Both the position numbers and the translations under genes were made by a program. The notes beneath the pieces were generated by a model. That model saw nothing but the letters and a program-made list of their open reading frames with translations, did not search any database and was not told the origin of the DNA. Below, in pieces: positions 1-64,000 of a stretch of DNA of 64,000 nucleotides; positions within the stretch are counted from its first letter, which is position 1, and each line of letters opens with the position of its first letter. Origin of the DNA: an uncultured bacterium. Lineage in GTDB: Bacteria > SAR324 > NAC60-12. The stretch is taken from contig CAXGMD010000006.1 of assembly GCA_964010765.1 (NCBI GenBank), forward strand, positions 1,481 to 65,480, given 5' to 3'.

Positions 1-765
1 TCGGGACAAAAAATTAACTCAGCCACGGATGGCCCGGCTTCCCTAGTAATTTCAGAGAGTTTACGGTCCCAAATTAGTAGTTTGAAGGAAGCTGCTCAGA
101 ATAGTGAAGTAGCGGCGTCGGTAGTGCAAACTGCAGAAGGTGCGATGGACGAAGTTTCGAGACTATTGGTCAATATTCGTCAACGCGCTGTTGCTGCAGC
201 AAATACCGGTGTGAATAATGAGTTAGTTGTTGCAGCGTCACAGTCTGAGATTCAGAACGCTCTGAGTTCGATCGATCGAATTGCTCAGAACACGCAATTT
301 GGGTCCAAGCCACTATTGAATGGAACAAACCCAGAATTGGAATTTCAGATTGGTGCTGATAAAGGCAATACGCTCAAGCTGGCTTTGCCAAACATTACCA
401 CCGACAAATTGGGGATTGGTAGTTCTGAGGATGGGGGTTCGAGTTTGGCAGAGGTTGATGTTCGTACTCCGTCAGGCGCAGCATCTGCGATCAGCATTGT
501 AGATAAAGCGATCAGTGAGATTGCTAGTTCACGTGGAGAGTTAGGTGCCTTACAGCGCTCAGCCCTGCAAAGCAATTTGGTCAGCCTTCGATTAGATGCA
601 GAAAACTTGTCTGCCGCTGAATCGATAATACGCGATGCTGATGTAGCGATGGAACTTGCTGAATTTACACGTCTCCAAATCATGAATCAGTTCGCAGTCG
701 CACAAGCCGCACAAGCGAACGTACTGCCCAGAAATCTGTTGCATTTGGTTCAGTCACAGTCCTAG
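1..765 (+). CDS. fliC: Flagellin, 5'-partial: the frame is open from position 1 and the N-terminus lies upstream of the window
   Basis: Frame 1 translation from nt 1 reads SGQKINSATDGPASLVISESLRSQISSLKEAAQN... (flagellin N-terminal D0/D1 signature). The C-terminus reads ...LGALQRSALQSNLVSLRLDAENLSAAESIIRDADVAMELAEFTRLQIMNQFAVAQAAQANVLPRNLLHLV, the conserved flagellin C-terminal helix. The short type (~260 aa) has no hypervariable domain. Confidence 0.85.
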   Translation, partial: SGQKINSATDGPASLVISESLRSQISSLKEAAQNSEVAASVVQTAEGAMDEVSRLLVNIRQRAVAAANTGVNNELVVAASQSEIQNALSSIDRIAQNTQFGSKPLLNGTNPELEFQIGADKGNTLKLALPNITTDKLGIGSSEDGGSSLAEVDVRTPSGAASAISIVDKAISEIASSRGELGALQRSALQSNLVSLRLDAENLSAAESIIRDADVAMELAEFTRLQIMNQFAVAQAAQANVLPRNLLHLVQSQS

Positions 766-788
766 GGAAAGGTCTGGTTAGAACAGGT

Positions 789-2159
789 ATGTTCGCTGAT
801 ACTATCGTCGCTATTGCCACACCACTACAACCCAGTGGATTAGGAGTAATTCGTGTCAGTGGTTCTACGGCAATTACCTCGGTAGAAACCATTTTTCAGC
901 CAAGTCATGGTGGAACGGTTGCAGAATCACCGAACAGAAAGCTGAGACATGGTTGGCTGAATATAGAGGGACAGCTGGTTGATGAAGCAATGCTAGTTGT
1001 CATGCGCGGGCCACATTCCTTCACCGCAGAAGATGTGGTTGAATTGCAGTGCCATGGCAGTCCTCAGATGCTCCAGATGGTGTTGCAGCAAATTCTGATG
1101 CTGGGTGTGCGTTTGGCAGAACCCGGAGAGTTCACTCGCCGTGCATTTCTCAATGGACGACTGGACCTGACTCGTGTAGAGGCGATTGCTGACTTGATCC
1201 ATGCAGATTCGCGCATGTCGGTCCTACTCGCAGCCCAACAGCTAAGAGGACGGCTATACGAGACCATTCAGCAACTACAGGAAGAACTCATCCAGATTGC
1301 TTCGCTGATTGAAGCTTGGATTGAATTTCCAGATGAGGACGAAGAATTCACGGGTCAAACTGATTGTGAGCGCAGACTCCAGTCCTTACGCAGCAAATTG
1401 GAAGGACTGTTGCAGAAAGGTAAGCAAGGGCGTCTACTGCGCAATGGTGTGCATGTGGTTCTATGTGGTCGACCAAACGTAGGCAAATCTTCGTTGATGA
1501 ATGCCCTGCTGCGTGAAAATCGCTCGATCGTTACGGAAATTCCAGGTACAACTAGGGATGTAATTGAAGAGTCCTTAGAAATTCACCAAGTGGCTTTTCG
1601 GCTCAGCGATACTGCGGGAATACGGCAAACGGAAGATCTTGTAGAAAAGCAAGGGGTAGAGCGAACAAAAAAGGCTATTGAGCAAGCAGATCTTGTTTTG
1701 TTGCTACTCGACGGTTCTCAGGAGTTACAAGCAGAAGATCAAGAACTATTAGCAGAAGTTGAAGATAAGCCCTCCCTGATTGTGGCTACAAAAGCAGATC
1801 TGTGGGACCAAGAACTGCCGAAATGGAAAGATAGTATTCAATCTCGATGGATTCCATTTTCGGTCCATCAGGTAGGAAAGCTAGAGGAACTGGAAGAAGC
1901 TCTCTACCACAACAGCATTTCAGAAAATGCTCCGCCTTTGGAAGAATCCTGGTTGACAAATCTGCGTCAACAGGCAGCGGTCGAAAAAGTATCGGAGAGT
2001 TTGGAGATATCACAAAATCTTCTTCAGCAGCGGACAGGTGAAGAATTCGTGGCTGCTGAACTGCGGAGAGCCTTAAACGCACTTGGTGATATAGTTGGGC
2101 AAACGACAGCAGATGATTTGCTGAGTCGGGTTTTCGCGGAGTTCTGTATTGGCAAATGA
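789..2159 (+). CDS. mnmE: tRNA uridine-5-carboxymethylaminomethyl modification GTPase MnmE/TrmE
   Basis: 456 aa. G-domain motifs present (GRPNVGKSSL, DTAGIR, ATKADL). Ends in the MnmE-specific C-terminal motif CIGK. Confidence 0.9.
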   Translation: MFADTIVAIATPLQPSGLGVIRVSGSTAITSVETIFQPSHGGTVAESPNRKLRHGWLNIEGQLVDEAMLVVMRGPHSFTAEDVVELQCHGSPQMLQMVLQQILMLGVRLAEPGEFTRRAFLNGRLDLTRVEAIADLIHADSRMSVLLAAQQLRGRLYETIQQLQEELIQIASLIEAWIEFPDEDEEFTGQTDCERRLQSLRSKLEGLLQKGKQGRLLRNGVHVVLCGRPNVGKSSLMNALLRENRSIVTEIPGTTRDVIEESLEIHQVAFRLSDTAGIRQTEDLVEKQGVERTKKAIEQADLVLLLLDGSQELQAEDQELLAEVEDKPSLIVATKADLWDQELPKWKDSIQSRWIPFSVHQVGKLEELEEALYHNSISENAPPLEESWLTNLRQQAAVEKVSESLEISQNLLQQRTGEEFVAAELRRALNALGDIVGQTTADDLLSRVFAEFCIGK

Positions 2160-2562
2160 TAGGCTGCAGCACAGTGATGGAATGTTGTTGCTACAGAAAA
2201 AACGCGCACTGTTGCGGCGATGGGATGTGCTAGCGCAGCAGCAGCTGGCATTGTCACACCTTGACGATGCCTTACCGCTACTAGAGGCAAAAGAAGATTG
2301 TCTGGAGGACCTGCAGCGTATCGACTCACTATTAGAGGATTGGGATCAAAGCTTCCCAACTAAACTAGATGAAATTTTGGAGCCCCAAGGCTTACAGCGT
2401 TTGTTAGAAAAAATCAGTAGAGCTGAGCAGGAATTCGCAAGACGTGTTGCGCAGGAACGTAATGTGACAATTACTGAAATCAAAACCTTGCTCCAGCAAT
2501 TGAGTTATGGTGCGGTGAAAAGCAATCGCCCACAACCACGACGTCGCAAGACTATTTTCTGA
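2149..2562 (+). CDS. Hypothetical protein whose start overlaps the mnmE stop (translationally coupled)
   Basis: 137-aa ORF overlapping the mnmE end by 11 nt. Helical, Leu/Gln-rich, no recognisable motif. Confidence 0.4.
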   Translation: MANDRLQHSDGMLLLQKKRALLRRWDVLAQQQLALSHLDDALPLLEAKEDCLEDLQRIDSLLEDWDQSFPTKLDEILEPQGLQRLLEKISRAEQEFARRVAQERNVTITEIKTLLQQLSYGAVKSNRPQPRRRKTIF

Positions 2563-2572
2563 GGATCATCCA

Positions 2573-3121
2573 ATGCGGCTGACAGTCAATCAGGTAGAGC
2601 ATATTTTGGAGCGTTGGCATCGTCTACGACGTGGCAATCATGTGCATTTTGGTTCTTCTGACCCAACTCGCTTGACCAGCGAAGCACGCCGTGAAGCTCA
2701 GCAATATGTTGCAGCTAACTCAACCGTTGACACTGGAATCACTCCAAGAAATATTTTGGAGCGCATTAGCGACTTCCAGGTCCCAGACCCAGCCATTGAT
2801 TATGCAGAACAGCGTCGAGCAGGACAGTTTCTAGATCCACCTTACATACCATCTATCAGTCCACCCGCCATCCCCAAGCTTCAAGATCGTGTTCGCAGGC
2901 TTCAGGAACTACGAGAACGCAATGCGCAACGGCGCCAGCGGACTATTGAGGACCTCGCCTCGCGCTCTACTATTACCTTAACCACTGAGGTTGTAACAGA
3001 GAATCTGGGCCATTCTGAATCAAAGCAATTACACTCAAATCAGATGGCCAACGGATTGGCTCGTCCTTTCCAGCAGCATGAGCAGCATGTAGAAGGCGTT
3101 GCTTCCCATTCCAAACCGTGA
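2573..3121 (+). CDS. Hypothetical protein
   Basis: 182-aa ORF, 10 nt after the previous stop. Arg/Gln-rich, no recognisable domain. Confidence 0.35.
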   Translation: MRLTVNQVEHILERWHRLRRGNHVHFGSSDPTRLTSEARREAQQYVAANSTVDTGITPRNILERISDFQVPDPAIDYAEQRRAGQFLDPPYIPSISPPAIPKLQDRVRRLQELRERNAQRRQRTIEDLASRSTITLTTEVVTENLGHSESKQLHSNQMANGLARPFQQHEQHVEGVASHSKP

Positions 3122-3161
3122 GATGCTCTGACGACAATCCCTTCACACATGAGATCAATGT

Positions 3162-3692
3162 TTGGAGAATTCCATGTCGTCAGATGCTAGATTTCAATCC
3201 CTCCAAATCGCAGTATTGACTGTCAGTGACACTCGTACTGTAGCCAATGATACTTCCGGTGATTATCTCAGTGAACAACTACAGCAAGCCGGGCATCGGC
3301 TAATCGCTCGTAATTTGATTCCTGATGATATCTATCAACTCCGGGCGGTCGTTTCCCAGTGGATTGCTGATCCAAGCGTTGAAATTATTTTGACTACGGG
3401 AGGGACAGGTTTGACGGGGCGAGATGGCACACCAGAAGCACTGGTTCCCCTCTTTGATAAAACCATTGAGGGTTTCGGTGAACTCTTCCGCTATCTCTCC
3501 TTTCAGGAAATTGACACATCCACCGTACAATCCCGGGCAGTTGCAGGAGTGGCGAACGGGACCTATCTTTTCTGCTTGCCAGGTTCAACAGGAGCTTGTC
3601 GACTAGGCTGGGAAAAAATTCTGTGTTCTCAGTTAGACGCAAGTCACCGCCCCTGTAACTTTGCAGAGTTGATCCCACGCCTCAAGGAATGA
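3162..3692 (+). CDS. moaB: Molybdenum cofactor biosynthesis protein MoaB/MogA family
   Basis: LTVSDTR...GGTGLTGRDGTPEA is the MogA/MoaB GGTG motif. 176 aa. Confidence 0.75.
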   Translation: MENSMSSDARFQSLQIAVLTVSDTRTVANDTSGDYLSEQLQQAGHRLIARNLIPDDIYQLRAVVSQWIADPSVEIILTTGGTGLTGRDGTPEALVPLFDKTIEGFGELFRYLSFQEIDTSTVQSRAVAGVANGTYLFCLPGSTGACRLGWEKILCSQLDASHRPCNFAELIPRLKE

Positions 3693-3741
3693 TCCTTGCT
3701 GAAACTGCAAAGTCTTTCCCCAGAGTCACAGAGATTAGACT

Positions 3742-4911
3742 ATGCTGACACTTTCAGAAGCTGCCGAACAACTTGGAATCAGTCGCGCTGCCTTAGATAA
3801 TTGGATCAAGCGCCTTGAAATTGAAAAGAAAAAAGAAGGACGGATTGGGCTCACTGCCAAGGAGGTTGAGCAGATCCGAAAACAGCGGCGTAGCAACTCA
3901 CGCCGACGTGACACCAATACAACTGTAACTAACAGTAGCGGGATAGCCTCAGCTTTTGTTGAACAAGAACTGAAAGAACTCAAACAGTTTCGCGAACAGT
4001 TACAAGGTCTGAGTGAAGAACGCCTGCAATGGCAGAAAGAGCGTTTGCAGTATCTTGAGCGGGACGCGTCCAGCCGAAAAGAACTACAAAGTTGGGAAGC
4101 GCGCTTTGTAGAAACACAGCGTCGTGCAGATTGGTTGCAGGAGCAACTAGATTCCAATAGTCGCGAAAAAACAGGGCTGCTCAAACAAGCAGATCAATTC
4201 CAGCAACTGCTCCTGCAGAAAGAGCGCTCACTACAGAGGATACTGGAAGAAAAACAGGAACTGCAGCAACGATTACACCTGCTGGAAGAACAGGCTACTT
4301 CAGAAACTTCCGAGGTAGAAACTCTGCCAGTTGCTGAGGAACCCTCTTCTGTAGATCATGAAGAAGAACTTCTGATAGAAACAGAGTTCTCTACTTCATT
4401 CTCTATCGAGACAAGTGCAGCAGAGGAAGAGGAACTAGAAAGTCAAGAGGAACTTAATGATACTGAGGAAGTTCCTGAAAATTCTGTGGAACTCGAAGAT
4501 GACGAAGCAGATTTGATGCTTTTCGATGAGCTGGAAGATGATGAAGAAGTCTCTAATGAGTTTTCAGCAGAAGAAGAATCTATTGAAGTTGATATTTTCG
4601 AAGAGATGGCTCCAGTAGAAGCAGAGTCTGCATTAGAAACACCAGCTGCAGATTCCGATGATGTAGAAGACGGATGGGATCAGGAAAAGAAGCGCCAGTT
4701 TTCAGAATTTGCAGACTTGCTTGACGAGTTGGAAGCTCAAGTTGCAAGACGCTACCTGGGGTTTGGAGAGGATCGCCAATCGTTGGAATCCATTGCATTT
4801 GCCCTGAGCATCCCTGTCTCAGAAGCACGTCAAGTAGCTGGTCGTGCTGTCCTAAAAATCCGTTCTTACCATTTGCAACTTCGCCAGTCTGGCCCCTCTG
4901 TTGATGCCTGA
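3742..4911 (+). CDS. Coiled-coil acidic protein with an N-terminal MerR/excisionase-like HTH and a C-terminal sigma-70 region-4-like HTH
   Basis: N-terminus LTLSEAAEQLGISRAALDNWIKR (HTH). A long Q/E/L-rich coiled coil, then an acidic D/E stretch. C-terminus ARRYLGFGEDRQSLESIAFALSIPVSEARQVAGRAVLKIR follows the sigma-70 r4 pattern (R..GF...LE.I....S..ARQ...A..K.R). Confidence 0.5.
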   Translation: MLTLSEAAEQLGISRAALDNWIKRLEIEKKKEGRIGLTAKEVEQIRKQRRSNSRRRDTNTTVTNSSGIASAFVEQELKELKQFREQLQGLSEERLQWQKERLQYLERDASSRKELQSWEARFVETQRRADWLQEQLDSNSREKTGLLKQADQFQQLLLQKERSLQRILEEKQELQQRLHLLEEQATSETSEVETLPVAEEPSSVDHEEELLIETEFSTSFSIETSAAEEEELESQEELNDTEEVPENSVELEDDEADLMLFDELEDDEEVSNEFSAEEESIEVDIFEEMAPVEAESALETPAADSDDVEDGWDQEKKRQFSEFADLLDELEAQVARRYLGFGEDRQSLESIAFALSIPVSEARQVAGRAVLKIRSYHLQLRQSGPSVDA

Positions 4912-7048
4912 TGACTCTTCGCCGGAGCTCTCGCTCTTTCCTCCTCTTGTTGAAACACGTTCCCAATTAGAAAAACTGGCTGAGCTGCTTCAATGGAAGG
5001 ATGCTCCCCAACTGGGCCATTGGCAGGCAACCTTGCAACATGCAGAAGCTAGGCTGCAGCAAGCAAAAGTCCGGATTGCCGTATTGGGTGCTGTCAAATC
5101 TGGTAAGTCCACGCTACTTAATGCCTTGTTGGGGGCAGATCGCCTCCGCCGTGGGGCTGGCATTCTCACGTCGATTGTCACCCGGATTCAGCCTGGGGAG
5201 ATCAGTCGAGCGCATTTGAGATTCAAATCCAAATCGTTACTTGATCGCCAATTTCAAGCTGCCCTAGCTTTCTTACAATCGTCAGATTCATCTTTCCCTT
5301 CCTGCGAACTAGATCACGCCTCAGAACGTCAATCCTTGCTTCATTGGCTGGATGAACAACCTGTTGCAGAAGACAAAGCTCATTTTGGTGAGGAGCGTGC
5401 TTTCCTGAGAGCGTGCTTAGTCGGCTATTCTGAGGCTGCAGGCTATCTTAGTAATTCCACGCGGGTACAAACTTGGTCTGGTGAGGAAAGTGATCAACAC
5501 CAAGCTTGGGTTGAGCAAGACGCTCGGGCAGTTTTTTTGAAAGATCTTCTACTCGAAGAACCAGGTTGGACCTGGCAAGGCACTGAGATTGCGGATTGTC
5601 AGGGGAGCGATTCACCAAACCCTCTCCATTTTGCGCAGGTGCAGGAATATGCTTCACGCAGCAACCTGCTCATTTATGTAATCAGTTCCAGAATTGGCAT
5701 TCGTCAAGCAGACGTGCGCCTCTTGCGTAACCTACATCAGCTTGGCTTGGCAGATCAGATCATCTTTGTAATCAACTTAGATCTCAACGAGCATGAGGAA
5801 CAAGCCGATGTAGATCGCATTACAGAACAGATTCTGCGAGATCTACGTCAATTTGGTTGGCAACAGCCTCACTATTTTACATTCTCAGCGTTGCATTTGT
5901 TGTTGCAACGTAAGTTAGAACTTACAACTCGTGAACAAAAGCAACTCGAATTTTGGCAAAATCACTCCGTTTTTCAGATCAGTGCAACTGCTTGGAAAAT
6001 GTTTCAGGAGGAACTCCATCTAAGGTTGGTACATCAGCAATCACAGACACTACTAGCAGGAGAATGGACACATTGGCAGAGATTGCATCATCAAGTGTCC
6101 GAATTTGTTGAACGGTTACAGGTAACGCTTTCTACGGAGAATCTAGACTGGGAAGAATGGCAAAGTGAACTCCAGCATCGTCAGCGATATTTGCGCTATC
6201 ATGAACAAAATCTGCGGCATACTCTGAAGGGCGGAGAGAAACAGTGGAGGCAGCATATTGACTATGGCGTTCGGGCGTTATTTGACCGCCAAGAAGGCAA
6301 GGTTTGGAGTAGCTTGGATCGATTTCTCAGGCAAGTGGAACTGACGCCACCAAAGGATGACTTCTCACCAAACATACAAAGCATGCTCTGGGTGCAAGAA
6401 GTTCGAGAAAAACTGCTGCGTTGGGTCGTGGACGAAATCAATGTGTCCCTGTTGCCAGAAATAGCAAGATTACGCAGTGAAATAACAATGCTGATCAATC
6501 AAGCTGTAGAACCGTTCTTTGAGATTCTAGACGAACTACAACAAAGAGAGTATCAACTTCATAGCCGATTGCAGAAGGGTTCGTTATCATCTACTGAAAG
6601 TCCTAAAGTATACTGGCAATTTCCAGAGGTTGAACCGATTTCATTTACGACTACGTTGGCGTTTCAAACTCCAGAGCAACTGCGTAGTTGGTTACTTTAT
6701 GGTCAGAGTTGGTTCCGCACCCTTTGGCGTAAGGAGCGAAATCTTCAGGCGGAGTTTCATCAGCAAAGCCAGCGTGAGTTAGAGCGTCAGTTGCGAGAGA
6801 ACTTAGATTTTGATGTGTTGAATTATCAGGAAAACTTAAAATACCGATATCTTTGGTCTGGGACTCAACAACTGCTAGAGACCATTTTGGTTTGTTGGCA
6901 AGAATCAGCTCGAGGTTGCCAAACAGACCTGAGTGGTGTGCTAGAACAATTGGAGAGATTACGCTCTGAGCGAAAGCAACTAATGCCTTTGCTGGCGCAA
7001 TGGCAGAGTAATTGGGAAAAACTCAACATCAGGTTGCCGCCCGAATAG
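4901..7048 (+). CDS. Bacterial dynamin-like GTPase (BDLP family)
   Basis: 715 aa. N-terminal Dynamin_N G-domain: KVRIAVLGAVKSGKSTLLNALLG (P-loop) ... D..G. Long helical stalk. Start overlaps the upstream gene by 11 nt. Confidence 0.7.
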   Translation: MMPDDSSPELSLFPPLVETRSQLEKLAELLQWKDAPQLGHWQATLQHAEARLQQAKVRIAVLGAVKSGKSTLLNALLGADRLRRGAGILTSIVTRIQPGEISRAHLRFKSKSLLDRQFQAALAFLQSSDSSFPSCELDHASERQSLLHWLDEQPVAEDKAHFGEERAFLRACLVGYSEAAGYLSNSTRVQTWSGEESDQHQAWVEQDARAVFLKDLLLEEPGWTWQGTEIADCQGSDSPNPLHFAQVQEYASRSNLLIYVISSRIGIRQADVRLLRNLHQLGLADQIIFVINLDLNEHEEQADVDRITEQILRDLRQFGWQQPHYFTFSALHLLLQRKLELTTREQKQLEFWQNHSVFQISATAWKMFQEELHLRLVHQQSQTLLAGEWTHWQRLHHQVSEFVERLQVTLSTENLDWEEWQSELQHRQRYLRYHEQNLRHTLKGGEKQWRQHIDYGVRALFDRQEGKVWSSLDRFLRQVELTPPKDDFSPNIQSMLWVQEVREKLLRWVVDEINVSLLPEIARLRSEITMLINQAVEPFFEILDELQQREYQLHSRLQKGSLSSTESPKVYWQFPEVEPISFTTTLAFQTPEQLRSWLLYGQSWFRTLWRKERNLQAEFHQQSQRELERQLRENLDFDVLNYQENLKYRYLWSGTQQLLETILVCWQESARGCQTDLSGVLEQLERLRSERKQLMPLLAQWQSNWEKLNIRLPPE

Positions 7049-7110
7049 CTTTGCTAGAAAAGAGGCAGCCCCAAAAATTTTAAAATCAATCGGATGAGGA
7101 GGCTTTACGT

Positions 7111-7707
7111 ATGTTACGTTGTTTTTTTGATGTAGACGGAGTGGTGCTAGATTTTGAGAGTGCTTATCTACGTGTGATTAGTGCTTACTTTCAACTGGAT
7201 CTCCCTGAAAATTTTCAAACTACCCGTTGGGATTTCAGCGAACTTTTGACCGAACAACAGCAACTCGAAGGTTGGGAGTATTTTGTCAACAGTAATGCCT
7301 TTCGAGAGTTGAAAAGTTTGGTCCCTGCGCCCAGATTTAACGAGGTTTTTGGGGCATATCCCGTGCATTTCGTGACCAACATCCCGCCTGAACATATGGA
7401 TGCTCGACGCGAGAATCTAAACCAAGTGGGATACCGCTTTGAGTCCGTGCATCCAGGTGGATTTCTCTCGTTCAATGAGCAACCACCACGTACAAAATCT
7501 CAGGTGATTGCTGATCTGGTTCAGGATGGAGAACAGATCCTATTCGTGGATGATCACCCACGGAACTGTGTTGATGTGAAAGAGAACTTTCCCGAGGCTT
7601 GGGTTTGGTTGATGAGCCGACCGTTTAATCAGGATTTTGAACATCCAACGATTCAGCGAGCCAAGCACTGGGAACAAGTTTTAAAGTCCCTTCCTAAAGT
7701 CCCCTAA
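7111..7707 (+). CDS. HAD-superfamily hydrolase-like protein
   Basis: N-terminal FFDVDGVVLDFE (DxDG HAD motif I) and C-terminal FVDDHPRNC (motif IV-like). 198 aa. Confidence 0.5.
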   Translation: MLRCFFDVDGVVLDFESAYLRVISAYFQLDLPENFQTTRWDFSELLTEQQQLEGWEYFVNSNAFRELKSLVPAPRFNEVFGAYPVHFVTNIPPEHMDARRENLNQVGYRFESVHPGGFLSFNEQPPRTKSQVIADLVQDGEQILFVDDHPRNCVDVKENFPEAWVWLMSRPFNQDFEHPTIQRAKHWEQVLKSLPKVP

Positions 7708-7726
7708 TCCTGACGGACAAATACGA

Positions 7727-8707
7727 ATGCTGCCTTCACTCTACCAAATGCTGCGGCAAGTTCTGATATCTCTCACCCTACTAATCGTTGTAATGATTGG
7801 GTTGGCCTCTGCCCAGCAACAAGAGCAACAACAGCAGAACCAGCAGGCTCAACCTGGCAATATGGGTGGCATCTATCGATTGAGTTTTTTTGAATTCGAT
7901 GTGCTGACTTTCCGAGAAGGAAAAGATCATGTTTTCTATCAAATGACTGGTTTCAGAGGCTTTGATGGGGGAAGTGGAGCTCGAAATCTATCGGTAGATT
8001 GGAACTACGAGAAGATGTTGTTAATGGGTGGAGACATTGACGGTCATGAAAAAGTGGAAAGTGAGGTTGAACAAATTCTACATAGCTTACCTCCCTTCTC
8101 AATCGAATATATTGTTCCTTTCCAACTTGGTTTCGCTGAATCTGCGATCAGCGTCATGGGAGGCTATACTCAGACATACTTGACAGATCAGTCTGGTAAA
8201 AATCCACAGAAAGAAAACAACAGTGCGATCTATCCGCTGATTCGACTGCGCTCCCATTACTACATTTTTGGAGGTTCTGTTTACCTGACTGGAATGCCAG
8301 AGCCAAGAAGTACTGATATTTTCTTTGGGATTGGATTGATGCGCATTGAGAGTACTCTCAGGGCAGGAATTAGAAGGGCTTCTATTTTGGGAGATGTAAG
8401 TGAACCTGAACCTTGGGAAACTAGATATAATTTAGGAGGTGAAGCAGTGACAGAATTGAGTGCTTCGCAAGGAGTGGTCTTTTTTCAGCGTGCTGGCATA
8501 ACAGTGAATGGAGAGAATTACGGATTTAACTTAGATTTTCTTTTCACTGGGGATACAGGTGTGATTGACAATCCTTATGCAGATGGGATTGGACCGATCC
8601 CACGTGAGGACTTTAAATATGTGACTTACATGTCGACAGAAGTGCCGGACCGCGTTCACCTACGTGGGGTGTTGATGAGAGCAGCAATCACCTATACCTT
8701 CTACTAG
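7727..8707 (+). CDS. Putative outer-membrane beta-barrel protein (secreted)
   Basis: Signal peptide LISLTLLIVVMIGLASA, a polyQ stretch, and a C-terminal ...ITYTFY aromatic terminus typical of OMPs. Confidence 0.45.
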   Translation: MLPSLYQMLRQVLISLTLLIVVMIGLASAQQQEQQQQNQQAQPGNMGGIYRLSFFEFDVLTFREGKDHVFYQMTGFRGFDGGSGARNLSVDWNYEKMLLMGGDIDGHEKVESEVEQILHSLPPFSIEYIVPFQLGFAESAISVMGGYTQTYLTDQSGKNPQKENNSAIYPLIRLRSHYYIFGGSVYLTGMPEPRSTDIFFGIGLMRIESTLRAGIRRASILGDVSEPEPWETRYNLGGEAVTELSASQGVVFFQRAGITVNGENYGFNLDFLFTGDTGVIDNPYADGIGPIPREDFKYVTYMSTEVPDRVHLRGVLMRAAITYTFY

Positions 8708-8764
8708 AATTATCTAGCCTTTTCTCTCACATCTTACCTGAAGACGTAAGGTTCTTAAGATCGA

Positions 8765-9164
8765 TTATCCGTTGATGCAGAGAACGGCGGATTCAAACTC
8801 GAATTCTTGTTCGCTAGCGATATCAAAGCAATCAATCATTCCAATACCGACGGCATCAGAACGATCTCTTGTAATCGACTGGACAAAGCGTTGATCTCGG
8901 TCAACAAGCCAAGTTGGGTGCATTTGTCCAGCAAATGAATGAGAACTTCCGTCCAGCACGCCTTCTACTAACACTTCAAGCTCCACTAGCTAGTTGTTCT
9001 TCCAACATCGTCTCGTAAAATGCGTCACGCATCACGTTGATAATAAGTAATTCATTGCAGGTTATGGCCTGCTCTTCCAGCACATCCAAGCCTTGCGATA
9101 TCGTCAGTTGCTGACGCGTCAGGCTTTCCAGTTTGCCAACCATCTCTCGCAAAGTCAGTGACAT
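8765..9164 (-). pseudogene. Two overlapping small ORFs (62 aa + 73 aa) that read as one ~135-aa gene interrupted by a -1 frameshift; possibly a pseudogene or a programmed shift
   Basis: ORF 9164..8976 ends ...MLEEQLASGA*. ORF 8986..8765 starts on GTG (VELEVLVEG...) in the adjacent frame with an 11-nt overlap. No family recognised. Confidence 0.3.
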
Positions 9165-9217
9165 CCTAACCTCCTTATTCGGTTTACGTCAGGGACCCGG
9201 GAAATTGTACATCTGAA

Positions 9218-9244
9218 GATCGAACCGTGGGCTTGTGTTCGATC
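9218..9244. terminator. Hairpin gatcgaac-N11-gttcgatc between convergent/adjacent genes, followed by attttctct on the + strand
   Basis: 8-bp perfect inverted repeat seen directly. Lies 45 nt past the stop of the minus-strand cytochrome gene. Confidence 0.35.
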
Positions 9245-9288
9245 ATTTTCTCTACCTTCTGCAGAGGGTGTGCCAAAAAATAGAAAAT

Positions 9289-10572
9289 CTATTTGTGCTG
9301 AATTTTAGGCCAGTAAGTTGAGAAGTCAAAGCTGGGAGAATGGCTGCCGACATGACAGTTCACACAGGCTTGACGAGCATCCAGTGGTGGGTGGTTCAGT
9401 GGATTCTTGAGGTGTTCTTGGGCAGATCCATGACAGTTTTCACACTGCACATTAGCAAGTTGGGGTGTGAGTTGATTGCTGAGAAAGCCTTTCTTTTGAA
9501 ATCCAACAACATGGCACTGCAAGCACTCAGGATCGAAATCCTTACCGACTCTTGTCAGGGTGGCTAACGCATGGCTGTGTCGACTAGATTCCCAACTTTG
9601 ATGAGCTTGAGTGTGGCAGGTGGTACAAGCTGCAGCTCCAACAAATCGTGTTTCCTGTTGCAGTTGCTGCATCCGCTTTAATCCACTCAGGAATAATTGT
9701 TTGACCTCTTGATCATAGTTTGTGAACAGTGGTGTGAGGGGTTCCCAATCAGCAGTGTCCAGACGGAGCCAGCGAACATCTAACTGATCACTCGAAGAGA
9801 AGCCATGATAGAGTCCCTGCCCTTTGGTAGGGATCATCTGTAAGGGCTGAGTTGCGGTTGCAAAGGTTGTGACCTGATTCAATTCATCATCGTTGGTGCT
9901 ACCAACAAGAATTCGATCGAACCAACCGCTCTGCAGAAATCTATCTGCTTCTACAGATGTACCACGGAAGAGCAGCATTCGCTTGCTTCCTGGTTGGCTC
10001 TGGGATTGCCACTGTTGAATCAGTGCATTGCTGACTGGAAGAACGTTGGGTAGATCGTTTTCGTTCTGGTAGAGCAAATTGGGTGTGACGTAGCCCCAGA
10101 TCTCCCAACGCTCTCCACTAACGTTCTGACTGATGACCTGAGGCCAAGGTAAATCGATAGCGTTGCTGAGCAAATAGGGTAAGGAAGTGTCCCAGGTTGC
10201 CTGACCATAGTTCCATTCGTGAGGTCCTGGAAGAATAGCAGCAGGTTTCAGTAATTTCAGCGCCTGTTGAATCAAGTCTAGTTTCAGCTTTCCCTGAGCA
10301 GAGGGCTCGGGAAAATTGTTGCCCAAATCCAGATACAGCAAATCAGAGTGTTCTGAGCGCCAATTACTCAGTGCGGTTCCCCGACGCTGGAGTCCGCCCA
10401 TATCACCTTCCTCTGCACAGCCACAAGGCTTGATCTCACCACGCAAATCACCAGAGACCACTAGATAGGGTTCAGCATGTACCAGAGTTGCCCCAAGTAG
10501 AAAGGTTCCGAGTAGACCAAGCAGGAAGCGAGTACCTCTACGAGAAAGCGAAGAGACGCTGTGCATTTTCAT
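9289..10572 (-). CDS. Secreted metallophosphoesterase/5'-nucleotidase-like domain fused to a C-terminal tetraheme c-type cytochrome
   Basis: Signal peptide, then SGDLRGEIKPCGC...GGLQRRGTAL (calcineurin-like/5'-NT N-terminal pattern). C-terminus has four CXXCH motifs: CTTCH, CLQCH, CENCH, CVNCH. Confidence 0.7.
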   Translation of the reverse strand: MKMHSVSSLSRRGTRFLLGLLGTFLLGATLVHAEPYLVVSGDLRGEIKPCGCAEEGDMGGLQRRGTALSNWRSEHSDLLYLDLGNNFPEPSAQGKLKLDLIQQALKLLKPAAILPGPHEWNYGQATWDTSLPYLLSNAIDLPWPQVISQNVSGERWEIWGYVTPNLLYQNENDLPNVLPVSNALIQQWQSQSQPGSKRMLLFRGTSVEADRFLQSGWFDRILVGSTNDDELNQVTTFATATQPLQMIPTKGQGLYHGFSSSDQLDVRWLRLDTADWEPLTPLFTNYDQEVKQLFLSGLKRMQQLQQETRFVGAAACTTCHTQAHQSWESSRHSHALATLTRVGKDFDPECLQCHVVGFQKKGFLSNQLTPQLANVQCENCHGSAQEHLKNPLNHPPLDARQACVNCHVGSHSPSFDFSTYWPKIQHK

Positions 10573-11317
10573 TGGTTTGTTCTGCTAGTTGTTCAATGGG
10601 GATCTCTAGCCAGTCTGCGAGAAAGCTGGCTACAATGGGAATACGAGAAGGATCGTTGGGCTTGCCTCGATGGGGAATAGGGCTGAGAAAAGGAGAATCT
10701 GTTTCTAAGATCAGGTGACGCAAGGGGACTCGCTTCAGAGTGTCTCGCAGTTCTTGTGCATTTCGAAAAGTGACGATGCCATTGACTCCCAGTAGCCAAC
10801 CCATTTCTACCAACTGATGAGCCATTTTAGCAGAACTAGTGAAACTGTGAGCCACTCCACCTCGACTGGGGGGATGCTTGTGCAGAAGCACCATCGTGTC
10901 ATCTTCTGCTTCACGACTATGAAGGACGATCGGAAGTTGCAGTTCTTCAGCAAGCTGTAATTGGGCGGCAAAGGCAGCTTGTTGGACCTCCTTCTCTGCA
11001 TACATGTAGTGGTAATCGAGGCCAGTTTCTCCGACAGCAACAATTTCTGTCCGATTGGCAAGGCCGCGAATTTGCTCTGCTACAGTGTCATTGTATTGAC
11101 CGGCATCGTGCGGATGGATTCCCAGAGCTCCATAGACCTCCTCATGATTTGCTGCTGTCTCAGTCACAAAGCTGATCGATTCTGAATCTACTGAGATCGT
11201 CAACAATTTGTTCACTTGGGCGGCCTTAGCCTGGGTAAGGGCTTCTGGTAAAGAAAGTGCGAGTTTGTCCAGATGGCAATGGGTATCGATAAAACTTGTC
11301 ATCACAGGGAAGATCAT
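10538..11317 (-). CDS. tatD: TatD-family metal-dependent DNase/hydrolase
   Basis: Starts with the IDTHCHLD motif. 259 aa. Confidence 0.85.
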   Translation of the reverse strand: MIFPVMTSFIDTHCHLDKLALSLPEALTQAKAAQVNKLLTISVDSESISFVTETAANHEEVYGALGIHPHDAGQYNDTVAEQIRGLANRTEIVAVGETGLDYHYMYAEKEVQQAAFAAQLQLAEELQLPIVLHSREAEDDTMVLLHKHPPSRGGVAHSFTSSAKMAHQLVEMGWLLGVNGIVTFRNAQELRDTLKRVPLRHLILETDSPFLSPIPHRGKPNDPSRIPIVASFLADWLEIPIEQLAEQTNENAQRLFAFS

Positions 11318-11372
11318 TAGGATGGAAATTTTTAGTCAAATAGGCTTTTCACGTTACAAAGATCATCTTCCC

Positions 11373-11681
11373 ATGGTCAATGCAAAACGGACCGCAATCT
11401 TCAGTGTCATCTTGATGCTAGGTACTAGCGGCTGCTATCAAACGCACCTATATTTGGAAGCCAGTGAGCAACCTCCTGAGCCCGATGCCGTGGTACGCCA
11501 GATCAGTACCTTGTTTGCGACGACCGAATTGGAAGAAGCGCGTGCCCTGCGCACTGTCTGTCCGGGTGGAGTCTCCCAGATGGAAGTGGAACAGACAGCC
11601 GCAGATGGAGCCTTTCACTATCTGACGCTCGGGATGTATAGTCCCCAGACGGTTCGAGTTTGGTGCCAGCGACCGCGCTGA
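11373..11681 (+). CDS. Small lipoprotein (hypothetical)
   Basis: Internal ATG at 11373 gives MVNAKRTAIFSVILMLGTSGC (lipobox LGTSGC). The longer annotated ORF from 11208 overlaps tatD and is unlikely. Confidence 0.4.
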   Translation: MVNAKRTAIFSVILMLGTSGCYQTHLYLEASEQPPEPDAVVRQISTLFATTELEEARALRTVCPGGVSQMEVEQTAADGAFHYLTLGMYSPQTVRVWCQRPR

Positions 11682-11767
11682 GTACACTCTTGCCGTGTCA
11701 GCTTGGTATCCTTGACCTGCCTCAGGACCCCCTCCATCACCAAAAGTGAATCGTTCAGGAGATCGGA

Positions 11768-12499
11768 ATGCCACCCCAAGCTCCAACGCAGGAACTCTGT
11801 GATCGACTCGGCTATCAGTTCAGCAGACCTGAACTGCTGAAGCAGGCACTAACTCATAAATCTTGTGTTCATGATGGCAACGCCAGGAGTCCTCAACAGA
11901 ACAATGAACGCTTTGAATTTTTGGGAGATGCAGTACTGGATCTGCTGATCAGTGAATTGCTGATGGATCGATTCCCAGAGTTGTCGGAAGGTGGTCTTTC
12001 GAAATTGCGTGCTTCTCTGGTAAACGAAAGTGGGTTACGCCGGATTGCAAACTCGCTGGAGCTCGGTCAGTTTCTACTGATGGGCAAAGGTGAAGAAATG
12101 ACGGGTGGGCGCGAGAAAGCATCTCTGTTGGCAGACGCCGTCGAAGCACTTTTTGCTGCGATCTATTTGGATAGCCGAGAAAAGCAGGGACTGCAAGATG
12201 TGACGCGAATCGTCCACAAACTCTTCAGCAGTGTGCTGCCGGATCGGGTCGAAGATGTCGCTGTGAGGGATTTTAAGTCAGAATTACAGGAATATGTCCA
12301 GAAGCACTTTGGTGTACTGGTTACTTATGAGTTGATACACCAGACCGGACCCGATCACCAGAAAGAGTTCGAGATGGCAGCCTTGGTAGAACAGAAAGTA
12401 TATGGTCGTGGAACAGGTAAAAGCAAAAAACAAGCGGGTCAGCGAGCGGCCCAGCAAGCATTCGAAACCCTCGTTGCCCAAGCGTCCTCCACAAGCTAG
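11768..12499 (+). CDS. rnc: Ribonuclease III
   Basis: ERFEFLGDAVLDL catalytic signature. C-terminal dsRBD (GTGKSKKQAGQRAAQQA). Confidence 0.9.
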   Translation: MPPQAPTQELCDRLGYQFSRPELLKQALTHKSCVHDGNARSPQQNNERFEFLGDAVLDLLISELLMDRFPELSEGGLSKLRASLVNESGLRRIANSLELGQFLLMGKGEEMTGGREKASLLADAVEALFAAIYLDSREKQGLQDVTRIVHKLFSSVLPDRVEDVAVRDFKSELQEYVQKHFGVLVTYELIHQTGPDHQKEFEMAALVEQKVYGRGTGKSKKQAGQRAAQQAFETLVAQASSTS

Positions 12500-12503
12500 A
12501 AAC

Positions 12504-13268
12504 ATGACGAGTCTTCCTCCAGTAGTTGAGAATGCTGCGGTCAGAATTCAGAAAGTGATGGCCCAGGCTGGTATCGCTTCCAGACGTGCTGCAGAGAAGA
12601 TGATTCTTGAGGGCATAGTCAGTCTCAACGGTCAGACAGTCACAGAGTTGGGTCACCGAATGGTCCCAGGTCGGGACCATTTGGTGGTTGATGGAAAGAA
12701 GGTTCGGCTTCCAGAAGTCGGACAGCGCAAGGTGTACGCGCTCTACAAGCCCAAGAATTGCATCACATCTCTGAGTGATCCAGAAGGTCGACGAACGATC
12801 GTTGATTACTTCCCGCGCAAGTCGCAGCGCCTTTTTCCAGTGGGTCGTCTAGATTACGACGCAGAAGGATTGCTGCTACTGACAAACGATGGTGAATTTG
12901 CTCACCGCATCATGCATCCGCGCTTCAAGATCGCTAAGAGTTACTTCGTGAAAGTACGCGGCCTGATTCAGTTTTCGGAGATGGAGCCATTGCGTCGTGG
13001 GCCTGTGATTGATGGACGCTCTCACATGCCGGTCCAGAGCAAAATTCTTCATCAGCGTAATGACAAAACTTGGCTGGAAGTGATTCTTCACGAAGGCACA
13101 AACCAGCAAATTAAGAAAATGTTCCTCGGGTTGGGCTATCCGGTGCTCAAGATTAAGCGCTTTCGGATTGGTAGTATTGATCTGGGGGCCTTACGACCCG
13201 GAGAACATCGGATTCTCTCCAAGGAAGAGCGCCAGCAACTGCTCGATCTTGCTGGTAATCCTAGTTAG
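12504..13268 (+). CDS. rluB: 23S rRNA pseudouridine synthase (RluB/RsuA family)
   Basis: S4 domain (RIQKVMAQAGIASRRAAEKMI) plus the PseudoU_synth_2 core (LLLLTNDGEFAHRIMHP). Start chosen at ATG 12504. Confidence 0.85.
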   Translation: MTSLPPVVENAAVRIQKVMAQAGIASRRAAEKMILEGIVSLNGQTVTELGHRMVPGRDHLVVDGKKVRLPEVGQRKVYALYKPKNCITSLSDPEGRRTIVDYFPRKSQRLFPVGRLDYDAEGLLLLTNDGEFAHRIMHPRFKIAKSYFVKVRGLIQFSEMEPLRRGPVIDGRSHMPVQSKILHQRNDKTWLEVILHEGTNQQIKKMFLGLGYPVLKIKRFRIGSIDLGALRPGEHRILSKEERQQLLDLAGNPS

Positions 13269-13313
13269 TGAATCACCCAATTCGCCTCTCCTCTATCTTG
13301 ATTGTAAACTGAC

Positions 13314-14933
13314 GTGGCAAAAAAGAAGGAACTTTACAAGTTAGCAGTTGTTGATGACAGGTTGTTGTTGCGTGTTCCACCACAGCTGGTTGGGGCTGAA
13401 GTCGCCAATTTGGACGACATCCAGCGTGAGTTGCACGTCATGGATGTGCCCTATCTGCCGGAACGCCTACTGGAAATTTACGAACGAAGCACAGGGAACT
13501 TTGAGGAACTCAGTGACCTGACAAGTGGCAAATTTTTGATGCAGGTGGAAATCAGTCATGATGAGCAAAGCGCGTTTCTGAATTTGATTCCACCAGCGGC
13601 AGACGATGCAACTGTCACGATTGAGGAAGTCGAGCATTTTCTGGAGCAGCATGACGTAGTGCAAGGCCTCAATCCGGCATCCGTGCAGAAGATGATTGAT
13701 GAGAAGAGCTACTATGATTTCATCTGTGTAGCCCAGGGTGGCCGAGCTCGCAACGGTACAAACGGAACCCCAGAACTGACTTTCATGGATCGCTCAGGTT
13801 ATGACGATCTCTCGGGAATTGATCTGCGTACCGTGCCGATGATGCAGAAGGTTGAGGCTGGACAAGTCCTGGCACGCGTATACGCACCTACCGATGGTGA
13901 TGATGGATACTCTGTCAAGGGACGGGCGATCAGTGCCGTTCCAGGACGTATCTGTCAATTGGTGCCTGGACAGAATGCACGCTATGGTACGGCACGTAAC
14001 GAAATTGTGGCTGATAAGGATGGAGTGGTCTGCTACCACAATGGTGCCCTCCATGTTCACGACCTCAAGACAGTCGACAATATCCATGCAGGTGTTGTTC
14101 GATTTGACGGGGTCTTGCAGGTCAAGGGCAACATTGGAGACAGTTGCCGTGTGGAAGCCTTCCGTATTGAGGTCAGCGGTTCCATTGGACAGTCGGTGGT
14201 GCGGGCGACCAGTGACGTACATGTACAGCAGAATGTCTTGAAAGGGACGATTCAAGCAGGAGGTTCCTTCAGTGCTAACGAGTTGATGGAGGCCACTGTT
14301 ACTGCTGGAGAGCACCTGTTTGTGCTGGGGAATATCACGGATTCGACTGTAAGTGGTGGGGAGTGTGTGCGCATCCTGAACAAGGACGGAGACGTTGCTG
14401 GAAGTAAGATCGAAGGGGGATACGTGGTCTTGGTCCCAAGTGTTGGAGCTCAGGAAGGAGCAAAGAAATCAACCTTGGAAGTTGGCATTTCACTGAGTGA
14501 GCGGAAGCGGATCCGAGAACGTGAAGATGAGCTAAAGTCACTGGTTGCGGACTTCAGTAAAGAACGCGAAGCAGTGGATGCAATCGTGCGTCGTTGGGGT
14601 AAGGGGAAGCCTACTGGAAATGATGAGAAGGATCTGGCTCCTCTTGGAGAGGAAATAGCCCAGAAAGTGAGCAAGACCCATCGCTACATGCGGGAGATCA
14701 GAGGCTTTAAGCGGATTAGCGATATCAGTGAACAAATGGATGGAGGTGCAGTCATTCTGACAGGCAAAGCTATCGCTGGAACATCCATCTTTGTACGCCG
14801 AACAAGATTCAATCTGGTTAGTGACGCAGAAGGGATGGCCTATCAGTTTTCTCAGAATGGTGTGCAGACGCGGCCCTACGAACCAGTTCTGGAGCTTTAC
14901 CAGAAGTACTTGATCGACTTGCCGGAGGAGTGA
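13314..14933 (+). CDS. FapA/DUF342-family protein (beta-helical, polymer-forming)
   Basis: 539 aa. N-terminal FapA_N-like region, a central run of short repeating beta-strand units (VKGNIGDSCRVEAFRIEVSGSIGQSVVRATSDVHVQQNVLKGTIQAGG...), and a C-terminal coiled coil. Confidence 0.5.
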   Translation: MAKKKELYKLAVVDDRLLLRVPPQLVGAEVANLDDIQRELHVMDVPYLPERLLEIYERSTGNFEELSDLTSGKFLMQVEISHDEQSAFLNLIPPAADDATVTIEEVEHFLEQHDVVQGLNPASVQKMIDEKSYYDFICVAQGGRARNGTNGTPELTFMDRSGYDDLSGIDLRTVPMMQKVEAGQVLARVYAPTDGDDGYSVKGRAISAVPGRICQLVPGQNARYGTARNEIVADKDGVVCYHNGALHVHDLKTVDNIHAGVVRFDGVLQVKGNIGDSCRVEAFRIEVSGSIGQSVVRATSDVHVQQNVLKGTIQAGGSFSANELMEATVTAGEHLFVLGNITDSTVSGGECVRILNKDGDVAGSKIEGGYVVLVPSVGAQEGAKKSTLEVGISLSERKRIREREDELKSLVADFSKEREAVDAIVRRWGKGKPTGNDEKDLAPLGEEIAQKVSKTHRYMREIRGFKRISDISEQMDGGAVILTGKAIAGTSIFVRRTRFNLVSDAEGMAYQFSQNGVQTRPYEPVLELYQKYLIDLPEE

Positions 14934-14936
14934 ATC

Positions 14937-15761
14937 ATGGCGGATATCAACCGAGATGAAATTGAACGCCGAATCCGTCGTCGGGAACCCCTGCGTGATC
15001 TGAACCTGAGTAGCATAAAGCTGGATGGGATGTCTCTGGCCGGTGGTGTGTTTCGACGATGCCGCTTCAACGACACCACTTTCTTGAGCACGGTATTAGA
15101 CGCAGTTCGTTTTGAGGCTTGTATCCTCGGTGGTTGCGATATGCGTGGGGCGAGCATGCGTGAAGCGGCGCTGGAGAACTGTGATCTGGACGGTACCAAT
15201 CTTCAGAATTCCAGTTTGGGTGAGACGAGTTTCCGTTCTTCTTCACTGGTGCGTACCGACTTCAGCGGCGCCAGGATGGAGCGAGTGATTCTGATTGAGG
15301 TGAATGCTGAGTTAGCGAGTTTTTCACAAGCTCGGCTGAACGGGGCCTATCTGATGCGGGGTAAGTTCCTACTCTGTGACTTCTCATTGGCGGAAGCTGA
15401 AGGACTGATGGCCACCAAGGCAGATTTCACAGGCTCCTTGATGACAGCGGCATCTTTGGAGCAGGCAGTGATTGCCAATTCCTCATTCAGCTTCTGTGAT
15501 TTAACAGTCGTCTCGGGCAACAGAGCGATGCTGAAGGGTAGTAATTTCTACAAGGCAAAGCTGTTTCAAGCACAATTCCACGAAGCCAATCTGGAAGATG
15601 CTTTGATCTGTGGTGTGAATGGTAGGGAAGCGGTATTTACGAACGCCAAGCTCAACAAGGCCAGCTTTCTACAATCGGATTTGCAGGGCAGCAACTTGAC
15701 TGGTGCCGAGACACAGGGGACTCTGATGAAGGGAGCCAACCTGGAGGGAGTGACCCAATGA
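14937..15761 (+). CDS. Pentapeptide-repeat protein
   Basis: Tandem A(D/N)LXX repeats throughout (CRFNDTTFLSTVLDAVRFEACILGGCDMRGASMREAALENCDLDGTNLQNSSLGE...). Confidence 0.75.
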   Translation: MADINRDEIERRIRRREPLRDLNLSSIKLDGMSLAGGVFRRCRFNDTTFLSTVLDAVRFEACILGGCDMRGASMREAALENCDLDGTNLQNSSLGETSFRSSSLVRTDFSGARMERVILIEVNAELASFSQARLNGAYLMRGKFLLCDFSLAEAEGLMATKADFTGSLMTAASLEQAVIANSSFSFCDLTVVSGNRAMLKGSNFYKAKLFQAQFHEANLEDALICGVNGREAVFTNAKLNKASFLQSDLQGSNLTGAETQGTLMKGANLEGVTQ

Positions 15762-16207
15762 AATGGTGGCTAGGATTGCTGGCGCTTACCCTTCTTTGTG
15801 TTGGTACAGCTCATGCGGAGTATCGGGCCTATGAGCTAGAAATTTTTGATCGTATCAATAATCGTTCTCGGGTCGTCATTACTTCGTTTTCCCCGAGTGA
15901 TTTTATTCAGGTGAATGGGGGTCCCCAGCGGATTGGTGTGATCATTCGGGCATCTTGGATCTGTTATGGAGATACTTCCAATGGAGAGGCAGTTTGTCCA
16001 ATGCCCAAACCGATCAATCCTCGCTTTCAAGAAGGAGAGCGGGTACAGATCAATCTTCCTAAACACTTGACGCATGACTGGGTTGGATTAGTTGAAAATA
16101 GCTTCTTTCGACCAGAATTGCGCAGCAACGTCTACGGTATCCGCTTTCCGGAGAAAGCCGGGCTATACACTCGCTACTACGAATCCAATCTCCAAAAAGC
16201 TCCCTAA
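15758..16207 (+). CDS. Hypothetical secreted protein
   Basis: Signal peptide MKWWLGLLALTLLCVGTAHA. Start overlaps the upstream stop (ATGA). Confidence 0.45.
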   Translation: MKWWLGLLALTLLCVGTAHAEYRAYELEIFDRINNRSRVVITSFSPSDFIQVNGGPQRIGVIIRASWICYGDTSNGEAVCPMPKPINPRFQEGERVQINLPKHLTHDWVGLVENSFFRPELRSNVYGIRFPEKAGLYTRYYESNLQKAP

Positions 16208-16228
16208 AACTCTGTCCTAAAACAAACC

Positions 16229-17140
16229 ATGAAAGCCGACTTGCTGGCAGCCAGCCTGATGACCGCAATCAAGACGCCTTACTGTTCTGATGGATCAATT
16301 GACCTAGCAACCTATGATTTTCTACTGCAGGAGCAGATCAAACACGGTGTTGAGGGAATCATAGTTGGCGGTACTACGGGAGAAGGTCACTTGATGCATT
16401 GGGAAGAACACCTGATGTTGATTGCTCATACCGTTCATTATTTTGGAGATCGGCTGAAGGTGATTGGCAATACCGGAAGCAACAACACGCGGGAAGCACT
16501 CAAGGCCACCGAATACGGCTTCGCTTCAGGGATGCACGCTTCACTGCAGATCAATCCCTACTACGGCAAGACCTCCCCAACAGGGCTTAAAGAGCACTTC
16601 CAGCGAGTGTTGGAGTTGGGCCCCGCCATCATCTACAACGTACCCTCTCGCACTGGACAAGACCTGCCTCCAGAACTGATTCGTGAATTGGCTAAACATT
16701 CGAACCTGTTGGGTGTTAAGGAATGCGCAGGGAATGATCGAATTGCAGCCTACGAAAAAGAAGGAATCGCTTGCTGGTCTGGGAATGATGATCAGGCATG
16801 GGAAGCTCGACACCGTTGTGGTGGACATGGTGTGATTTCTGTCACTGCCAACGTAGTGCCTGGCTTGATGCGCTGCTTGATGGATGAGCCAGACTCAACC
16901 CTAGCTGACCGATTGGAACCCTTGATGAACTGGCTGTTTGTTCATCCTAATCCAATTGGAGTCAACACTGCTTTGGCAATGACTGGCGCTACCAAGCCAG
17001 TTTTTCGACTACCTTATGTCCCGTTGGACACCGAACTCCGACAGACTGGAATAGATTTACTGCAGCAGTTTGAATCTGGTGATTTGGTTGGTTCCTCCCT
17101 CGAATTAATGCGTGACGAAGACTTCCAACTTGTCGCCTGA
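16229..17140 (+). CDS. dapA: 4-hydroxy-tetrahydrodipicolinate synthase
   Basis: DapA fold motifs GTTGEG and the Schiff-base lysine context LLGVKECAG. 303 aa. Confidence 0.85.
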   Translation: MKADLLAASLMTAIKTPYCSDGSIDLATYDFLLQEQIKHGVEGIIVGGTTGEGHLMHWEEHLMLIAHTVHYFGDRLKVIGNTGSNNTREALKATEYGFASGMHASLQINPYYGKTSPTGLKEHFQRVLELGPAIIYNVPSRTGQDLPPELIRELAKHSNLLGVKECAGNDRIAAYEKEGIACWSGNDDQAWEARHRCGGHGVISVTANVVPGLMRCLMDEPDSTLADRLEPLMNWLFVHPNPIGVNTALAMTGATKPVFRLPYVPLDTELRQTGIDLLQQFESGDLVGSSLELMRDEDFQLVA

Positions 17141-17188
17141 ATCCCCCAGAACTCCCTAGTACGAGCTAACTCGTCATGAGAAAGTAGG

Positions 17189-17749
17189 ATGCGCCACAAA
17201 GCCCGCGAGATCGCCCTGCAAGGCCTTTATCAGTTGGAAATCCACAAGACCACAGAACTAGATCTGATTGATGCCTTCCTCGCCAGAACTCGTCAGGATG
17301 AATGGGAACACTTCCGTAGTCGTCTCAAGGAAGACAAGTCCGCGACGGAACAAATAGATGCGAAGCACCAGGAGTTCGGTAAGAAGCTACAGGAAACTCT
17401 TGAATTCGCTCGCAACCTGATACAGGGTGCTTCCCTCCATCGCAAGAAACTGGATCGTGTGATCAAGCACAATCTAGAGAGCTGGAAATTAGGCCGTCTC
17501 TCTGTGCTGACCCGTAACGTCCTTCGACTGGCAGTGTACGAGATGCTTTTTCAGGCGAACGAAGTACCACACCGGGTTGTCATCAATGAAGCATTGGAAT
17601 TGACAGACTCTTTCATTGATGAAAAGACCAAGAGCTTTGTTAATAGTGTTCTCCAGAAGGTCTACGACCGGCAGCGCCAGCCTCAGGTCGACTCCGCTCA
17701 AACACCTCCCATAGAAACCACACTGGAATCCGCAGAACCAAATTCCTGA
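17189..17749 (+). CDS. nusB: Transcription antitermination factor NusB (with C-terminal extension)
   Basis: MRHKAREIALQGLYQ NusB N-terminal signature. Confidence 0.8.
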   Translation: MRHKAREIALQGLYQLEIHKTTELDLIDAFLARTRQDEWEHFRSRLKEDKSATEQIDAKHQEFGKKLQETLEFARNLIQGASLHRKKLDRVIKHNLESWKLGRLSVLTRNVLRLAVYEMLFQANEVPHRVVINEALELTDSFIDEKTKSFVNSVLQKVYDRQRQPQVDSAQTPPIETTLESAEPNS

Positions 17750-17756
17750 ACTCTGC

Positions 17757-19220
17757 ATGCTGTCTGAATTTTCTGCTCTGCGCACGGATCTCTACCAGAT
17801 CACCATGGCTTACGGCTACTGGAAGAGTGGTTTGCAAAATCGAGAAGGCGTCTTCCATATGGTTTTTCGTACCGCTCCTTTCATGGGTGGGTTCACGATT
17901 GCCTGTGGCTTGGAGGACGTGGTGCATTATCTCAAAAATTTTCGCTTCACCGACTCCGACCTGTCCTATCTGGCAACTCTAGAGGGCAGTGATGGCAAGC
18001 CATTGTTTGAAAAGCCGTTTCTGAAGTACCTCGAGGAGATGGAACTGGTCTGTGATCTGGATGCGGTTCCCGAGGGAACGGTGGTCTTCCCATATGAGCC
18101 CTTGTTACGTGTTCAGGGACCGTTGATTCAGTGTCAGTTGCTGGAGTCCCACATTCTCAATGTCGTTAATTTCCAGACACTGATCGCTACAAAGGCAGCT
18201 CGTATCTGCATAGCGACAAAGGGCAAGCCTGTGCTGGAATTTGGACTACGCCGCGCACAAGGGTCGGATGGCGCCCTGGCTGCCAGTCGAGCAGCCTATG
18301 TCGGTGGATGTGTGGCGACATCGAATGTTCTCGCTGGAAAGCACTACGGGATCCCAGTCCGAGGCACGATGGGTCACAGTTGGGTGATGTCTTTCGATAA
18401 TGAACGGGAAGCCTTTGCGACCTACGCCAAGGTGATGCCTAATAACACAGTGTTGCTAGTCGATACCTATTCAACTCTGCGAGGGGTTCAGAATGCAATT
18501 GAAGTTGGGCGAGAACTACGAGCACAAGGCCATGAATTGGCTGGAATTCGACTCGATTCAGGAGACTTGGCCTACCTCAGTGTGGAAGCTCGGCGAATGC
18601 TTGATGAGAATGGTTTTCAGGAAACGAAGATACTAGCCAGTAACGACTTGGATGAATTTGTTGTGGATTCTCTGCAGCTCCAACAAGCTCAGATCGATGC
18701 CTGGGGAATTGGCACTAAGCTCGTCACCGCTTATGATCAGCCGGCGCTTGATGGTGTCTACAAGATGGGAGCAATTCGAGATCCAGGTAAAGACTGGCAA
18801 TATAAGATCAAGATTGCTGAGCAATCAAACAAACTGACCACTCCGGGCATTCAGCAAGTCAGAAGATATCGACAGAACGGACACTACGCTGCTGATATGA
18901 TCTACGATGTGCAGCAAGGATTCGACATTCCCTGTACAATGGTGGATCCATTCGACATCACCCGCCAGCGACATTTTGAGTCTGATGCAAACTGGGAAGA
19001 CCTGTTGCAGCCGGTATTCCGGCAAGGGAAAGCTGTTCAGGAGTTGCCATCCTTGAACAGTATCCGTGAGCGAGTACAGTCACAGTTGAATGGCTTCCAT
19101 AGCGGGGTACTGCGTACTGTCAACCCCCATGAATATCCTGTGGGCATGGAGCGTGGGCTCTTCGACTTACGTACTCGTCTCGCCCTGGAGGTTCGTAACC
19201 AGTCACGTCATGCGAACTGA
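17757..19220 (+). CDS. pncB: Nicotinate phosphoribosyltransferase
   Basis: YQITMAYGYWK N-terminal motif of NAPRTase. 487 aa. Confidence 0.85.
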   Translation: MLSEFSALRTDLYQITMAYGYWKSGLQNREGVFHMVFRTAPFMGGFTIACGLEDVVHYLKNFRFTDSDLSYLATLEGSDGKPLFEKPFLKYLEEMELVCDLDAVPEGTVVFPYEPLLRVQGPLIQCQLLESHILNVVNFQTLIATKAARICIATKGKPVLEFGLRRAQGSDGALAASRAAYVGGCVATSNVLAGKHYGIPVRGTMGHSWVMSFDNEREAFATYAKVMPNNTVLLVDTYSTLRGVQNAIEVGRELRAQGHELAGIRLDSGDLAYLSVEARRMLDENGFQETKILASNDLDEFVVDSLQLQQAQIDAWGIGTKLVTAYDQPALDGVYKMGAIRDPGKDWQYKIKIAEQSNKLTTPGIQQVRRYRQNGHYAADMIYDVQQGFDIPCTMVDPFDITRQRHFESDANWEDLLQPVFRQGKAVQELPSLNSIRERVQSQLNGFHSGVLRTVNPHEYPVGMERGLFDLRTRLALEVRNQSRHAN

Positions 19221-19223
19221 AAA

Positions 19224-20096
19224 ATGGATGACCTACGCTCCCTGCTCCGTTGGGTTCAACGGTGTCACAATTATCAGTTGAATCAATTTCGACCTTTCTA
19301 TGTTGCCGGATACAAGGTCGGTTGGATTCGTCCAGAAGATCTCCCGCTGTTCGAACAGTCACCAGAACTCTTTGTGGTTGAATCAGAGAGTGTTGTGTTG
19401 CTGGGAGAACCATCATCACCGAAAGAAAGATCGGCTCAGCTGGATGCATGCCTGCGACAATGGCGAGATCAAGGACATATCACTGGCTGGCGAGATGAGC
19501 ATTACCTGATCAGCAATGATGAGGGAACTCCCCTGTTCAGTGTGGAGCGGAGCGCAACGGCCTTGCTAGGAGTGCTGAACCTTGGTGTTCACCTCAATGG
19601 CTTTGTGAAGCGTACTGATGGGATCTGGCTTTGGATGGCGCGACGTGCCAGGAACCGACCACGCTATCCTGGCAAGTTGGATCAAATGGTTGCTGGAGGG
19701 ATGACTGCCTACCAGAGCCCTCAGCAGGTTATGAAGCGAGAATGCCAGGAAGAAGCTGGAGTCCCAATGACACTGGCAAAGACGCTAAAATCTGTGGGAC
19801 TAGTGACGCTATGCCATCACAACTCCAAGGGACAGTTGAGGCGCGAAATCCTCTACACCTACGATTTGGAACTTCCAGAAACTTTTCAACCCTGTAATCA
19901 GGACGGAGAAGTGGAAGAATTCCAACTGATGCCGATTGCTGAGGTGGTGCGTCTGGTAGCAGAAACAGATGAAATCAAGACCAACTGCAACCTGGTAGTC
20001 TTGGACTTTCTAGTGCGACATGGTGTCCTTCATGCGGATCAAGCCTACTATGCCGAATTAGTCGAGGGACTGCGCCGTAGCCCTACTCCAGCTTGA
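19224..20096 (+). CDS. NUDIX hydrolase with an N-terminal extension
   Basis: Nudix box GGMTAYQSPQQVMKRECQEEAGV. Adjacent to pncB, suggesting NAD/ADP-ribose metabolism. Confidence 0.7.
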   Translation: MDDLRSLLRWVQRCHNYQLNQFRPFYVAGYKVGWIRPEDLPLFEQSPELFVVESESVVLLGEPSSPKERSAQLDACLRQWRDQGHITGWRDEHYLISNDEGTPLFSVERSATALLGVLNLGVHLNGFVKRTDGIWLWMARRARNRPRYPGKLDQMVAGGMTAYQSPQQVMKRECQEEAGVPMTLAKTLKSVGLVTLCHHNSKGQLRREILYTYDLELPETFQPCNQDGEVEEFQLMPIAEVVRLVAETDEIKTNCNLVVLDFLVRHGVLHADQAYYAELVEGLRRSPTPA

Positions 20097-20203
20097 ACCA
20101 AGACCTTCTTCCTCATTGGCTGGGAGTCTTTCCTCTTGCGTCCCGCCGAACTCACAGGTCACAATAGCCTTTATTTTCTCTAACCAATCTTTCGAGAATT
20201 GCC

Positions 20204-21583
20204 ATGCTTGCCGACCAAACGATTGCCAAAGTGCTGGAACATGGTCTCCGCCAAGGAGCCGACTTTGCCGAAGTATTCATCGAGGACTCAGTTTCCCGTT
20301 CATTGGATCTGCTGGATCGTAAGATCGATCAGATCAATTCGGGGAATTCGTATGGCATCGGAATCCGCCTATTGTTTGGTCACGAGTCCTGCTATGGCTA
20401 CAGCTCTGATCCAGATCCAGCCGGTCTGCTGCAATTGACAGAAAATCTGGCGCGCTCCAAGCGTGGAGAAGGGCGGGTCACTCCAAAAGATTTGCGACGG
20501 GCTCCGGTCAACGACCAGCACCAAATTCGACTGAGCCCTGAAAAAGTGGGCAAGACGGATCGGGTCGAGTTGCTCCGCCGCTTGGACCAGTTGACACGCA
20601 GCCATGGAGAAGCGATTCGGCAGGTCAGTGCTTCGATTGTTGAGAAGAAGCGTTCAATGTTGATCGCCAACAGTGAGGGGCTATTCCGAGAAGACAGCCG
20701 ACAATATATGCGAGTTCGCTTGTCTGCGATTGCCGATACTGGAGATGGACCTCAGGGTGGTGCTGAGTCACCAGGAGTGCTGGGAGGCTATGAATTTCTG
20801 GAAGAGGTAGATCTGGAGAAGCTGGCCCGAGAAGCAGCCGAAACAGCGCTGCGCATGGCAGGCGCGGGTTACATCGATGGGGGTGTCATGCCTGTTGTAA
20901 TGGGCAATGGGTTTGGTGGTGTGATCTTCCATGAAGCTTGCGGACATCCGCTGGAAACAGAAGCCATTCGCAAGAATGCCTCACCGTTCACGGGTAAGCT
21001 AGGCCAGTCAATCGCCAGTCCAGTGTTGACAGCTGTGGATGATGGCACGATTGTCAACGCTTGGGGCTCACTGAACATTGACGATGAAGGCAACGAAGCG
21101 CAGCGAACGGTGTTGATCAAGGATGGGGTGCTTCAGCAGTACCTCAGCGACCGAGTGGGGGCAGCCCAGGTAGGTGTTCCCCAAACGGGTTCTTCGAGGC
21201 GAGAATCTTACAAGTATGCGCCGGTTTCTCGAATGCGGAATACTTACATTGACAAGGGACCGGACAAGATTGAGGACATCATCCGTTCCGTCGATCACGG
21301 ACTCTATGCCAAGAAACTGGGTGGTGGTTCTGTCGATCCGGGAACAGGTGAATTCAACTTTGCAGTGCAGGAAGGCTACATCATCCGCAAGGGAAAGGTC
21401 GCAGAGCCAGTGCGTGGAGCAACCTTGATTGGTAAGGGTTACGAAGTGCTCCCCAAGATTTCGATGATTGCTGATGATCTGGAGTTAGCTGCAGGTATCT
21501 GTGGTGCTTCTAGTGGAATGGTTCCGACCACAGTTGGTCAGCCTACCCTCAAGATTGACTCGATCCTTGTAGGAGGGCGCTGA
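20204..21583 (+). CDS. tldD: Metalloprotease TldD (peptidase U62)
   Basis: HEACGHPLE motif and the C-terminal GICGASSG...KIDSILVGG. Confidence 0.9.
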   Translation: MLADQTIAKVLEHGLRQGADFAEVFIEDSVSRSLDLLDRKIDQINSGNSYGIGIRLLFGHESCYGYSSDPDPAGLLQLTENLARSKRGEGRVTPKDLRRAPVNDQHQIRLSPEKVGKTDRVELLRRLDQLTRSHGEAIRQVSASIVEKKRSMLIANSEGLFREDSRQYMRVRLSAIADTGDGPQGGAESPGVLGGYEFLEEVDLEKLAREAAETALRMAGAGYIDGGVMPVVMGNGFGGVIFHEACGHPLETEAIRKNASPFTGKLGQSIASPVLTAVDDGTIVNAWGSLNIDDEGNEAQRTVLIKDGVLQQYLSDRVGAAQVGVPQTGSSRRESYKYAPVSRMRNTYIDKGPDKIEDIIRSVDHGLYAKKLGGGSVDPGTGEFNFAVQEGYIIRKGKVAEPVRGATLIGKGYEVLPKISMIADDLELAAGICGASSGMVPTTVGQPTLKIDSILVGGR

Positions 21584-22923
21584 TGCAACCGGAAGCGGCC
21601 ATTGAACATGTTCTGGGCCTTGCTCGGCAAAGTGGTTTGGCAGAAGTAGATGTTCTCGTGGAGCGTGGAGAATCACTGGGCTTGAAAATCCGTGATGCAA
21701 AGGTCGAGAAAGTCGATCAATCGACGAGCTTGGGCCTAGGTGTGCGAGTCTTGCTTGATGGGCGGACAGGGCTAGCCTACACCGAACGTTTAGAAGCATC
21801 AGCGCTGCGCCGTGTGCTGGATGAAGCACTGGAAAATGCAGAATTACAGGATCAGTTAGAGGTGAACTTGCCGGATCCTGCCAGGGATGTTCCTGCTGCG
21901 GAGATTCTTCAGCTTTACAACCCGGAGTTGGAGCAACTGAGCTTCGAAGAGCTGGCTGAGGTAGGTTTGGAGATCGAAGCTACCGCCAAGCAAACGGACC
22001 AACGGGTGGTTACGCTTCCCTATCTGGGAGTGTCTCGGGAATCAGGTGAATGGATTCTTGGAACCTCCAAGGGGACGCACTATCGACAGCGAGCCAACAG
22101 CGCAACAACTTACTGCGGGGCCTTGTTGCAGAAAGGCGAGTCTCGCAAAACAGGTTTCTGGTTTTGGCAGATGCGAGACTGGAACCGTGCAGAGGCAGCG
22201 GCCATTGGCCCAAAAGCGGTGAAGGAGGGAACTTCTCTGTTAGGAGCCAAGAGCATTCAGAACTGTAAGATGCCAGTGATTCTGGATGAATACTGTGCTC
22301 CTCAATTGCTGGGGATGTTCTTCCGAGCCTTCCATGCAGATGCTGCACAGAAGGGAACCTCTCGACTGGCAGGACGCCTTGGAGAGAAAATCGCTGGAGA
22401 GAACGTCACCTTGTATGATGATCCACATATTCCTGGAGCGCGTGGTTCCTCTCACCTCGATTCAGAGGGGGTGTTGACTCAGAAGCTCTCACTCGTGAAC
22501 CAGGGAGTTTTTGAAAACTTTCTCTACCACGTTGAATCTGCAAGTAAGGAACAGCGCACGTCCACTGGTCATGCACGGCGTAGCTACAATAGCGGTATTG
22601 GAACGGGTTCACACAATTTGGTGATGGAGAAAGGAAGCTACTCTCTGGAAGAACTCTGCCAACAGCCTGAGCGAGCTTTATTGGTGACGAGCTTGGAAGG
22701 AGCAGCTGGCTGCAACTCTATCAGTGGTGATATTTCTATTGGTGTGCAGGGCTTCTTGCTGGAAAAGGGAGAGAGAGTGCAACCCGTGGATAGTATCACG
22801 ATTGCCGGAAATTTCTTTGATCTACTCGGCCAAATTCAAGGCTTGGGCAACTGCTACCAGCCTTACCTCAGCAAGGTCTTCGTACCGCCAATGCTACTGG
22901 ATGGACTTGCCATTTCTGGTTGA
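21583..22923 (+). CDS. pmbA: Metalloprotease PmbA/TldE (peptidase U62)
   Basis: U62 family partner of TldD. Start overlaps the tldD stop. Confidence 0.85.
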   Translation: MQPEAAIEHVLGLARQSGLAEVDVLVERGESLGLKIRDAKVEKVDQSTSLGLGVRVLLDGRTGLAYTERLEASALRRVLDEALENAELQDQLEVNLPDPARDVPAAEILQLYNPELEQLSFEELAEVGLEIEATAKQTDQRVVTLPYLGVSRESGEWILGTSKGTHYRQRANSATTYCGALLQKGESRKTGFWFWQMRDWNRAEAAAIGPKAVKEGTSLLGAKSIQNCKMPVILDEYCAPQLLGMFFRAFHADAAQKGTSRLAGRLGEKIAGENVTLYDDPHIPGARGSSHLDSEGVLTQKLSLVNQGVFENFLYHVESASKEQRTSTGHARRSYNSGIGTGSHNLVMEKGSYSLEELCQQPERALLVTSLEGAAGCNSISGDISIGVQGFLLEKGERVQPVDSITIAGNFFDLLGQIQGLGNCYQPYLSKVFVPPMLLDGLAISG

Positions 22924-23031
22924 GAAGTCCCCCACTCCTCGCATGGAACTTCTCTGCTTCTTTGAGAAGTTCCCCCTTCCCATTTTCTAGTAAATTCACA
23001 CGACTCTTCTTGAGAAATACTGGCGTGATCT

Positions 23032-24726
23032 TTAGTTGCGCAGATTTGGATCAATTGGGGTTAAATCCAGCGGGAAGATGAGGCGAATCATCGCACCTCC
23101 CTCTTGCAGATTAGTGAAGTGCAGCACTGCTCCATGCCGTTCCAGCAGGTTGTTTAGGGAATAGAGACCAAAGCCGTTTCCGCTTGCCTTGAGCGAGGTG
23201 ACGGACTGCTTGCCGAGCTGGTCCATTATGTCTACGGGAATACCAGTTCCATTGTCATAGACACTGATACGCAGGAAAGGACGATCCTGTTGGAAGTATT
23301 CTCCAACTTCGATGTGGATGGATGGGGAAGCGGGCTGAGCCTGACGAATGGAATCTGCTGCATTTTGGATGCAGTTTTCCAGAAAACTACTGATCAGGCT
23401 ACGGGAAAAATAGACTTCTTCCACGTTGGTGAAGTAGTCCAGCCTTAATGGGGTCTGCTCCTGGGACTGGTAAAGAGGAAGTTGCTCTTTCAATAATTTC
23501 TTGAGGTTGAAGGATCCCAATTGACCGGAGCGGCAGGCTTGCATCACTTCTCTCAGTGTTGCTGCACACTTGTCGACGGAAGCTTCAATCTGCAGTAGTT
23601 GAGGTTTAGGGTCCTGGTCAGGAAGGAGCCGCAAAAACTCTGCAGAGATGCGGATCGCACCAAGGTAGCGATTGATTTCATGGCTGATATGACCCAATGC
23701 GTCCGCAATCTCCAGCTTAGAACGCATTTGCAGGCGTTCCTCCAACTGATCAAGTTGCCGCTTACGAGATTCCTGGATGGCTACTGTCATCTCATGAATC
23801 GCCTGGTAGAGTTGATCCAATTCCTGGGATTGTTGCTTACGAAGAGGAACCTGATGATCGTTTTCCACAAATGCCCACACATCTCCCAATAATTGGCTGG
23901 TTGGCCCCGTGATGGTCTTCTCAAGAACCAGCCGCACGCCAAGATAAAGAATCAGCCCCATCATCAGAAAGACAAGCATGGCAACTGCAGTGGTGTTGAT
24001 GGCGGTTGCTTCAAGTCGCTTGTTGTCATAAAAGAGGTTCAGATAGAAATCGCGGGTGGTGGGTACAGGTAGGCTGTGAACTCGGAAACCGCCCAAAGCA
24101 TTTGCTGTCAACGGCTCCATGGTGAGGCGTACGAGATCAGCAGAGATATGAAGCACCTGTGATGGCTGCTCCCACTCCTGCAGATCGAGCTTTTTGGCGA
24201 TCAGTAATTGGCCATAAGGCAGGCCCTTTCGGTCCTGCAGGATGTGGTGGGCAAGCAGGAAAGCTTGCTGAGAATCTTCGCTGGACTTTAGCAGTGTTCC
24301 AGCTTCTTCACAAAGATTGGGTAGTGCTGGGAACTCTCCGATACTGCTGTAGGAAGTCCGGAGCTGACAAGTATTATCGAAGAACCAGAGAAATCCAGGA
24401 GATTCCTTCAGCTTTGCAAACATCGCCTTCAAGACAGAGCGGTTACGGTCTGGATCTTCGGCTGTGACTTCCAGCAGGAAATTGTAGGTGTTGACGATGC
24501 CCTGTGTTTCATCAGTAAATTCGTTGAGTTGGTTCTGTAGGAAAATCTGGGCAAGTAGTTGATCCTGCTGAAGGTTCTGCTGAAAATTCTTCTCAGTGAT
24601 GTCCTCCATGTAGTGGTAGAGGCCGAATCCAAACAACAATCCAGTGCCAATGAAGAGTATCCAGATCGACAAGCTGAGCTGTCGATTCAGCGGTTGGCGT
24701 CGGAGTTGTTCAAGAAACCTGGACAT
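23032..24726 (-). CDS. Sensor histidine kinase (two TM helices, periplasmic sensor, HisKA + HATPase_c)
   Basis: H-box HEINRYLGAIRISAEFL. ATPase N/G boxes (NCIQNAADS, DNGTGIP, GNGFGL). Confidence 0.8.
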   Translation of the reverse strand: MSRFLEQLRRQPLNRQLSLSIWILFIGTGLLFGFGLYHYMEDITEKNFQQNLQQDQLLAQIFLQNQLNEFTDETQGIVNTYNFLLEVTAEDPDRNRSVLKAMFAKLKESPGFLWFFDNTCQLRTSYSSIGEFPALPNLCEEAGTLLKSSEDSQQAFLLAHHILQDRKGLPYGQLLIAKKLDLQEWEQPSQVLHISADLVRLTMEPLTANALGGFRVHSLPVPTTRDFYLNLFYDNKRLEATAINTTAVAMLVFLMMGLILYLGVRLVLEKTITGPTSQLLGDVWAFVENDHQVPLRKQQSQELDQLYQAIHEMTVAIQESRKRQLDQLEERLQMRSKLEIADALGHISHEINRYLGAIRISAEFLRLLPDQDPKPQLLQIEASVDKCAATLREVMQACRSGQLGSFNLKKLLKEQLPLYQSQEQTPLRLDYFTNVEEVYFSRSLISSFLENCIQNAADSIRQAQPASPSIHIEVGEYFQQDRPFLRISVYDNGTGIPVDIMDQLGKQSVTSLKASGNGFGLYSLNNLLERHGAVLHFTNLQEGGAMIRLIFPLDLTPIDPNLRN

Positions 24727-24829
24727 TGAATTCGTCAGTCAGAATTAGGAACTCAGAATAATTACAATAAATTGACACTTAAATACTTTAGTATAGTTTG
24801 CGGTGTTCGACAACAATCCTGAGAAAATC

Positions 24830-26158
24830 ATGAGAAAAATCTTTTGGTGTTTGCTGCTTTGGCCTTGTGTGCTCTGGGCTGATGAAGCGGCATCACCATT
24901 CGCCAAACTACAATGGAGTGGCTGGATCTCCAAGGCTTGGATGCAGACGGATCCTGAGCCCTTGCGTCTCCCACAGCAGGAGGATAACGGCTGGGAAGCT
25001 GCGCTGCGCCTGGATTGGGTCATACAGCCGTGGCTTGCCTTCCGAGCCCTTTATGCCTACCAGCCTTACCTCAATGACGGCCCGGACAGCGAATTTGAGT
25101 TCTTGCTGCTGGATGCAAACACTTACCTTGGTGAAAGCATCGTCGGTACTCGCTTTGGGCGGCTACAGCTGCCCTATGGTTTTTACAACATGCAGCGCCT
25201 GAATCCTGCGGATCGGCTTGGTATTCATCACGCCCAGCCGATGCAAATCTATTGGGGACAGAATGCAGCCATCTTCGATCGAGGTGATGGCTGGATGACC
25301 TACTTTTACACACCCAGAAGTTCAAGCTTTCAGGCCCAATTTGAACTAGGTCGTATTGTTCGCCATGACCCAGAGCCTCAGGAAGATTATCTGACCACCC
25401 TGACCGAATTGGATATGAGACTGGATCGCCAGGAAAACCAATTCGCCTCGGTGGAGTTGGAACTCTGGGAGATGCTCCGGATTCGCAAGGATCACCACGA
25501 ACCCACTCATTTCATTCAGATTCCCTACTCTTATTACCAAAAGCTTACGGTTCAGGATGCGGTTGGTAGGGGACTCTTACCAACTGGTACAACTTTGGAT
25601 GCTCTAGGTGTTGGAGAGCTAGCGTTCATAAATTCAGAGATTGAGGCAGCAGAAATTGCTTGTGGAACTTTACCAACTGGGGAATTCACTCGGCCCTATG
25701 TGATTGACTACGATGGCTTGGAGTTGTGGTTGGAAGGATGGCAGCTGACCTTGGAGCAGTCACGGTTGTACTACAAGACAGAGGGTACACAGCAAGACTA
25801 CTATTCCTTCATGCAGTGTGTCACTGCTGCAGCTGATTCACGTCTTCGCAAGCGGCTGGACACTCACCGTTCTGCTGTGTTGACACTGCACATGGAGCAA
25901 CTCACTAGTCATGTTGGCTACGGGGATTGGTCTGTTGAGGAAAACAATGAGCAAAGATTTGGGGGTACTCATCGCTTCGCTGGTCTGAAATACAAGCCCC
26001 ACCACGATTGGACCCTGAAGTATGAATTCCATGACAAGACTGGCTACTTCGGCCTGCGCTACTCACAAAACAAAAAAACTTCCGAATCCTCAGAGTGGCG
26101 TAAAGAGATGGGGGAGAACTGGCAAGCCCAGGCAATTTCGGTGACCTATGAATTCTGA
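24830..26158 (+). CDS. Putative outer-membrane beta-barrel protein
   Basis: Signal peptide MRKIFWCLLLWPCVLWA. Aromatic-rich, ends ...VTYEF (OMP C-terminal Phe). Confidence 0.45.
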   Translation: MRKIFWCLLLWPCVLWADEAASPFAKLQWSGWISKAWMQTDPEPLRLPQQEDNGWEAALRLDWVIQPWLAFRALYAYQPYLNDGPDSEFEFLLLDANTYLGESIVGTRFGRLQLPYGFYNMQRLNPADRLGIHHAQPMQIYWGQNAAIFDRGDGWMTYFYTPRSSSFQAQFELGRIVRHDPEPQEDYLTTLTELDMRLDRQENQFASVELELWEMLRIRKDHHEPTHFIQIPYSYYQKLTVQDAVGRGLLPTGTTLDALGVGELAFINSEIEAAEIACGTLPTGEFTRPYVIDYDGLELWLEGWQLTLEQSRLYYKTEGTQQDYYSFMQCVTAAADSRLRKRLDTHRSAVLTLHMEQLTSHVGYGDWSVEENNEQRFGGTHRFAGLKYKPHHDWTLKYEFHDKTGYFGLRYSQNKKTSESSEWRKEMGENWQAQAISVTYEF

Positions 26159-26164
26159 GAATCT

Positions 26165-26584
26165 ATGCAAAAGCTGATGGCCCTGCTGGGAGCCTGGCTT
26201 CTCTTGCTGGGTTCGGTAGAGGCACAAGAAGTCTGGATGGCTTCCAACTCGGTTCCAAATTTTTCACGCCAGGAGCTCGTTGCCCTGATAGAGGGACGGA
26301 CTCGGCAAAGTTTTGACAGTGGTACAGCAACCCTCGTGGTGTACCTAGAGAATCAGGAAGTCACTCGGCGTTTCATCGAAGAGTTTCTACAGTTGAATTA
26401 CTTCCGGACGCTTTATCAACTACGAGAACAGATCAATTCAGGTCGTGCTTCACCCCTGCTGGATGTGCCTGAGAAAGATGATGCTTATATTGCCGTATTT
26501 GCTCTCGAACAAGCAATGACCTATAGCGACGATCCCATTCAGCAACTGGCAGAGATTGGACTGAAAATCGTGGAGATGCGTTGA
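26165..26584 (+). CDS. Hypothetical secreted protein
   Basis: Signal peptide MQKLMALLGAWLLLLGSVEA. 139 aa. Confidence 0.4.
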   Translation: MQKLMALLGAWLLLLGSVEAQEVWMASNSVPNFSRQELVALIEGRTRQSFDSGTATLVVYLENQEVTRRFIEEFLQLNYFRTLYQLREQINSGRASPLLDVPEKDDAYIAVFALEQAMTYSDDPIQQLAEIGLKIVEMR

Positions 26585-26596
26585 TTCCTCATAGAG

Positions 26597-27820
26597 TCAA
26601 GTAGCGCGTTCATCGGAACGCCGAAGCAGGTTAAGCAGGAGAATCATTACGAGACAGACGAAGGTCAATCCTCCAAGCGCTCCCTGAAAGTTCCCGGTCC
26701 ACTCCGACAAGACTCCGAGCCCTAGTGGACCGAGGACCCCACCGATTTCTGCTGCGGCAAAGAACATCCCTCCTGCTGAGCCAGAGTTCTTCGCACCCAC
26801 CTCTGGGATTTCCATCAGTACCAGCAACAGGATCGTCATCATTGATCCCTGTGTGATGCCCTTGAGGATAAGCCCCAGCAGCAGGATCCACTCTGTCGAA
26901 GACTGAAGGCAAAGCGAGGCGGAACCCGCCATTAGAAACAAAGTGGCCAGAATGCGAACCCGATAGGGCGGTGTTGCCTTGCGAGGAATCAGCAGCGCCC
27001 CCAGTACACCAATCATTGTGGGCAGGGAAGCCCAGATTCCGGCTTTCTCTGAACTCAGACCGTGGGTCATCAGGATCTCATGCAACCAGTTACTCAGACC
27101 GTGGTTATAAAGAAAAATGCCGATGCTGATCAGTAAAACATACTGCACAGCACGAATTTGACTTAACTGCAGAAATAGACCCCACTGGGCTGGTCGAGCT
27201 TCTCTTAGACTGTCCTGCTCCAGTTGCCGACTTCCCGGTTCCAGATTAATCACCCACCAGACAACTCCAGACAGCAGCACGAGCACTCCGTAACTGAAAA
27301 GTACGCTGCGCCATTGGTTCTCGAAGAAGGGCATGGCAACGGAGTTCGTTAGCGAGAGGGCAGCAATGGAACCCAATGCCGGTCCTGTTACATACAGACC
27401 CATCGCCAGTCCTTTTTGTGGGCCCTCAAACCAGAGGCTGATCAGCTTTGGAGCACCAATTGAGATCAGTGGACCCCCTAAGCCAAACAGGGCTACTGCG
27501 ACCAGCAGCATCGTATAGTCTTCAGCCTGTGAACGTAACAGCGCAGAGGCCCCCATTAGTAGTGAAGCCATCAGTAGTGAGCGCCGCAGACCAAAGCGAT
27601 CAATCAGCGCACCACACGGTAGAGCAGTGCCAATGTAAATGAGTTGCCAAGCTCCGAGTACACTCCCCATTGCCGCATAACTCATCGAGAGGTCTTCTGT
27701 GATAGGGCGCACCAATGGAGCAAGCGCCGAAACCGTCAGCCCAAAACAGAAATAAATCAACCAAACTCCAAAGAGCATGACCCAGCGATACGTTTGTGAA
27801 GGAATAGCAACGGTGTTCAT
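26597..27820 (-). CDS. MFS transporter
   Basis: 12 predicted TM segments. MFS motif-A-like GLRRSL after TM2. Confidence 0.8.
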   Translation of the reverse strand: MNTVAIPSQTYRWVMLFGVWLIYFCFGLTVSALAPLVRPITEDLSMSYAAMGSVLGAWQLIYIGTALPCGALIDRFGLRRSLLMASLLMGASALLRSQAEDYTMLLVAVALFGLGGPLISIGAPKLISLWFEGPQKGLAMGLYVTGPALGSIAALSLTNSVAMPFFENQWRSVLFSYGVLVLLSGVVWWVINLEPGSRQLEQDSLREARPAQWGLFLQLSQIRAVQYVLLISIGIFLYNHGLSNWLHEILMTHGLSSEKAGIWASLPTMIGVLGALLIPRKATPPYRVRILATLFLMAGSASLCLQSSTEWILLLGLILKGITQGSMMTILLLVLMEIPEVGAKNSGSAGGMFFAAAEIGGVLGPLGLGVLSEWTGNFQGALGGLTFVCLVMILLLNLLRRSDERAT

Positions 27821-28385
27821 AGGGGCCTGCGTGAGTCGACTCCTTCTGAAGAAAAGGAGCTTGGAGTGAATGGAAAATAACGGAACAGGGTTCCAACTCT
27901 GAGATCAGGATAATTGGCAGGAAACTAGTGGTGGGTGTTGCCTGAGATCAGCAAATTATCTGATTGAACTGTGCCAAGATTATCGGTTTTCTGAAGACTC
28001 GTCACGCAATCATTGAGAGGGTAAGAAGATGGAGTGCTGCTTAGATAAAGAATACGAGTTTTCGAGGGGTGGATGACTTGTCTTCGTACTGCCTTTGTTC
28101 AGGATTGAACATTCTGCTGCTGGGCTTGTCTTGTTCTATATTTGTTAGTTTAGAACTATTACAAAAAAGTTGCTTTGGTAAGAAAGAATTGGCAATGGAT
28201 TTCCTTTGGAGTATATCTCGCTATTAAAGTGGAAAACTTCTGATCTTAGGAGTTGATCCTAAACCTTGAGAGCAGAATCAACATACCGACTTGAAAGACT
28301 GAGGATCATTGATGGGCCTCCCTGATGTGACCAACGGTTTCACGAAAACAGTCCTTTCAGAGTCGATGAGCGAGCCGAGAAATCT

Positions 28386-28691
28386 ATGAAAAAGACAAAG
28401 ACAGGTGATTCGATTCATCTAACCCTTGGTGGAATCATTGAAGCTGATTTACCGGAACGTCGAACCCGTGTGGAGCGTCGCAAGATTCATGTGGACCTCT
28501 CTGAGGTAGGCATCAAGGAGGATCGCCGTAGGGGTGATCGACGTGGAACGATTGCCGACCGCCGCCAGCCTACGGATCGCCGGGTTCAAAGCATTCCTGT
28601 AGCCAATGATCGTCGAAAAGCCGACCGCCGTGAGTTTGAGCGCACAGAGTTTCCAAGGCTTTCGGTTGATCCACTCCGCTCGTTACGCTAG
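28386..28691 (+). CDS. Small basic protein with six DRR motifs (hypothetical)
   Basis: EDRRRGDRRGTIADRRQPTDRRVQSIPVANDRRKADRRE. Preceded by a ~560-bp non-coding leader. Confidence 0.4.
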   Translation: MKKTKTGDSIHLTLGGIIEADLPERRTRVERRKIHVDLSEVGIKEDRRRGDRRGTIADRRQPTDRRVQSIPVANDRRKADRREFERTEFPRLSVDPLRSLR

Positions 28692-28775
28692 CCCCCCTTC
28701 TCCCATCATTTCCAGCTGCTGTCACTCTGCCTGTTACTATTAACCATTCAAGTACAGGCGGAGGACTTTGTAGGT

Positions 28776-29396
28776 GTGCAGTATGTCCGTGCCTACGATG
28801 CCGATACACTCACCGTGAATTTGAAGAACCTACCATCTGTTTTTGGTGAGGAGCTTGGCATTCGGGTGGCAGGCATTGATGCTCCGGAGATTCGGGGCAA
28901 GTGCGCTCAGGAAGAGCGAATGGCGTTGCAAGCCCGGGATCGTGTACGGGAACTGCTCGAACAGGCCCAACAGATTGATCTCGTGGATGTGAAACGAGAC
29001 AAGTATTTTCGGGTAGTTGCCAAGGTCAAGGTTGATGGTCGTGATCTTTCACAGCTGCTGCTGGAAGAGGGGCATGCCGTGGCTTATGCTGGCGGAACCA
29101 AGTCCAAGGACTGGTGTGTTCTGGGAACTGAGGAACCTGTGCTGGTCTGGAATCCTTGGCTTGCGTGGGCTGCTGCGCAGCTCTTTCCGATTCTGCTCAG
29201 TGGGCGACTGCTCTTCAATCGGCAGCGGAAAGCCTTGTCGATTGGTGGACGTCTCCGCCGAGTCTTGCTACTGTTAGTGATCTGGAATTTGTTACTGGTT
29301 CTGGGCTATCTGGGAATAATTGGTGGGAATTTGGAAGCTTGTGAGGCGGTTGTCCCAGCGAGGCTGCAGGGCATGGTTGTCTGCCCTGCGATTTGA
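28776..29396 (+). CDS. Thermonuclease (SNase-like) with a C-terminal transmembrane tail
   Basis: GTG start with GGAGG 11 nt upstream. SNase motifs VRVAGIDAPE, RDRVRELL, DGRDLSQLLLEEGHAVAY. C-terminal hydrophobic segments. Confidence 0.65.
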   Translation: MQYVRAYDADTLTVNLKNLPSVFGEELGIRVAGIDAPEIRGKCAQEERMALQARDRVRELLEQAQQIDLVDVKRDKYFRVVAKVKVDGRDLSQLLLEEGHAVAYAGGTKSKDWCVLGTEEPVLVWNPWLAWAAAQLFPILLSGRLLFNRQRKALSIGGRLRRVLLLLVIWNLLLVLGYLGIIGGNLEACEAVVPARLQGMVVCPAI

Positions 29397-29441
29397 AAAA
29401 TTTTAGGAATCTTTCGACGAAGCAGCACTAGCCGAATGAGA

Positions 29442-29771
29442 TCATCCTTTTGCCCATGCTGAGCACCACCCGGCATTCGCTACAACAACGCCAGCGAAAA
29501 GAACGCATTGGCCCCACTCAGCATCTCCTCCCTTCCACTGAATACAATTGCCGCAGATGGATCCATCCTTGTAGAGAGGACTTGTTGATTCAGTGGCAAC
29601 GTGAACGTATTGAAGGGCCTTGGCTTGTGGATTGTCTAACTCCAACTTCTTCTCGTGACCACCGGCGTATGCTGCCTGGCTGGTAAATTTTGCGAAGGGT
29701 GCTAGCAGAGCTCCTGTGGCTGCCATTTTTAGCAAGCGTCTTCGAGAGTTATCGGGGGTGTTTGATGACAT
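29442..29771 (-). CDS. hip: High-potential iron-sulfur protein (HiPIP) with Tat signal
   Basis: RRRLLKMAATGALLAPF twin-arginine leader. Four Cys in HiPIP spacing (CGNC...C...C; CSAW). Confidence 0.8.
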   Translation of the reverse strand: MSSNTPDNSRRRLLKMAATGALLAPFAKFTSQAAYAGGHEKKLELDNPQAKALQYVHVATESTSPLYKDGSICGNCIQWKGGDAEWGQCVLFAGVVVANAGWCSAWAKG

Positions 29772-30042
29772 AATCTACTCCATAGATGATTGAGTGTGGA
29801 TTGGTTACAATCGTAACCTCACCAGTAATGCAGTTCATAGCTCAACTGTAAAGAAATTTCAGTACATAGATTTTTTAGAGTACTCAGATTGATTATTTTT
29901 TGGTGGAACATTTTTACCAGGACATCCAACTAGTAAAAATGAGAATATTGTGAATACTATGAATGTTTTGATCTTCATTTCAGGTTTATATTTATGATCT
30001 AAAAATTTTAGTAAAAATGTTCGATGTAAATCTATCCTTCCA

Positions 30043-30552
30043 TCAATATCTACTGACTTTTCTTCCTTGCTGATAAGCCTCAATAGAGGCTTTTAGATCG
30101 TCATATTCATCACAGCCCAGCCAACATAATTTATCTAATTTCTCTAAATTAGCCTTCGCGAGGTCTAGATTGCCTACTGTCAGGAAGAGTTCTCCTTGAT
30201 ATTCCAGAGCCTCCAAGTGTTTGGGATTGATATCAAGTGCTTTTTCATAGTGAATTGCAGAATTTTTCAGGTCATTCATTTTGCGCAACACGTAACCCAT
30301 ATAATTATGAGCATCCGCGTTTCCTGGATTTTTTTCTAATTCTTTCCTCAATAGTGGAATAGCTGCACTGTAGTCAAATTTCTTTATATAGCTGACAGCT
30401 CGCTGATAATCTCTTGATTTTTGTGATGTAAAGTCATCATCTGAACCACCCGCAGCTTGTAGCATCAGCGGTGAGGCACATGTCATCAGTAGAATGACGA
30501 AGACTAAAGTTGAATGAAATAGAGTTTTATTATTTCCGTTAAAATATGACAT
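30043..30552 (-). CDS. Secreted TPR-repeat protein
   Basis: Signal peptide then three TPR-like units (AHNYMGYVL..., AIHYEKAL..., ALEYQGELF...). Low-GC region. Confidence 0.55.
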   Translation of the reverse strand: MSYFNGNNKTLFHSTLVFVILLMTCASPLMLQAAGGSDDDFTSQKSRDYQRAVSYIKKFDYSAAIPLLRKELEKNPGNADAHNYMGYVLRKMNDLKNSAIHYEKALDINPKHLEALEYQGELFLTVGNLDLAKANLEKLDKLCWLGCDEYDDLKASIEAYQQGRKVSRY

Positions 30553-30723
30553 TTTCTTTCTTTTTTACTATTGAATTTGAAGTGGCAATTATTGTTGAAA
30601 AATTTTCATAGGGGTTAAATGAAAGCCAGTTATAATCTTAGTGCATTTTTTGTTGTGGAGTAAAAGCAACTAGAAGTTCGCTCTCACAGCCCACAACTTG
30701 CTCAGCAACTAGGACATTTCGAG

Positions 30724-30969
30724 TTAGAATAACATCCAGCTAGCAGCGCCCATGAATCCAAAACAGATCAAGCCGACCAAGATGGCAGATCGTTTTGCCA
30801 TTTCCTCAGCGTCATTCAATTCCAAAATGTCTGTCCAATGAACGCCATATGATTTGTGCACACCCTTGTGGGGATTTTTCATGAAATTCTCCAGTTGATT
30901 GCTGTATTGATAATCTGCTGATTGAGGACAATAGTTGGCAGGAACAACCTTTTTCAAGCTCTTTGCCAC
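30724..30969 (-). CDS. Small membrane protein (hypothetical)
   Basis: 81 aa with a single C-terminal TM helix (SAILVGLICFGFMGAASWMLF). Confidence 0.3.
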   Translation of the reverse strand: MAKSLKKVVPANYCPQSADYQYSNQLENFMKNPHKGVHKSYGVHWTDILELNDAEEMAKRSAILVGLICFGFMGAASWMLF

Positions 30970-31847
30970 GTAGTATATAAAATTAAAATACTGAAATTAT
31001 TTATTATTTAATTTTAAGAACAAAAGAAAAGAGATTGTGTGAGAAAATTAGTGAGAAATGCAGGCGTTGATAATGATTTTCTCAGGAAACGATGGATCAG
31101 TAGGTTTGCCAACCAGCTAGCATTCCATCGGTAGCTCTTTCGATGTGTGGCTACAGCAGTTGTTTTTGCCTTCTGTTGCTTTGCAGATAGTGAATAATTT
31201 GGCTTTGCGAACCTGGAGAAATGATTTCCTTGGTCGAATGTTATCGAGCTTGTGGACGAACGGAAGAAAATATTTGGAAAAGAATTGTTTGTTTTTCAGC
31301 TCAGCTGTCACTCATAATTGTAAATCAAGTTTTTACCCATTAATTGACCAATTCTATATCCAAGGAAAATTCATGTTTTCTGAGACAGTCTTTATCAATC
31401 CGAAAATTCGCAAAATAGTCAGTGCAATCGTTGTTTATAGTTCTCTGGCCGCAGCAATTGCGTTCCTTGGGTTTCTGTTGATCTTTTTCGAAAATCCACA
31501 GTGAGATAGATTCCAGCTTGCCAGAGTGATCTTGTTAGAATATCAGAGAGACAGATGCTTCTACTTGACCGAGAGCAGCATCGCCGGTAATTGATCCGGA
31601 AAGATTCTTAAGTGATTACTTGGGTGGAAGTCATTTACAGTGAGGAAATATGAGTGTGATCTGCATTGATGAGATTCTTGAGAAAGATCAGCAGCGTCAG
31701 AAAGCGTTGGAACTAGATGAACTGGAGGAGTTGGACGAGTACGAACTGTGGGATTTGCAGGCTGATGAAATTCTCAACGGCTCTGGCTCGGAGATTCTGT
31801 GTTGAGAACAAGATTTCTACAGATGATGCCTGATTGAGATTGGACTG

Positions 31848-32261
31848 GTGATGTCTCATCGTCTAGCGATTGCTTTGCTCCTCACGCTCACCAATCTTGT
31901 GATTACCATGTCGCTTCAAGCCACTCCACTGAAAGACCATCTTTGGAAAAACCGTGTGATCATTACATTCTCTGCATCGGTGAAGGAACCGGAGCGTCTT
32001 GCACTTCAAAAGCAAATGGAAGAGAAAGCCTGTGCATTTATAGACAGAAATCTTGTGCACATAGATCTGCTTCAAGGGTCAGAGGACTTTGACGAGATGA
32101 GCCAACAATTTGCGGTATCAAGCTCAGGATTTCAGTTACTGCTATTGGGCAAAGATGGTGGGGTAAAGTTAAGATCGAGTACTGCCTCTTTAGAAGATAT
32201 TTTCTCCCTGATCGATACGATGCCAATGAGAAGAAGCGAAATGAGAGATGATCAGTGTTGA
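31848..32261 (+). CDS. DUF4174-family secreted protein
   Basis: Signal peptide, then WKNRVIITFSA...LLLLGKDGGVKLRS...IDTMPMRRSEM matches the DUF4174 signature recalled from memory. Confidence 0.5.
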   Translation: MMSHRLAIALLLTLTNLVITMSLQATPLKDHLWKNRVIITFSASVKEPERLALQKQMEEKACAFIDRNLVHIDLLQGSEDFDEMSQQFAVSSSGFQLLLLGKDGGVKLRSSTASLEDIFSLIDTMPMRRSEMRDDQC

Positions 32262-32610
32262 AGCAGCCCTACATTCAGTAATCTTGGGTTCAGTGAGTCT
32301 TCATTTTTTATTTTTTCGGTTCTTCCACGTTCCTCCATATTGATAGTTTGGATTATTTGGCCGTACAACTTCCAGGCATCCTCTACAGACAAAGACCCAC
32401 TCCTTGCTTGTGGAAACACGCACTCGAAACAGGGTGTTCATTTCTTTGAGACACTGATCACAAGATTTCATGGAAAATATGTGTGCTCAGTCAAGTTCAT
32501 GCATTCACCAAATAAAAACCACCTTCATCGCGTCTCTATACTGAGAATTCACGTTAGAATGTCCTTTTCAAATCAGGAAACATGTAACCTGAGAATTTTG
32601 GAGTAGAACC

Positions 32611-33069
32611 ATGGCTGAAGAATCTACGCTTGATACTGAGGTGAGGCACTTCATATATCAAACCTTCATAAGTGCATTGAGACCACCGACGACAGAAGAA
32701 ACTGCAAAACGATTTCAACTGCCGATTAATAAAATAGAAAGCGCTTTCGAGCGGCTTGCGGCTACACATGATATTGCACTGGCTCCTGGTAGCCACTCGA
32801 TCTGGATGGCTCATCCATTTTCTGCTTTGCCTACCAACTACACGGCCAAAATAGACGGGAAAAAATATTACGGCAATTGAATTTGGGATGTCTTCGGTAT
32901 TGCTGCCATCCTGGGCAAAAATACCGAAGGTCACACTCCGTGCGGGTGTGGAGAGTGTAATGATCATTTGGATTTTTTGATTGGTAAAAACCAGCCAATT
33001 ACCTCCGAATGGGTTGTGCATTTTGTTGTTCCTGCAAGACAGTTCTGGGAAAAAATTGGTTTCACCTGA
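32611..33069 (+). CDS. MerB-family (organomercurial lyase-like) protein with an in-frame UGA at the catalytic-Cys position; candidate selenoprotein (alternative reading: nonsense pseudogene ending at 32880)
   Basis: GGAG 7 nt upstream of the ATG. N-terminal HTH-like segment resembles MerB. ...KIDGKKYYGN-TGA-IWDVFGIAAILG aligns with MerB ...[11 protein letters not shown]96-ALD99TLIFPALIG. The frame stays open to the TGA at 33067. A stem-loop follows the in-frame TGA. Confidence 0.5.
32891..32930 (+). promoter_or_regulatory. Candidate bacterial SECIS hairpin: cttcggtatt / aataccgaag perfect 10-bp stem, 18-nt loop with an inner 4-bp stem, starting 11 nt 3' of the in-frame UGA (32878-80)
   Basis: Inverted repeat verified base-by-base in the sequence. 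The spacing matches the minimal fdhF-type SECIS (upper stem-loop 11 nt downstream of UGA). Confidence 0.45.
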
Positions 33070-33445
33070 GCTACCATCCTCGCTTTCAGTTCGAAAGCAC
33101 ATTTGCAGAATTGGTTGAAGAGAACAGATCAGAATCATGGAGCAATGATTTCTCTTCAAACCTGCCATCAATTGGCGATTCAGTGGTACTCTGGGCGAGC
33201 AGAAAAACATTGGGAAAGACGCTCGGGTGACTCAACACAGGCAATGTTTGCTGAATTAGGAATGACAGGGCCATTCTGGAGTTTTTGAAGAGCCCTTGTT
33301 AGCGCATATCGACGAAAATTTTGGTCACTGAGAGGCTTCAAGCAACCACCTTTCATTTGGCAACACCAAGGTCTTTTCAAAATTCTTGTGCTATACCCAA
33401 ACCTTTTCAACAAATCGGTTAATCATTCTTTGCTGACCGAAACGC

Positions 33446-35425
33446 TTGAAAACAAACCCACATTCCTTTTATTTTCCTCATCGATTACGAAATATGGCTA
33501 AAGCTCCTTACGGTTCCTGGAAGTCACCAATCAGCACGGATCTGATCGTTGCTGGTTCCATTGGCTTGTCCTCCCCTCAAGCATTGCAAAATGGTCGCTG
33601 CTGGATTGAGTCTCGGCCCCAGGAAGGAGGTCGGTCGGTACTAGTCAAACAGGATCCAGACGGCAAGGTCCATGACGTAACACCAGCTCCTTTCAACATC
33701 AGAACCCGAGTGCATGAGTATGGAGGGGGAGCCTCGCTGATTCATGGAGATAGCATCTATTTCTCCAATTTTTCAGATCAGCAACTGTATCGCCAGGGAT
33801 GGGAAGATCCGGTTCCGACTCAACTCACACATTCTGAGGGCTATCGTTTTGCGAATGGCTCTGTCGATACCCTACGGAACCGCATGATCTATGTGGTTGA
33901 AGGCCACAACGTCTCTGGGGAACCCAAAAACCTGATTGGCGCAGTTGATCTAGAAACAGGCGAGCTGACGATTCTTGCCAAGGGTCACGATTTTTATAGC
34001 TCCCCAGTGATCAGTCCAGATGGATCAAGGATGGCGTTCATGACTTGGGATCATCCCAACATGCCCTGGGACGAATCGACAATCTGGGTTACTGAACTAG
34101 ACGAAGCAGGCATGCCCAGAGAAATGATTCCGGTAGCGGGTGGAAAGCAAGGAGAGCAGAAAATCTCTGTCCAGCAACCGCAGTTTTCAGCAACTGGAGA
34201 GCTCTTTTACATCTCTGATGAGAGTGGTTACTGGAACCTGTATCGGGAGCAGTCCGGACAGAGCGTATGTCCAAGAGAAGCTGAATTTGGTGGTCCTCAC
34301 TGGGTGTTTGGAATGCACCATTACGAGTTTCTCGATTCAGGCAAAATCATTTGTTGCTACAGTGAGAAGAACCTTGATCAACTGGCCTTGCTGAATCCAG
34401 AGACAGGCGAGTTGGAAGACCTAGATCTTCTGTATACCTCCATCGGGAATCTTTCTCTTTCGGGCAACAGACTCCTGACAGTGGCATCTTCACCAACGCT
34501 TTTTCAAGAAATCATCGAAATCGATCTCTCCACGAAAACGATACAAACCATCAAAACCTCGACGGATTTGGAACTGGATCAGGCTTACCTCTCTGTCCCA
34601 GAAACGATTGAGTTCCCCACTGCGGGAAATGCAGTTGCCCACGGGTTTTACTACCCTCCGACAAACCAAGATTTTCAGGGTCTGGATGGAGAAACTCCTC
34701 CGCTGATCGTGACGCTGCATGGTGGTCCCACCAGCGCTACCCACGCGGTGCTGAGCTTCAAGACGCAGTACTGGACAACACGTGGATTTGGAGTGCTCGA
34801 CCTGAATTATCGGGGATCTACAGGATACGGAAGAGCCTACCAGGATGAGTTGATCCGTCAGTGGGGAATCATCGACGTAGAGGACGCTGTCGCTGGGGCG
34901 GAGTACTTGGTGCGTCAGCAAAAAGCAGATCCACTGCGCTTGGCCATCCGGGGAGGTAGTGCCGGAGGTTACACCACGCTGGCCGCCTTGACCTTCGCGG
35001 ATACTTTCAAAGCAGGAGCGAGCCTCTATGGCATTAGTGACTTGGAAATTCTAGCCCAGGAAACTCACAAATTCGAATCGCGCTACCTGGACCGGCTAAT
35101 CGGCGACTACCCCGAAGAGAAAGAGGTCTACCAGGCTCGTTCACCGATCAATCATCTAGATCAACTTTCAAGCCCCTGCATCTTCTTTCATGGGTTGGAG
35201 GATCAAGTGGTGCCCCCCAACCAGGCAGAGATGATGGTCGAAGCACTGCGGACGAAAGGGGTTCCCGTGGCGTATGTGCCCTTTGAAAAAGAGCAGCATG
35301 GCTTCCGCATCGCAGAGAACATCAAGCGCTGCCTGGAGCTTGAGTTGTATTTCTATTCCCGTATTTTTGGCTTCCACCCGGCAGATCCGATTGACCCGAT
35401 TGTGATTGACAACCTGGAGGAATGA
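33446..35425 (+). CDS. S9-family serine peptidase (acylaminoacyl-peptidase/prolyl oligopeptidase-like; beta-propeller + alpha/beta-hydrolase)
   Basis: GGSAGGYTTLAAL nucleophile elbow (GxSxGG). C-terminal catalytic Asp/His region (FFHGLEDQVVP, EQHGF). Confidence 0.8.
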   Translation: MKTNPHSFYFPHRLRNMAKAPYGSWKSPISTDLIVAGSIGLSSPQALQNGRCWIESRPQEGGRSVLVKQDPDGKVHDVTPAPFNIRTRVHEYGGGASLIHGDSIYFSNFSDQQLYRQGWEDPVPTQLTHSEGYRFANGSVDTLRNRMIYVVEGHNVSGEPKNLIGAVDLETGELTILAKGHDFYSSPVISPDGSRMAFMTWDHPNMPWDESTIWVTELDEAGMPREMIPVAGGKQGEQKISVQQPQFSATGELFYISDESGYWNLYREQSGQSVCPREAEFGGPHWVFGMHHYEFLDSGKIICCYSEKNLDQLALLNPETGELEDLDLLYTSIGNLSLSGNRLLTVASSPTLFQEIIEIDLSTKTIQTIKTSTDLELDQAYLSVPETIEFPTAGNAVAHGFYYPPTNQDFQGLDGETPPLIVTLHGGPTSATHAVLSFKTQYWTTRGFGVLDLNYRGSTGYGRAYQDELIRQWGIIDVEDAVAGAEYLVRQQKADPLRLAIRGGSAGGYTTLAALTFADTFKAGASLYGISDLEILAQETHKFESRYLDRLIGDYPEEKEVYQARSPINHLDQLSSPCIFFHGLEDQVVPPNQAEMMVEALRTKGVPVAYVPFEKEQHGFRIAENIKRCLELELYFYSRIFGFHPADPIDPIVIDNLEE

Positions 35426-35470
35426 ACGAGCTCAACTCGTTGGTTGAGAACATCGGTCAGAATTTGGAAA

Positions 35471-36475
35471 CTATCCCACAGGATGTTGTTTTCCTGGCCA
35501 TCTATCCCACCATCGTTCAAACAAAGCCAGCTGGCTTGCTGCAAAATCTTTCTGGCTTGGGCTCAGTTCATCAAAGGCATTGAGATGGTGTTGATAGTCA
35601 GCATCGCCCTTGAGAAACAACAGGTATTTGTAATAGAGCACAAGGTCCGGGCCTTCATCAAAGGTGGATAGCGTTTTTAGGGCGTCTTCGAGCTCATACG
35701 CATAGTTTTTTGCTTGGCAATCTCCGCTGAGAGCCATTTGGCAGAGTGCAAACAACTTCAGCACAGGTTGTGGCAGAACGTTGCCAACCCCAGTAATCAA
35801 CCCAATGGCACCACATCGAAGTACTCCGTGGCAAACTTGGGTATCGACCCCAACCAGTAGCTCTAACGCTTCCTCCCCACTGGTGATGTGTTCTGCAGCG
35901 TAACTCAGCGCCTTAGCACCTCCAAACTCCTTGAATCCAACAAGATGCGGGTAATCTTTCCGTAAATCAAAAAACAACTCTGCTTTCGTTTCAAATCCAT
36001 AGTATAGGCTGTTGTAAATCACAGAGGGAAGGTCCACCCCAGCTTCCAAAACCGCAGCCAGATGTGCTCTTTGCGCTGTGGGTGAGGTGCCCCTGGAGAG
36101 TACTCTGGGAATGATCATCAACCCTCTTGCTCCACTTGCCTTTGCATGGACAGCATGAGCAACTGCGTTCTGAGTATTTTGAGCACCGGTTCCCACAATA
36201 ACTGGAAGACCAGCATCGATCAGGGCATTCACTCCGTGGCGACGATGCTCCTCAGAAAGTAACGGCCAGTCGCCCATTGATCCACAGTACACTACTGAAC
36301 TCATTCCTTCTTCCATCAGCTCTTGGCCTTTGCGGACTAGCGCATCAAAATTGGGGATGCCAGATTCGTCGCAGGGAGTCATTAGGGCAGGAATACAACC
36401 ATAAAACGTGTGTGTTGGCTTCATTGCGCTACTCAGTTTATGAATCTGTTTGGGCCATGCTTCGATTTGAGTCAA
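35471..36475 (-). CDS. DapA-family class I aldolase/lyase (paralog of dapA)
   Basis: Schiff-base Lys context GFKEFGG, and TPCDESG...GTGAQNT. Alternative start at 36424 (MKPTHTF). Confidence 0.7.
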   Translation of the reverse strand: MTQIEAWPKQIHKLSSAMKPTHTFYGCIPALMTPCDESGIPNFDALVRKGQELMEEGMSSVVYCGSMGDWPLLSEEHRRHGVNALIDAGLPVIVGTGAQNTQNAVAHAVHAKASGARGLMIIPRVLSRGTSPTAQRAHLAAVLEAGVDLPSVIYNSLYYGFETKAELFFDLRKDYPHLVGFKEFGGAKALSYAAEHITSGEEALELLVGVDTQVCHGVLRCGAIGLITGVGNVLPQPVLKLFALCQMALSGDCQAKNYAYELEDALKTLSTFDEGPDLVLYYKYLLFLKGDADYQHHLNAFDELSPSQKDFAASQLALFERWWDRWPGKQHPVG

Positions 36476-36714
36476 CAGATTTGGATCTGCTTAGTTCAAA
36501 TCAGGCAATTAGGTTTAATTTTAGGAATATTGTCTGTTCAGCTAATGAAGAGAATACTTACCGGAACAGAATCCATTGGTCCAGCCTCCAGACTTTGCTT
36601 GCTACTTCATTATCTACTGAATGATACTTTCGACGCTTTTTCTAATTTTTTGGGCTTGGTATTTTATTCTGCTGAGGCCGGTAATTTTAAAAATTTCTAT
36701 GATTAAGGTTAGTA

Positions 36715-37029
36715 ATGCCAACACTGTTTTATTTTGAAGCCAAATTGAAAATAGGTAAGGAAGAACGATTTCTTCAATTCGTAAACGGCCCTAAAGGCTT
36801 TGCAATCACCAAATCAAAGCCGGGTTTCATTTCGGCAGAAGTTGGACTATCGAAAGATGGTGTGGGTCAAACCACTTTCCACCTGTGGGAGAAATGGGAA
36901 AAGCTGGAAGACTTTGAAAATTATGGCCAAGACCCAGAGCGCTTGCCTGGTGCAGAGTTTGAGGAAATTTTTGCAGATTGTATTGATGGTGTTCCTCGAG
37001 AGATTTTCCCAGAAATCATGGAAGTCTAG
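36715..37029 (+). CDS. Small ABM/Dabb-like alpha+beta-barrel protein (hypothetical)
   Basis: 104 aa. ...FISAEVGLSKDGVGQTTFHLWEKWEKLEDFENY resembles antibiotic-biosynthesis-monooxygenase-type proteins. Weak. Confidence 0.35.
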   Translation: MPTLFYFEAKLKIGKEERFLQFVNGPKGFAITKSKPGFISAEVGLSKDGVGQTTFHLWEKWEKLEDFENYGQDPERLPGAEFEEIFADCIDGVPREIFPEIMEV

Positions 37030-37144
37030 AGTCTCACCCCCATGCAAGAATTCCTATTGCTCATGGAACTACCAACTATCTCTTGCTTAGTAACTGCTAA
37101 TGCACTCGGGATCTAGTCAGCTAAATATCAGTTCTATCATACCA

Positions 37145-37197
37145 GTTCGTTGGTGGATCAAATTTGCCGAAGAATACTTCAGCTACAAAAATTATTG
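37145..37197. repeat. Repeat copy A (~53 bp, ~83% identical to copy B at 42926). Begins with ttggtgga, resembling the tmRNA 3' end core
   Basis: gttcgttggtggatcaaatttgccgaagaatacttcagctacaaaaattatt vs ggtttgttggtggatcaaatttgatcgagaatgattcagctacaataattgtt. Confidence 0.6.
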
Positions 37198-37343
37198 GCT
37201 ATCATTCTTGAAAGCAATCTCTCATTACCTGCGGAAGATAGATGAAAAATTATAATTGAAGAATGACCCGGAGTACTCAGTACAAAAGTTGTTTCAAATA
37301 ATGAATTTATCCTTGATGAACCCAAGTAAAGAAAGAAGGGATT

Positions 37344-39047
37344 ATGATTTTTAATAGACTGTTCTCTAGCTTGGTCTTTGTTGCTTTCTTGTGGAATCCG
37401 GCATTTGCCCAAAGCTCCAAGAAAGCGCTCAAGTACATGGTAGCTACTGCAAATCCAGTGGCTTCCCAAGTTGGCTACGATATTCTAAGCAGGGGAGGCA
37501 ATGCGATTGACGCCATGGTTGGTGTTCAACTCATGCTGAATCTTGTGGAACCACAGAGTTCTGGGATTGGTGGTGGTGCTTTCTTGTTGTTTTATGATGC
37601 CAAACGGAAGGAAGTTACCAGTTTTGACGGTAGGGAAACAGCACCACTCAAGGCAAAGGGAGACTTGTTTCTCAAAGAGGATGGCGGCCCTCTGAAATTT
37701 TTTGAAGGTGTTGTAGGGGGTCGCTCTGTTGGAACACCAGGAACATTGAAACTCCTAGAAGTCACCCATAAAAACTTTGGTTCTCTCCCTTGGCGAGAGT
37801 TGATGCAACCGACAATTAAACTTGCTGAAGAGGGCTTCAGGGTTTCCAAAAGGCTAGCGGCATCGGTGGAGAGGGATGCAAAACGTTTGAAAACTTTCCC
37901 AGCAACAAAATCATATTTCTTCCTAGACAGTGATACGCCAGTTCCCGAGGGAACTTTGTTGCGTAATCCAGATTTCGCCAAAACATTGCGCCTGATTGCC
38001 GCAGAGGGTAGCGACCCATTTTACTATGGTGAAATTGCGAGGGACATTGTTCGTACTGTTCAAGAAGCAAAGGGTAACCCAGGCAAACTATCACTCGCTG
38101 ATTTAAGAAATTATTGGGTTATTGAGAGACAACCAATTTGCCATGACTACAAGCAGTATCAAATTTGTGGAATGGGACCACCCTCTTCAGGAGCACTTAC
38201 CATTGGACAAATGTTGGGGATGCTAAGTCACTTCAATTTGCGAGACCTGTCTCCAAACGGATTGAACTTCACCCATCTTTTTGCAGAGGCCAACCAACTG
38301 GCATTTAAAGATCGAGGTCTTTACATGGCGGATAGTGACTATGTAGACATGCCAACTGAAGGTTTGCTTGATCCGGAATATTTAGAGATGCGGTCCAAGT
38401 TGATCGATCCGAGTAAAGCCTCCGGTAATCTGTCTGCTGGCTCACCGCCGAAAGCTTTGAGTTATCAACTTAGTCCTGACATGTCGCTAGAATTCCCCTC
38501 TACGAGTCACTTTGCAATTGTAGATGCTCAAGGCAACGCTGTCAGTATGACGACCACTATTGAAAACGGCTTTGGCTCTCGCCTGATGACCAGGGGATTT
38601 TTGCTCAACAACGAATTAACCGATTTCTCTTTCCGACCGGAACAGAATGGTCGCTTGATTGCCAATCGACTTGAACCCGGGAAGCGTCCTCGCTCTTCGA
38701 TGTCTCCTACACTTGTGTTCAACGCAAAAGGTGAGTTACACATGGCTGTTGGCTCACCTGGCGGTAGTCGGATCATTCCATACGTTGCAAAAACTCTGTT
38801 GGGGGTACTTGAATGGAACATGGATATACAGGACGCGATTAATCTGCCGAACCTAGCCAAAAATTTTGGTACCCTAGACTTGGAAGCAGAAACCCCTGCA
38901 GAGCAACTGAAAGCAGAGTTGGAACAACGGGGACACAAAGTTAGTGTGCGTTCACTCACGAGCGGAATTCAGGGGATTGTTGTCTCATCAGGTGGACTGG
39001 TTGGTGGGGCAGATCCACGTAGAGAAGGATTGGTTCTGGGTGAATAG
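37344..39047 (+). CDS. ggt: Gamma-glutamyltranspeptidase
   Basis: Signal peptide. Autoprocessing Thr context and ...TSHFAIVDAQGNAVSMTTTIENGFGS (GGT catalytic region). Confidence 0.85.
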   Translation: MIFNRLFSSLVFVAFLWNPAFAQSSKKALKYMVATANPVASQVGYDILSRGGNAIDAMVGVQLMLNLVEPQSSGIGGGAFLLFYDAKRKEVTSFDGRETAPLKAKGDLFLKEDGGPLKFFEGVVGGRSVGTPGTLKLLEVTHKNFGSLPWRELMQPTIKLAEEGFRVSKRLAASVERDAKRLKTFPATKSYFFLDSDTPVPEGTLLRNPDFAKTLRLIAAEGSDPFYYGEIARDIVRTVQEAKGNPGKLSLADLRNYWVIERQPICHDYKQYQICGMGPPSSGALTIGQMLGMLSHFNLRDLSPNGLNFTHLFAEANQLAFKDRGLYMADSDYVDMPTEGLLDPEYLEMRSKLIDPSKASGNLSAGSPPKALSYQLSPDMSLEFPSTSHFAIVDAQGNAVSMTTTIENGFGSRLMTRGFLLNNELTDFSFRPEQNGRLIANRLEPGKRPRSSMSPTLVFNAKGELHMAVGSPGGSRIIPYVAKTLLGVLEWNMDIQDAINLPNLAKNFGTLDLEAETPAEQLKAELEQRGHKVSVRSLTSGIQGIVVSSGGLVGGADPRREGLVLGE

Positions 39048-39460
39048 GTTTCATAAATTGTAAGAGACGCCACTCATCCTGAGTTCGTTGGTAGGTCGTT
39101 AAATTTATCAAGACGATCCTCCAAAGTAGTCTGATTACTTTCTTGCGAACGCATAGTTTGTCTTTACACTATCTACTGAATGATATATTTTTATCTTATT
39201 CATTTTTTTTCAATTTGGTGATTCTGCGCATCTTGTATAGCAATTTTGCCAAAATTTTTGGCTAGTTTCCTGAAGTTATATGTTTAAACTGGCCAATTCA
39301 ATTTTTTGCTAACAGATTGCTTGTGTTTTAATTACCTTCTGGTTGATATTTGGGCTCTCTGCCCAAATTACTTGGGCCTGATGCCGCAGTGTCCGACTCA
39401 TGTGAGTTGTGATCTCACACTGTGCAACGCAACGCTAAATCTGATTATCTAGAGGACCAA

Positions 39461-39892
39461 ATGCTGAGAAAATTGATTTTTGCCTGTCTTATCATGGCGC
39501 TGTTATCTGCTACACCTATCTTTGGGGGTAGTCATTCAAATGAGAAAAAACCGCAGTTCATGTGGATCCGTACTTATGAATTGAAACCTGGGGTGAGTTC
39601 AGTAGAGGCTGAAAAGGTTGCAAGAGGTGTAATGGATTTTGTCAATAACAAACTCCTCCAAGGGAATGGTATTCTTACCATGCTTGTTCCAGTAGCGGGG
39701 CCGTCAAACAAATTTAGCTTCTTTTACATTTCTGACAGTATTGATGACAGAATTATAGGTAGAAGTAGACTGGTAAAGCTTGAGGGGTTTCAACCTCATT
39801 TCAAGGCTATGATGAATATTGTTGAAAGCGCTGACGATCAGTGGTTCATGCTTCCATCACAAGATGTTATTTGGTCTCCTTCTAGTGAATAG
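39461..39892 (+). CDS. Hypothetical secreted protein
   Basis: AGAGGA RBS then ATG 39461. Signal peptide MLRKLIFACLIMALLSATPIFG. Confidence 0.4.
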   Translation: MLRKLIFACLIMALLSATPIFGGSHSNEKKPQFMWIRTYELKPGVSSVEAEKVARGVMDFVNNKLLQGNGILTMLVPVAGPSNKFSFFYISDSIDDRIIGRSRLVKLEGFQPHFKAMMNIVESADDQWFMLPSQDVIWSPSSE

Positions 39893-39913
39893 CGTGTACT
39901 AGTTAACCACCTT

Positions 39914-39936
39914 GGGACCCAATCAAATTGGGTCCC
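39914..39936 (+). terminator. Hairpin gggacccaa-tcaaa-ttgggtccc downstream of the 39461 gene (no clear U-tract)
   Basis: 9-bp perfect inverted repeat, 20 nt after the stop. Confidence 0.35.
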
Positions 39937-40117
39937 GCTGATCCTCTGTGTTAAAATGATGGTTGGTTTAGATCAACTAATTTTTCTAATTGACATATTC
40001 TTATATTTTCAATTTTTTGGCCTTAAATTAAAAAAGAATTTCAGCTAAATTGCTTTGAAAAAAGAATGATCTGCCAACGTGACGAAATGAAATACTAATT
40101 CTAGTTTGAGATGAACA

Positions 40118-40381
40118 ATGAAAGTAATGATGCAAGTGGAATGTAGAGACTGGGATCACTGGAAAAAAGCCTACGATGCTCACGCTCCTGTAAGAGTTGG
40201 ATTTCAACAGGACATCTTTGTAGGTCATGAAGCAGAAAATCCAAACAATGTAGTGTTGATTGTTGAAATTCCTTCTATGGAAGCAATGCAGGAGTTTATG
40301 CAGCGCCCTGATAATGCAAAGGCAATCGCTGATTCAGGAGTGAATGTAGAGAGTATCAAAGTAACTCCTCTTGCAGACTAA
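40118..40381 (+). CDS. Small protein, paralog A of an 87-aa family (see 42050)
   Basis: MKVMMQVECRDWDHWKKAYDAH...MEAMQEF...VTPLAD. Shares a pattern with the ORF at 42050 (M..M.I.C.DW.KA.DA...VG.....MEAM..P....VTP). Confidence 0.5.
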   Translation: MKVMMQVECRDWDHWKKAYDAHAPVRVGFQQDIFVGHEAENPNNVVLIVEIPSMEAMQEFMQRPDNAKAIADSGVNVESIKVTPLAD

Positions 40382-40434
40382 AGAGTCACTACTAAAAACA
40401 GAAATTTTCTCATTTAATCACTGAGGAAAATAGC

Positions 40435-41295
40435 ATGAAAAAGTTTTTCATTGCTCTAGTTAGCATAGTCGTAATTTTATTCGTTGCTGTTGGAGGTGCA
40501 CATTTTTATGGATTACAGAATTTGAGTGCATATCAACTCGATCGATTTACAACAGTAAAAGCTAGTGAATATTCGGTTGCCCTTGAGAGAGGGAAGCATT
40601 TAGCAACCATTAGTGGGTGCAACGGTTGTCATGGGGCAAATTTTCAAGGGAAAGATTTTATAAACGGGGCACCTATTGGATATGTCCCGGCTCCTAATCT
40701 CACCCCTGCTGGACCTGTCGCAAATTATACAGATGAAGATTGGGTGAAGGCTATTCGGCATGGCATAGCGAAAGATGGTAGGGTAATGGTGATTATGCCC
40801 TCAAACCATTATTCGGCCTATGGTGATGATGATCTCGCTGCACTCATTTCTTACATGAAAACATTACCACCCGCTGAAAATAAATTTGGCTCACGAGAAA
40901 TTCAATTTCCTGGATCAATTATTTTTGGAATTCTTGCTTATGATTCATGGCCCGCAAATCAAATTCCTCATGATGAAGTTGGTGGAAAAATAGCACCGAT
41001 TATTGATGAGTCCCTTGAATATGGTCAATATTTGACAAGAATTACAGGGTGTTACGAATGTCATGGAGGGAACTTGGCAGGAAAAGATCCAGACTCCGAA
41101 GGTTCACCTGGTCCGAACATCACTAGAAAAGGCAATCCTGGCAATTGGAATTTCGGGGAATTCAAGAAAGCTATGCAAACTGGTCAAACACCAGAAGGTA
41201 AGACATTAAATCCAGAAAAAATGCCTTGGCCTCATTATGCAGTGATGTCTGATATAGAATTGCGATCGCTGTGGTTGAGTTTAAATTCAATCTAA
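40435..41295 (+). CDS. Membrane-anchored diheme c-type cytochrome
   Basis: N-terminal TM helix. Two heme motifs CNGCHGANFQGKD and CYECHGGNLAGKD, each followed by a candidate Met ligand region. Confidence 0.7.
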   Translation: MKKFFIALVSIVVILFVAVGGAHFYGLQNLSAYQLDRFTTVKASEYSVALERGKHLATISGCNGCHGANFQGKDFINGAPIGYVPAPNLTPAGPVANYTDEDWVKAIRHGIAKDGRVMVIMPSNHYSAYGDDDLAALISYMKTLPPAENKFGSREIQFPGSIIFGILAYDSWPANQIPHDEVGGKIAPIIDESLEYGQYLTRITGCYECHGGNLAGKDPDSEGSPGPNITRKGNPGNWNFGEFKKAMQTGQTPEGKTLNPEKMPWPHYAVMSDIELRSLWLSLNSI

Positions 41296-41540
41296 ATTTA
41301 ACTAACTAACCGGTGACTCAATGTCTTAGCTGGTAAATTAGTTGTGCAATCCTTCAATCTAAGCTTGCAATCTCAATCATGGAGGCCTTCTACCAGATCA
41401 CTAACTCCACACATTATTGATAATTTTTCTTGCTTTTTGGCTACCTTCCAGTCGATTTTTTGTGAGTCAAACTCAAGCTTTCAGTTACGACTGTTTGTGT
41501 CTAAGCTAATTTTTCAAATTTAATTTTCTAAGGCATCACA

Positions 41541-41948
41541 ATGAAAAAGTTTCTAGCCGTTCTTGCCGCTGCAATCATCAATACTCCTGTGTTATTTGCA
41601 GGAGCGCATGTCAATATCCCAATTGATCATCTTGTGGACGGAATGCCTGTTATTTTTATGGTCACCGGGCAAAAGATCACCCCACAGCAACACTCTGAAT
41701 TCAAGACAGCTGTTGACGAATGGTATGCATCAGACTGCTTCATGTCTCAGCAGCACTCAGTTGATATCGTAGTCGATGCTGATGGATCCGTTACCCACGT
41801 TGTACGATGGGCCACTAAGGAAGCATTTCTACGTGATCAAGGAATTCAGTGTGAAGCATTTGAGTCTATGTTTGGCAAGATTGCTCAGATTGGTGGTGCT
41901 GATCTGAAAATGTCTGCAACCACATCGATTGCACCTTCACCGAGATAA
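41541..41948 (+). CDS. Hypothetical secreted protein
   Basis: Signal peptide MKKFLAVLAAAIINTPVLFAGA. 135 aa. Confidence 0.4.
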   Translation: MKKFLAVLAAAIINTPVLFAGAHVNIPIDHLVDGMPVIFMVTGQKITPQQHSEFKTAVDEWYASDCFMSQQHSVDIVVDADGSVTHVVRWATKEAFLRDQGIQCEAFESMFGKIAQIGGADLKMSATTSIAPSPR

Positions 41949-42049
41949 TTTTATTCAGAATCCTATCTGCTTTTTGTTAGCCATAGACCGACAGCTCAAA
42001 TTGGTCAAATGACACTCGCCCTAAAAGTTTTAAATTCAAGGACTCACAA

Positions 42050-42316
42050 ATGCTCAATACAATGGTGATCATAAAAATGGGTAATTGCACTTTTGATGAT
42101 TGGAAAAAGGCTTTTGATGCTGACTCCGAAACCGATGCTCAATTCATGAAGGATATCATTGTCGGCAAAGTGGATGAACATACTGCAATTGTCAGTGCGG
42201 ATGTGTTTGCTCCAGAAAAAATGGAAGCAATGATGTCCGATCCAGAATTTCAAAAAATTGAGGCTGAAATGGGTTTGAAGCACACTGTCTATCAGGTAAC
42301 CCCAGCCTCAGCTTAA
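42050..42316 (+). CDS. Small protein, paralog B of the 87-aa family
   Basis: MLNTMVIIKMGNCTFDDWKKAFDAD...MEAMMSDPEF...VYQVTPASA. See 40118. Confidence 0.5.
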   Translation: MLNTMVIIKMGNCTFDDWKKAFDADSETDAQFMKDIIVGKVDEHTAIVSADVFAPEKMEAMMSDPEFQKIEAEMGLKHTVYQVTPASA

Positions 42317-42396
42317 GAAGTGTCTTCCCAAGCGTGCCATGTCAGGACACTAAATTTACCTTGAGTATGTTTTCACACCCCTACATTGGAGACCTC

Positions 42397-42837
42397 ATGA
42401 AAGCTTACAAACTTGTAACTACACTAGTATTTTCACTTGTGATATCTGCTTTTGCTTTTGCTTCTGAACCGATACCTGACACAGGTTGGGGGGCAGTTCT
42501 AAAAGTTCCAGTAGCAGAAGTTGAACGAGTGGAGCAAGGCTTGATCGAGTGGTCAAATTGGATAAGGGATACTCATCCTATGGGTAAAGAAGAAAATGGT
42601 TTAGAAAGCCTGACCATTACGAAGAGTTATGCATCTGAAAATCACGTTTTCTACGTTATTGTGGAGCGTTACCGAGATAATGCTGGATTAAAAAATCATC
42701 AGCAACTTTTCCAGAGAGACGTAAGAGGTGCTTATGCAAATATGTTCGCCAAACTCTCTTTCTTCCGGCAGTACAGAATAGCGGGCTCGGAACAGAATCA
42801 GACTCTGTACAGTCTGATTCCATCTGTAGGAAAATAA
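42397..42837 (+). CDS. Secreted ABM-like protein (hypothetical)
   Basis: Start chosen at MKAYKLVTTLVFSLVISAFAFA (signal peptide). VFYVIVERYRDNAGLKNHQQLF resembles the ABM monooxygenase fold. Confidence 0.35.
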   Translation: MKAYKLVTTLVFSLVISAFAFASEPIPDTGWGAVLKVPVAEVERVEQGLIEWSNWIRDTHPMGKEENGLESLTITKSYASENHVFYVIVERYRDNAGLKNHQQLFQRDVRGAYANMFAKLSFFRQYRIAGSEQNQTLYSLIPSVGK

Positions 42838-42925
42838 ACAGTTTCAGTTAGAACTTCTCCCAAGCTAATGACAACTGTTGGTGTTATTTGAAGCCTATCC
42901 GGCCAAATAACAGCCCTAATATATC

Positions 42926-42978
42926 GGTTTGTTGGTGGATCAAATTTGATCGAGAATGATTCAGCTACAATAATTGTT
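42926..42978. repeat. Repeat copy B (pairs with copy A at 37145)
   Basis: See copy A. 40/48 identical positions in the ungapped core alignment. Confidence 0.6.
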
Positions 42979-43078
42979 AACGGGAATGTTTGAACGTAAT
43001 ACCTAGTAATTGTTGCAGATCTATTGATTGGCGGTGGAGGATACTTCGGAATTGTGGATATCCTGAACTTTTTTTAAT

Positions 43079-43107
43079 TGGTGGAGGTGGTAACACTTGA
43101 ACTTTGT
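43079..43107. repeat. Degenerate copy of the tmRNA 3' end (att-site relic): tggtggaggtggtaacacttgaactttgt vs tmRNA end tggtggaggtggcgagagtcgaactcgcg
   Basis: 12/12 identical core then 9/17, 21/29 total. Same orientation as the ssrA 3' end at 46127, about 3 kb away. Confidence 0.55.
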
Positions 43108-43201
43108 AGTATGCTCGGAATTACAAGGTTTTTTGAAGACTCGTGTCGCTGTTGAAAATCATTCTCGACTTCACAGTCTAGGGATAAAGGAGAATTTGCT
43201 C

Positions 43202-44095
43202 TCAGATATCTAGCGTGCCTTCTGCTACTTGGATGCAATTCCCACCAATCCAAGTGGTGGTTACCACACCATTTTGCTTGCTTGCCCGGGCTCTCAGTTC
43301 ACTTGGTCTACCCATTTCAACTCCCTGGGCAATCCTCCAACCATAATCTCTGTCCACCCCGTCATCCAGGTGAGCGAGTAATCCAGCTAAGGCGCAATTG
43401 GCACTTCCGGTTGCAGGATCTTCGGTCACCCCATCCAACGGAGCGAACATCCGAGTTCGCAGATCAAATTCATCCTCAGAGCGCACATAGAGATGCGTCA
43501 TCGCTACACCCTGCGCCTGGAGTACTGGAAAAGCGTCTAGATTTGGCCTCGCTTTCTCTAGTGCCTCTCGATCCTTCAATTCGACCATCAAGAAAGGCAG
43601 ACCCACAGAGGCAAGCTGTGGTCTGTGTCTATCCGCACGAATCGCTGAGCTTGGAAGATTCAGCGCTTGGCTGACCGATTCCAAGCTGATCTCCGCTCCA
43701 AGCGAGAGGGGCGTGGGAGCCTGTAGTTCAAAGAAGGGATGACCGTCATTCGGATTCGTTATGGTGACTGGGACCAAACCAGCCTTTTCCTCAAAGACAA
43801 CCTGCAGCGGAGGCTGGGCATCCCCAAGATATCCGTTGTGATAGAGCGTGAAGGCAGTGCCCAGATTGGGGTGACCTGCAAACGGTACTTCCGAGGTAGG
43901 CGTGAAGATCCTCACTTGTTTGGTCTGGCCTTGTTCAGGAGGAAGGACAAAAGTCGTTTCGGAGAAATTGAATTCACGGGCGATCTGCTGCATTTGTTCA
44001 TCGTTCAGACCACTGGCTTCCGGAACGACTGCGAGCTGATTCCCTTGAAAAGCTTGTTTGGTGAAGACGTCACAGATAAAGAATTGATAGGTCAT
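43202..44095 (-). CDS. PhzF-family isomerase (phenazine biosynthesis-like protein)
   Basis: [12 protein letters not shown]...GNQLAVV N-terminal PhzF signature. ORF extends to 44134; start chosen at MTYQFF. Confidence 0.7.
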
Positions 44096-44275
44096 CAAAG
44101 GAACAGGTCTTTCAGTAACAGGAAGCTTTGGCACCCGTCAGCTGCCAGCAGGATTCAACGTATTTTGAGTGAGCGCAATGAGAGCTTTACATCGATAGAT
44201 CTCAAGTAGCAGAGACGACTCAGTTGGACCAAACGGCGCAATTACACCATCTCCCATTTGTCTCTGCTTCTCTCC

Positions 44276-45175
44276 TTACACAGGAATGGCGGTGCCAGCG
44301 GCATTTCTGGCAACATAATTTTGTGGAACTCCCGGAAATATTTCTTTAAATAGGCTCAACATGTTCATCGTAGAACGTCGATCCGAGCTTAAATGCAAAT
44401 GCCCAGGAGACCCTAGCGTGGGGGGCAGCGCAAATCCGTGAGGGGTCCCTGAGTGATCATGAAAATTCCAATCAACTCCAGCCTCATTCATTTCAGCATA
44501 GAATCTTTCCTTGCTTTCATTTGTCACTAGATAATCAGCTGCACCGTTCTCAATCAAAACGACGGCTTTTGTGTTGTAATGGTTTTCACATAATTTCAGC
44601 GGTGGTATTGCGGCACCATATTTTGCTGCATTCGGATCCTCTCCGGTTTGCAACAGACCATGGAAAGAAACCACTCCCCCAACATCCAAGCCACCTCGGA
44701 TACACTCCAGCACCGCCATTCCCCCAAAACAGTAGCCGATCGCAGCTGGGGCAAACGCTTTGTCAACAAAAGGACTCTCCAAGCCTTTTTCCAACCAAAT
44801 CTTCAGCAAAGCTCTGAATTTTTCATGATCGTGATCCAGGGAAACGAGACCCTCAAAACACCGCTTCCTGAAAGCGGGCATAAGCTGCTCATCTTCTGGA
44901 CATAATCTTTGATCAGGTGGCACGAGATCCCCATAAAGATCTGCCGCTAGTCCAACATACCCCAATTTTGCCAGGTACTCCGCAACATCCAGTTCGAAGA
45001 ACTTGAGTCCTTGAAAGTTGTGAAAAATCAACACGAGTGGGCGTGGACCTTGTTCCGCACTCGGCGCCACAAGATATCCTTTGTAGTTGTTGTCTCTGAA
45101 AGAAAAATTGATTTCTGATCTTCGGAGATCCGAACCACTGGGGGAATTTTCTTTTGATTGATTCATGGCTACCAA
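44276..45175 (-). CDS. Dienelactone-hydrolase-family alpha/beta hydrolase
   Basis: IGYCFGGMAVLE nucleophile elbow (Cys nucleophile, as in DLH) ... SFHG ... HGF. Confidence 0.65.
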   Translation of the reverse strand: MVAMNQSKENSPSGSDLRRSEINFSFRDNNYKGYLVAPSAEQGPRPLVLIFHNFQGLKFFELDVAEYLAKLGYVGLAADLYGDLVPPDQRLCPEDEQLMPAFRKRCFEGLVSLDHDHEKFRALLKIWLEKGLESPFVDKAFAPAAIGYCFGGMAVLECIRGGLDVGGVVSFHGLLQTGEDPNAAKYGAAIPPLKLCENHYNTKAVVLIENGAADYLVTNESKERFYAEMNEAGVDWNFHDHSGTPHGFALPPTLGSPGHLHLSSDRRSTMNMLSLFKEIFPGVPQNYVARNAAGTAIPV

Positions 45176-45203
45176 CCGGAAATTGTTGTTGATTGATGAT
45201 GGT

Positions 45204-45824
45204 TCAAACCAAGATTTTCTTGGCTGTTACGACATACAAAGGATCAAAGTTGCTGTTTTCACGGACAAGCTGCTCAGACTGAATTTCACGAAACCCTCCC
45301 GCCTTCTCAAAGTACCAGGAAACGAGTCGACAGTGATCCTCGCCGCTAAACATTCTCCAAGCCAGGATTGCTTTGGTTGGGAACATCCTGTTTGAAAAAC
45401 TCACACAACAGGTCCCATTCGGCTTCAAGACTCTGTAAATCTCTCTAAAGACCGGTACCGGAGAGGTTAAGTATTGAACTGATACGGCAATCGTACAAAG
45501 GTCAAATTCTTCATCACCATATGGCAACTGCTGCTCCGTGTTTAGGTTCTGAATATGGAAATCAGTGAGCTGCGTATTGTTTTGCAGTTCAATTTGATTC
45601 ATTCCATGACCCGAAACCCTAGAGTAGTGCTTGTGATCAGGCAGGTGCGAAACCCAGCTCGACATCAAATCGAGCACGGCATCGCCATCTTTCAGTAACT
45701 GATCATAGTAGTTTCTCAGAACTTGACAGGCATTTTCGTCAATGTGTTTAACTAGCCGTGGGCTCGCATAAAAAAGACGGTCATCATTGGAGTCTTCCTT
45801 GGTAAACAACTGTTCTGGAATCAT
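45204..45824 (-). CDS. Class I SAM-dependent methyltransferase
   Basis: VLDLMSSWVSHLPD (motif I-like) and a Methyltransf_11-type layout. 206 aa. Confidence 0.65.
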   Translation of the reverse strand: MIPEQLFTKEDSNDDRLFYASPRLVKHIDENACQVLRNYYDQLLKDGDAVLDLMSSWVSHLPDHKHYSRVSGHGMNQIELQNNTQLTDFHIQNLNTEQQLPYGDEEFDLCTIAVSVQYLTSPVPVFREIYRVLKPNGTCCVSFSNRMFPTKAILAWRMFSGEDHCRLVSWYFEKAGGFREIQSEQLVRENSNFDPLYVVTAKKILV

Positions 45825-46126
45825 CTGTTATCCTGAAGAAAAGGTCAGCTCGTCCAGGTGGCAAATCGTGATGAAGCAGGTAGGACAGAAGACTGATTCG
45901 ATGCAGCGCAGATGTCAACTGGTTGATGAGCGGGATTTGCTGAATATCCAATCTGACGATCCAGAGACGGATTCATTTAGAAGACGGATGTTGTGGGTGT
46001 CACGATAGGTGCCACTCAGCCAGTTTGTATGGACGGACTAAAGTGAATTTGACTGGAGGAAAAACCGAGGAATCGTTGGTTGTTTCAGGGAAGAAGAGGA
46101 AGAAGTTGTGATTAAATTCGAAAAAA

Positions 46127-46496
46127 TGGTGGAGGTGGCGAGAGTCGAACTCGCGTCCTGATATGCTTTCCCACGAAGCGCTACAAGCTTAGTCGAAACT
46201 TGTCGTTTTCACAGTCGGTGTCGGCAATCGACCGCCTCACGACTGTACACTTCCAGTTGATCTCATCTGACCGTCAGAAGCCCAGTCAGACCAGCCCAAG
46301 TAAAGGGTTACACCTCAACGGAGGCCCTCGGGCCTACCTCCGCGAGACGCCTACTCAGGCAGCGATTGCTGCGTGAGCCGGAGCGTAGTCGCTGTTGTTT
46401 GCAGCTATAATTTTGATGACCGTATTTACGTGGACGTTCATCACCCACGGCTTGCTCTCAGTGAGTTCCACACCCAGTCGAATACCGGGACACCCC
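46127..46496 (-). ncRNA. ssrA: tmRNA (SsrA), one-piece. Predicted tag ANNSDYAPAHAAIAA (resume codon GCA, stop UGA at 46355-57)
   Basis: Reverse complement begins GGGGGUGUCCCGGUAUUCGACUGGG. It contains GACUAAGCUUGUAG and ends GGACGCGAGUUCGACUCUCGCCACCUCCACCA. These match the E. coli tmRNA landmarks GGGGCUGAUUCUGGAUUCGACGGG, GACUAAGCAUGUAG and the T-arm plus CCA. Acceptor stem has a G3:U wobble. Confidence 0.8.
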
Positions 46497-46685
46497 CACA
46501 ACAGACCTTTTAGACTAGCAGCTTTGTGGATTTGTGCCACTGAAATCATTCAGCTTGTGCGGAAGGGAACCGTCCTTGTTCCTTGGTCAGCACTGGAGTG
46601 AACCTCGGCTCGAGTGGTGTTGTGCAGGTCACTTTGGGGCCTTGGTGTTCCCAACAGAGCACCACGACTTGTGTAGCAATCGGGG

Positions 46686-47543
46686 CTAGGAGGCCACCTC
46701 CTGCAGCGCCTGCACAACGTACTGGGGCAGGGCGAAAGCTCCCTGGTGAATCGCCGGATTATAGTAGCGAGTCTGCAGTTTTGCAGCTTGGAAGCGCTCT
46801 GCCAACGTGCTCAGGGGTACTTGACGATAGGTCGGGTTGTCGCTGCCCCAGGCAAAGGTCATGATGCCCCCGACATAGGTCGGTACTGCTGCGCCATAAA
46901 AAGTGGCATCGGCAAAGATGGGCCGTAGGCGCTGGTAAGTGTCACGCACCTCTTGGAGCTGCATGTAGCAGACGCCGTTCTGGGTTGCCAGGATTCCTCC
47001 CGGCTTGAGGCAGCGCTGGCAGTTGGCATAGAAACCCTTGGTGAACAAGGCTTCTCCTGGACCCACGGGATCGGTCGAATCGGAGATGATCACGTCAAAA
47101 CGAAGTGAGGTCTCCTGGACAAACTGCAGGCCATCGGCAATCACGATCTCTACCCGTGGATCCTGAAAGGCCCCCTGAGAATGCTGTGGCAGGAAACGCT
47201 CCGACATCTCGATCACGGCCTGGTCGATCTCCACCTGCACGACTCGCTTGACGTTCGGATGCCGCACCACTTCTCGTAACATGCCACCATCTCCCCCACC
47301 GATGATCAGCACCTCCGTGGCTTGACCGTGTGCCAATAGTGGCACGTGGGCCATCATCTCGTGATAGATGAACTCGTCAGCCTCGGTTGTCTGGACCACA
47401 CCATCCAGGGCCAGCACTCGACCGAAGCAGGGATTCTGAAAGATGATCAGGTGCTGGTGCTCTGTGCGTTGTTCAAAGAGCACCTCGGTGATCTCCAAGT
47501 GTTGGCTGTAGCCCTTGTAGAGCTTCTCGCTAAATATCTCCAT
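46686..47543 (-). CDS. speE: Spermidine synthase (polyamine aminopropyltransferase)
   Basis: LIIGGGDGGMLREV..VEIDQAVIE (SpeE GGGDGG motif). Start chosen at MEIFSEKLYKGY (47543). The longer upstream ORF is likely spurious. Confidence 0.8.
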   Translation of the reverse strand: MEIFSEKLYKGYSQHLEITEVLFEQRTEHQHLIIFQNPCFGRVLALDGVVQTTEADEFIYHEMMAHVPLLAHGQATEVLIIGGGDGGMLREVVRHPNVKRVVQVEIDQAVIEMSERFLPQHSQGAFQDPRVEIVIADGLQFVQETSLRFDVIISDSTDPVGPGEALFTKGFYANCQRCLKPGGILATQNGVCYMQLQEVRDTYQRLRPIFADATFYGAAVPTYVGGIMTFAWGSDNPTYRQVPLSTLAERFQAAKLQTRYYNPAIHQGAFALPQYVVQALQEVAS

Positions 47544-47985
47544 AACTCCCTGTACGTCCTCGCAACAACTCCTGCACCTGGAACTGTCCGGGGTGAAAAT
47601 GAGTTCGTAGGACCTCGACCGCCAGCTCTGGTTTGGCATCACCGCACATGAAGATGTCGAAAGCCGCAAATTGCCGCTCTGGCCAGGTATGCACGCTGAT
47701 GTGTGATTCAGCCAGCACAGCCACTCCGGAAATGCCACCGTTGGGCGTGAAGTGGTGCAGGTGAATGTGGAGTAGGGTGGCCTTGGCGGCCTCAACTGCC
47801 TCTCGCATCGCACGTTCCATCAGCTCCAGGTCGTCCAGCTGATCTACACCCCAGATATCGACAATCAGGTGAGCACCTGCACAGGAGACACCGTCACGGA
47901 CAATAAAGTGATCTTGTGCGTCCTGCTCGTCATCCAGGTTATGGTAGGCAGGCCAATTGTTGAGGGTAGAAAGATTTTGTTCCAT
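47530..47985 (-). CDS. speH: S-adenosylmethionine decarboxylase proenzyme (class 1, SpeH type), canonical copy
   Basis: VAVLAESHISVHTWPE: E|S self-processing site and signature. Start chosen at MEQNLS (47985). Confidence 0.7.
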   Translation of the reverse strand: MEQNLSTLNNWPAYHNLDDEQDAQDHFIVRDGVSCAGAHLIVDIWGVDQLDDLELMERAMREAVEAAKATLLHIHLHHFTPNGGISGVAVLAESHISVHTWPERQFAAFDIFMCGDAKPELAVEVLRTHFHPGQFQVQELLRGRTGSYGDI

Positions 47986-48013
47986 CAGAAACTCCTTGAT
48001 GAGTGTGAACCGT

Positions 48014-48436
48014 TCAGGCAACTGCTTCGAGCAGACCGGGCATCGGGAAAAGCATGGGTCGGCTGAGAGGGATCTCATCCAGTCCGTGCTCGCGGTCGAT
48101 AAATTTCGACTCCAGCTTGGCGAGACCAAAGTCTCTCTGGAGACGATCAAAAATCAGTTGAGGGTCAAACTCAGCGCAGGAATAAACATCCATCTGCATC
48201 AGGGCAGGGGAGACTTCATCCCAAACGTGAACAGCAATGTGTGAGGTTTCGATGATGGTGACACTCGTCAGGCCCTGGTTGCCGGGCATGTCCGAGTAGA
48301 CTGAGAAGGGCCCCATCAGCACTTTCATGCGGATGTCTTGAACCAGTTGGCGCATCCAGTCGTCCATTGCGCTTGGGTTGCAGGGGGGATAGTGAATTTC
48401 AGCACGGACGATCAAGTGCTTGTGTTCCAGTAGCAT
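48014..48436 (-). CDS. AdoMetDC-family paralog, divergent (ETSH in place of ESH at the processing site)
   Basis: SVTIIETSHIAVHVWDE...VYSCAEFDP. Same fold signature as the neighbour, but the cleavage-site context is altered. Confidence 0.65.
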   Translation of the reverse strand: MLLEHKHLIVRAEIHYPPCNPSAMDDWMRQLVQDIRMKVLMGPFSVYSDMPGNQGLTSVTIIETSHIAVHVWDEVSPALMQMDVYSCAEFDPQLIFDRLQRDFGLAKLESKFIDREHGLDEIPLSRPMLFPMPGLLEAVA

Positions 48437-48490
48437 GGAAACTCCTTTCAGTCAGGGGGTTCGGAATATTTTCTCCGCATTCCGCTACGG

Positions 48491-48775
48491 CTAGGCAGCG
48501 GGCGGTGGTATTTCAGAGGCGTGCAGGCCGGCGGGCAGTTTCTTCTCACTACGGAGCCACTCCGGGGCGCTGCGCTCGGCAACTGCTGCACGCATCAGCA
48601 AACGCTGAACGAGCTGGTGCCGATTCATGTCAAAATCACGACAAAGCTTCTTGAGGAGTTGCTTGCTCTCCTTCGATAGTTTGATTTCCACTCTCTCTAA
48701 TCCCTTCTTACGTAGCTTGAGCCGGTAGGTGCGTTGCCTTTCCGCATTGCTCTGGCACTGTTTTTCGGGATCCAT
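48491..48775 (-). CDS. Hypothetical small protein, possibly a ribbon-helix-helix DNA-binding protein
   Basis: KGLERVEIKLSKESKQLLKKLCRDF: beta-strand followed by helices, basic N-terminus. Lies immediately upstream of the spe operon. Confidence 0.3.
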   Translation of the reverse strand: MDPEKQCQSNAERQRTYRLKLRKKGLERVEIKLSKESKQLLKKLCRDFDMNRHQLVQRLLMRAAVAERSAPEWLRSEKKLPAGLHASEIPPPAA

Positions 48776-49025
48776 AACTGCTCCAGCATGGGTGAATCAT
48801 CAGATTGGAGAACCAACTACTCCCAACCTGACGTTATCAGTAACGTTTTTAGGCGCGATGATAACGATTTGAGCAAAAGCTCACCAGAATTCAATATTCT
48901 GTTTGAGAATGCAAGATTTTCGTGAAGAATATTTCTGGACTAGGAATTTTATTCAATTTGGTCAAACTGGAAGAAGCGGTACATGTTTTACCGCTGGACA
49001 CAAACAACCCATCCTCAGAGGAATA

Positions 49026-49211
49026 ATGGAAGAATTGCGCATTCAGATGTCAGCCAAAGGGCCTTATACAATCAAGGGCTACAAGGTGGTCGTGGTGGAT
49101 TCCGAAGGAAACGAAATTGAAAAAGAAGGCACAGTGGCTCTCTGTCGCTGTGGACTCTCCAACAAGAAGCCGTTCTGTGATGGTGCCCACCGCAACTGTG
49201 AGACCCTCTGA
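49026..49211 (+). CDS. CDGSH-type iron-sulfur domain protein
   Basis: ...KGPYTIKGYKVVVVDSEGNEIEKEGTVALCRCGLSNKKPFCDGAH. AGAGGA RBS before ATG 49026. The longer ORF from 48903 is less likely. Confidence 0.6.
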   Translation: MEELRIQMSAKGPYTIKGYKVVVVDSEGNEIEKEGTVALCRCGLSNKKPFCDGAHRNCETL

Positions 49212-49220
49212 GCTGAATCA

Positions 49221-50828
49221 CTAGCGACTGATGCGCTCTTCCCACTCGCTGACCGTGTGGGCAGCACGACGCACCAGTCGTAATCCTCCCTTGGCGACTA
49301 GGCGTCCGGCCTCTCGCGCCTGTTCCCAGCTTTGCTCCCAATTTTGACGAGACTGTAGGTCTGGCAGACAACGCAAGTACTTGTGTCGCAGTGATTCCTC
49401 CAGGCTTCCAAGGATGCTGGGAATCAGCGCTTCCTGGACGTTGTAGACTTTCCCGTGCTCCAGACAGACTGGAATAACACTCTCTGTTGGCACTTCCAGA
49501 TCCTGGGCGACAACTTCCAGCGCTTGACGAATCAACTGGGCCTTGGGACGTACGGCTTGTTCAATGTCGTAGGGTGGTTCCCATTCACGAAGGGGTCGTA
49601 GCAGATCGATCTTGCTCAGCACAACGAACAGGACGGGAGAAGGTAGCTTGGATTGGCGGAATTCTTCACGGAGCTGGTCGAGTAATCGTTTATCAGCCTG
49701 CCGAGCGGCCTGGTTGGCGGCACAGACCCAGAGTAACACATCGGAACTGCGAGCTGCTTTCCACCAGGCTTTGGGTAGTTTTTCATCTGCATGTAGACCA
49801 AAGCCAGCCGAGTCGAGCACAAGCGCCTGGGGGAGTTCATCCTGTTCCAGCAGGTAGGGAGTCAGGCCTTGTTCGACCGGAAGCACATCAGTTGCTGCCT
49901 GCAACTTTCCAAACATCGCATTGACCAGACTCGATTTGCCAGAGTTGACCTGTCCGAGGATCAGGATGCGCAAGGGTTCTCGATGCAGCGACTCAGTATG
50001 GGATTGCTGTTGTTGCAGATCGGCTGTACTCGAGGAGCTACGATAATTCTGTAGATCCGCTTTTTCGATCATCACCGAGCCACTGTACAATTCAATGGCA
50101 TAGTAACCCACGCGTTCGAACAAGGCCTCCAGCAACCAACCAGATACTTCCTGCCGGGAAGCCTTCAATAGTTTACTACTGAACCAGCCTTGGATTTCTC
50201 GTAAAATTGCCGTCTGTGGTGCCAACCCGAAGGAGAGAGCCCGGTAGAGTGCGTAGAGATCACTACCCAGCAGATACAGTCGTCGAGTGCGCAATAGATC
50301 GTGGATCGTCAGCAGGTGCGCTCCGGGCAGATGAGTTTCCAAATCACGTCGGAGATCCAGCGCAGCCCGTTCTACAATACGGAGCAGCGCAGGTAGGGGA
50401 ACCTCTAGAAGAGCTTTGGAGGAATCCTTGTGAAAGTGAGAGGCAACGCGTTGAATTTCCTTTAGGAGTTGTTCCTGAAGGTGGGCTGGCTGTTGTAGTA
50501 ACTCCGGCTGCTGAGTGGCCTGACGGGCTCGCTGTTGGATGGCTTCCCAGAGGGACTGGGTGTCGTGAGGCCAGTGCGCGGCAAAGGGCTTGGTCACCGA
50601 TTTGGGTTTCCAGCCGCGAAGCGACCAGCGGACTCCGATTCCACCGATCAACAAGGTTGCCCCAATCACTCCGGTGCCGTACCAAAGCCACTGACGTTCT
50701 TCCAGCCAGAGAAAGCCCAGTCCGATCAGTCCAAGCCATGGCAAGAGCAGGAAAATCACTAGTAAGAGCAGGGCAAGAGACCTTCCTCGAGTATGGTTTG
50801 TAGAGGGCGATGGTTCAGGGGTTGGCAT
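49221..50828 (-). CDS. Membrane-anchored GTPase (N-terminal TM helices + P-loop GTPase domain)
   Basis: TM segments LALLLLVIFLLLPWLGLIGLGFLW / GVIGATLLIGGIGV. G1 GQVNSGKSSLVNAMFG, G3 DSAG, G4 SKID. Confidence 0.6.
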   Translation of the reverse strand: MPTPEPSPSTNHTRGRSLALLLLVIFLLLPWLGLIGLGFLWLEERQWLWYGTGVIGATLLIGGIGVRWSLRGWKPKSVTKPFAAHWPHDTQSLWEAIQQRARQATQQPELLQQPAHLQEQLLKEIQRVASHFHKDSSKALLEVPLPALLRIVERAALDLRRDLETHLPGAHLLTIHDLLRTRRLYLLGSDLYALYRALSFGLAPQTAILREIQGWFSSKLLKASRQEVSGWLLEALFERVGYYAIELYSGSVMIEKADLQNYRSSSSTADLQQQQSHTESLHREPLRILILGQVNSGKSSLVNAMFGKLQAATDVLPVEQGLTPYLLEQDELPQALVLDSAGFGLHADEKLPKAWWKAARSSDVLLWVCAANQAARQADKRLLDQLREEFRQSKLPSPVLFVVLSKIDLLRPLREWEPPYDIEQAVRPKAQLIRQALEVVAQDLEVPTESVIPVCLEHGKVYNVQEALIPSILGSLEESLRHKYLRCLPDLQSRQNWEQSWEQAREAGRLVAKGGLRLVRRAAHTVSEWEERISR

Positions 50829-50881
50829 GATTTTTGAGGAGTGGAAGGGAACGTGCTTTATTTTTCTTTGGAGGTTGTCTT

Positions 50882-51049
50882 ATGAGTTTTATTTTTGACA
50901 GTCACAATAGCGCGTTGCGGTTTCGAAAGATGGTGGAACGGTACTACCAGATCCCCTATGAAGAGGCCCTGAATTCGGCAGATCCACGGGAATTGCGCCG
51001 AATTTATCGTTCCTGCCACCCAACGCAGGCTTTATTTAACTATTTTTGA
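50882..51049 (+). CDS. Small hypothetical protein (55 aa) with a strong RBS
   Basis: GGAGG 7 nt upstream of ATG 50882. MSFIFDSHNSALRFRKMVERYYQIPYEEALNSADPRELRRIYRSCHPTQALFNYF. Confidence 0.35.
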   Translation: MSFIFDSHNSALRFRKMVERYYQIPYEEALNSADPRELRRIYRSCHPTQALFNYF

Positions 51050-52056
51050 ACCAACCCGGTTCTAGGCATTCGACGCCAGAAGAACCAACCAACCGCCAGC
51101 AGCAACGTCAGGAAGACAGCCAAGCTAACAAAAGCATAGTTGCGAGAGTCTACCGGGATATTGGAAATCCTGATCTCCAACAGGCTGGCATCACTGGCTT
51201 GTGCCCGCCACGCCAGAAAGTCGACATCACCGAAGGTTTGATTCCCCTGGAAGGTCAATTGGGAAGAATTCACGTCCAAGCGTTTGGCTGGAGTGAAGAC
51301 GCTGACCCGATCCAATGGATGAGCGTAGCGCTTCTGGAGCGAGTGGCTGCCCAGAAAAACAGGAATGGTGTATTGGAAGAGCAGTTGCGTGTCTCCTGGT
51401 GGAAAGCCACGAGTCCAGCGCAATTGATTGCCCTCCTGTTGATAGGTTTCCGGACCGTCTTCGAGAACACGAAAGTTTTCATGGGCGTTCGGTAGTTCCA
51501 TCAACAAGGGAGATTGGGTGCTGAGAATATTGTCCTCGGTCGGATTCTGGACGCTGATGACCTCCGTGACGATAAGTTGATCGATATTGGACTCGAAGAA
51601 CAACGAGGACTCGCTGAAGACCAGTGCGCTGGTATCGAAGCTGGTGGACGGTAGACGGATGTCCACAGTAATCAGTTGCTGTTCCGGACGCATGAAGAAA
51701 ACCTCTGAGCTATAGAGGTTCCCTTCAAATCGAGTTCCCAGACGATATCCGGCTCGGTCATCCCGGGGAGGATCCTCAAAGCGAAAGCGACCTGTATCGT
51801 CAGTTTTGGTTCGTCCAACTGGACCGGCAGGTACGACTTCACCGCTGGGATCGAGTACGAATTTGATCAGCACTACATCCAGGCCTTCGGAGAGGGTAAT
51901 TCCCTGGGGAACTTGGACCTGTCCCTCGATTGAGATTGGATTGTTGCTCTCTTCAGCCGCTAGGGAAGTCCAGCTAAGCAGGGAACCAATGATGATCAGG
52001 GCTAACAGAAGTTGAACTGTTTGGAGAAATCCGTGATGAATTTTGCAAAGGGGCAT
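51040..52056 (-). CDS. Secreted/membrane-anchored protein with a CarboxypepD_reg-like beta-sandwich and a C-terminal TM anchor
   Basis: Start chosen at MPLCKIHHGFLQTVQLLLALIIIGSLLSWTSLAA (signal). GQVQVPQGITLSEGLDVVLIKF...DDTGRFRF. C-terminal TM FVSLAVFLTLLLAVGWFFW. Confidence 0.45.
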   Translation of the reverse strand: MPLCKIHHGFLQTVQLLLALIIIGSLLSWTSLAAEESNNPISIEGQVQVPQGITLSEGLDVVLIKFVLDPSGEVVPAGPVGRTKTDDTGRFRFEDPPRDDRAGYRLGTRFEGNLYSSEVFFMRPEQQLITVDIRLPSTSFDTSALVFSESSLFFESNIDQLIVTEVISVQNPTEDNILSTQSPLLMELPNAHENFRVLEDGPETYQQEGNQLRWTRGFPPGDTQLLFQYTIPVFLGSHSLQKRYAHPLDRVSVFTPAKRLDVNSSQLTFQGNQTFGDVDFLAWRAQASDASLLEIRISNIPVDSRNYAFVSLAVFLTLLLAVGWFFWRRMPRTGLVQK

Positions 52057-52087
52057 CGGTTGAAAAGCTCCGCTAACGTGATCCTTT

Positions 52088-52744
52088 GTGGGGAGGATAG
52101 GAATGCCGTTGTCTGATGATTTGAACCGCACACGACTGAAGCGCCGAATTGACGAACTACATGTCGATGTGCGACGCCTGCAACGTCCACAAGAGCGCCA
52201 TAAAGCTCTCAAGGAACTGGATCAACTGACCGTGGAATACATCCGTGCACTCTGTACGGAAATGAAATATGTCTTTCAGCAGAGTGCCTTGCTGCAGGAA
52301 GAACTGCAACCTGATCCAGAACCTGCATTGGCAACAGAAGATTTGCTGGAACCACTGATACTGCAGGAAACTTACCGAGAGGTGGTTGAGCGCCTGGGCT
52401 GGAATCTGCCTGATGAACAACGACCAGAAGTGCCAGTGATCTTGCCTGAACCTGATAAGGAAGAAGAGATCAGCTTCGAATCTCCCCAAGATCTACGTTA
52501 CTACGTGGAAGTCCAGATCGAGGATTGGGGGAGCAACCGAGACCGCTTCGCCTTGCTTGAAAAAATGACGCTGGAAGTGCCCTTGTGGCAGGAATGGGTC
52601 GAAGAATACCGAGCTGAAAAATCACCCAAGGTGCGGCATCCAGGAATCGAGGGACGCTGTACAGTGGAAATCGGTAAGCTCCTTGGCGTGCAGCCAGCAC
52701 TGATCTCGGTCCAGGTACTCAAGTGTGCAGAGGGCATGCGCTAG
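52088..52744 (+). CDS. Hypothetical protein
   Basis: 218-aa ORF, helical/acidic. No motif recognised. Confidence 0.35.
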   Translation: MGRIGMPLSDDLNRTRLKRRIDELHVDVRRLQRPQERHKALKELDQLTVEYIRALCTEMKYVFQQSALLQEELQPDPEPALATEDLLEPLILQETYREVVERLGWNLPDEQRPEVPVILPEPDKEEEISFESPQDLRYYVEVQIEDWGSNRDRFALLEKMTLEVPLWQEWVEEYRAEKSPKVRHPGIEGRCTVEIGKLLGVQPALISVQVLKCAEGMR

Positions 52745-54348
52745 GAAGACTGCTTGCGGAGCTCTTGTTTCACCTCTGCTGCCAAACGACCAAGTGGGTA
52801 ATTTTCCAGATTCACGAAGCGCATCAGTTGGGCTAATCGAGGCTGGACCTCGTGTACTCGCTGGAACATTTGTTGAGCCAGCCAGCGATAATTCTCATGC
52901 CCCTGCGGAGTAGTTCGTAACTCCACCAGCCACATCAAGGAGCGCAGGTTGATCTTCAATGACCAGCGTAGCTGATACGCCATCGGCACCACATACTGTG
53001 CTTCTTGCGGAAATTCTCCCTCCAACGCTTCAAACGCACTCGCTGCTTTCTCCAGAACCTTCCTCACTGGACTTTCCAGTCCTGCATCAATCAATGATTC
53101 TGGGATTGTATAGCCAAGTCGGGTAGTCAGTCGCTGCCGTTCCTGAGTCAGGATTCGGTGTCGGTGTAGATCTCGGTAGGAGCCGTAATCCCCAACGATA
53201 TCGAAGGTGTAGCTTGCATGCTCCAGGGCACGACCAAGCTTGTGGCGTCGGTGCTCGCGTAAGTCTGCCCATTGGCGCAACAGGTTTTCCCGATCTTGGT
53301 CCGACATCCTGCGCACATTCTCCCTGGCTTGGGCAAAGGACAACTCACTGTTTTCATAGAATAGAGCTGTCAGTACTTCGATCTCTGCTTCTGGATCGTA
53401 GCTCAGCAGTTCAACGCTAGCGCTCTGGGGAGTCGATGACTCTATCTGTGGTTGGATCCAGCGGTTGAGCAAATTCTGGCTTTGCTGCTGGAAATTCAGT
53501 TGGCTGCAAAAATGTCGATGGGTTGGATCTGCTCGCCGAATGAAAGATGGAACGACTTGCTGTAGTTCCTGCTCAGCAGCACTGGCTAGATCCTGAAGTT
53601 CCTGCAGGGTCTGTAAGCGGAGGCGAATTAGTAGTCCTTCGAAGAAGCGCCCATTCCCAAAGACACCCATGTTTGTCAGTGTTGAAGCCGGTAACAGGCC
53701 ACGCAGCAGGTCAAATCCCCGTGCCCGAATGGAACGTTCATAGGCGGCTTGTGGTTGATCAGGTTCGGGTGGCAAGACCTTGCGCAGATAGTCTCTGATT
53801 GTTTCAATTAACTCAGCATAGGTGCGAAAAAGCTCTCGGTTTGTCTCCAAATAGAGCTCTGCGTGATCAGAAGCAAGCACCCGTGGGTCTTTGTAAAATT
53901 GGAAGTCTCCATTGACCTGCTGGGCAAAGCTGACATAGCGGGTAGATTTCTCCAATGGCGAACCACCAATCCTTGCGTCCTCCAGCACCTTGGTTGCCAG
54001 AATGGAAACCTGTTCCAGTGCCAGGTGAGCGCCTCCTAATTCACCAATGGAGTCATCTCCGTAGCCGTCGAGAATGCGATCATAAAAGGACTGGGCCTTG
54101 TTCAGTGCCAGTCGAGAATCTTGGGAAGTGGAGGGAGCTTGAAATCCGGCCTCATCATTTTGCAGAAATTCTCGCAGCAGTAGGGTACGGAGACCCAGTG
54201 TGGAGCGAGAATAGCGGGAAAAGAGTGCCCCCTTGATGACTTCGGGAAGATTGGTCAGCACGAACACCGGATGTTCGGTGTTCGTTACGTAAGGCGCGAG
54301 CTGGAGTTGCTCTGCTGGACTGAAGGATTCGTGGCTTTCCAAGACCAA
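52741..54348 (-). CDS. ThyX-like (FAD-dependent thymidylate synthase family) long-form protein; tentative
   Basis: FDIVGDYGSYRDLHRHRIL fits the ThyX F.I......R.L.RHR pattern, recalled from memory. 535 aa suggests a duplicated ThyX fold. Lies 6 nt downstream of nuoI. Confidence 0.35.
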   Translation of the reverse strand: MVLESHESFSPAEQLQLAPYVTNTEHPVFVLTNLPEVIKGALFSRYSRSTLGLRTLLLREFLQNDEAGFQAPSTSQDSRLALNKAQSFYDRILDGYGDDSIGELGGAHLALEQVSILATKVLEDARIGGSPLEKSTRYVSFAQQVNGDFQFYKDPRVLASDHAELYLETNRELFRTYAELIETIRDYLRKVLPPEPDQPQAAYERSIRARGFDLLRGLLPASTLTNMGVFGNGRFFEGLLIRLRLQTLQELQDLASAAEQELQQVVPSFIRRADPTHRHFCSQLNFQQQSQNLLNRWIQPQIESSTPQSASVELLSYDPEAEIEVLTALFYENSELSFAQARENVRRMSDQDRENLLRQWADLREHRRHKLGRALEHASYTFDIVGDYGSYRDLHRHRILTQERQRLTTRLGYTIPESLIDAGLESPVRKVLEKAASAFEALEGEFPQEAQYVVPMAYQLRWSLKINLRSLMWLVELRTTPQGHENYRWLAQQMFQRVHEVQPRLAQLMRFVNLENYPLGRLAAEVKQELRKQSS

Positions 54349-54354
54349 TTGAGA

Positions 54355-54933
54355 TTAGGGTGCTGGGATTCCACGCGAATTGGGGAGGGCGCTCTGTTGA
54401 TCCGGAGGCTTGGGCAAGTCAGCGTCAGTGTACTTGGTCTTTTCGTTGGGAGTGTAGGCGTCACGGAGCAAGTCACGCGTAAAGTTGAACGACTCCCGTG
54501 AGTGATAGGCCATCCCGATGACACCTGTATCCATCCGGATTGCCTGCTTCGGACAGGCCTCCACACATAGGCCACAGAAGACGCAGCGCAATTCATCGAT
54601 ATCAAAACGAACCGGATACTTCTCCACCGAAAAGTCGGGGTGCTCTCCGGCTTCAATATGGATGCACTTTGCTGGACAAACTGTCTCACACATGTAGCAA
54701 GCAACGCACTTGAGGAAGCCATCATCGCGACGGGTAAGTCGGTGTCGGCCCCGCCAGCGTTGAGAGACTGGTCGCTCTTCTTCTGGATACTGAATCGTCA
54801 CAACGTCTTTTTTACCAACGATGTTGCGGAAGAAGTGACGCATCGTGTGTTTCAGTCCGACAGCAATGCCTGGGATGTAGAGGGCTTCCTTGAGTCCTTC
54901 GCTACGATCTACTTTCTTTACCTTGAACTTCAT
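54355..54933 (-). CDS. nuoI: NADH-quinone oxidoreductase subunit I
   Basis: Two 4Fe-4S motifs: CVACYMCETVCP and CVFCGLCVEACP. Confidence 0.85.
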   Translation of the reverse strand: MKFKVKKVDRSEGLKEALYIPGIAVGLKHTMRHFFRNIVGKKDVVTIQYPEEERPVSQRWRGRHRLTRRDDGFLKCVACYMCETVCPAKCIHIEAGEHPDFSVEKYPVRFDIDELRCVFCGLCVEACPKQAIRMDTGVIGMAYHSRESFNFTRDLLRDAYTPNEKTKYTDADLPKPPDQQSALPNSRGIPAP

Positions 54934-54958
54934 ATCAGGCTCACGAGGAGAAAAGGAA

Positions 54959-56029
54959 TCAGGCTAGGGCCACGATGATGATTGCCGTAACCACGGTGTT
55001 TAACAGGGCAACTGGGAGTAGTTTTTTCCAACCCAGGGCCATTGTCTGATCAAAGCGGAACTTTGGTACCGTCCAACGAAGTTGAATCTGGAACCAACAG
55101 AAAATGAAGGTGAAACTGGCGAACTTGCCAAATTGGAGCAGGGTTACTAGCCACTGTGGTGCGGATTCCCAGTGATAGAGCCAAGGCACTTGGTAGCCAC
55201 CGAAAAACAGAGTCGTGATCAGAGCAGCAACTCCAACAATGGCAATGTATTCCGCAAGCATGAAAGACGACCAGCGCATTCCAGAGTACTCAACAAAATA
55301 TCCGGCAACAATCTCAGATTCTCCCTCTGGAGCATCAAAAGGTGCTCTCTTGGTTTCTGCAATCAAGGCCGTAAAGAAAACTACAAATCCCAGGGGTTGT
55401 GTGAAAACACCCCACTTGGGAATCAGACCGAACCAGTGTTCTCCCTGCCCTTCAACGATGGCGCTGACCTGCGTAGAACCGTAGACCATGAATAGTCCCA
55501 TCAGCGAAAGCCCAAGGAAGACCTCGTAGGAGATCATTTGGGCTGAAGCTCGCGTTCCACCAAAGAGTGCAAACTTGCTGTTGGAAGATGCTCCTGCCAG
55601 CACAGCGCCGTAGACACCCAAGGATGTGATTGCAAATATGAAGAGTAGCCCGGGCTGTACGTCAGTGACCTGAAACTTGAAGTCACCAATTGGGCCAGCG
55701 ATTGGGATGATGGCAAAGACCGCCACTGCTGACATAAAGCTGAAGAAGGGCGCGATTGTGTAGAGGAATTTATCAGCACCCTTAGGAATCAGATCTTCTT
55801 TGAAAATTGACTTCAGTGCATCAGCAGCAATATGCAGTAGGCCTCGCCCTCGGTATGATCCAATGTTTGCACGGTTGGGACCGATTCGATCCTGAACGGC
55901 AGCACTCCACTTGCGTTCCATCAGGGTCATGAATGTACCCAAGGGCATGGCAAAGAGCAGCAGTATGAAAAGGATTTTCAACACATCCTGCACAAACGGC
56001 AGGGCTAGAAATTCTAGAACAAGTTGCAT
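54959..56029 (-). CDS. nuoH: NADH-quinone oxidoreductase subunit H
   Basis: NuoH/ND1 signatures (ERKWSAAVQDRIGPNR, GYFVEYSGMRWS...). Confidence 0.9.
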   Translation of the reverse strand: MQLVLEFLALPFVQDVLKILFILLLFAMPLGTFMTLMERKWSAAVQDRIGPNRANIGSYRGRGLLHIAADALKSIFKEDLIPKGADKFLYTIAPFFSFMSAVAVFAIIPIAGPIGDFKFQVTDVQPGLLFIFAITSLGVYGAVLAGASSNSKFALFGGTRASAQMISYEVFLGLSLMGLFMVYGSTQVSAIVEGQGEHWFGLIPKWGVFTQPLGFVVFFTALIAETKRAPFDAPEGESEIVAGYFVEYSGMRWSSFMLAEYIAIVGVAALITTLFFGGYQVPWLYHWESAPQWLVTLLQFGKFASFTFIFCWFQIQLRWTVPKFRFDQTMALGWKKLLPVALLNTVVTAIIIVALA

Positions 56030-56044
56030 GGTTTTCCAGTTGAC

Positions 56045-57304
56045 TCAGCGGTCAAGTTCTCCACCGATCATGTTGATGGAACCAAAAATTGCGATGATGT
56101 CTGCGACGTAGTGTCCGAGGGCCAGCTCGGGCATGGCTTGAACATAGTTGAAACAGGGTGGACGGACACGACATTTTACTGGATCACCAGAACCATCAGA
56201 GACGAGATAGAAGCCTACTTCTCCATTACCCCCTTCGATTGGTTGGTAAACTTCTCCGGCCGGTGGATGGTGACCTTCCATCACCATCTTGAAGTGATCG
56301 ATCAATCCCTCAATGCTACCATAAACTTCTTTCTTGTCCGGATAGCCCAAGTACCGTTCGCGTGTTATTACTGGTCCGTAAGGGATCTTATCGATAGCTT
56401 GTTCGATGATCGATATACTTTGCCGCATCTCTTCCATCCGGACCAGGAAGCGGTCATAGGAATCACCGACTTCTCCAATGGGAATTTCGAAATCCAGTTC
56501 ATCGTAGACAAGGTGTGGATCTGCCCGACGGATGTCGTAGGGTACGCCGCAGGCACGCAGCAACGGACCCGTGAAGCCGTAGGAAATTGCTTTCTCTTTG
56601 GAGAGGACCCCAATGTTCTTCATGCGGTCGATGAAGATCTTGTTGCGAGTGATGAGTTGATCTCCCTCTTCAATCACCTCTCTAACTTTTTCGAGCCGGA
56701 CTTCCACTTCCTTTAAAAAGCCATCTGGGAAATCGGTACTGTTGCCACCAAAGCGAGTCCAGTTGATAGTAACTCTCCCACCAGTGACCTGTTCCAGTAG
56801 TTCGTAGAGATATTCCCGTGCTTTGATGAACCAGAGGAAGAAGGTGAATCCACCGACTTCCATTGCGCAGGCGGCAAGACAGGTGAGATGATCGGTGATT
56901 CTGGAAATTTCGCCCATGATCACCCTGGCAAACTGGGCTCTCCTTGGAATTTCAGCACCAAATAACTTCTCAACAGCCATTGAGTAGCCGATGTTGTTGA
57001 GCACCGGTGAAACATAATTGAGGCGATCTGTGTAAGGAATGACCTGAATCCACTTGGAATTCTCAGACTCTTTCTCAAAGCCTCGATGCAGGTAGCCGAT
57101 TTCTGGCACCATTCCAACGATCTGCTCACCGTCCAAGTAGGTAGTTAGACGCACGATGCCGTGCATTGCCGGATGAGCCGGACCGATTTCGATGCGCATG
57201 ATCGAGGTGTCTGAGTCTTCGGGTGGAGCTGGAATAATGGCTCCAGGCAGGTGAACCGGCTTCAGTTCTTCTGCAGAGATCGTGGTTAGCTCACTGGCGT
57301 TCAC
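56045..57304 (-). CDS. nuoD: NADH-quinone oxidoreductase subunit D (49 kDa)
   Basis: GPAHPAMHGIVRL, LHRGFEK, and a C-terminal ...GEL.R end typical of NuoD. Confidence 0.9.
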   Translation of the reverse strand: MNASELTTISAEELKPVHLPGAIIPAPPEDSDTSIMRIEIGPAHPAMHGIVRLTTYLDGEQIVGMVPEIGYLHRGFEKESENSKWIQVIPYTDRLNYVSPVLNNIGYSMAVEKLFGAEIPRRAQFARVIMGEISRITDHLTCLAACAMEVGGFTFFLWFIKAREYLYELLEQVTGGRVTINWTRFGGNSTDFPDGFLKEVEVRLEKVREVIEEGDQLITRNKIFIDRMKNIGVLSKEKAISYGFTGPLLRACGVPYDIRRADPHLVYDELDFEIPIGEVGDSYDRFLVRMEEMRQSISIIEQAIDKIPYGPVITRERYLGYPDKKEVYGSIEGLIDHFKMVMEGHHPPAGEVYQPIEGGNGEVGFYLVSDGSGDPVKCRVRPPCFNYVQAMPELALGHYVADIIAIFGSINMIGGELDR

Positions 57305-57885
57305 TCAAACCTCCCATAGTGGTAACGCTCCTCGACATCATTGAGTTCGAGCAGGGGTTGCTGCTTGTCCATAGGATAGTCTTTGCGCAAGGGATGTCCC
57401 TGGAACTGTTCGTACATTAAGATGCGGGTTAGATTTGGGTGTCCCTCAAAGTGAATGCCGTACATGTCGTAGCATTCTCGTTCATACCAGTTGACTGCAT
57501 CCCAGAGAGTATGAATTGAAGGAATCTGGCAGTCGTCTTCAGGTACAGGACACTTCAGGCGAATTCTGCGGTCCTTGCTGAGCGAGCGTAGATGGTAGAC
57601 GACTTCAAAGCGCTCGGTTTGCTGTAGATCGGTTTCAACCATCAAATAATCAACGGCGGTTAGATCAACCATCATCTCAAATTGGCAATCTGGATGATCT
57701 CGTAGTAGTCGGCAGATTGGCTGGATGAACTCGCGTTTTAATGCGATGGTCTCGTCGCCGCGATGCCGATGGGTACTCAAAATCGCTGCAGGATATTCCT
57801 GTTGAACCAGGTGGATGACCACACTGGTTTCAATGGGTTCCGAGGCCGCAATACTCTCTATGTTTTCTGAACTTTCTTCAGCCAT
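57301..57885 (-). CDS. nuoC: NADH-quinone oxidoreductase subunit C (30 kDa)
   Basis: Start chosen at ATG 57885 (MAEESS...), 8 nt after the nuoB stop. The ORF track extends it to 58179, overlapping nuoB. Complex1_30kDa motifs (ERECYDMYGI, HPNLTRILM). Confidence 0.8.
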   Translation of the reverse strand: MAEESSENIESIAASEPIETSVVIHLVQQEYPAAILSTHRHRGDETIALKREFIQPICRLLRDHPDCQFEMMVDLTAVDYLMVETDLQQTERFEVVYHLRSLSKDRRIRLKCPVPEDDCQIPSIHTLWDAVNWYERECYDMYGIHFEGHPNLTRILMYEQFQGHPLRKDYPMDKQQPLLELNDVEERYHYGRFE

Positions 57886-57892
57886 AGCCCCT

Positions 57893-58594
57893 TCAGCCTG
57901 TTTTGAGATTGTCCTTGTCACGGCGGCCTTTCGGCGTATCGTAGCCCATTGTGGAGTTGGTGTTGATGTAGTCTTTGGAGTAGCTATAGCCCGGCTTTGT
58001 TGAGCGGTTACTCTTTGGATTCTGAACATTTTCAACCACTTCGTTTTCAGGGATTTCGAGGAAACGGCTGAGTTGAAGTTTCTTTTGGTCCATATGGCTG
58101 ATCGCGGCGGAGTTGATACTGCCTTGAAGAGCGCTGGGCCCATCATTCTGGATGCGATTCTGTAGCTCCATAAGCCCATCTAGCACGGCCTCAGGACGGG
58201 GAGGACAGCCAGCAATGTAAACGTCCACTGGGATCACCCGATCAATTCCCTGCAACACAGAGTAATTCTGGTAGAAGCCTCCAGAGGAAGCGCAGGCACC
58301 GAAAGCAATCACCCACTTTGGTTCAGCCATTTGGTCATAGACGTTGCGTAGGATGGGAGTCATCTTGTGAGTGACGGTGCCGACTACCCAGAGGACATCG
58401 GACTGGCGTGGTGAAAAACGAGGAATTTCTGCACCAAAGCGCGAAACGTCGTAGTGTGAACAGGAGGCGGACATGTACTCCATTCCGCAGCAAGCTGTGA
58501 CGAATGGATACTGAAATAGGGAAAACTTGCGTGCCCAGTTGACCACATTATCAAATTTAGTGGTCAGGAAATCACCGTAGTGGGCAGATTCCAT
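57893..58594 (-). CDS. nuoB: NADH-quinone oxidoreductase subunit B (20 kDa) with ~80-aa polar C-terminal extension
   Basis: CCGMEYM...GACASSGG...GCPPRPE, the N2 cluster cysteines. Confidence 0.85.
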
Positions 58595-58618
58595 AGGTTC
58601 CTTGAACTGAGTGGTGGA

Positions 58619-58990
58619 TCATTCCCATTCCAATGCGCCCTTTTTCCAGTCGTAGACCAGACCAAGGACGAGTACACCGATGAAGAATAGCGCTGCGATC
58701 AGGCCGGGCCAGTGCAACTCGCGAATTTGTACTGCCCAGGGATAGAGAAAGACAACTTCGACATCAAACACGAGAAAAACCAGGGCTGTCATGAAGAATT
58801 TGACATCGTAGCGCTGCCCTTCTGTGCCTTGAGTCAGGAATCCAGACTCAAAAGGAGTTTGCTTGGTCTCGGTGCTCAACTTGGGTCCAAACAGGATACT
58901 GATGGCAGTGAAGACTCCGGCTAACCCGATGCCAACCAAGATCATGATCAAAATGGGAAGGTACTCGCGCATGCAAACTCCAGCAGGCAA
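58619..58990 (-). CDS. nuoA: NADH-quinone oxidoreductase subunit A
   Basis: Three TM helices. PFESGF and FDVEVVFLYPWA motifs. Confidence 0.8.
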   Translation of the reverse strand: MPAGVCMREYLPILIMILVGIGLAGVFTAISILFGPKLSTETKQTPFESGFLTQGTEGQRYDVKFFMTALVFLVFDVEVVFLYPWAVQIRELHWPGLIAALFFIGVLVLGLVYDWKKGALEWE

Positions 58991-59070
58991 AACAAATCGA
59001 ATAAAATCAGTGGCAGTATTCCACCCGGCCTGCCCTTTGTCAAATCAAAGCAAACGGCTCAAACTGGGCT

Positions 59071-60978
59071 TTAACGAACCGTTGAGCCAGGCACAACACT
59101 TTCTGGAATTTTTACCAATTCAAAGCCCTTTTCCGATTCGGCAAAAAGAATCATCCCTTCTGAAAGCACTCCTCTCAGCTTGGTTGGACGCAAGTTGCTG
59201 ACCACGATAACACGCTGTCCGATCAAGTCAGCAGGAGAGAACCTCGGAGCCACCCCAGAAACAATAGAGCGCAAGCGCCCTTCTCCCAGATCAACTTGTG
59301 AGTGCAGTAGCTTGTCTGATCCGGCGACAAGGGTGCAATCTCGAATCAGGCCAACCTTCAACTCAACTTTGTTGAATTCATCGATATTCAATGGAGTAGC
59401 TTCATATTCAGGAGCAGAATCTTCTTTGGGGGTTGGTGCTTCCTGTTGTGCTTTGGGTACCTGGATTTTAGGGAAGAGGGGTTCAGGCTTGGGGAGCGCT
59501 GTGCCGCTTTGCAATAATCCTGGCTGAAGCTCTGTCAGTTGAGGAGGACTTTCTAACCCAAGGGTTGTTGAGGCAAGCTTCATTTTTTCAGGCATTACCG
59601 GAGCAAGTAGGCCAATCAAGATGCGTGTGGCATCAAGGGCTGTGTAGAGCACGGCACCCAGACGCTCGCGTTGATCTGGTTGCTTGGCCAACTGCCATGG
59701 AGCTTGCTGCTGGAGATATCCATTGACTTGACTAGCCATCCAAGCGATGTGTTCGAGCGCCTTGTGTAGATAGAACTGACGGATAAATTCTTGTACTTGC
59801 TCCACTCCTTTTTGAAACTGTGCTCGGAGTTCTGTCTCTGCATCGGTCAATGCACCGCACTCAGGAACCAACTCGCTAAAGTTCTGGCGACTCAGGTTGA
59901 CACTTCGGCTAAGTAGGTTGCCAAAGTTATTCGCGAGATCGCCATTGTAGCGAGTGATGGCTAGTTCCTCAGTGAAGTTTGCGTCTTCACCAAAACTCAT
60001 GTCCCGTACGAGGAAGTAGCGCAGTCCATCCACTCCTAGCTTTTCTTTCATCGCCAGAGGATCGACCACATTTCCAAGGGTTTTGCTCATCTTGGATCCG
60101 CTGCTTACCCAGTGACCGTGCACGACCAATCTTGCGAAGGGTGTCATGCCAGCTGCCTTGAGCATGCAGGGCCAATAAACGGCATGGGTCTTCAGAATGT
60201 CTTTGCCAATGATATGGTGACAGACAGGCCAGTAGCGTTGGAACAACTCACCATCTGGACATTCGAGCGCAGAAGCGTAGTTCAGTAATGCATCAAACCA
60301 GACATAGGTCACAAAATCGCTGTCAAAAGGCAGTTCGATTCCCCAGGTCAGGCGTGATTTTGGACGTGAGATGCATAGGTCCTGCAGTGGATTTTCCAAA
60401 AATCGTAAGACTTCATTGCGATATCGTCCTGGATAGATCCAGTCAGGTTGATCCTTCAGCATTTGGACAAGCCAGTCTTGGTAAGCGCTCATCCGGAAGA
60501 AGTAATTGCGCTCCTGGCGAAACTCAGGGACTTTTTGGTGAGTTGGACATTGCCCTTCGACGAGCTCACTTTCGTTGAGAAATTCTTCACAACCCACACA
60601 ATAGTGGCCTTCGTATTCTTTTAGAAAAATTTCGCCGTTGTCATAAATTTGCTGCAGAATCTGTTGAACAGTTTTCTTGTGGCGTTCTTCGGTAGTGCGG
60701 ATGAACTGATCTGGTTCGATGTGTAGTTCAGGCCAAAGCTCTCTGAACTTTTGGGTCATCATGTCAACAAACGCCTGCGGCTCCATCTTCGCTTTGGCTG
60801 CAGATTCAGCGATTTTTTGGCCATGTTCATCGGTACCTGTGAGAAAGTAGGCATCTTCCCCGAACAGTCGCCGAAAACGGATGATTGCATCACTGACGAT
60901 GGTGGTGTAAGCGTGCCCAATGTGCGGATTGCTATTGACGTAGTAAATCGGCGTGGTGCAGTAGAAGGTCTGGCTCAT
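59071..60978 (-). CDS. metG: Methionyl-tRNA synthetase (with C-terminal EMAP/tRNA-binding domain)
   Basis: HIGHAYT and KMSKTLGN class I signatures. Zinc knuckle CVGCEEF...CPTH. Confidence 0.9.
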   Translation of the reverse strand: MSQTFYCTTPIYYVNSNPHIGHAYTTIVSDAIIRFRRLFGEDAYFLTGTDEHGQKIAESAAKAKMEPQAFVDMMTQKFRELWPELHIEPDQFIRTTEERHKKTVQQILQQIYDNGEIFLKEYEGHYCVGCEEFLNESELVEGQCPTHQKVPEFRQERNYFFRMSAYQDWLVQMLKDQPDWIYPGRYRNEVLRFLENPLQDLCISRPKSRLTWGIELPFDSDFVTYVWFDALLNYASALECPDGELFQRYWPVCHHIIGKDILKTHAVYWPCMLKAAGMTPFARLVVHGHWVSSGSKMSKTLGNVVDPLAMKEKLGVDGLRYFLVRDMSFGEDANFTEELAITRYNGDLANNFGNLLSRSVNLSRQNFSELVPECGALTDAETELRAQFQKGVEQVQEFIRQFYLHKALEHIAWMASQVNGYLQQQAPWQLAKQPDQRERLGAVLYTALDATRILIGLLAPVMPEKMKLASTTLGLESPPQLTELQPGLLQSGTALPKPEPLFPKIQVPKAQQEAPTPKEDSAPEYEATPLNIDEFNKVELKVGLIRDCTLVAGSDKLLHSQVDLGEGRLRSIVSGVAPRFSPADLIGQRVIVVSNLRPTKLRGVLSEGMILFAESEKGFELVKIPESVVPGSTVR

Positions 60979-61000
60979 GCGTTCCTACAGTGGCTGAGAA

Positions 61001-61300
61001 TCAATCAGAAGAGGGCAGGATAATTTGTGGATCTTCAGGGTGAGGGCGATAGAGTACAATGGTACGTCCTATGACCTGAATGATTTCTAATGCTGGCTGC
61101 TCTTCGAGAATTTTAGCGCTTTCCCGTGGTGTATTGGGAGCATTTTCCAACACCTTTAACTTGATCAACTCATGTTGTAAAAGAGCAGTGTTCAATTGCT
61201 CTAGGAACTGATCGCTGAGTCCATGTTTGCCCAACTGCAACAATGGTTTGAGTGAATGTGCAAGGGCACGAAGTGCGCGTCGTTGTTTTCCGGTCATCAT
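61001..61300 (-). CDS. yhbY: RNA-binding protein YhbY (CRM domain)
   Basis: LTGKQRRALRALAHSLKPLLQLGKHGLSDQFLEQLNTALLQHELIKLKV, the CRS1/YhbY signature. Start chosen at MMTGKQRR. Confidence 0.6.
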   Translation of the reverse strand: MMTGKQRRALRALAHSLKPLLQLGKHGLSDQFLEQLNTALLQHELIKLKVLENAPNTPRESAKILEEQPALEIIQVIGRTIVLYRPHPEDPQIILPSSD

Positions 61301-61372
61301 CAGAGAGTTGAGAGAAAAAACGTGCATTCCAACGAACTTTCTCTGCAAAAACAAGTGAATTTCGGTGTGATA

Positions 61373-62170
61373 ATGAAACGGAAATGGGGACAGCACTTTC
61401 TGGTACGGGAACGCTATGTACAACGTATGATTGAGTTGTCTGGTGTGCAGGCTGGGGAACAAGTGTTGGAAATCGGACCTGGCAGAGGAGTACTGACTAG
61501 AGCCCTGCTGGAAACGGGTGCTTTTGTGAAAGCAGTAGAAATTGATTCAAGCCTACAAGGTTTTCTGCAGCAGGAATTTGCAGGATCAGCTCAATTTCAA
61601 TTGTTATGTGGAGATGCGCTCAAGTTGCCAATTGAGGAGCTACTCCCTTCAAGTCAGCCAGCTCGAATTGTTGCCAACTTGCCTTATAATGTGGCAACAG
61701 CAATCTTCTTTCACCTGCTACCCTGGAGAGAATACTGGAATTCTTGGTCCTTGATGGTTCAGTACGAGGTTGCTCAACGAATCTGTGCTACTGCAGAAGG
61801 TGGTAAGGCGTTTGGTACACTCTCTCTTGCTGGAAGTCTCGGATTTGAACGTAAATTAGCTTTTGAAGTTCCCCCAGAAGCGTTTGCTCCACCTCCAAAA
61901 GTGAACTCTGCTGTCGTGCATTTGTGGCCAAGAAAAAGTGGCTGGAGCAATGAAGGAGAACAAAACTTTCTGGAATTTGTGAGGCGCCTCTTCCAACAAC
62001 GGCGAAAGACGTTGATAGGCAATCTGAAACAGCAGTTTCCAAATTGGTTTCAGCAGGAAAGAGAGAGTTTGGAGGAGCAATATTTGAAGTTGCGGCCTGA
62101 AAATCTGGAATTCGAGGACTGGTGCGAGTTATACCAACGATTTTGTGAGCGCGGACGTGCTCTTCATTAG
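61373..62170 (+). CDS. rsmA: 16S rRNA (adenine1518/1519-N6)-dimethyltransferase
   Basis: MKRKWGQHFL and VLEIGPGRGVLT (SAM motif I), KsgA family. Confidence 0.85.
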   Translation: MKRKWGQHFLVRERYVQRMIELSGVQAGEQVLEIGPGRGVLTRALLETGAFVKAVEIDSSLQGFLQQEFAGSAQFQLLCGDALKLPIEELLPSSQPARIVANLPYNVATAIFFHLLPWREYWNSWSLMVQYEVAQRICATAEGGKAFGTLSLAGSLGFERKLAFEVPPEAFAPPPKVNSAVVHLWPRKSGWSNEGEQNFLEFVRRLFQQRRKTLIGNLKQQFPNWFQQERESLEEQYLKLRPENLEFEDWCELYQRFCERGRALH

Positions 62171-62178
62171 AAGAAGAG

Positions 62179-62201
62179 AAAGCCTGCGGTGAAGCAGGCT
62201 T
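62179..62201. terminator. Hairpin aaagcctgc-ggtga-gcaggcttt between convergent rsmA (+) and hflK (-)
   Basis: 9-bp perfect stem. T-rich tract on the minus side (ttctcttcttc). Confidence 0.5.
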
Positions 62202-62207
62202 TGATGA

Positions 62208-63287
62208 TTAGCGCATGGTCGTGGATTGGCGGACTCCACTATCGGTATTAGCAGCGCGTCGAAGTTCATTAATTGGGAGGAATGGCATGAAATTTTGCCC
62301 CAGCTTCTCGTCAGCAATGACCTTGTTGACTCTGGGCAAGACCTCTTCCATTGTTTCGATGTAGATGCGAGCCTTGGTGATGTCTTTGGCTTTACGGTAT
62401 TCCTCAAAAATCTGCTCGAAGCGGCTTGCCTTTCCCTGTGCCAGCAGGACTGTCTGTTCAGCGTAGGACTGTGCTTCGTTCACTATTTGCACGCCTTCCC
62501 CCCGTGCTTTAGGAATCAGATTGTTCTTGTAGCCCTCAGCTTCATTGATCATTTTTTGTTGATCTTCGCGAGCACTGACCACATCCTTGAATGCTTCTTT
62601 AACCTCATCTGGGGGATGTACGTCCTGAAGCTTGACGTTCACAATGGAGATTCCAGAGTCGTAGCCTTTCAGGATTTCCTGTAGCAAGGTGGCCGTATTT
62701 GTTTCGATCAGGCTTTTGCCAACAGTCAGTGCATCCATTACCTTGGTATCTCCGATAACTTCACGCATGGCAGATTCAGATGCTGCACGTACTGTCGATT
62801 CTGGCTCGGTTAGGTTGTATAGGTAGCCTTCCAGATCATTGATGCGATACTGTACAGTGAACTGTACGTTGATAATATTTTCATCACCAGTAAGCATCAG
62901 GGATTCCTTCAGTACTTGCCGGTAACGAGCTGGAGGCCCCGGGTCAATGGTACGGAAGCCAATTTCAAGTCGGCGCACTTCTGTGACCTTCTCAATGTCT
63001 ATATTCTCGATAGGCGAGGGCAAATGGTAGTGCGGGCCAGGCCCAACGACGCGGTCAACAACTCCGAAACGCTTTACTACGGCTTGTTCTTGTGGATCAA
63101 CAATGAAAAATCCGGTTGCCAGCCAGACAGCGGCTGCAACAAAAATCAAAATTAGGCCTGCGTTGCCTTGAGGCAGACGGTGCCGGAAGCGATTCTGCAG
63201 ATTGTTCAGCAGTTCATCGACATTCGGCGGAGTTGGTTGTCGCTTGTCCCAGGGTGATTTACGAGGGGGCTTGTTCCAGGAGTCCAT
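62208..63287 (-). CDS. hflK: SPFH/band-7 protein, HflK-like protease modulator
   Basis: N-terminal TM LILIFVAAAVWLATGFFIV, then QEQAVVKRFG (HflK start of SPFH domain). Start chosen at MDSWNKPP. Confidence 0.7.
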   Translation of the reverse strand: MDSWNKPPRKSPWDKRQPTPPNVDELLNNLQNRFRHRLPQGNAGLILIFVAAAVWLATGFFIVDPQEQAVVKRFGVVDRVVGPGPHYHLPSPIENIDIEKVTEVRRLEIGFRTIDPGPPARYRQVLKESLMLTGDENIINVQFTVQYRINDLEGYLYNLTEPESTVRAASESAMREVIGDTKVMDALTVGKSLIETNTATLLQEILKGYDSGISIVNVKLQDVHPPDEVKEAFKDVVSAREDQQKMINEAEGYKNNLIPKARGEGVQIVNEAQSYAEQTVLLAQGKASRFEQIFEEYRKAKDITKARIYIETMEEVLPRVNKVIADEKLGQNFMPFLPINELRRAANTDSGVRQSTTMR

Positions 63288-63379
63288 GAGGTCCGTTTGT
63301 AGAAGTTGGGCGTTGGTACTCTTTGCTAACAGCCTAGAAAGCAGGGCAGAAAATACAAGGAAATTCGATGGTTGCCAAT

Positions 63380-64000
63380 TTAGGCAGTCAGAATTTCTGA
63401 GCCATTGGTAGTGACCCGAATGGTGTGCTCCCACTGGGCGGAAAGCGATCCGTCCTGCGTGACAGCCGTCCATCCATCGCTGAGCAATTTACATTCTGGA
63501 CGGCCGATATTGATCATCGGTTCAATGGTGAAGACCATATTGGGTTGAAGCAATACGCCCGTATTGGGCTTGCCATAATGGAGAATTTGAGGCTCTTCGT
63601 GGAATTCAATACCAACTCCATGACCAGCGAAGTCTCTGACAACAGAATAGCCCAGACCCTCTGCGTGAGTCTGAATTGCGTGGCCAATGTCTCCAGTAGT
63701 TTTACCAGGCTTCACTTGCTGTATACCAATCTGCAGGCATTGTTGTGTAATATCGACTAAGTTTTTTGCTTCTTCCGAGACATCTCCAATCAGGAACATC
63801 CTGCTTGCGTCACCATAATATCCATCGAGGATACTAGTAACATCGACATTGATAATGTCCCCCTCCTTCAGTACTTCATTGCCGGGAATTCCATGACAGA
63901 TAACATTGTTGACCGAAGTGCAAACGCTCTTGGGAAATCCTACTGCTGATTTGCCACGATAATTGAGTGGTGCAGGGTAGGCGTTGTTGGCCAAGGTTTC
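63380..64000 (-). CDS. map: Methionine aminopeptidase type I, 3'-portion; N-terminus lies beyond the window end
   Basis: VCHGIP...DIINVDV...FAGHGVG...HEEP: MetAP metal-binding residues. Confidence 0.8.
   Translation of the reverse strand, partial: ETLANNAYPAPLNYRGKSAVGFPKSVCTSVNNVICHGIPGNEVLKEGDIINVDVTSILDGYYGDASRMFLIGDVSEEAKNLVDITQQCLQIGIQQVKPGKTTGDIGHAIQTHAEGLGYSVVRDFAGHGVGIEFHEEPQILHYGKPNTGVLLQPNMVFTIEPMINIGRPECKLLSDGWTAVTQDGSLSAQWEHTIRVTTNGSEILTA

Follow-up and report, generated by a model that had tools for sequence, protein, structure and literature searches.

A gene trio beside ssrA in an uncultured marine bacterium as a probable degraded remnant of a tyrosine-integrase island

What does a short copy of the tmRNA 3′ end, separated by three genes from a complete tmRNA gene, tell us about the origin of those genes? 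In the 64,000-nt stretch of DNA analysed here (the window), which comes from an uncultured marine bacterium, the tmRNA 3′ end CCACCTCCACCA appears on the + strand as its reverse complement, the 12-mer TGGTGGAGGTGG. Exactly two copies of this 12-mer are present, one at 46127 and one at 43079; they share a strand and are separated by 3048 nt. ARAGORN, the Rfam model RF00023 and a 12-mer search of the window bore out the recurrence at 43079, in the same orientation, that a sequence-only reading had noticed. The tmRNA itself scored 173.2 bits with the RF00023 covariance model, against a gathering score of 47, and covered model positions 1-374, the full model. Its tag peptide as given by ARAGORN, ANNSDYAPAHAAIAA followed by a stop, is kept in all relatives and looks canonical in form, and ssrA is identical in about 20 related contigs. 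One boundary of the candidate island is thus formed by an intact target gene, namely the complete tmRNA (Table 1).

Table 1. Coordinates, strands and identifying evidence of the features at the ssrA locus, from the tmRNA gene to the distal repeat
Feature	Position in window	Strand	Evidence or remark
tmRNA gene (ssrA), intact, one-piece	46127..46497	-	ARAGORN and Rfam RF00023
Proximal att core (attL)	46123..46154	-	identity block duplicated by islands: GCGAGTTCGACTCTCGCCACCTCCACCA + TTTT
Minimal common block of proximal att core	46123-46151	-	AGTTCGACTCTCGCCACCTCCACCATTTT
Decayed left (integrase-side, P′) arm	45967..46122	-	MAFFT alignment and nhmmer profile
Integrase pseudogene stub, last ~37 codons	45847..45966	+	IVMKQVGQKTDSMQRRCQLVDERDLLNIQSDDPE; RRY catalytic tyrosine changed to C
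Class I SAM-dependent methyltransferase	45204..45824	-	Pfam PF08241 and related families; dN/dS 0.09 vs L001
Dienelactone-hydrolase-family protein	44276..45070, upstream alternative starts up to 45175	-	Pfam PF01738; dN/dS 0.08
PhzF-family isomerase	43202..44095 (/44134)	-	Pfam PF02567, TIGR00654; dN/dS 0.13
Decayed right (P) arm	43108..43191	-	one degenerate arm repeat CGACACGAG at 43140-43148
Decayed distal att core (attR*)	43079..43107	-	CAAAGTTCAAGTGTTACCACCTCCACCA; 12/12 then 8/17 identical to tmRNA 3′ end

The similarity between the two sites had been counted as 12/12 followed by 9/17; the run of 12 stands, and a recount of the remainder gives 8/17. Decay in the distal core is uneven, with 8 changes in 17 nt and none in the adjoining 12, which speaks against the island reading. 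At the 29-nt level, an unrelated site at 35066 (+) matches as well as the distal one (20/29), which at 33 or 40 nt is not the top match in the window; the exact 12-nt run is the only unusual aspect of the repeat. By our estimate, the terminal 12-mer, if pre-specified, is expected about 0.004 times per strand per window; when every 12-mer from the final 45 nt is allowed and both strands are counted, the expectation is about 0.26. No further or longer copies of the tmRNA 3′ end were found in the window with up to 3 mismatches allowed. The repeat is real, weak by itself, and convincing only alongside the comparative evidence; placed in that setting, it is a displaced 3′ fragment of the target standing as a direct repeat at the other boundary, decayed and in register with a homologous P arm. 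Among viral contigs, the 25-mer att gave three matches that were set aside as tmRNA 3′ ends of other organisms (two of them two-piece genes, tag ANDTVYALAA), and the decayed att version gave no match.

The comparative evidence begins with close relatives, in which the ssrA 3′ flank, proposed earlier as the place to look, was found occupied: same-species contigs all carry the relic, and some carry newer islands in addition. ssrA is a live integration site in near-identical strains. Contigs about 99.9% identical to the window have other islands inserted precisely at the ssrA 3′ end and bounded by a perfect repeat of 25-29 nt. A polymorphic 11-kb island present in some strains encodes a sugar-binding protein and ABC transporter, Dak1/Dak2, PfkB, RpiB and TIM; other strains have an integrase-bearing island of about 12 kb. 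All such islands are positioned between ssrA and the methyltransferase gene, and perfect second copies of the proximal core adjoin that gene in L081, L085 and L086 (25+4 nt) and in L109 and L118 (28 nt). The relatives all come from metagenome contigs, and an assembly artefact at some junctions is possible in principle; the junctions that matter most, however, recur across independent assemblies. Among the contigs examined, none showed the 3-kb unit in circular or excised form.

These elements constitute a previously undescribed island family targeting ssrA in an abundant uncultured marine lineage, which we defined by a tyrosine integrase of 389-390 aa (PF00589) together with arm repeats of the type GGACACGT; the repeats are putative arm sites of the integrase. 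Intact relatives (L096, L134 and L141) carry, next to tDNA, the integrase, a repressor-like regulator, two excisionase-like HTH_17 proteins and a D5_N/DUF5906 primase. The family is marked by recognisable repeats in its arms, by a conserved right end linked to PhzF and by metabolic cargo.

The 300-nt spacer between ssrA and the methyltransferase gene is homologous to the left ends of the integrase-bearing islands. A MAFFT alignment of the window with the left ends of L134, L135, L141, L096, L099 and L100 reveals the 3′ end of the integrase gene and decayed arm repeats, the degenerate copies at 45993-46013 reading GGCACCTATCGTGACACCCAC here against GGACACGTATATGGACACGTG in intact islands. An nhmmer profile made from integrase-bearing islands only, with the window excluded, matches 45867-46030 (E=7.7e-16), and in a local tblastn search the integrases of L096, L134 and L141 match the window at 62-63% identity over 35-37 aa (E ~1e-11 to 1e-12). 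The stub has the location and orientation expected of the island integrase. The family's left end, namely att, then an arm bearing GGACACGT repeats, then the 3′ end of the integrase gene, is thus present. It had been stated that the bracketed 3 kb holds no integrase; this is right for an intact gene and wrong in the strict sense, given the C-terminal stub of about 37 codons. A Pfam search of 26-50 kb found no intact integrase, so that the intact target has no complete tyrosine integrase beside it and the element, reduced to its stub, qualifies just as a degraded member of the tDNA islands. A 407-aa ORF at 26597-27820 was considered as an integrase and ruled out, being an MFS transporter.

At the other end, the roughly 100 nt after PhzF are homologous to the P arm of the islands, including arms without PhzF linkage. 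PhzF, an arm of about 100 nt and the att core form a conserved right end in more than 10 independent contigs; PhzF, or a 3′ fragment of it, lies directly before the P arm in L109/L133, L121, L122, L123, L125, L128, L132, L142, L136 and L119. Globally aligned with the spacer of the L109 island, the right arm of the window scores 14, and shuffled sequences score -26.7 +/- 8.7, with 0 of 1000 attaining 14. In shuffle tests of sub-regions, the observed score was reached by 0/2000 shuffles for L121, 1/2000 for L109, 3/2000 for L137 and 36/2000 for L124. An nhmmer right-end profile aligns over its full length with 43079-43191, though at a marginal level (E=0.021), and the relic escaped a second, more diverse profile; the case for the right end is therefore built on the narrower profile together with the shuffle tests and the register. 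As to the latter, the distal core lies 99 nt past the PhzF stop, against 103 nt in the L109 island copy, and 21 nt from a conserved AAT..GAG element, the same spacing as in intact islands. The right end of the family, that is, (PhzF), an arm with GGACACGT repeats and an att core about 33 nt further on, is thus found in the window as well.

The proposal that the two sites are attL and attR of an island in the ssrA 3′ end, and the trio its degraded remnant, is therefore supported by the living islands, by both arm homologies and by the register, and also by the recurrence of the trio with arm and decayed att in the diverged lineage L136/L119. We conclude that 43079-46126 is probably a fixed, degraded island of a tyrosine-integrase family that targets the ssrA 3′ end, from the T-loop to CCA. 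It reads in the order attL, decayed P′ arm, integrase stub, methyltransferase, hydrolase, PhzF, decayed P arm and decayed attR. The homologies, the layout of the parts, the polymorphism in the population and the selective constraint on the trio are directly observed; from them we infer an order of events and a presumed single island as the source of both ends. An island consisting of left (P′) arm, int, further genes, methyltransferase, hydrolase, PhzF and right (P) arm would have recombined with ssrA, the attP copy of the tmRNA 3′ end restoring the gene and the displaced original 3′ end becoming the distal repeat. An internal deletion would then have taken away whatever other genes the island had and all of the integrase but its final ~37 codons. 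Point mutations would have accumulated by drift in both arms and in the distal core, and selection would have kept the three cargo genes, vertically inherited since before the split of the sister lineages. The tmRNA gene is intact and still targeted, newer islands entering between ssrA and the relic in the present population.

Pfam agrees with the initial identification of the bracketed genes as PhzF, dienelactone hydrolase and SAM methyltransferase, all on the - strand; gene calls for the hydrolase in related contigs are 264 or 296 aa long. Measured against L001, the trio has dN/dS of 0.08-0.13 and dS of 0.23-0.33, and the neighbouring core genes speE, speD and a GTPase have dN/dS of 0.05-0.12 and dS of 0.13-0.26. 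The trio is under purifying selection (dN/dS ~0.1), of an age equal to that of its flanks and older than a species split. The GC content of the relic is not atypical (0.476 vs 0.485 for the window), and a promoter and terminator scan of 42.7-46.6 kb gave nothing exceeding shuffle expectation. Taken as an island remnant, the locus is a clear case of domestication, in which three cargo genes survived their vehicle and now evolve like core genes. In annotation, an island origin should be noted for the methyltransferase-hydrolase-PhzF trio, and the ssrA of this lineage should be labelled a variable hot spot.

Occurrence of the trio beside ssrA without a repeat had been named as an observation that would speak against integration. 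Formally, this arrangement exists in L001, L118 and L125, and the trio stands without the distal core in the sister lineages L001, L118, L120 and L125; the sister lineages lack the next 6.6 kb too. We read it instead as secondary: L118 retains the decayed arm up to the exact T-loop position, which is best explained by a later loss of the core together with the adjoining 6.6 kb. The DNA just beyond the distal repeat, from window position 43078 on the - strand, is ATTAAAAAAAGTTCAGG; no genome was found in the predicted pre-insertion state, with ssrA running straight into this DNA. Synteny has disappeared in more distant relatives, and in L002 (speE 73% identical) it stops at speE, with no tmRNA. 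Methyltransferase homologues in L101, L102 and L104 (66-75% identity), considered as guides to the ancestral state, were uninformative, having no tmRNA nearby. Homologues of the 146-aa gene, the first past the distal repeat, were searched for an ssrA-flank junction and lie in variable regions (L143-L147) with no ssrA or family ends. A short conserved element at about 36.49 kb, upstream of a DHDPS-family gene at 35471-36475, was considered as a second decayed att, which would make the 6.6-kb segment an island; it could not be substantiated, with about 50% similarity and a position 12 nt out of register in L118.

The two ends may also have different sources. The left relic (P′ arm and integrase stub) and the right relic (trio, P arm and attR*) could stem from two successive ssrA islands, of which a deletion took the younger right part, the intervening att and the older left part. 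Tandem junctions are indeed known in the family, since one strand of L124 has a right arm, an att and a shortened left arm side by side. Moreover, the diverged lineage L136/L119 has methyltransferase, hydrolase, (a hypothetical gene) and PhzF, then the arm, a decayed att and a further left-end relic; an island directly abuts the relic in L109/L125; and the DNA before the methyltransferase gene in L136 is unrelated to the window spacer, the ribosome-binding-site region excepted. However, such a collapse of a tandem array takes one event more than a single island with an internal deletion, and the window bears no mark of a second junction. We regard it as unlikely, and it would lead to the same final arrangement and to the same conclusion of a degraded island remnant at ssrA.

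Two further explanations would deprive the trio of its att brackets. The 12-mer might be part of the adjoining low-GC segment of 6.6 kb (36478-43078; GC 0.414, atypical), which would then be an insertion carrying a tmRNA-like end of its own. L118 is without exactly TCAAGTGTTACCACCTCCACCA and the 6.6 kb, with a clean junction starting in the T-loop-like part, and a perfect 12 nt beside a heavily mismatched 17 nt fits a hybrid site. But this is quite improbable: the decayed P arm and a 22-nt tmRNA-like piece keep precisely the 21-nt spacing of intact islands, which would be a coincidence if the two were unrelated, the segment has no left- or right-end homology inside it or at its far end, and its two junctions are without the common core needed for conservative site-specific recombination. 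It is hardly credible that the 12-mer is a chance intergenic match and the trio an ordinary chromosomal neighbour of ssrA. A random site equals the total similarity of 20/29, the trio is conserved beside ssrA across a species-level split with core-like evolution, and the islands of other strains enter between ssrA and the trio, which thus behaves as chromosomal flank; yet chance accounts neither for the homology to arm and integrase that is present upstream of the methyltransferase gene (E=7.7e-16), nor for that to the P arm past PhzF, nor for the recurrent PhzF-arm-att architecture of active islands. More generally, a weak 12-nt repeat can be validated or rejected in this way, the decision being made by profiling both arms of a living family and not by the repeat.

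Sublocations within tDNA were reportedly worked out by Williams in 2002-2003. The degraded island resembles tDNA islands in having an intact target at one end and, at the other, a direct repeat made of the displaced 3′ fragment, in the integrase beside the intact target and reading towards it, and in an identity block from the T-arm through CCA. It differs from typical ones in that only ~37 codons of integrase are left, the distal repeat is 12/12 + 8/17, and the element is fixed and common to sister species. P4-like and PICI-like integrative satellites combine an integrase, an AlpA/Xis-like HTH protein and a primase-helicase. L096, L134 and L141, with integrase, regulator, HTH_17 proteins and primase beside tDNA, resemble them in gene content; no capsid-redirecting or packaging genes were identified in the family, and the window holds a relic only.

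The Islander database is built on the concept of tyrosine-integrase genomic islands in tRNA and tmRNA genes (PMC4383910). With its integrase stub, decayed repeat and fixation, the relic would probably be missed by a search of this type, which needs an integrase and a good repeat. The pattern agrees with published ssrA island arrays (PMC3146451, PMC4383910). In Dehalococcoides, ssrA is a hot spot with several tandem islands, insertion in the T-loop and metabolic cargo, and islands without an integration module were interpreted as cis-mobilizable or fixed (PMC3146451). The hot spot, tandem islands, T-loop insertion and metabolic cargo are common to both; Dehalococcoides, however, uses a serine recombinase (DsiB) and a six-gene integration module, whereas the family described here, from an uncultured marine bacterium recorded as Deltaproteobacteria/Pseudomonadota, has a PF00589 tyrosine integrase, excisionase-like HTH_17 proteins and a D5_N primase. 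Integration at ssrA, tandem arrays and integrase-less remnants are all textbook matter, and the mechanism is thus not new.

Cis-mobilizable elements (CIMEs) and their accretion with an incoming integrative element have been reviewed (PMC5704250). Like a CIME, the relic has att-derived flanking repeats, no working integrase, and newer integrase-bearing islands adjoining at the same att. However, the definition of a CIME needs functional att sites, mobilized by an integrase acting in cis or in trans, and the distal core of the window is without T-arm sequence and its arm repeats are degenerate; judged by these losses, mobilization of the relic at present appears unlikely. Accretion in the past is a different matter: PhzF fragments at the right ends of islands would be expected if a composite was once excised. 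It is conceivable, though doubtful, that the relic or its ancestor joined in such an event, an incoming integrase-bearing island having excised with the trio via the distal att and seeded the islands with a PhzF(-stub)-P arm-att end, a lineage that would then have spread among host lineages and switched its target to the 3′ end of another tmRNA (L122/L132) and to that of a tRNA (L137/L140). If this is true, the PhzF-arm junction would be a marker by which cis-mobilization and target switching could be traced in uncultured marine bacteria.

The 15-residue tmRNA tag ANNSDYAPAHAAIAA, as predicted by ARAGORN, has a hydrophobic-Ala-Ala end (AIAA) like canonical tags and is invariant across all related contigs, including L001, a relative about 93% identical to the window. 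A 64-aa ORF at 46355-46549 (- strand), called as a gene by some pipelines, is an artefact that ends in the tag frame. On the + strand the tmRNA 3' end reads TGGTGGAGGTGGCGAGAGTCGAACTCGCG. As the sequence-only reading had claimed, its first 12 nt recur exactly and in the same orientation, with a single extra copy in the window, at 43079 and 3048 nt apart; the 9 of 17 matches reported past the 12-mer became 8 of 17 on recount. Decay of this core is uneven (8 changes in 17 nt against 0 in 12). The unrelated site 35066 also attains 20/29 similarity in the window, and at 33 or 40 nt 43079 is no longer the best match. What stands out is solely the perfect match over the terminal 12 nt, and the repeat taken alone is not strong evidence for an attachment site (att).

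Features at the ssrA locus of the window and of related metagenome contigs
Feature	Position	Strand	Contigs	Remarks
tmRNA (ssrA), one-piece, intact	46127-46497	-	window	ARAGORN and Rfam agree
Integrase stub IVMKQVGQKTDSMQRRCQLVDERDLLN	45847-45966	+	window	62-63% identity to last ~37 integrase residues
SAM methyltransferase (MT)	45204-45824	-	window	
Dienelactone hydrolase	44276-45070	-	window	
PhzF	43202-44095	-	window	
Distal core (attR)	43079-43107		window	copy of tmRNA 3' end
Low-GC (0.414) segment, 6.6 kb	36478-43078		window	gamma-glutamyltranspeptidase, cytochrome c, several small proteins without Pfam match
~11-kb island	between ssrA and MT		L081, L085, L086, L100	sugar-binding protein, ABC transporter, Dak1/Dak2, PfkB, RpiB, TIM
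389-390-aa PF00589 integrase module	directly after ssrA		L096, L099, L134, L135, L141	integrase toward ssrA; repressor-like, two excisionase-like HTH_17, D5_N primase
Right ends of integrase-type islands	adjoining MT		L109, L118, L123, L125	28-nt copy GCGAGTTCGACTCTCGCCACCTCCACCA

The source is an abundant uncultured marine bacterium, and look-ups with exact proteins retrieved about 20 contigs that match the window at roughly 99.9% identity. Most of them have the window layout; three other states occur at the gap between ssrA and MT (Table). A perfect copy of AGTTCGACTCTCGCCACCTCCACCATTTT adjoins MT in the 11-kb-island group. Going by the stretch that the young islands duplicate, the true att identity block is 25-29 nt long and starts in the T-arm. 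Relative to these islands, the trio of MT, hydrolase and PhzF acts as chromosomal flank. About one in four of the contigs that are otherwise 99.9% identical carries the 11-kb element (L100 2652-~13620 of its contig; L081 1-9674), with ssrA on one side and a perfect 29-nt repeat on the other. This element encodes a sugar-binding protein, two permeases, two ABC ATPases, Dak1, Dak2, PfkB, RpiB and TIM, has no recognisable right arm, and in L100 contains a ~49-codon integrase stub similar to that of the window. Integrase-less and polymorphic in the population, it represents a young metabolic island.

Alignment showed the 300-nt spacer between ssrA and MT to be homologous along its entire length to the DNA that follows ssrA in integrase-bearing islands. 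The integrase gene is recognisable in this alignment by its 3' end, with the RRY tyrosine changed to cysteine in the window, and GGCACCTATCGTGACACCCAC at 45993-46013 is a degenerate form of the direct-repeat motif GGACACGTATATGGACACGTG. A profile made solely from integrase-bearing islands matched 45867-46030 (E=7.7e-16), with no other window match under E=0.03. These homologies mark the ssrA-side border of the 3-kb interval as the left end of an island. The earlier statement that an integrase is lacking thus holds for an intact gene, none being found within or near 43079-46127, and fails for the C-terminal stub of ~37 residues. A 73-aa ORF at 45787-46008 (+ strand), which contains this stub, is an artefact.

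At the other side, the island end in L109 consists of a 3' PhzF copy (86% nucleotide identity), a 103-nt spacer and a 28-nt att; in the window, the corresponding parts are PhzF, a spacer of 99 nt and the copy at 43079. Global alignment of the two spacers scored 14, a value reached by 0 of 1000 shuffles (-26.7 +/- 8.7), and a metagenome scan for the spacer motif GGAMACGTATATGGMCACGTG yielded 22 loci. These loci show the spacer to be the conserved right (P) arm of the island family. This arm precedes the ssrA att in L121, L123, L124, L125, L128, L129, L133 and L142, and in most of the loci it is abutted by PhzF or merely by its last 40-75 codons. The window spacer is homologous even to arms without PhzF, and its score was reached by few shuffles (out of 2000: 0 for L121, 1 for L109, 3 for L137, 36 for L124). 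The motif GGAMACGTATATGGMCACGTG is also present on the left arm, between att and the integrase stop (L126-L141). Moreover, the 43079 core lies 21 nt past a conserved AAT..GAG element, the same spacing as in intact islands. A right-end profile aligned 43079-43191 over its full length (E=0.021). A more diverse right-end profile gave no match there, so that this end is less secure than the left one.

The homology of both ends to active islands supports the earlier view of a degraded island, and the interval reads as a member of a family that is still active at ssrA. The order within 43079-46126 is attL (ssrA), a decayed left (integrase-side, P') arm, the integrase stub, MT, hydrolase, PhzF, a decayed right (P) arm and a decayed attR. 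The two ends may derive either from one island or from a collapsed tandem pair. The adjacent 6.6-kb segment is present in all same-species contigs and missing in the sister lineages L001, L118, L120 and L125, and the distal core is likewise absent from the sister lineages. The segment could have been inserted in the window or deleted in the relatives. Since core and arm keep their register in the window, the absence of core and segment is read as a loss in the sister lineages, and deletion seems the preferable explanation from these comparisons. Among the relatives examined, none had the 6.6-kb segment immediately next to ssrA. In L118, the decayed arm continues up to ...ACTACAGAGT and is followed by a clean junction to DNA beyond the window's 6.6 kb; this breakpoint falls exactly where the decayed att core resembles the T-loop, a hint that an integrase might have been involved.

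The identities proposed for the three genes (PhzF-family isomerase, dienelactone-hydrolase-family protein, class I SAM methyltransferase) were confirmed. Compared with L001, their dN/dS is 0.08-0.13 at dS 0.23-0.33, and that of the neighbouring core genes 0.05-0.12 at dS 0.13-0.26. Because the trio and the left-end relic are common to the window, L001, L118 and L125, insertion and integrase loss are older than the split from these lineages, and the trio is therefore domesticated island cargo. In the diverged lineage L119/L136, the series MT-hydrolase-(hypothetical)-PhzF is followed by the arm, a decayed att (20/28) and another left-end relic. The decayed att of L119 (6880-6910), L136 and L138 has kept its T-arm, with CACCTCCACCA turned into TATTTTCATCA by five C-to-T changes; this decay is opposite to that of the window, where the T-arm is altered and the acceptor part perfect.

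The relic adds a further case to known ssrA-island remnants; the mechanism is already known and is standard biology of islands in tRNA/tmRNA genes (PMC4383910). A close parallel is provided by the tandem ssrA islands of Dehalococcoides, with a 20-bp repeat, T-loop insertion and metabolic cargo, whose integrase-less units have been discussed as cis-mobilizable or fixed (PMC3146451); their recombinase is a serine enzyme, whereas that of the present family is a tyrosine recombinase. The relic also resembles a CIME (PMC5704250), except that its distal att looks non-functional. That active islands carry PhzF stubs at their right ends would be compatible with accretion in the past.

An intact island type of ~12 kb is suggested by L096 and L142, whose overlap of 3.4 kb is 96% identical. 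The reconstruction (L096 6932-16372 plus L142 3903-10075) reads integrase, repressor-like gene, two excisionase-like HTH_17 genes, D5_N/DUF5906 primase, three large family-less proteins (405, 427 and ~1000 aa), PhzF 3' stub, right arm and att. At the same ssrA, integrases of two subtypes that are ~66% identical occur (L096 vs L134/L135/L141). In L124 (1851-2121) and L102 (1237-1564, - strand), right arm, att and left arm are adjacent on one strand, the left arm of L124 being truncated ahead of the integrase; the arrangement represents an excised element's attP or else a tandem-island junction. A second low-GC stretch (0.37-0.42) at 30000-33000, with a TPR protein gene and ORFs that match no Pfam family, is shared with L001 at ~91% identity, and two profile searches for island ends gave no match in it. 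Finally, the GGACACGT-repeat right arm abuts another tmRNA-like 3' end, GGTCAGGAGTTCGATCCTCCTTGCCTCCACCA, in L122 (1458-1540) and L132, and to a tRNA 3' end, GGRGAGTTCAAGTCTCCCCTCTGCTACCA, in L137 (5338-5420) and L140, junctions which suggest a switch of target specificity within the island family.
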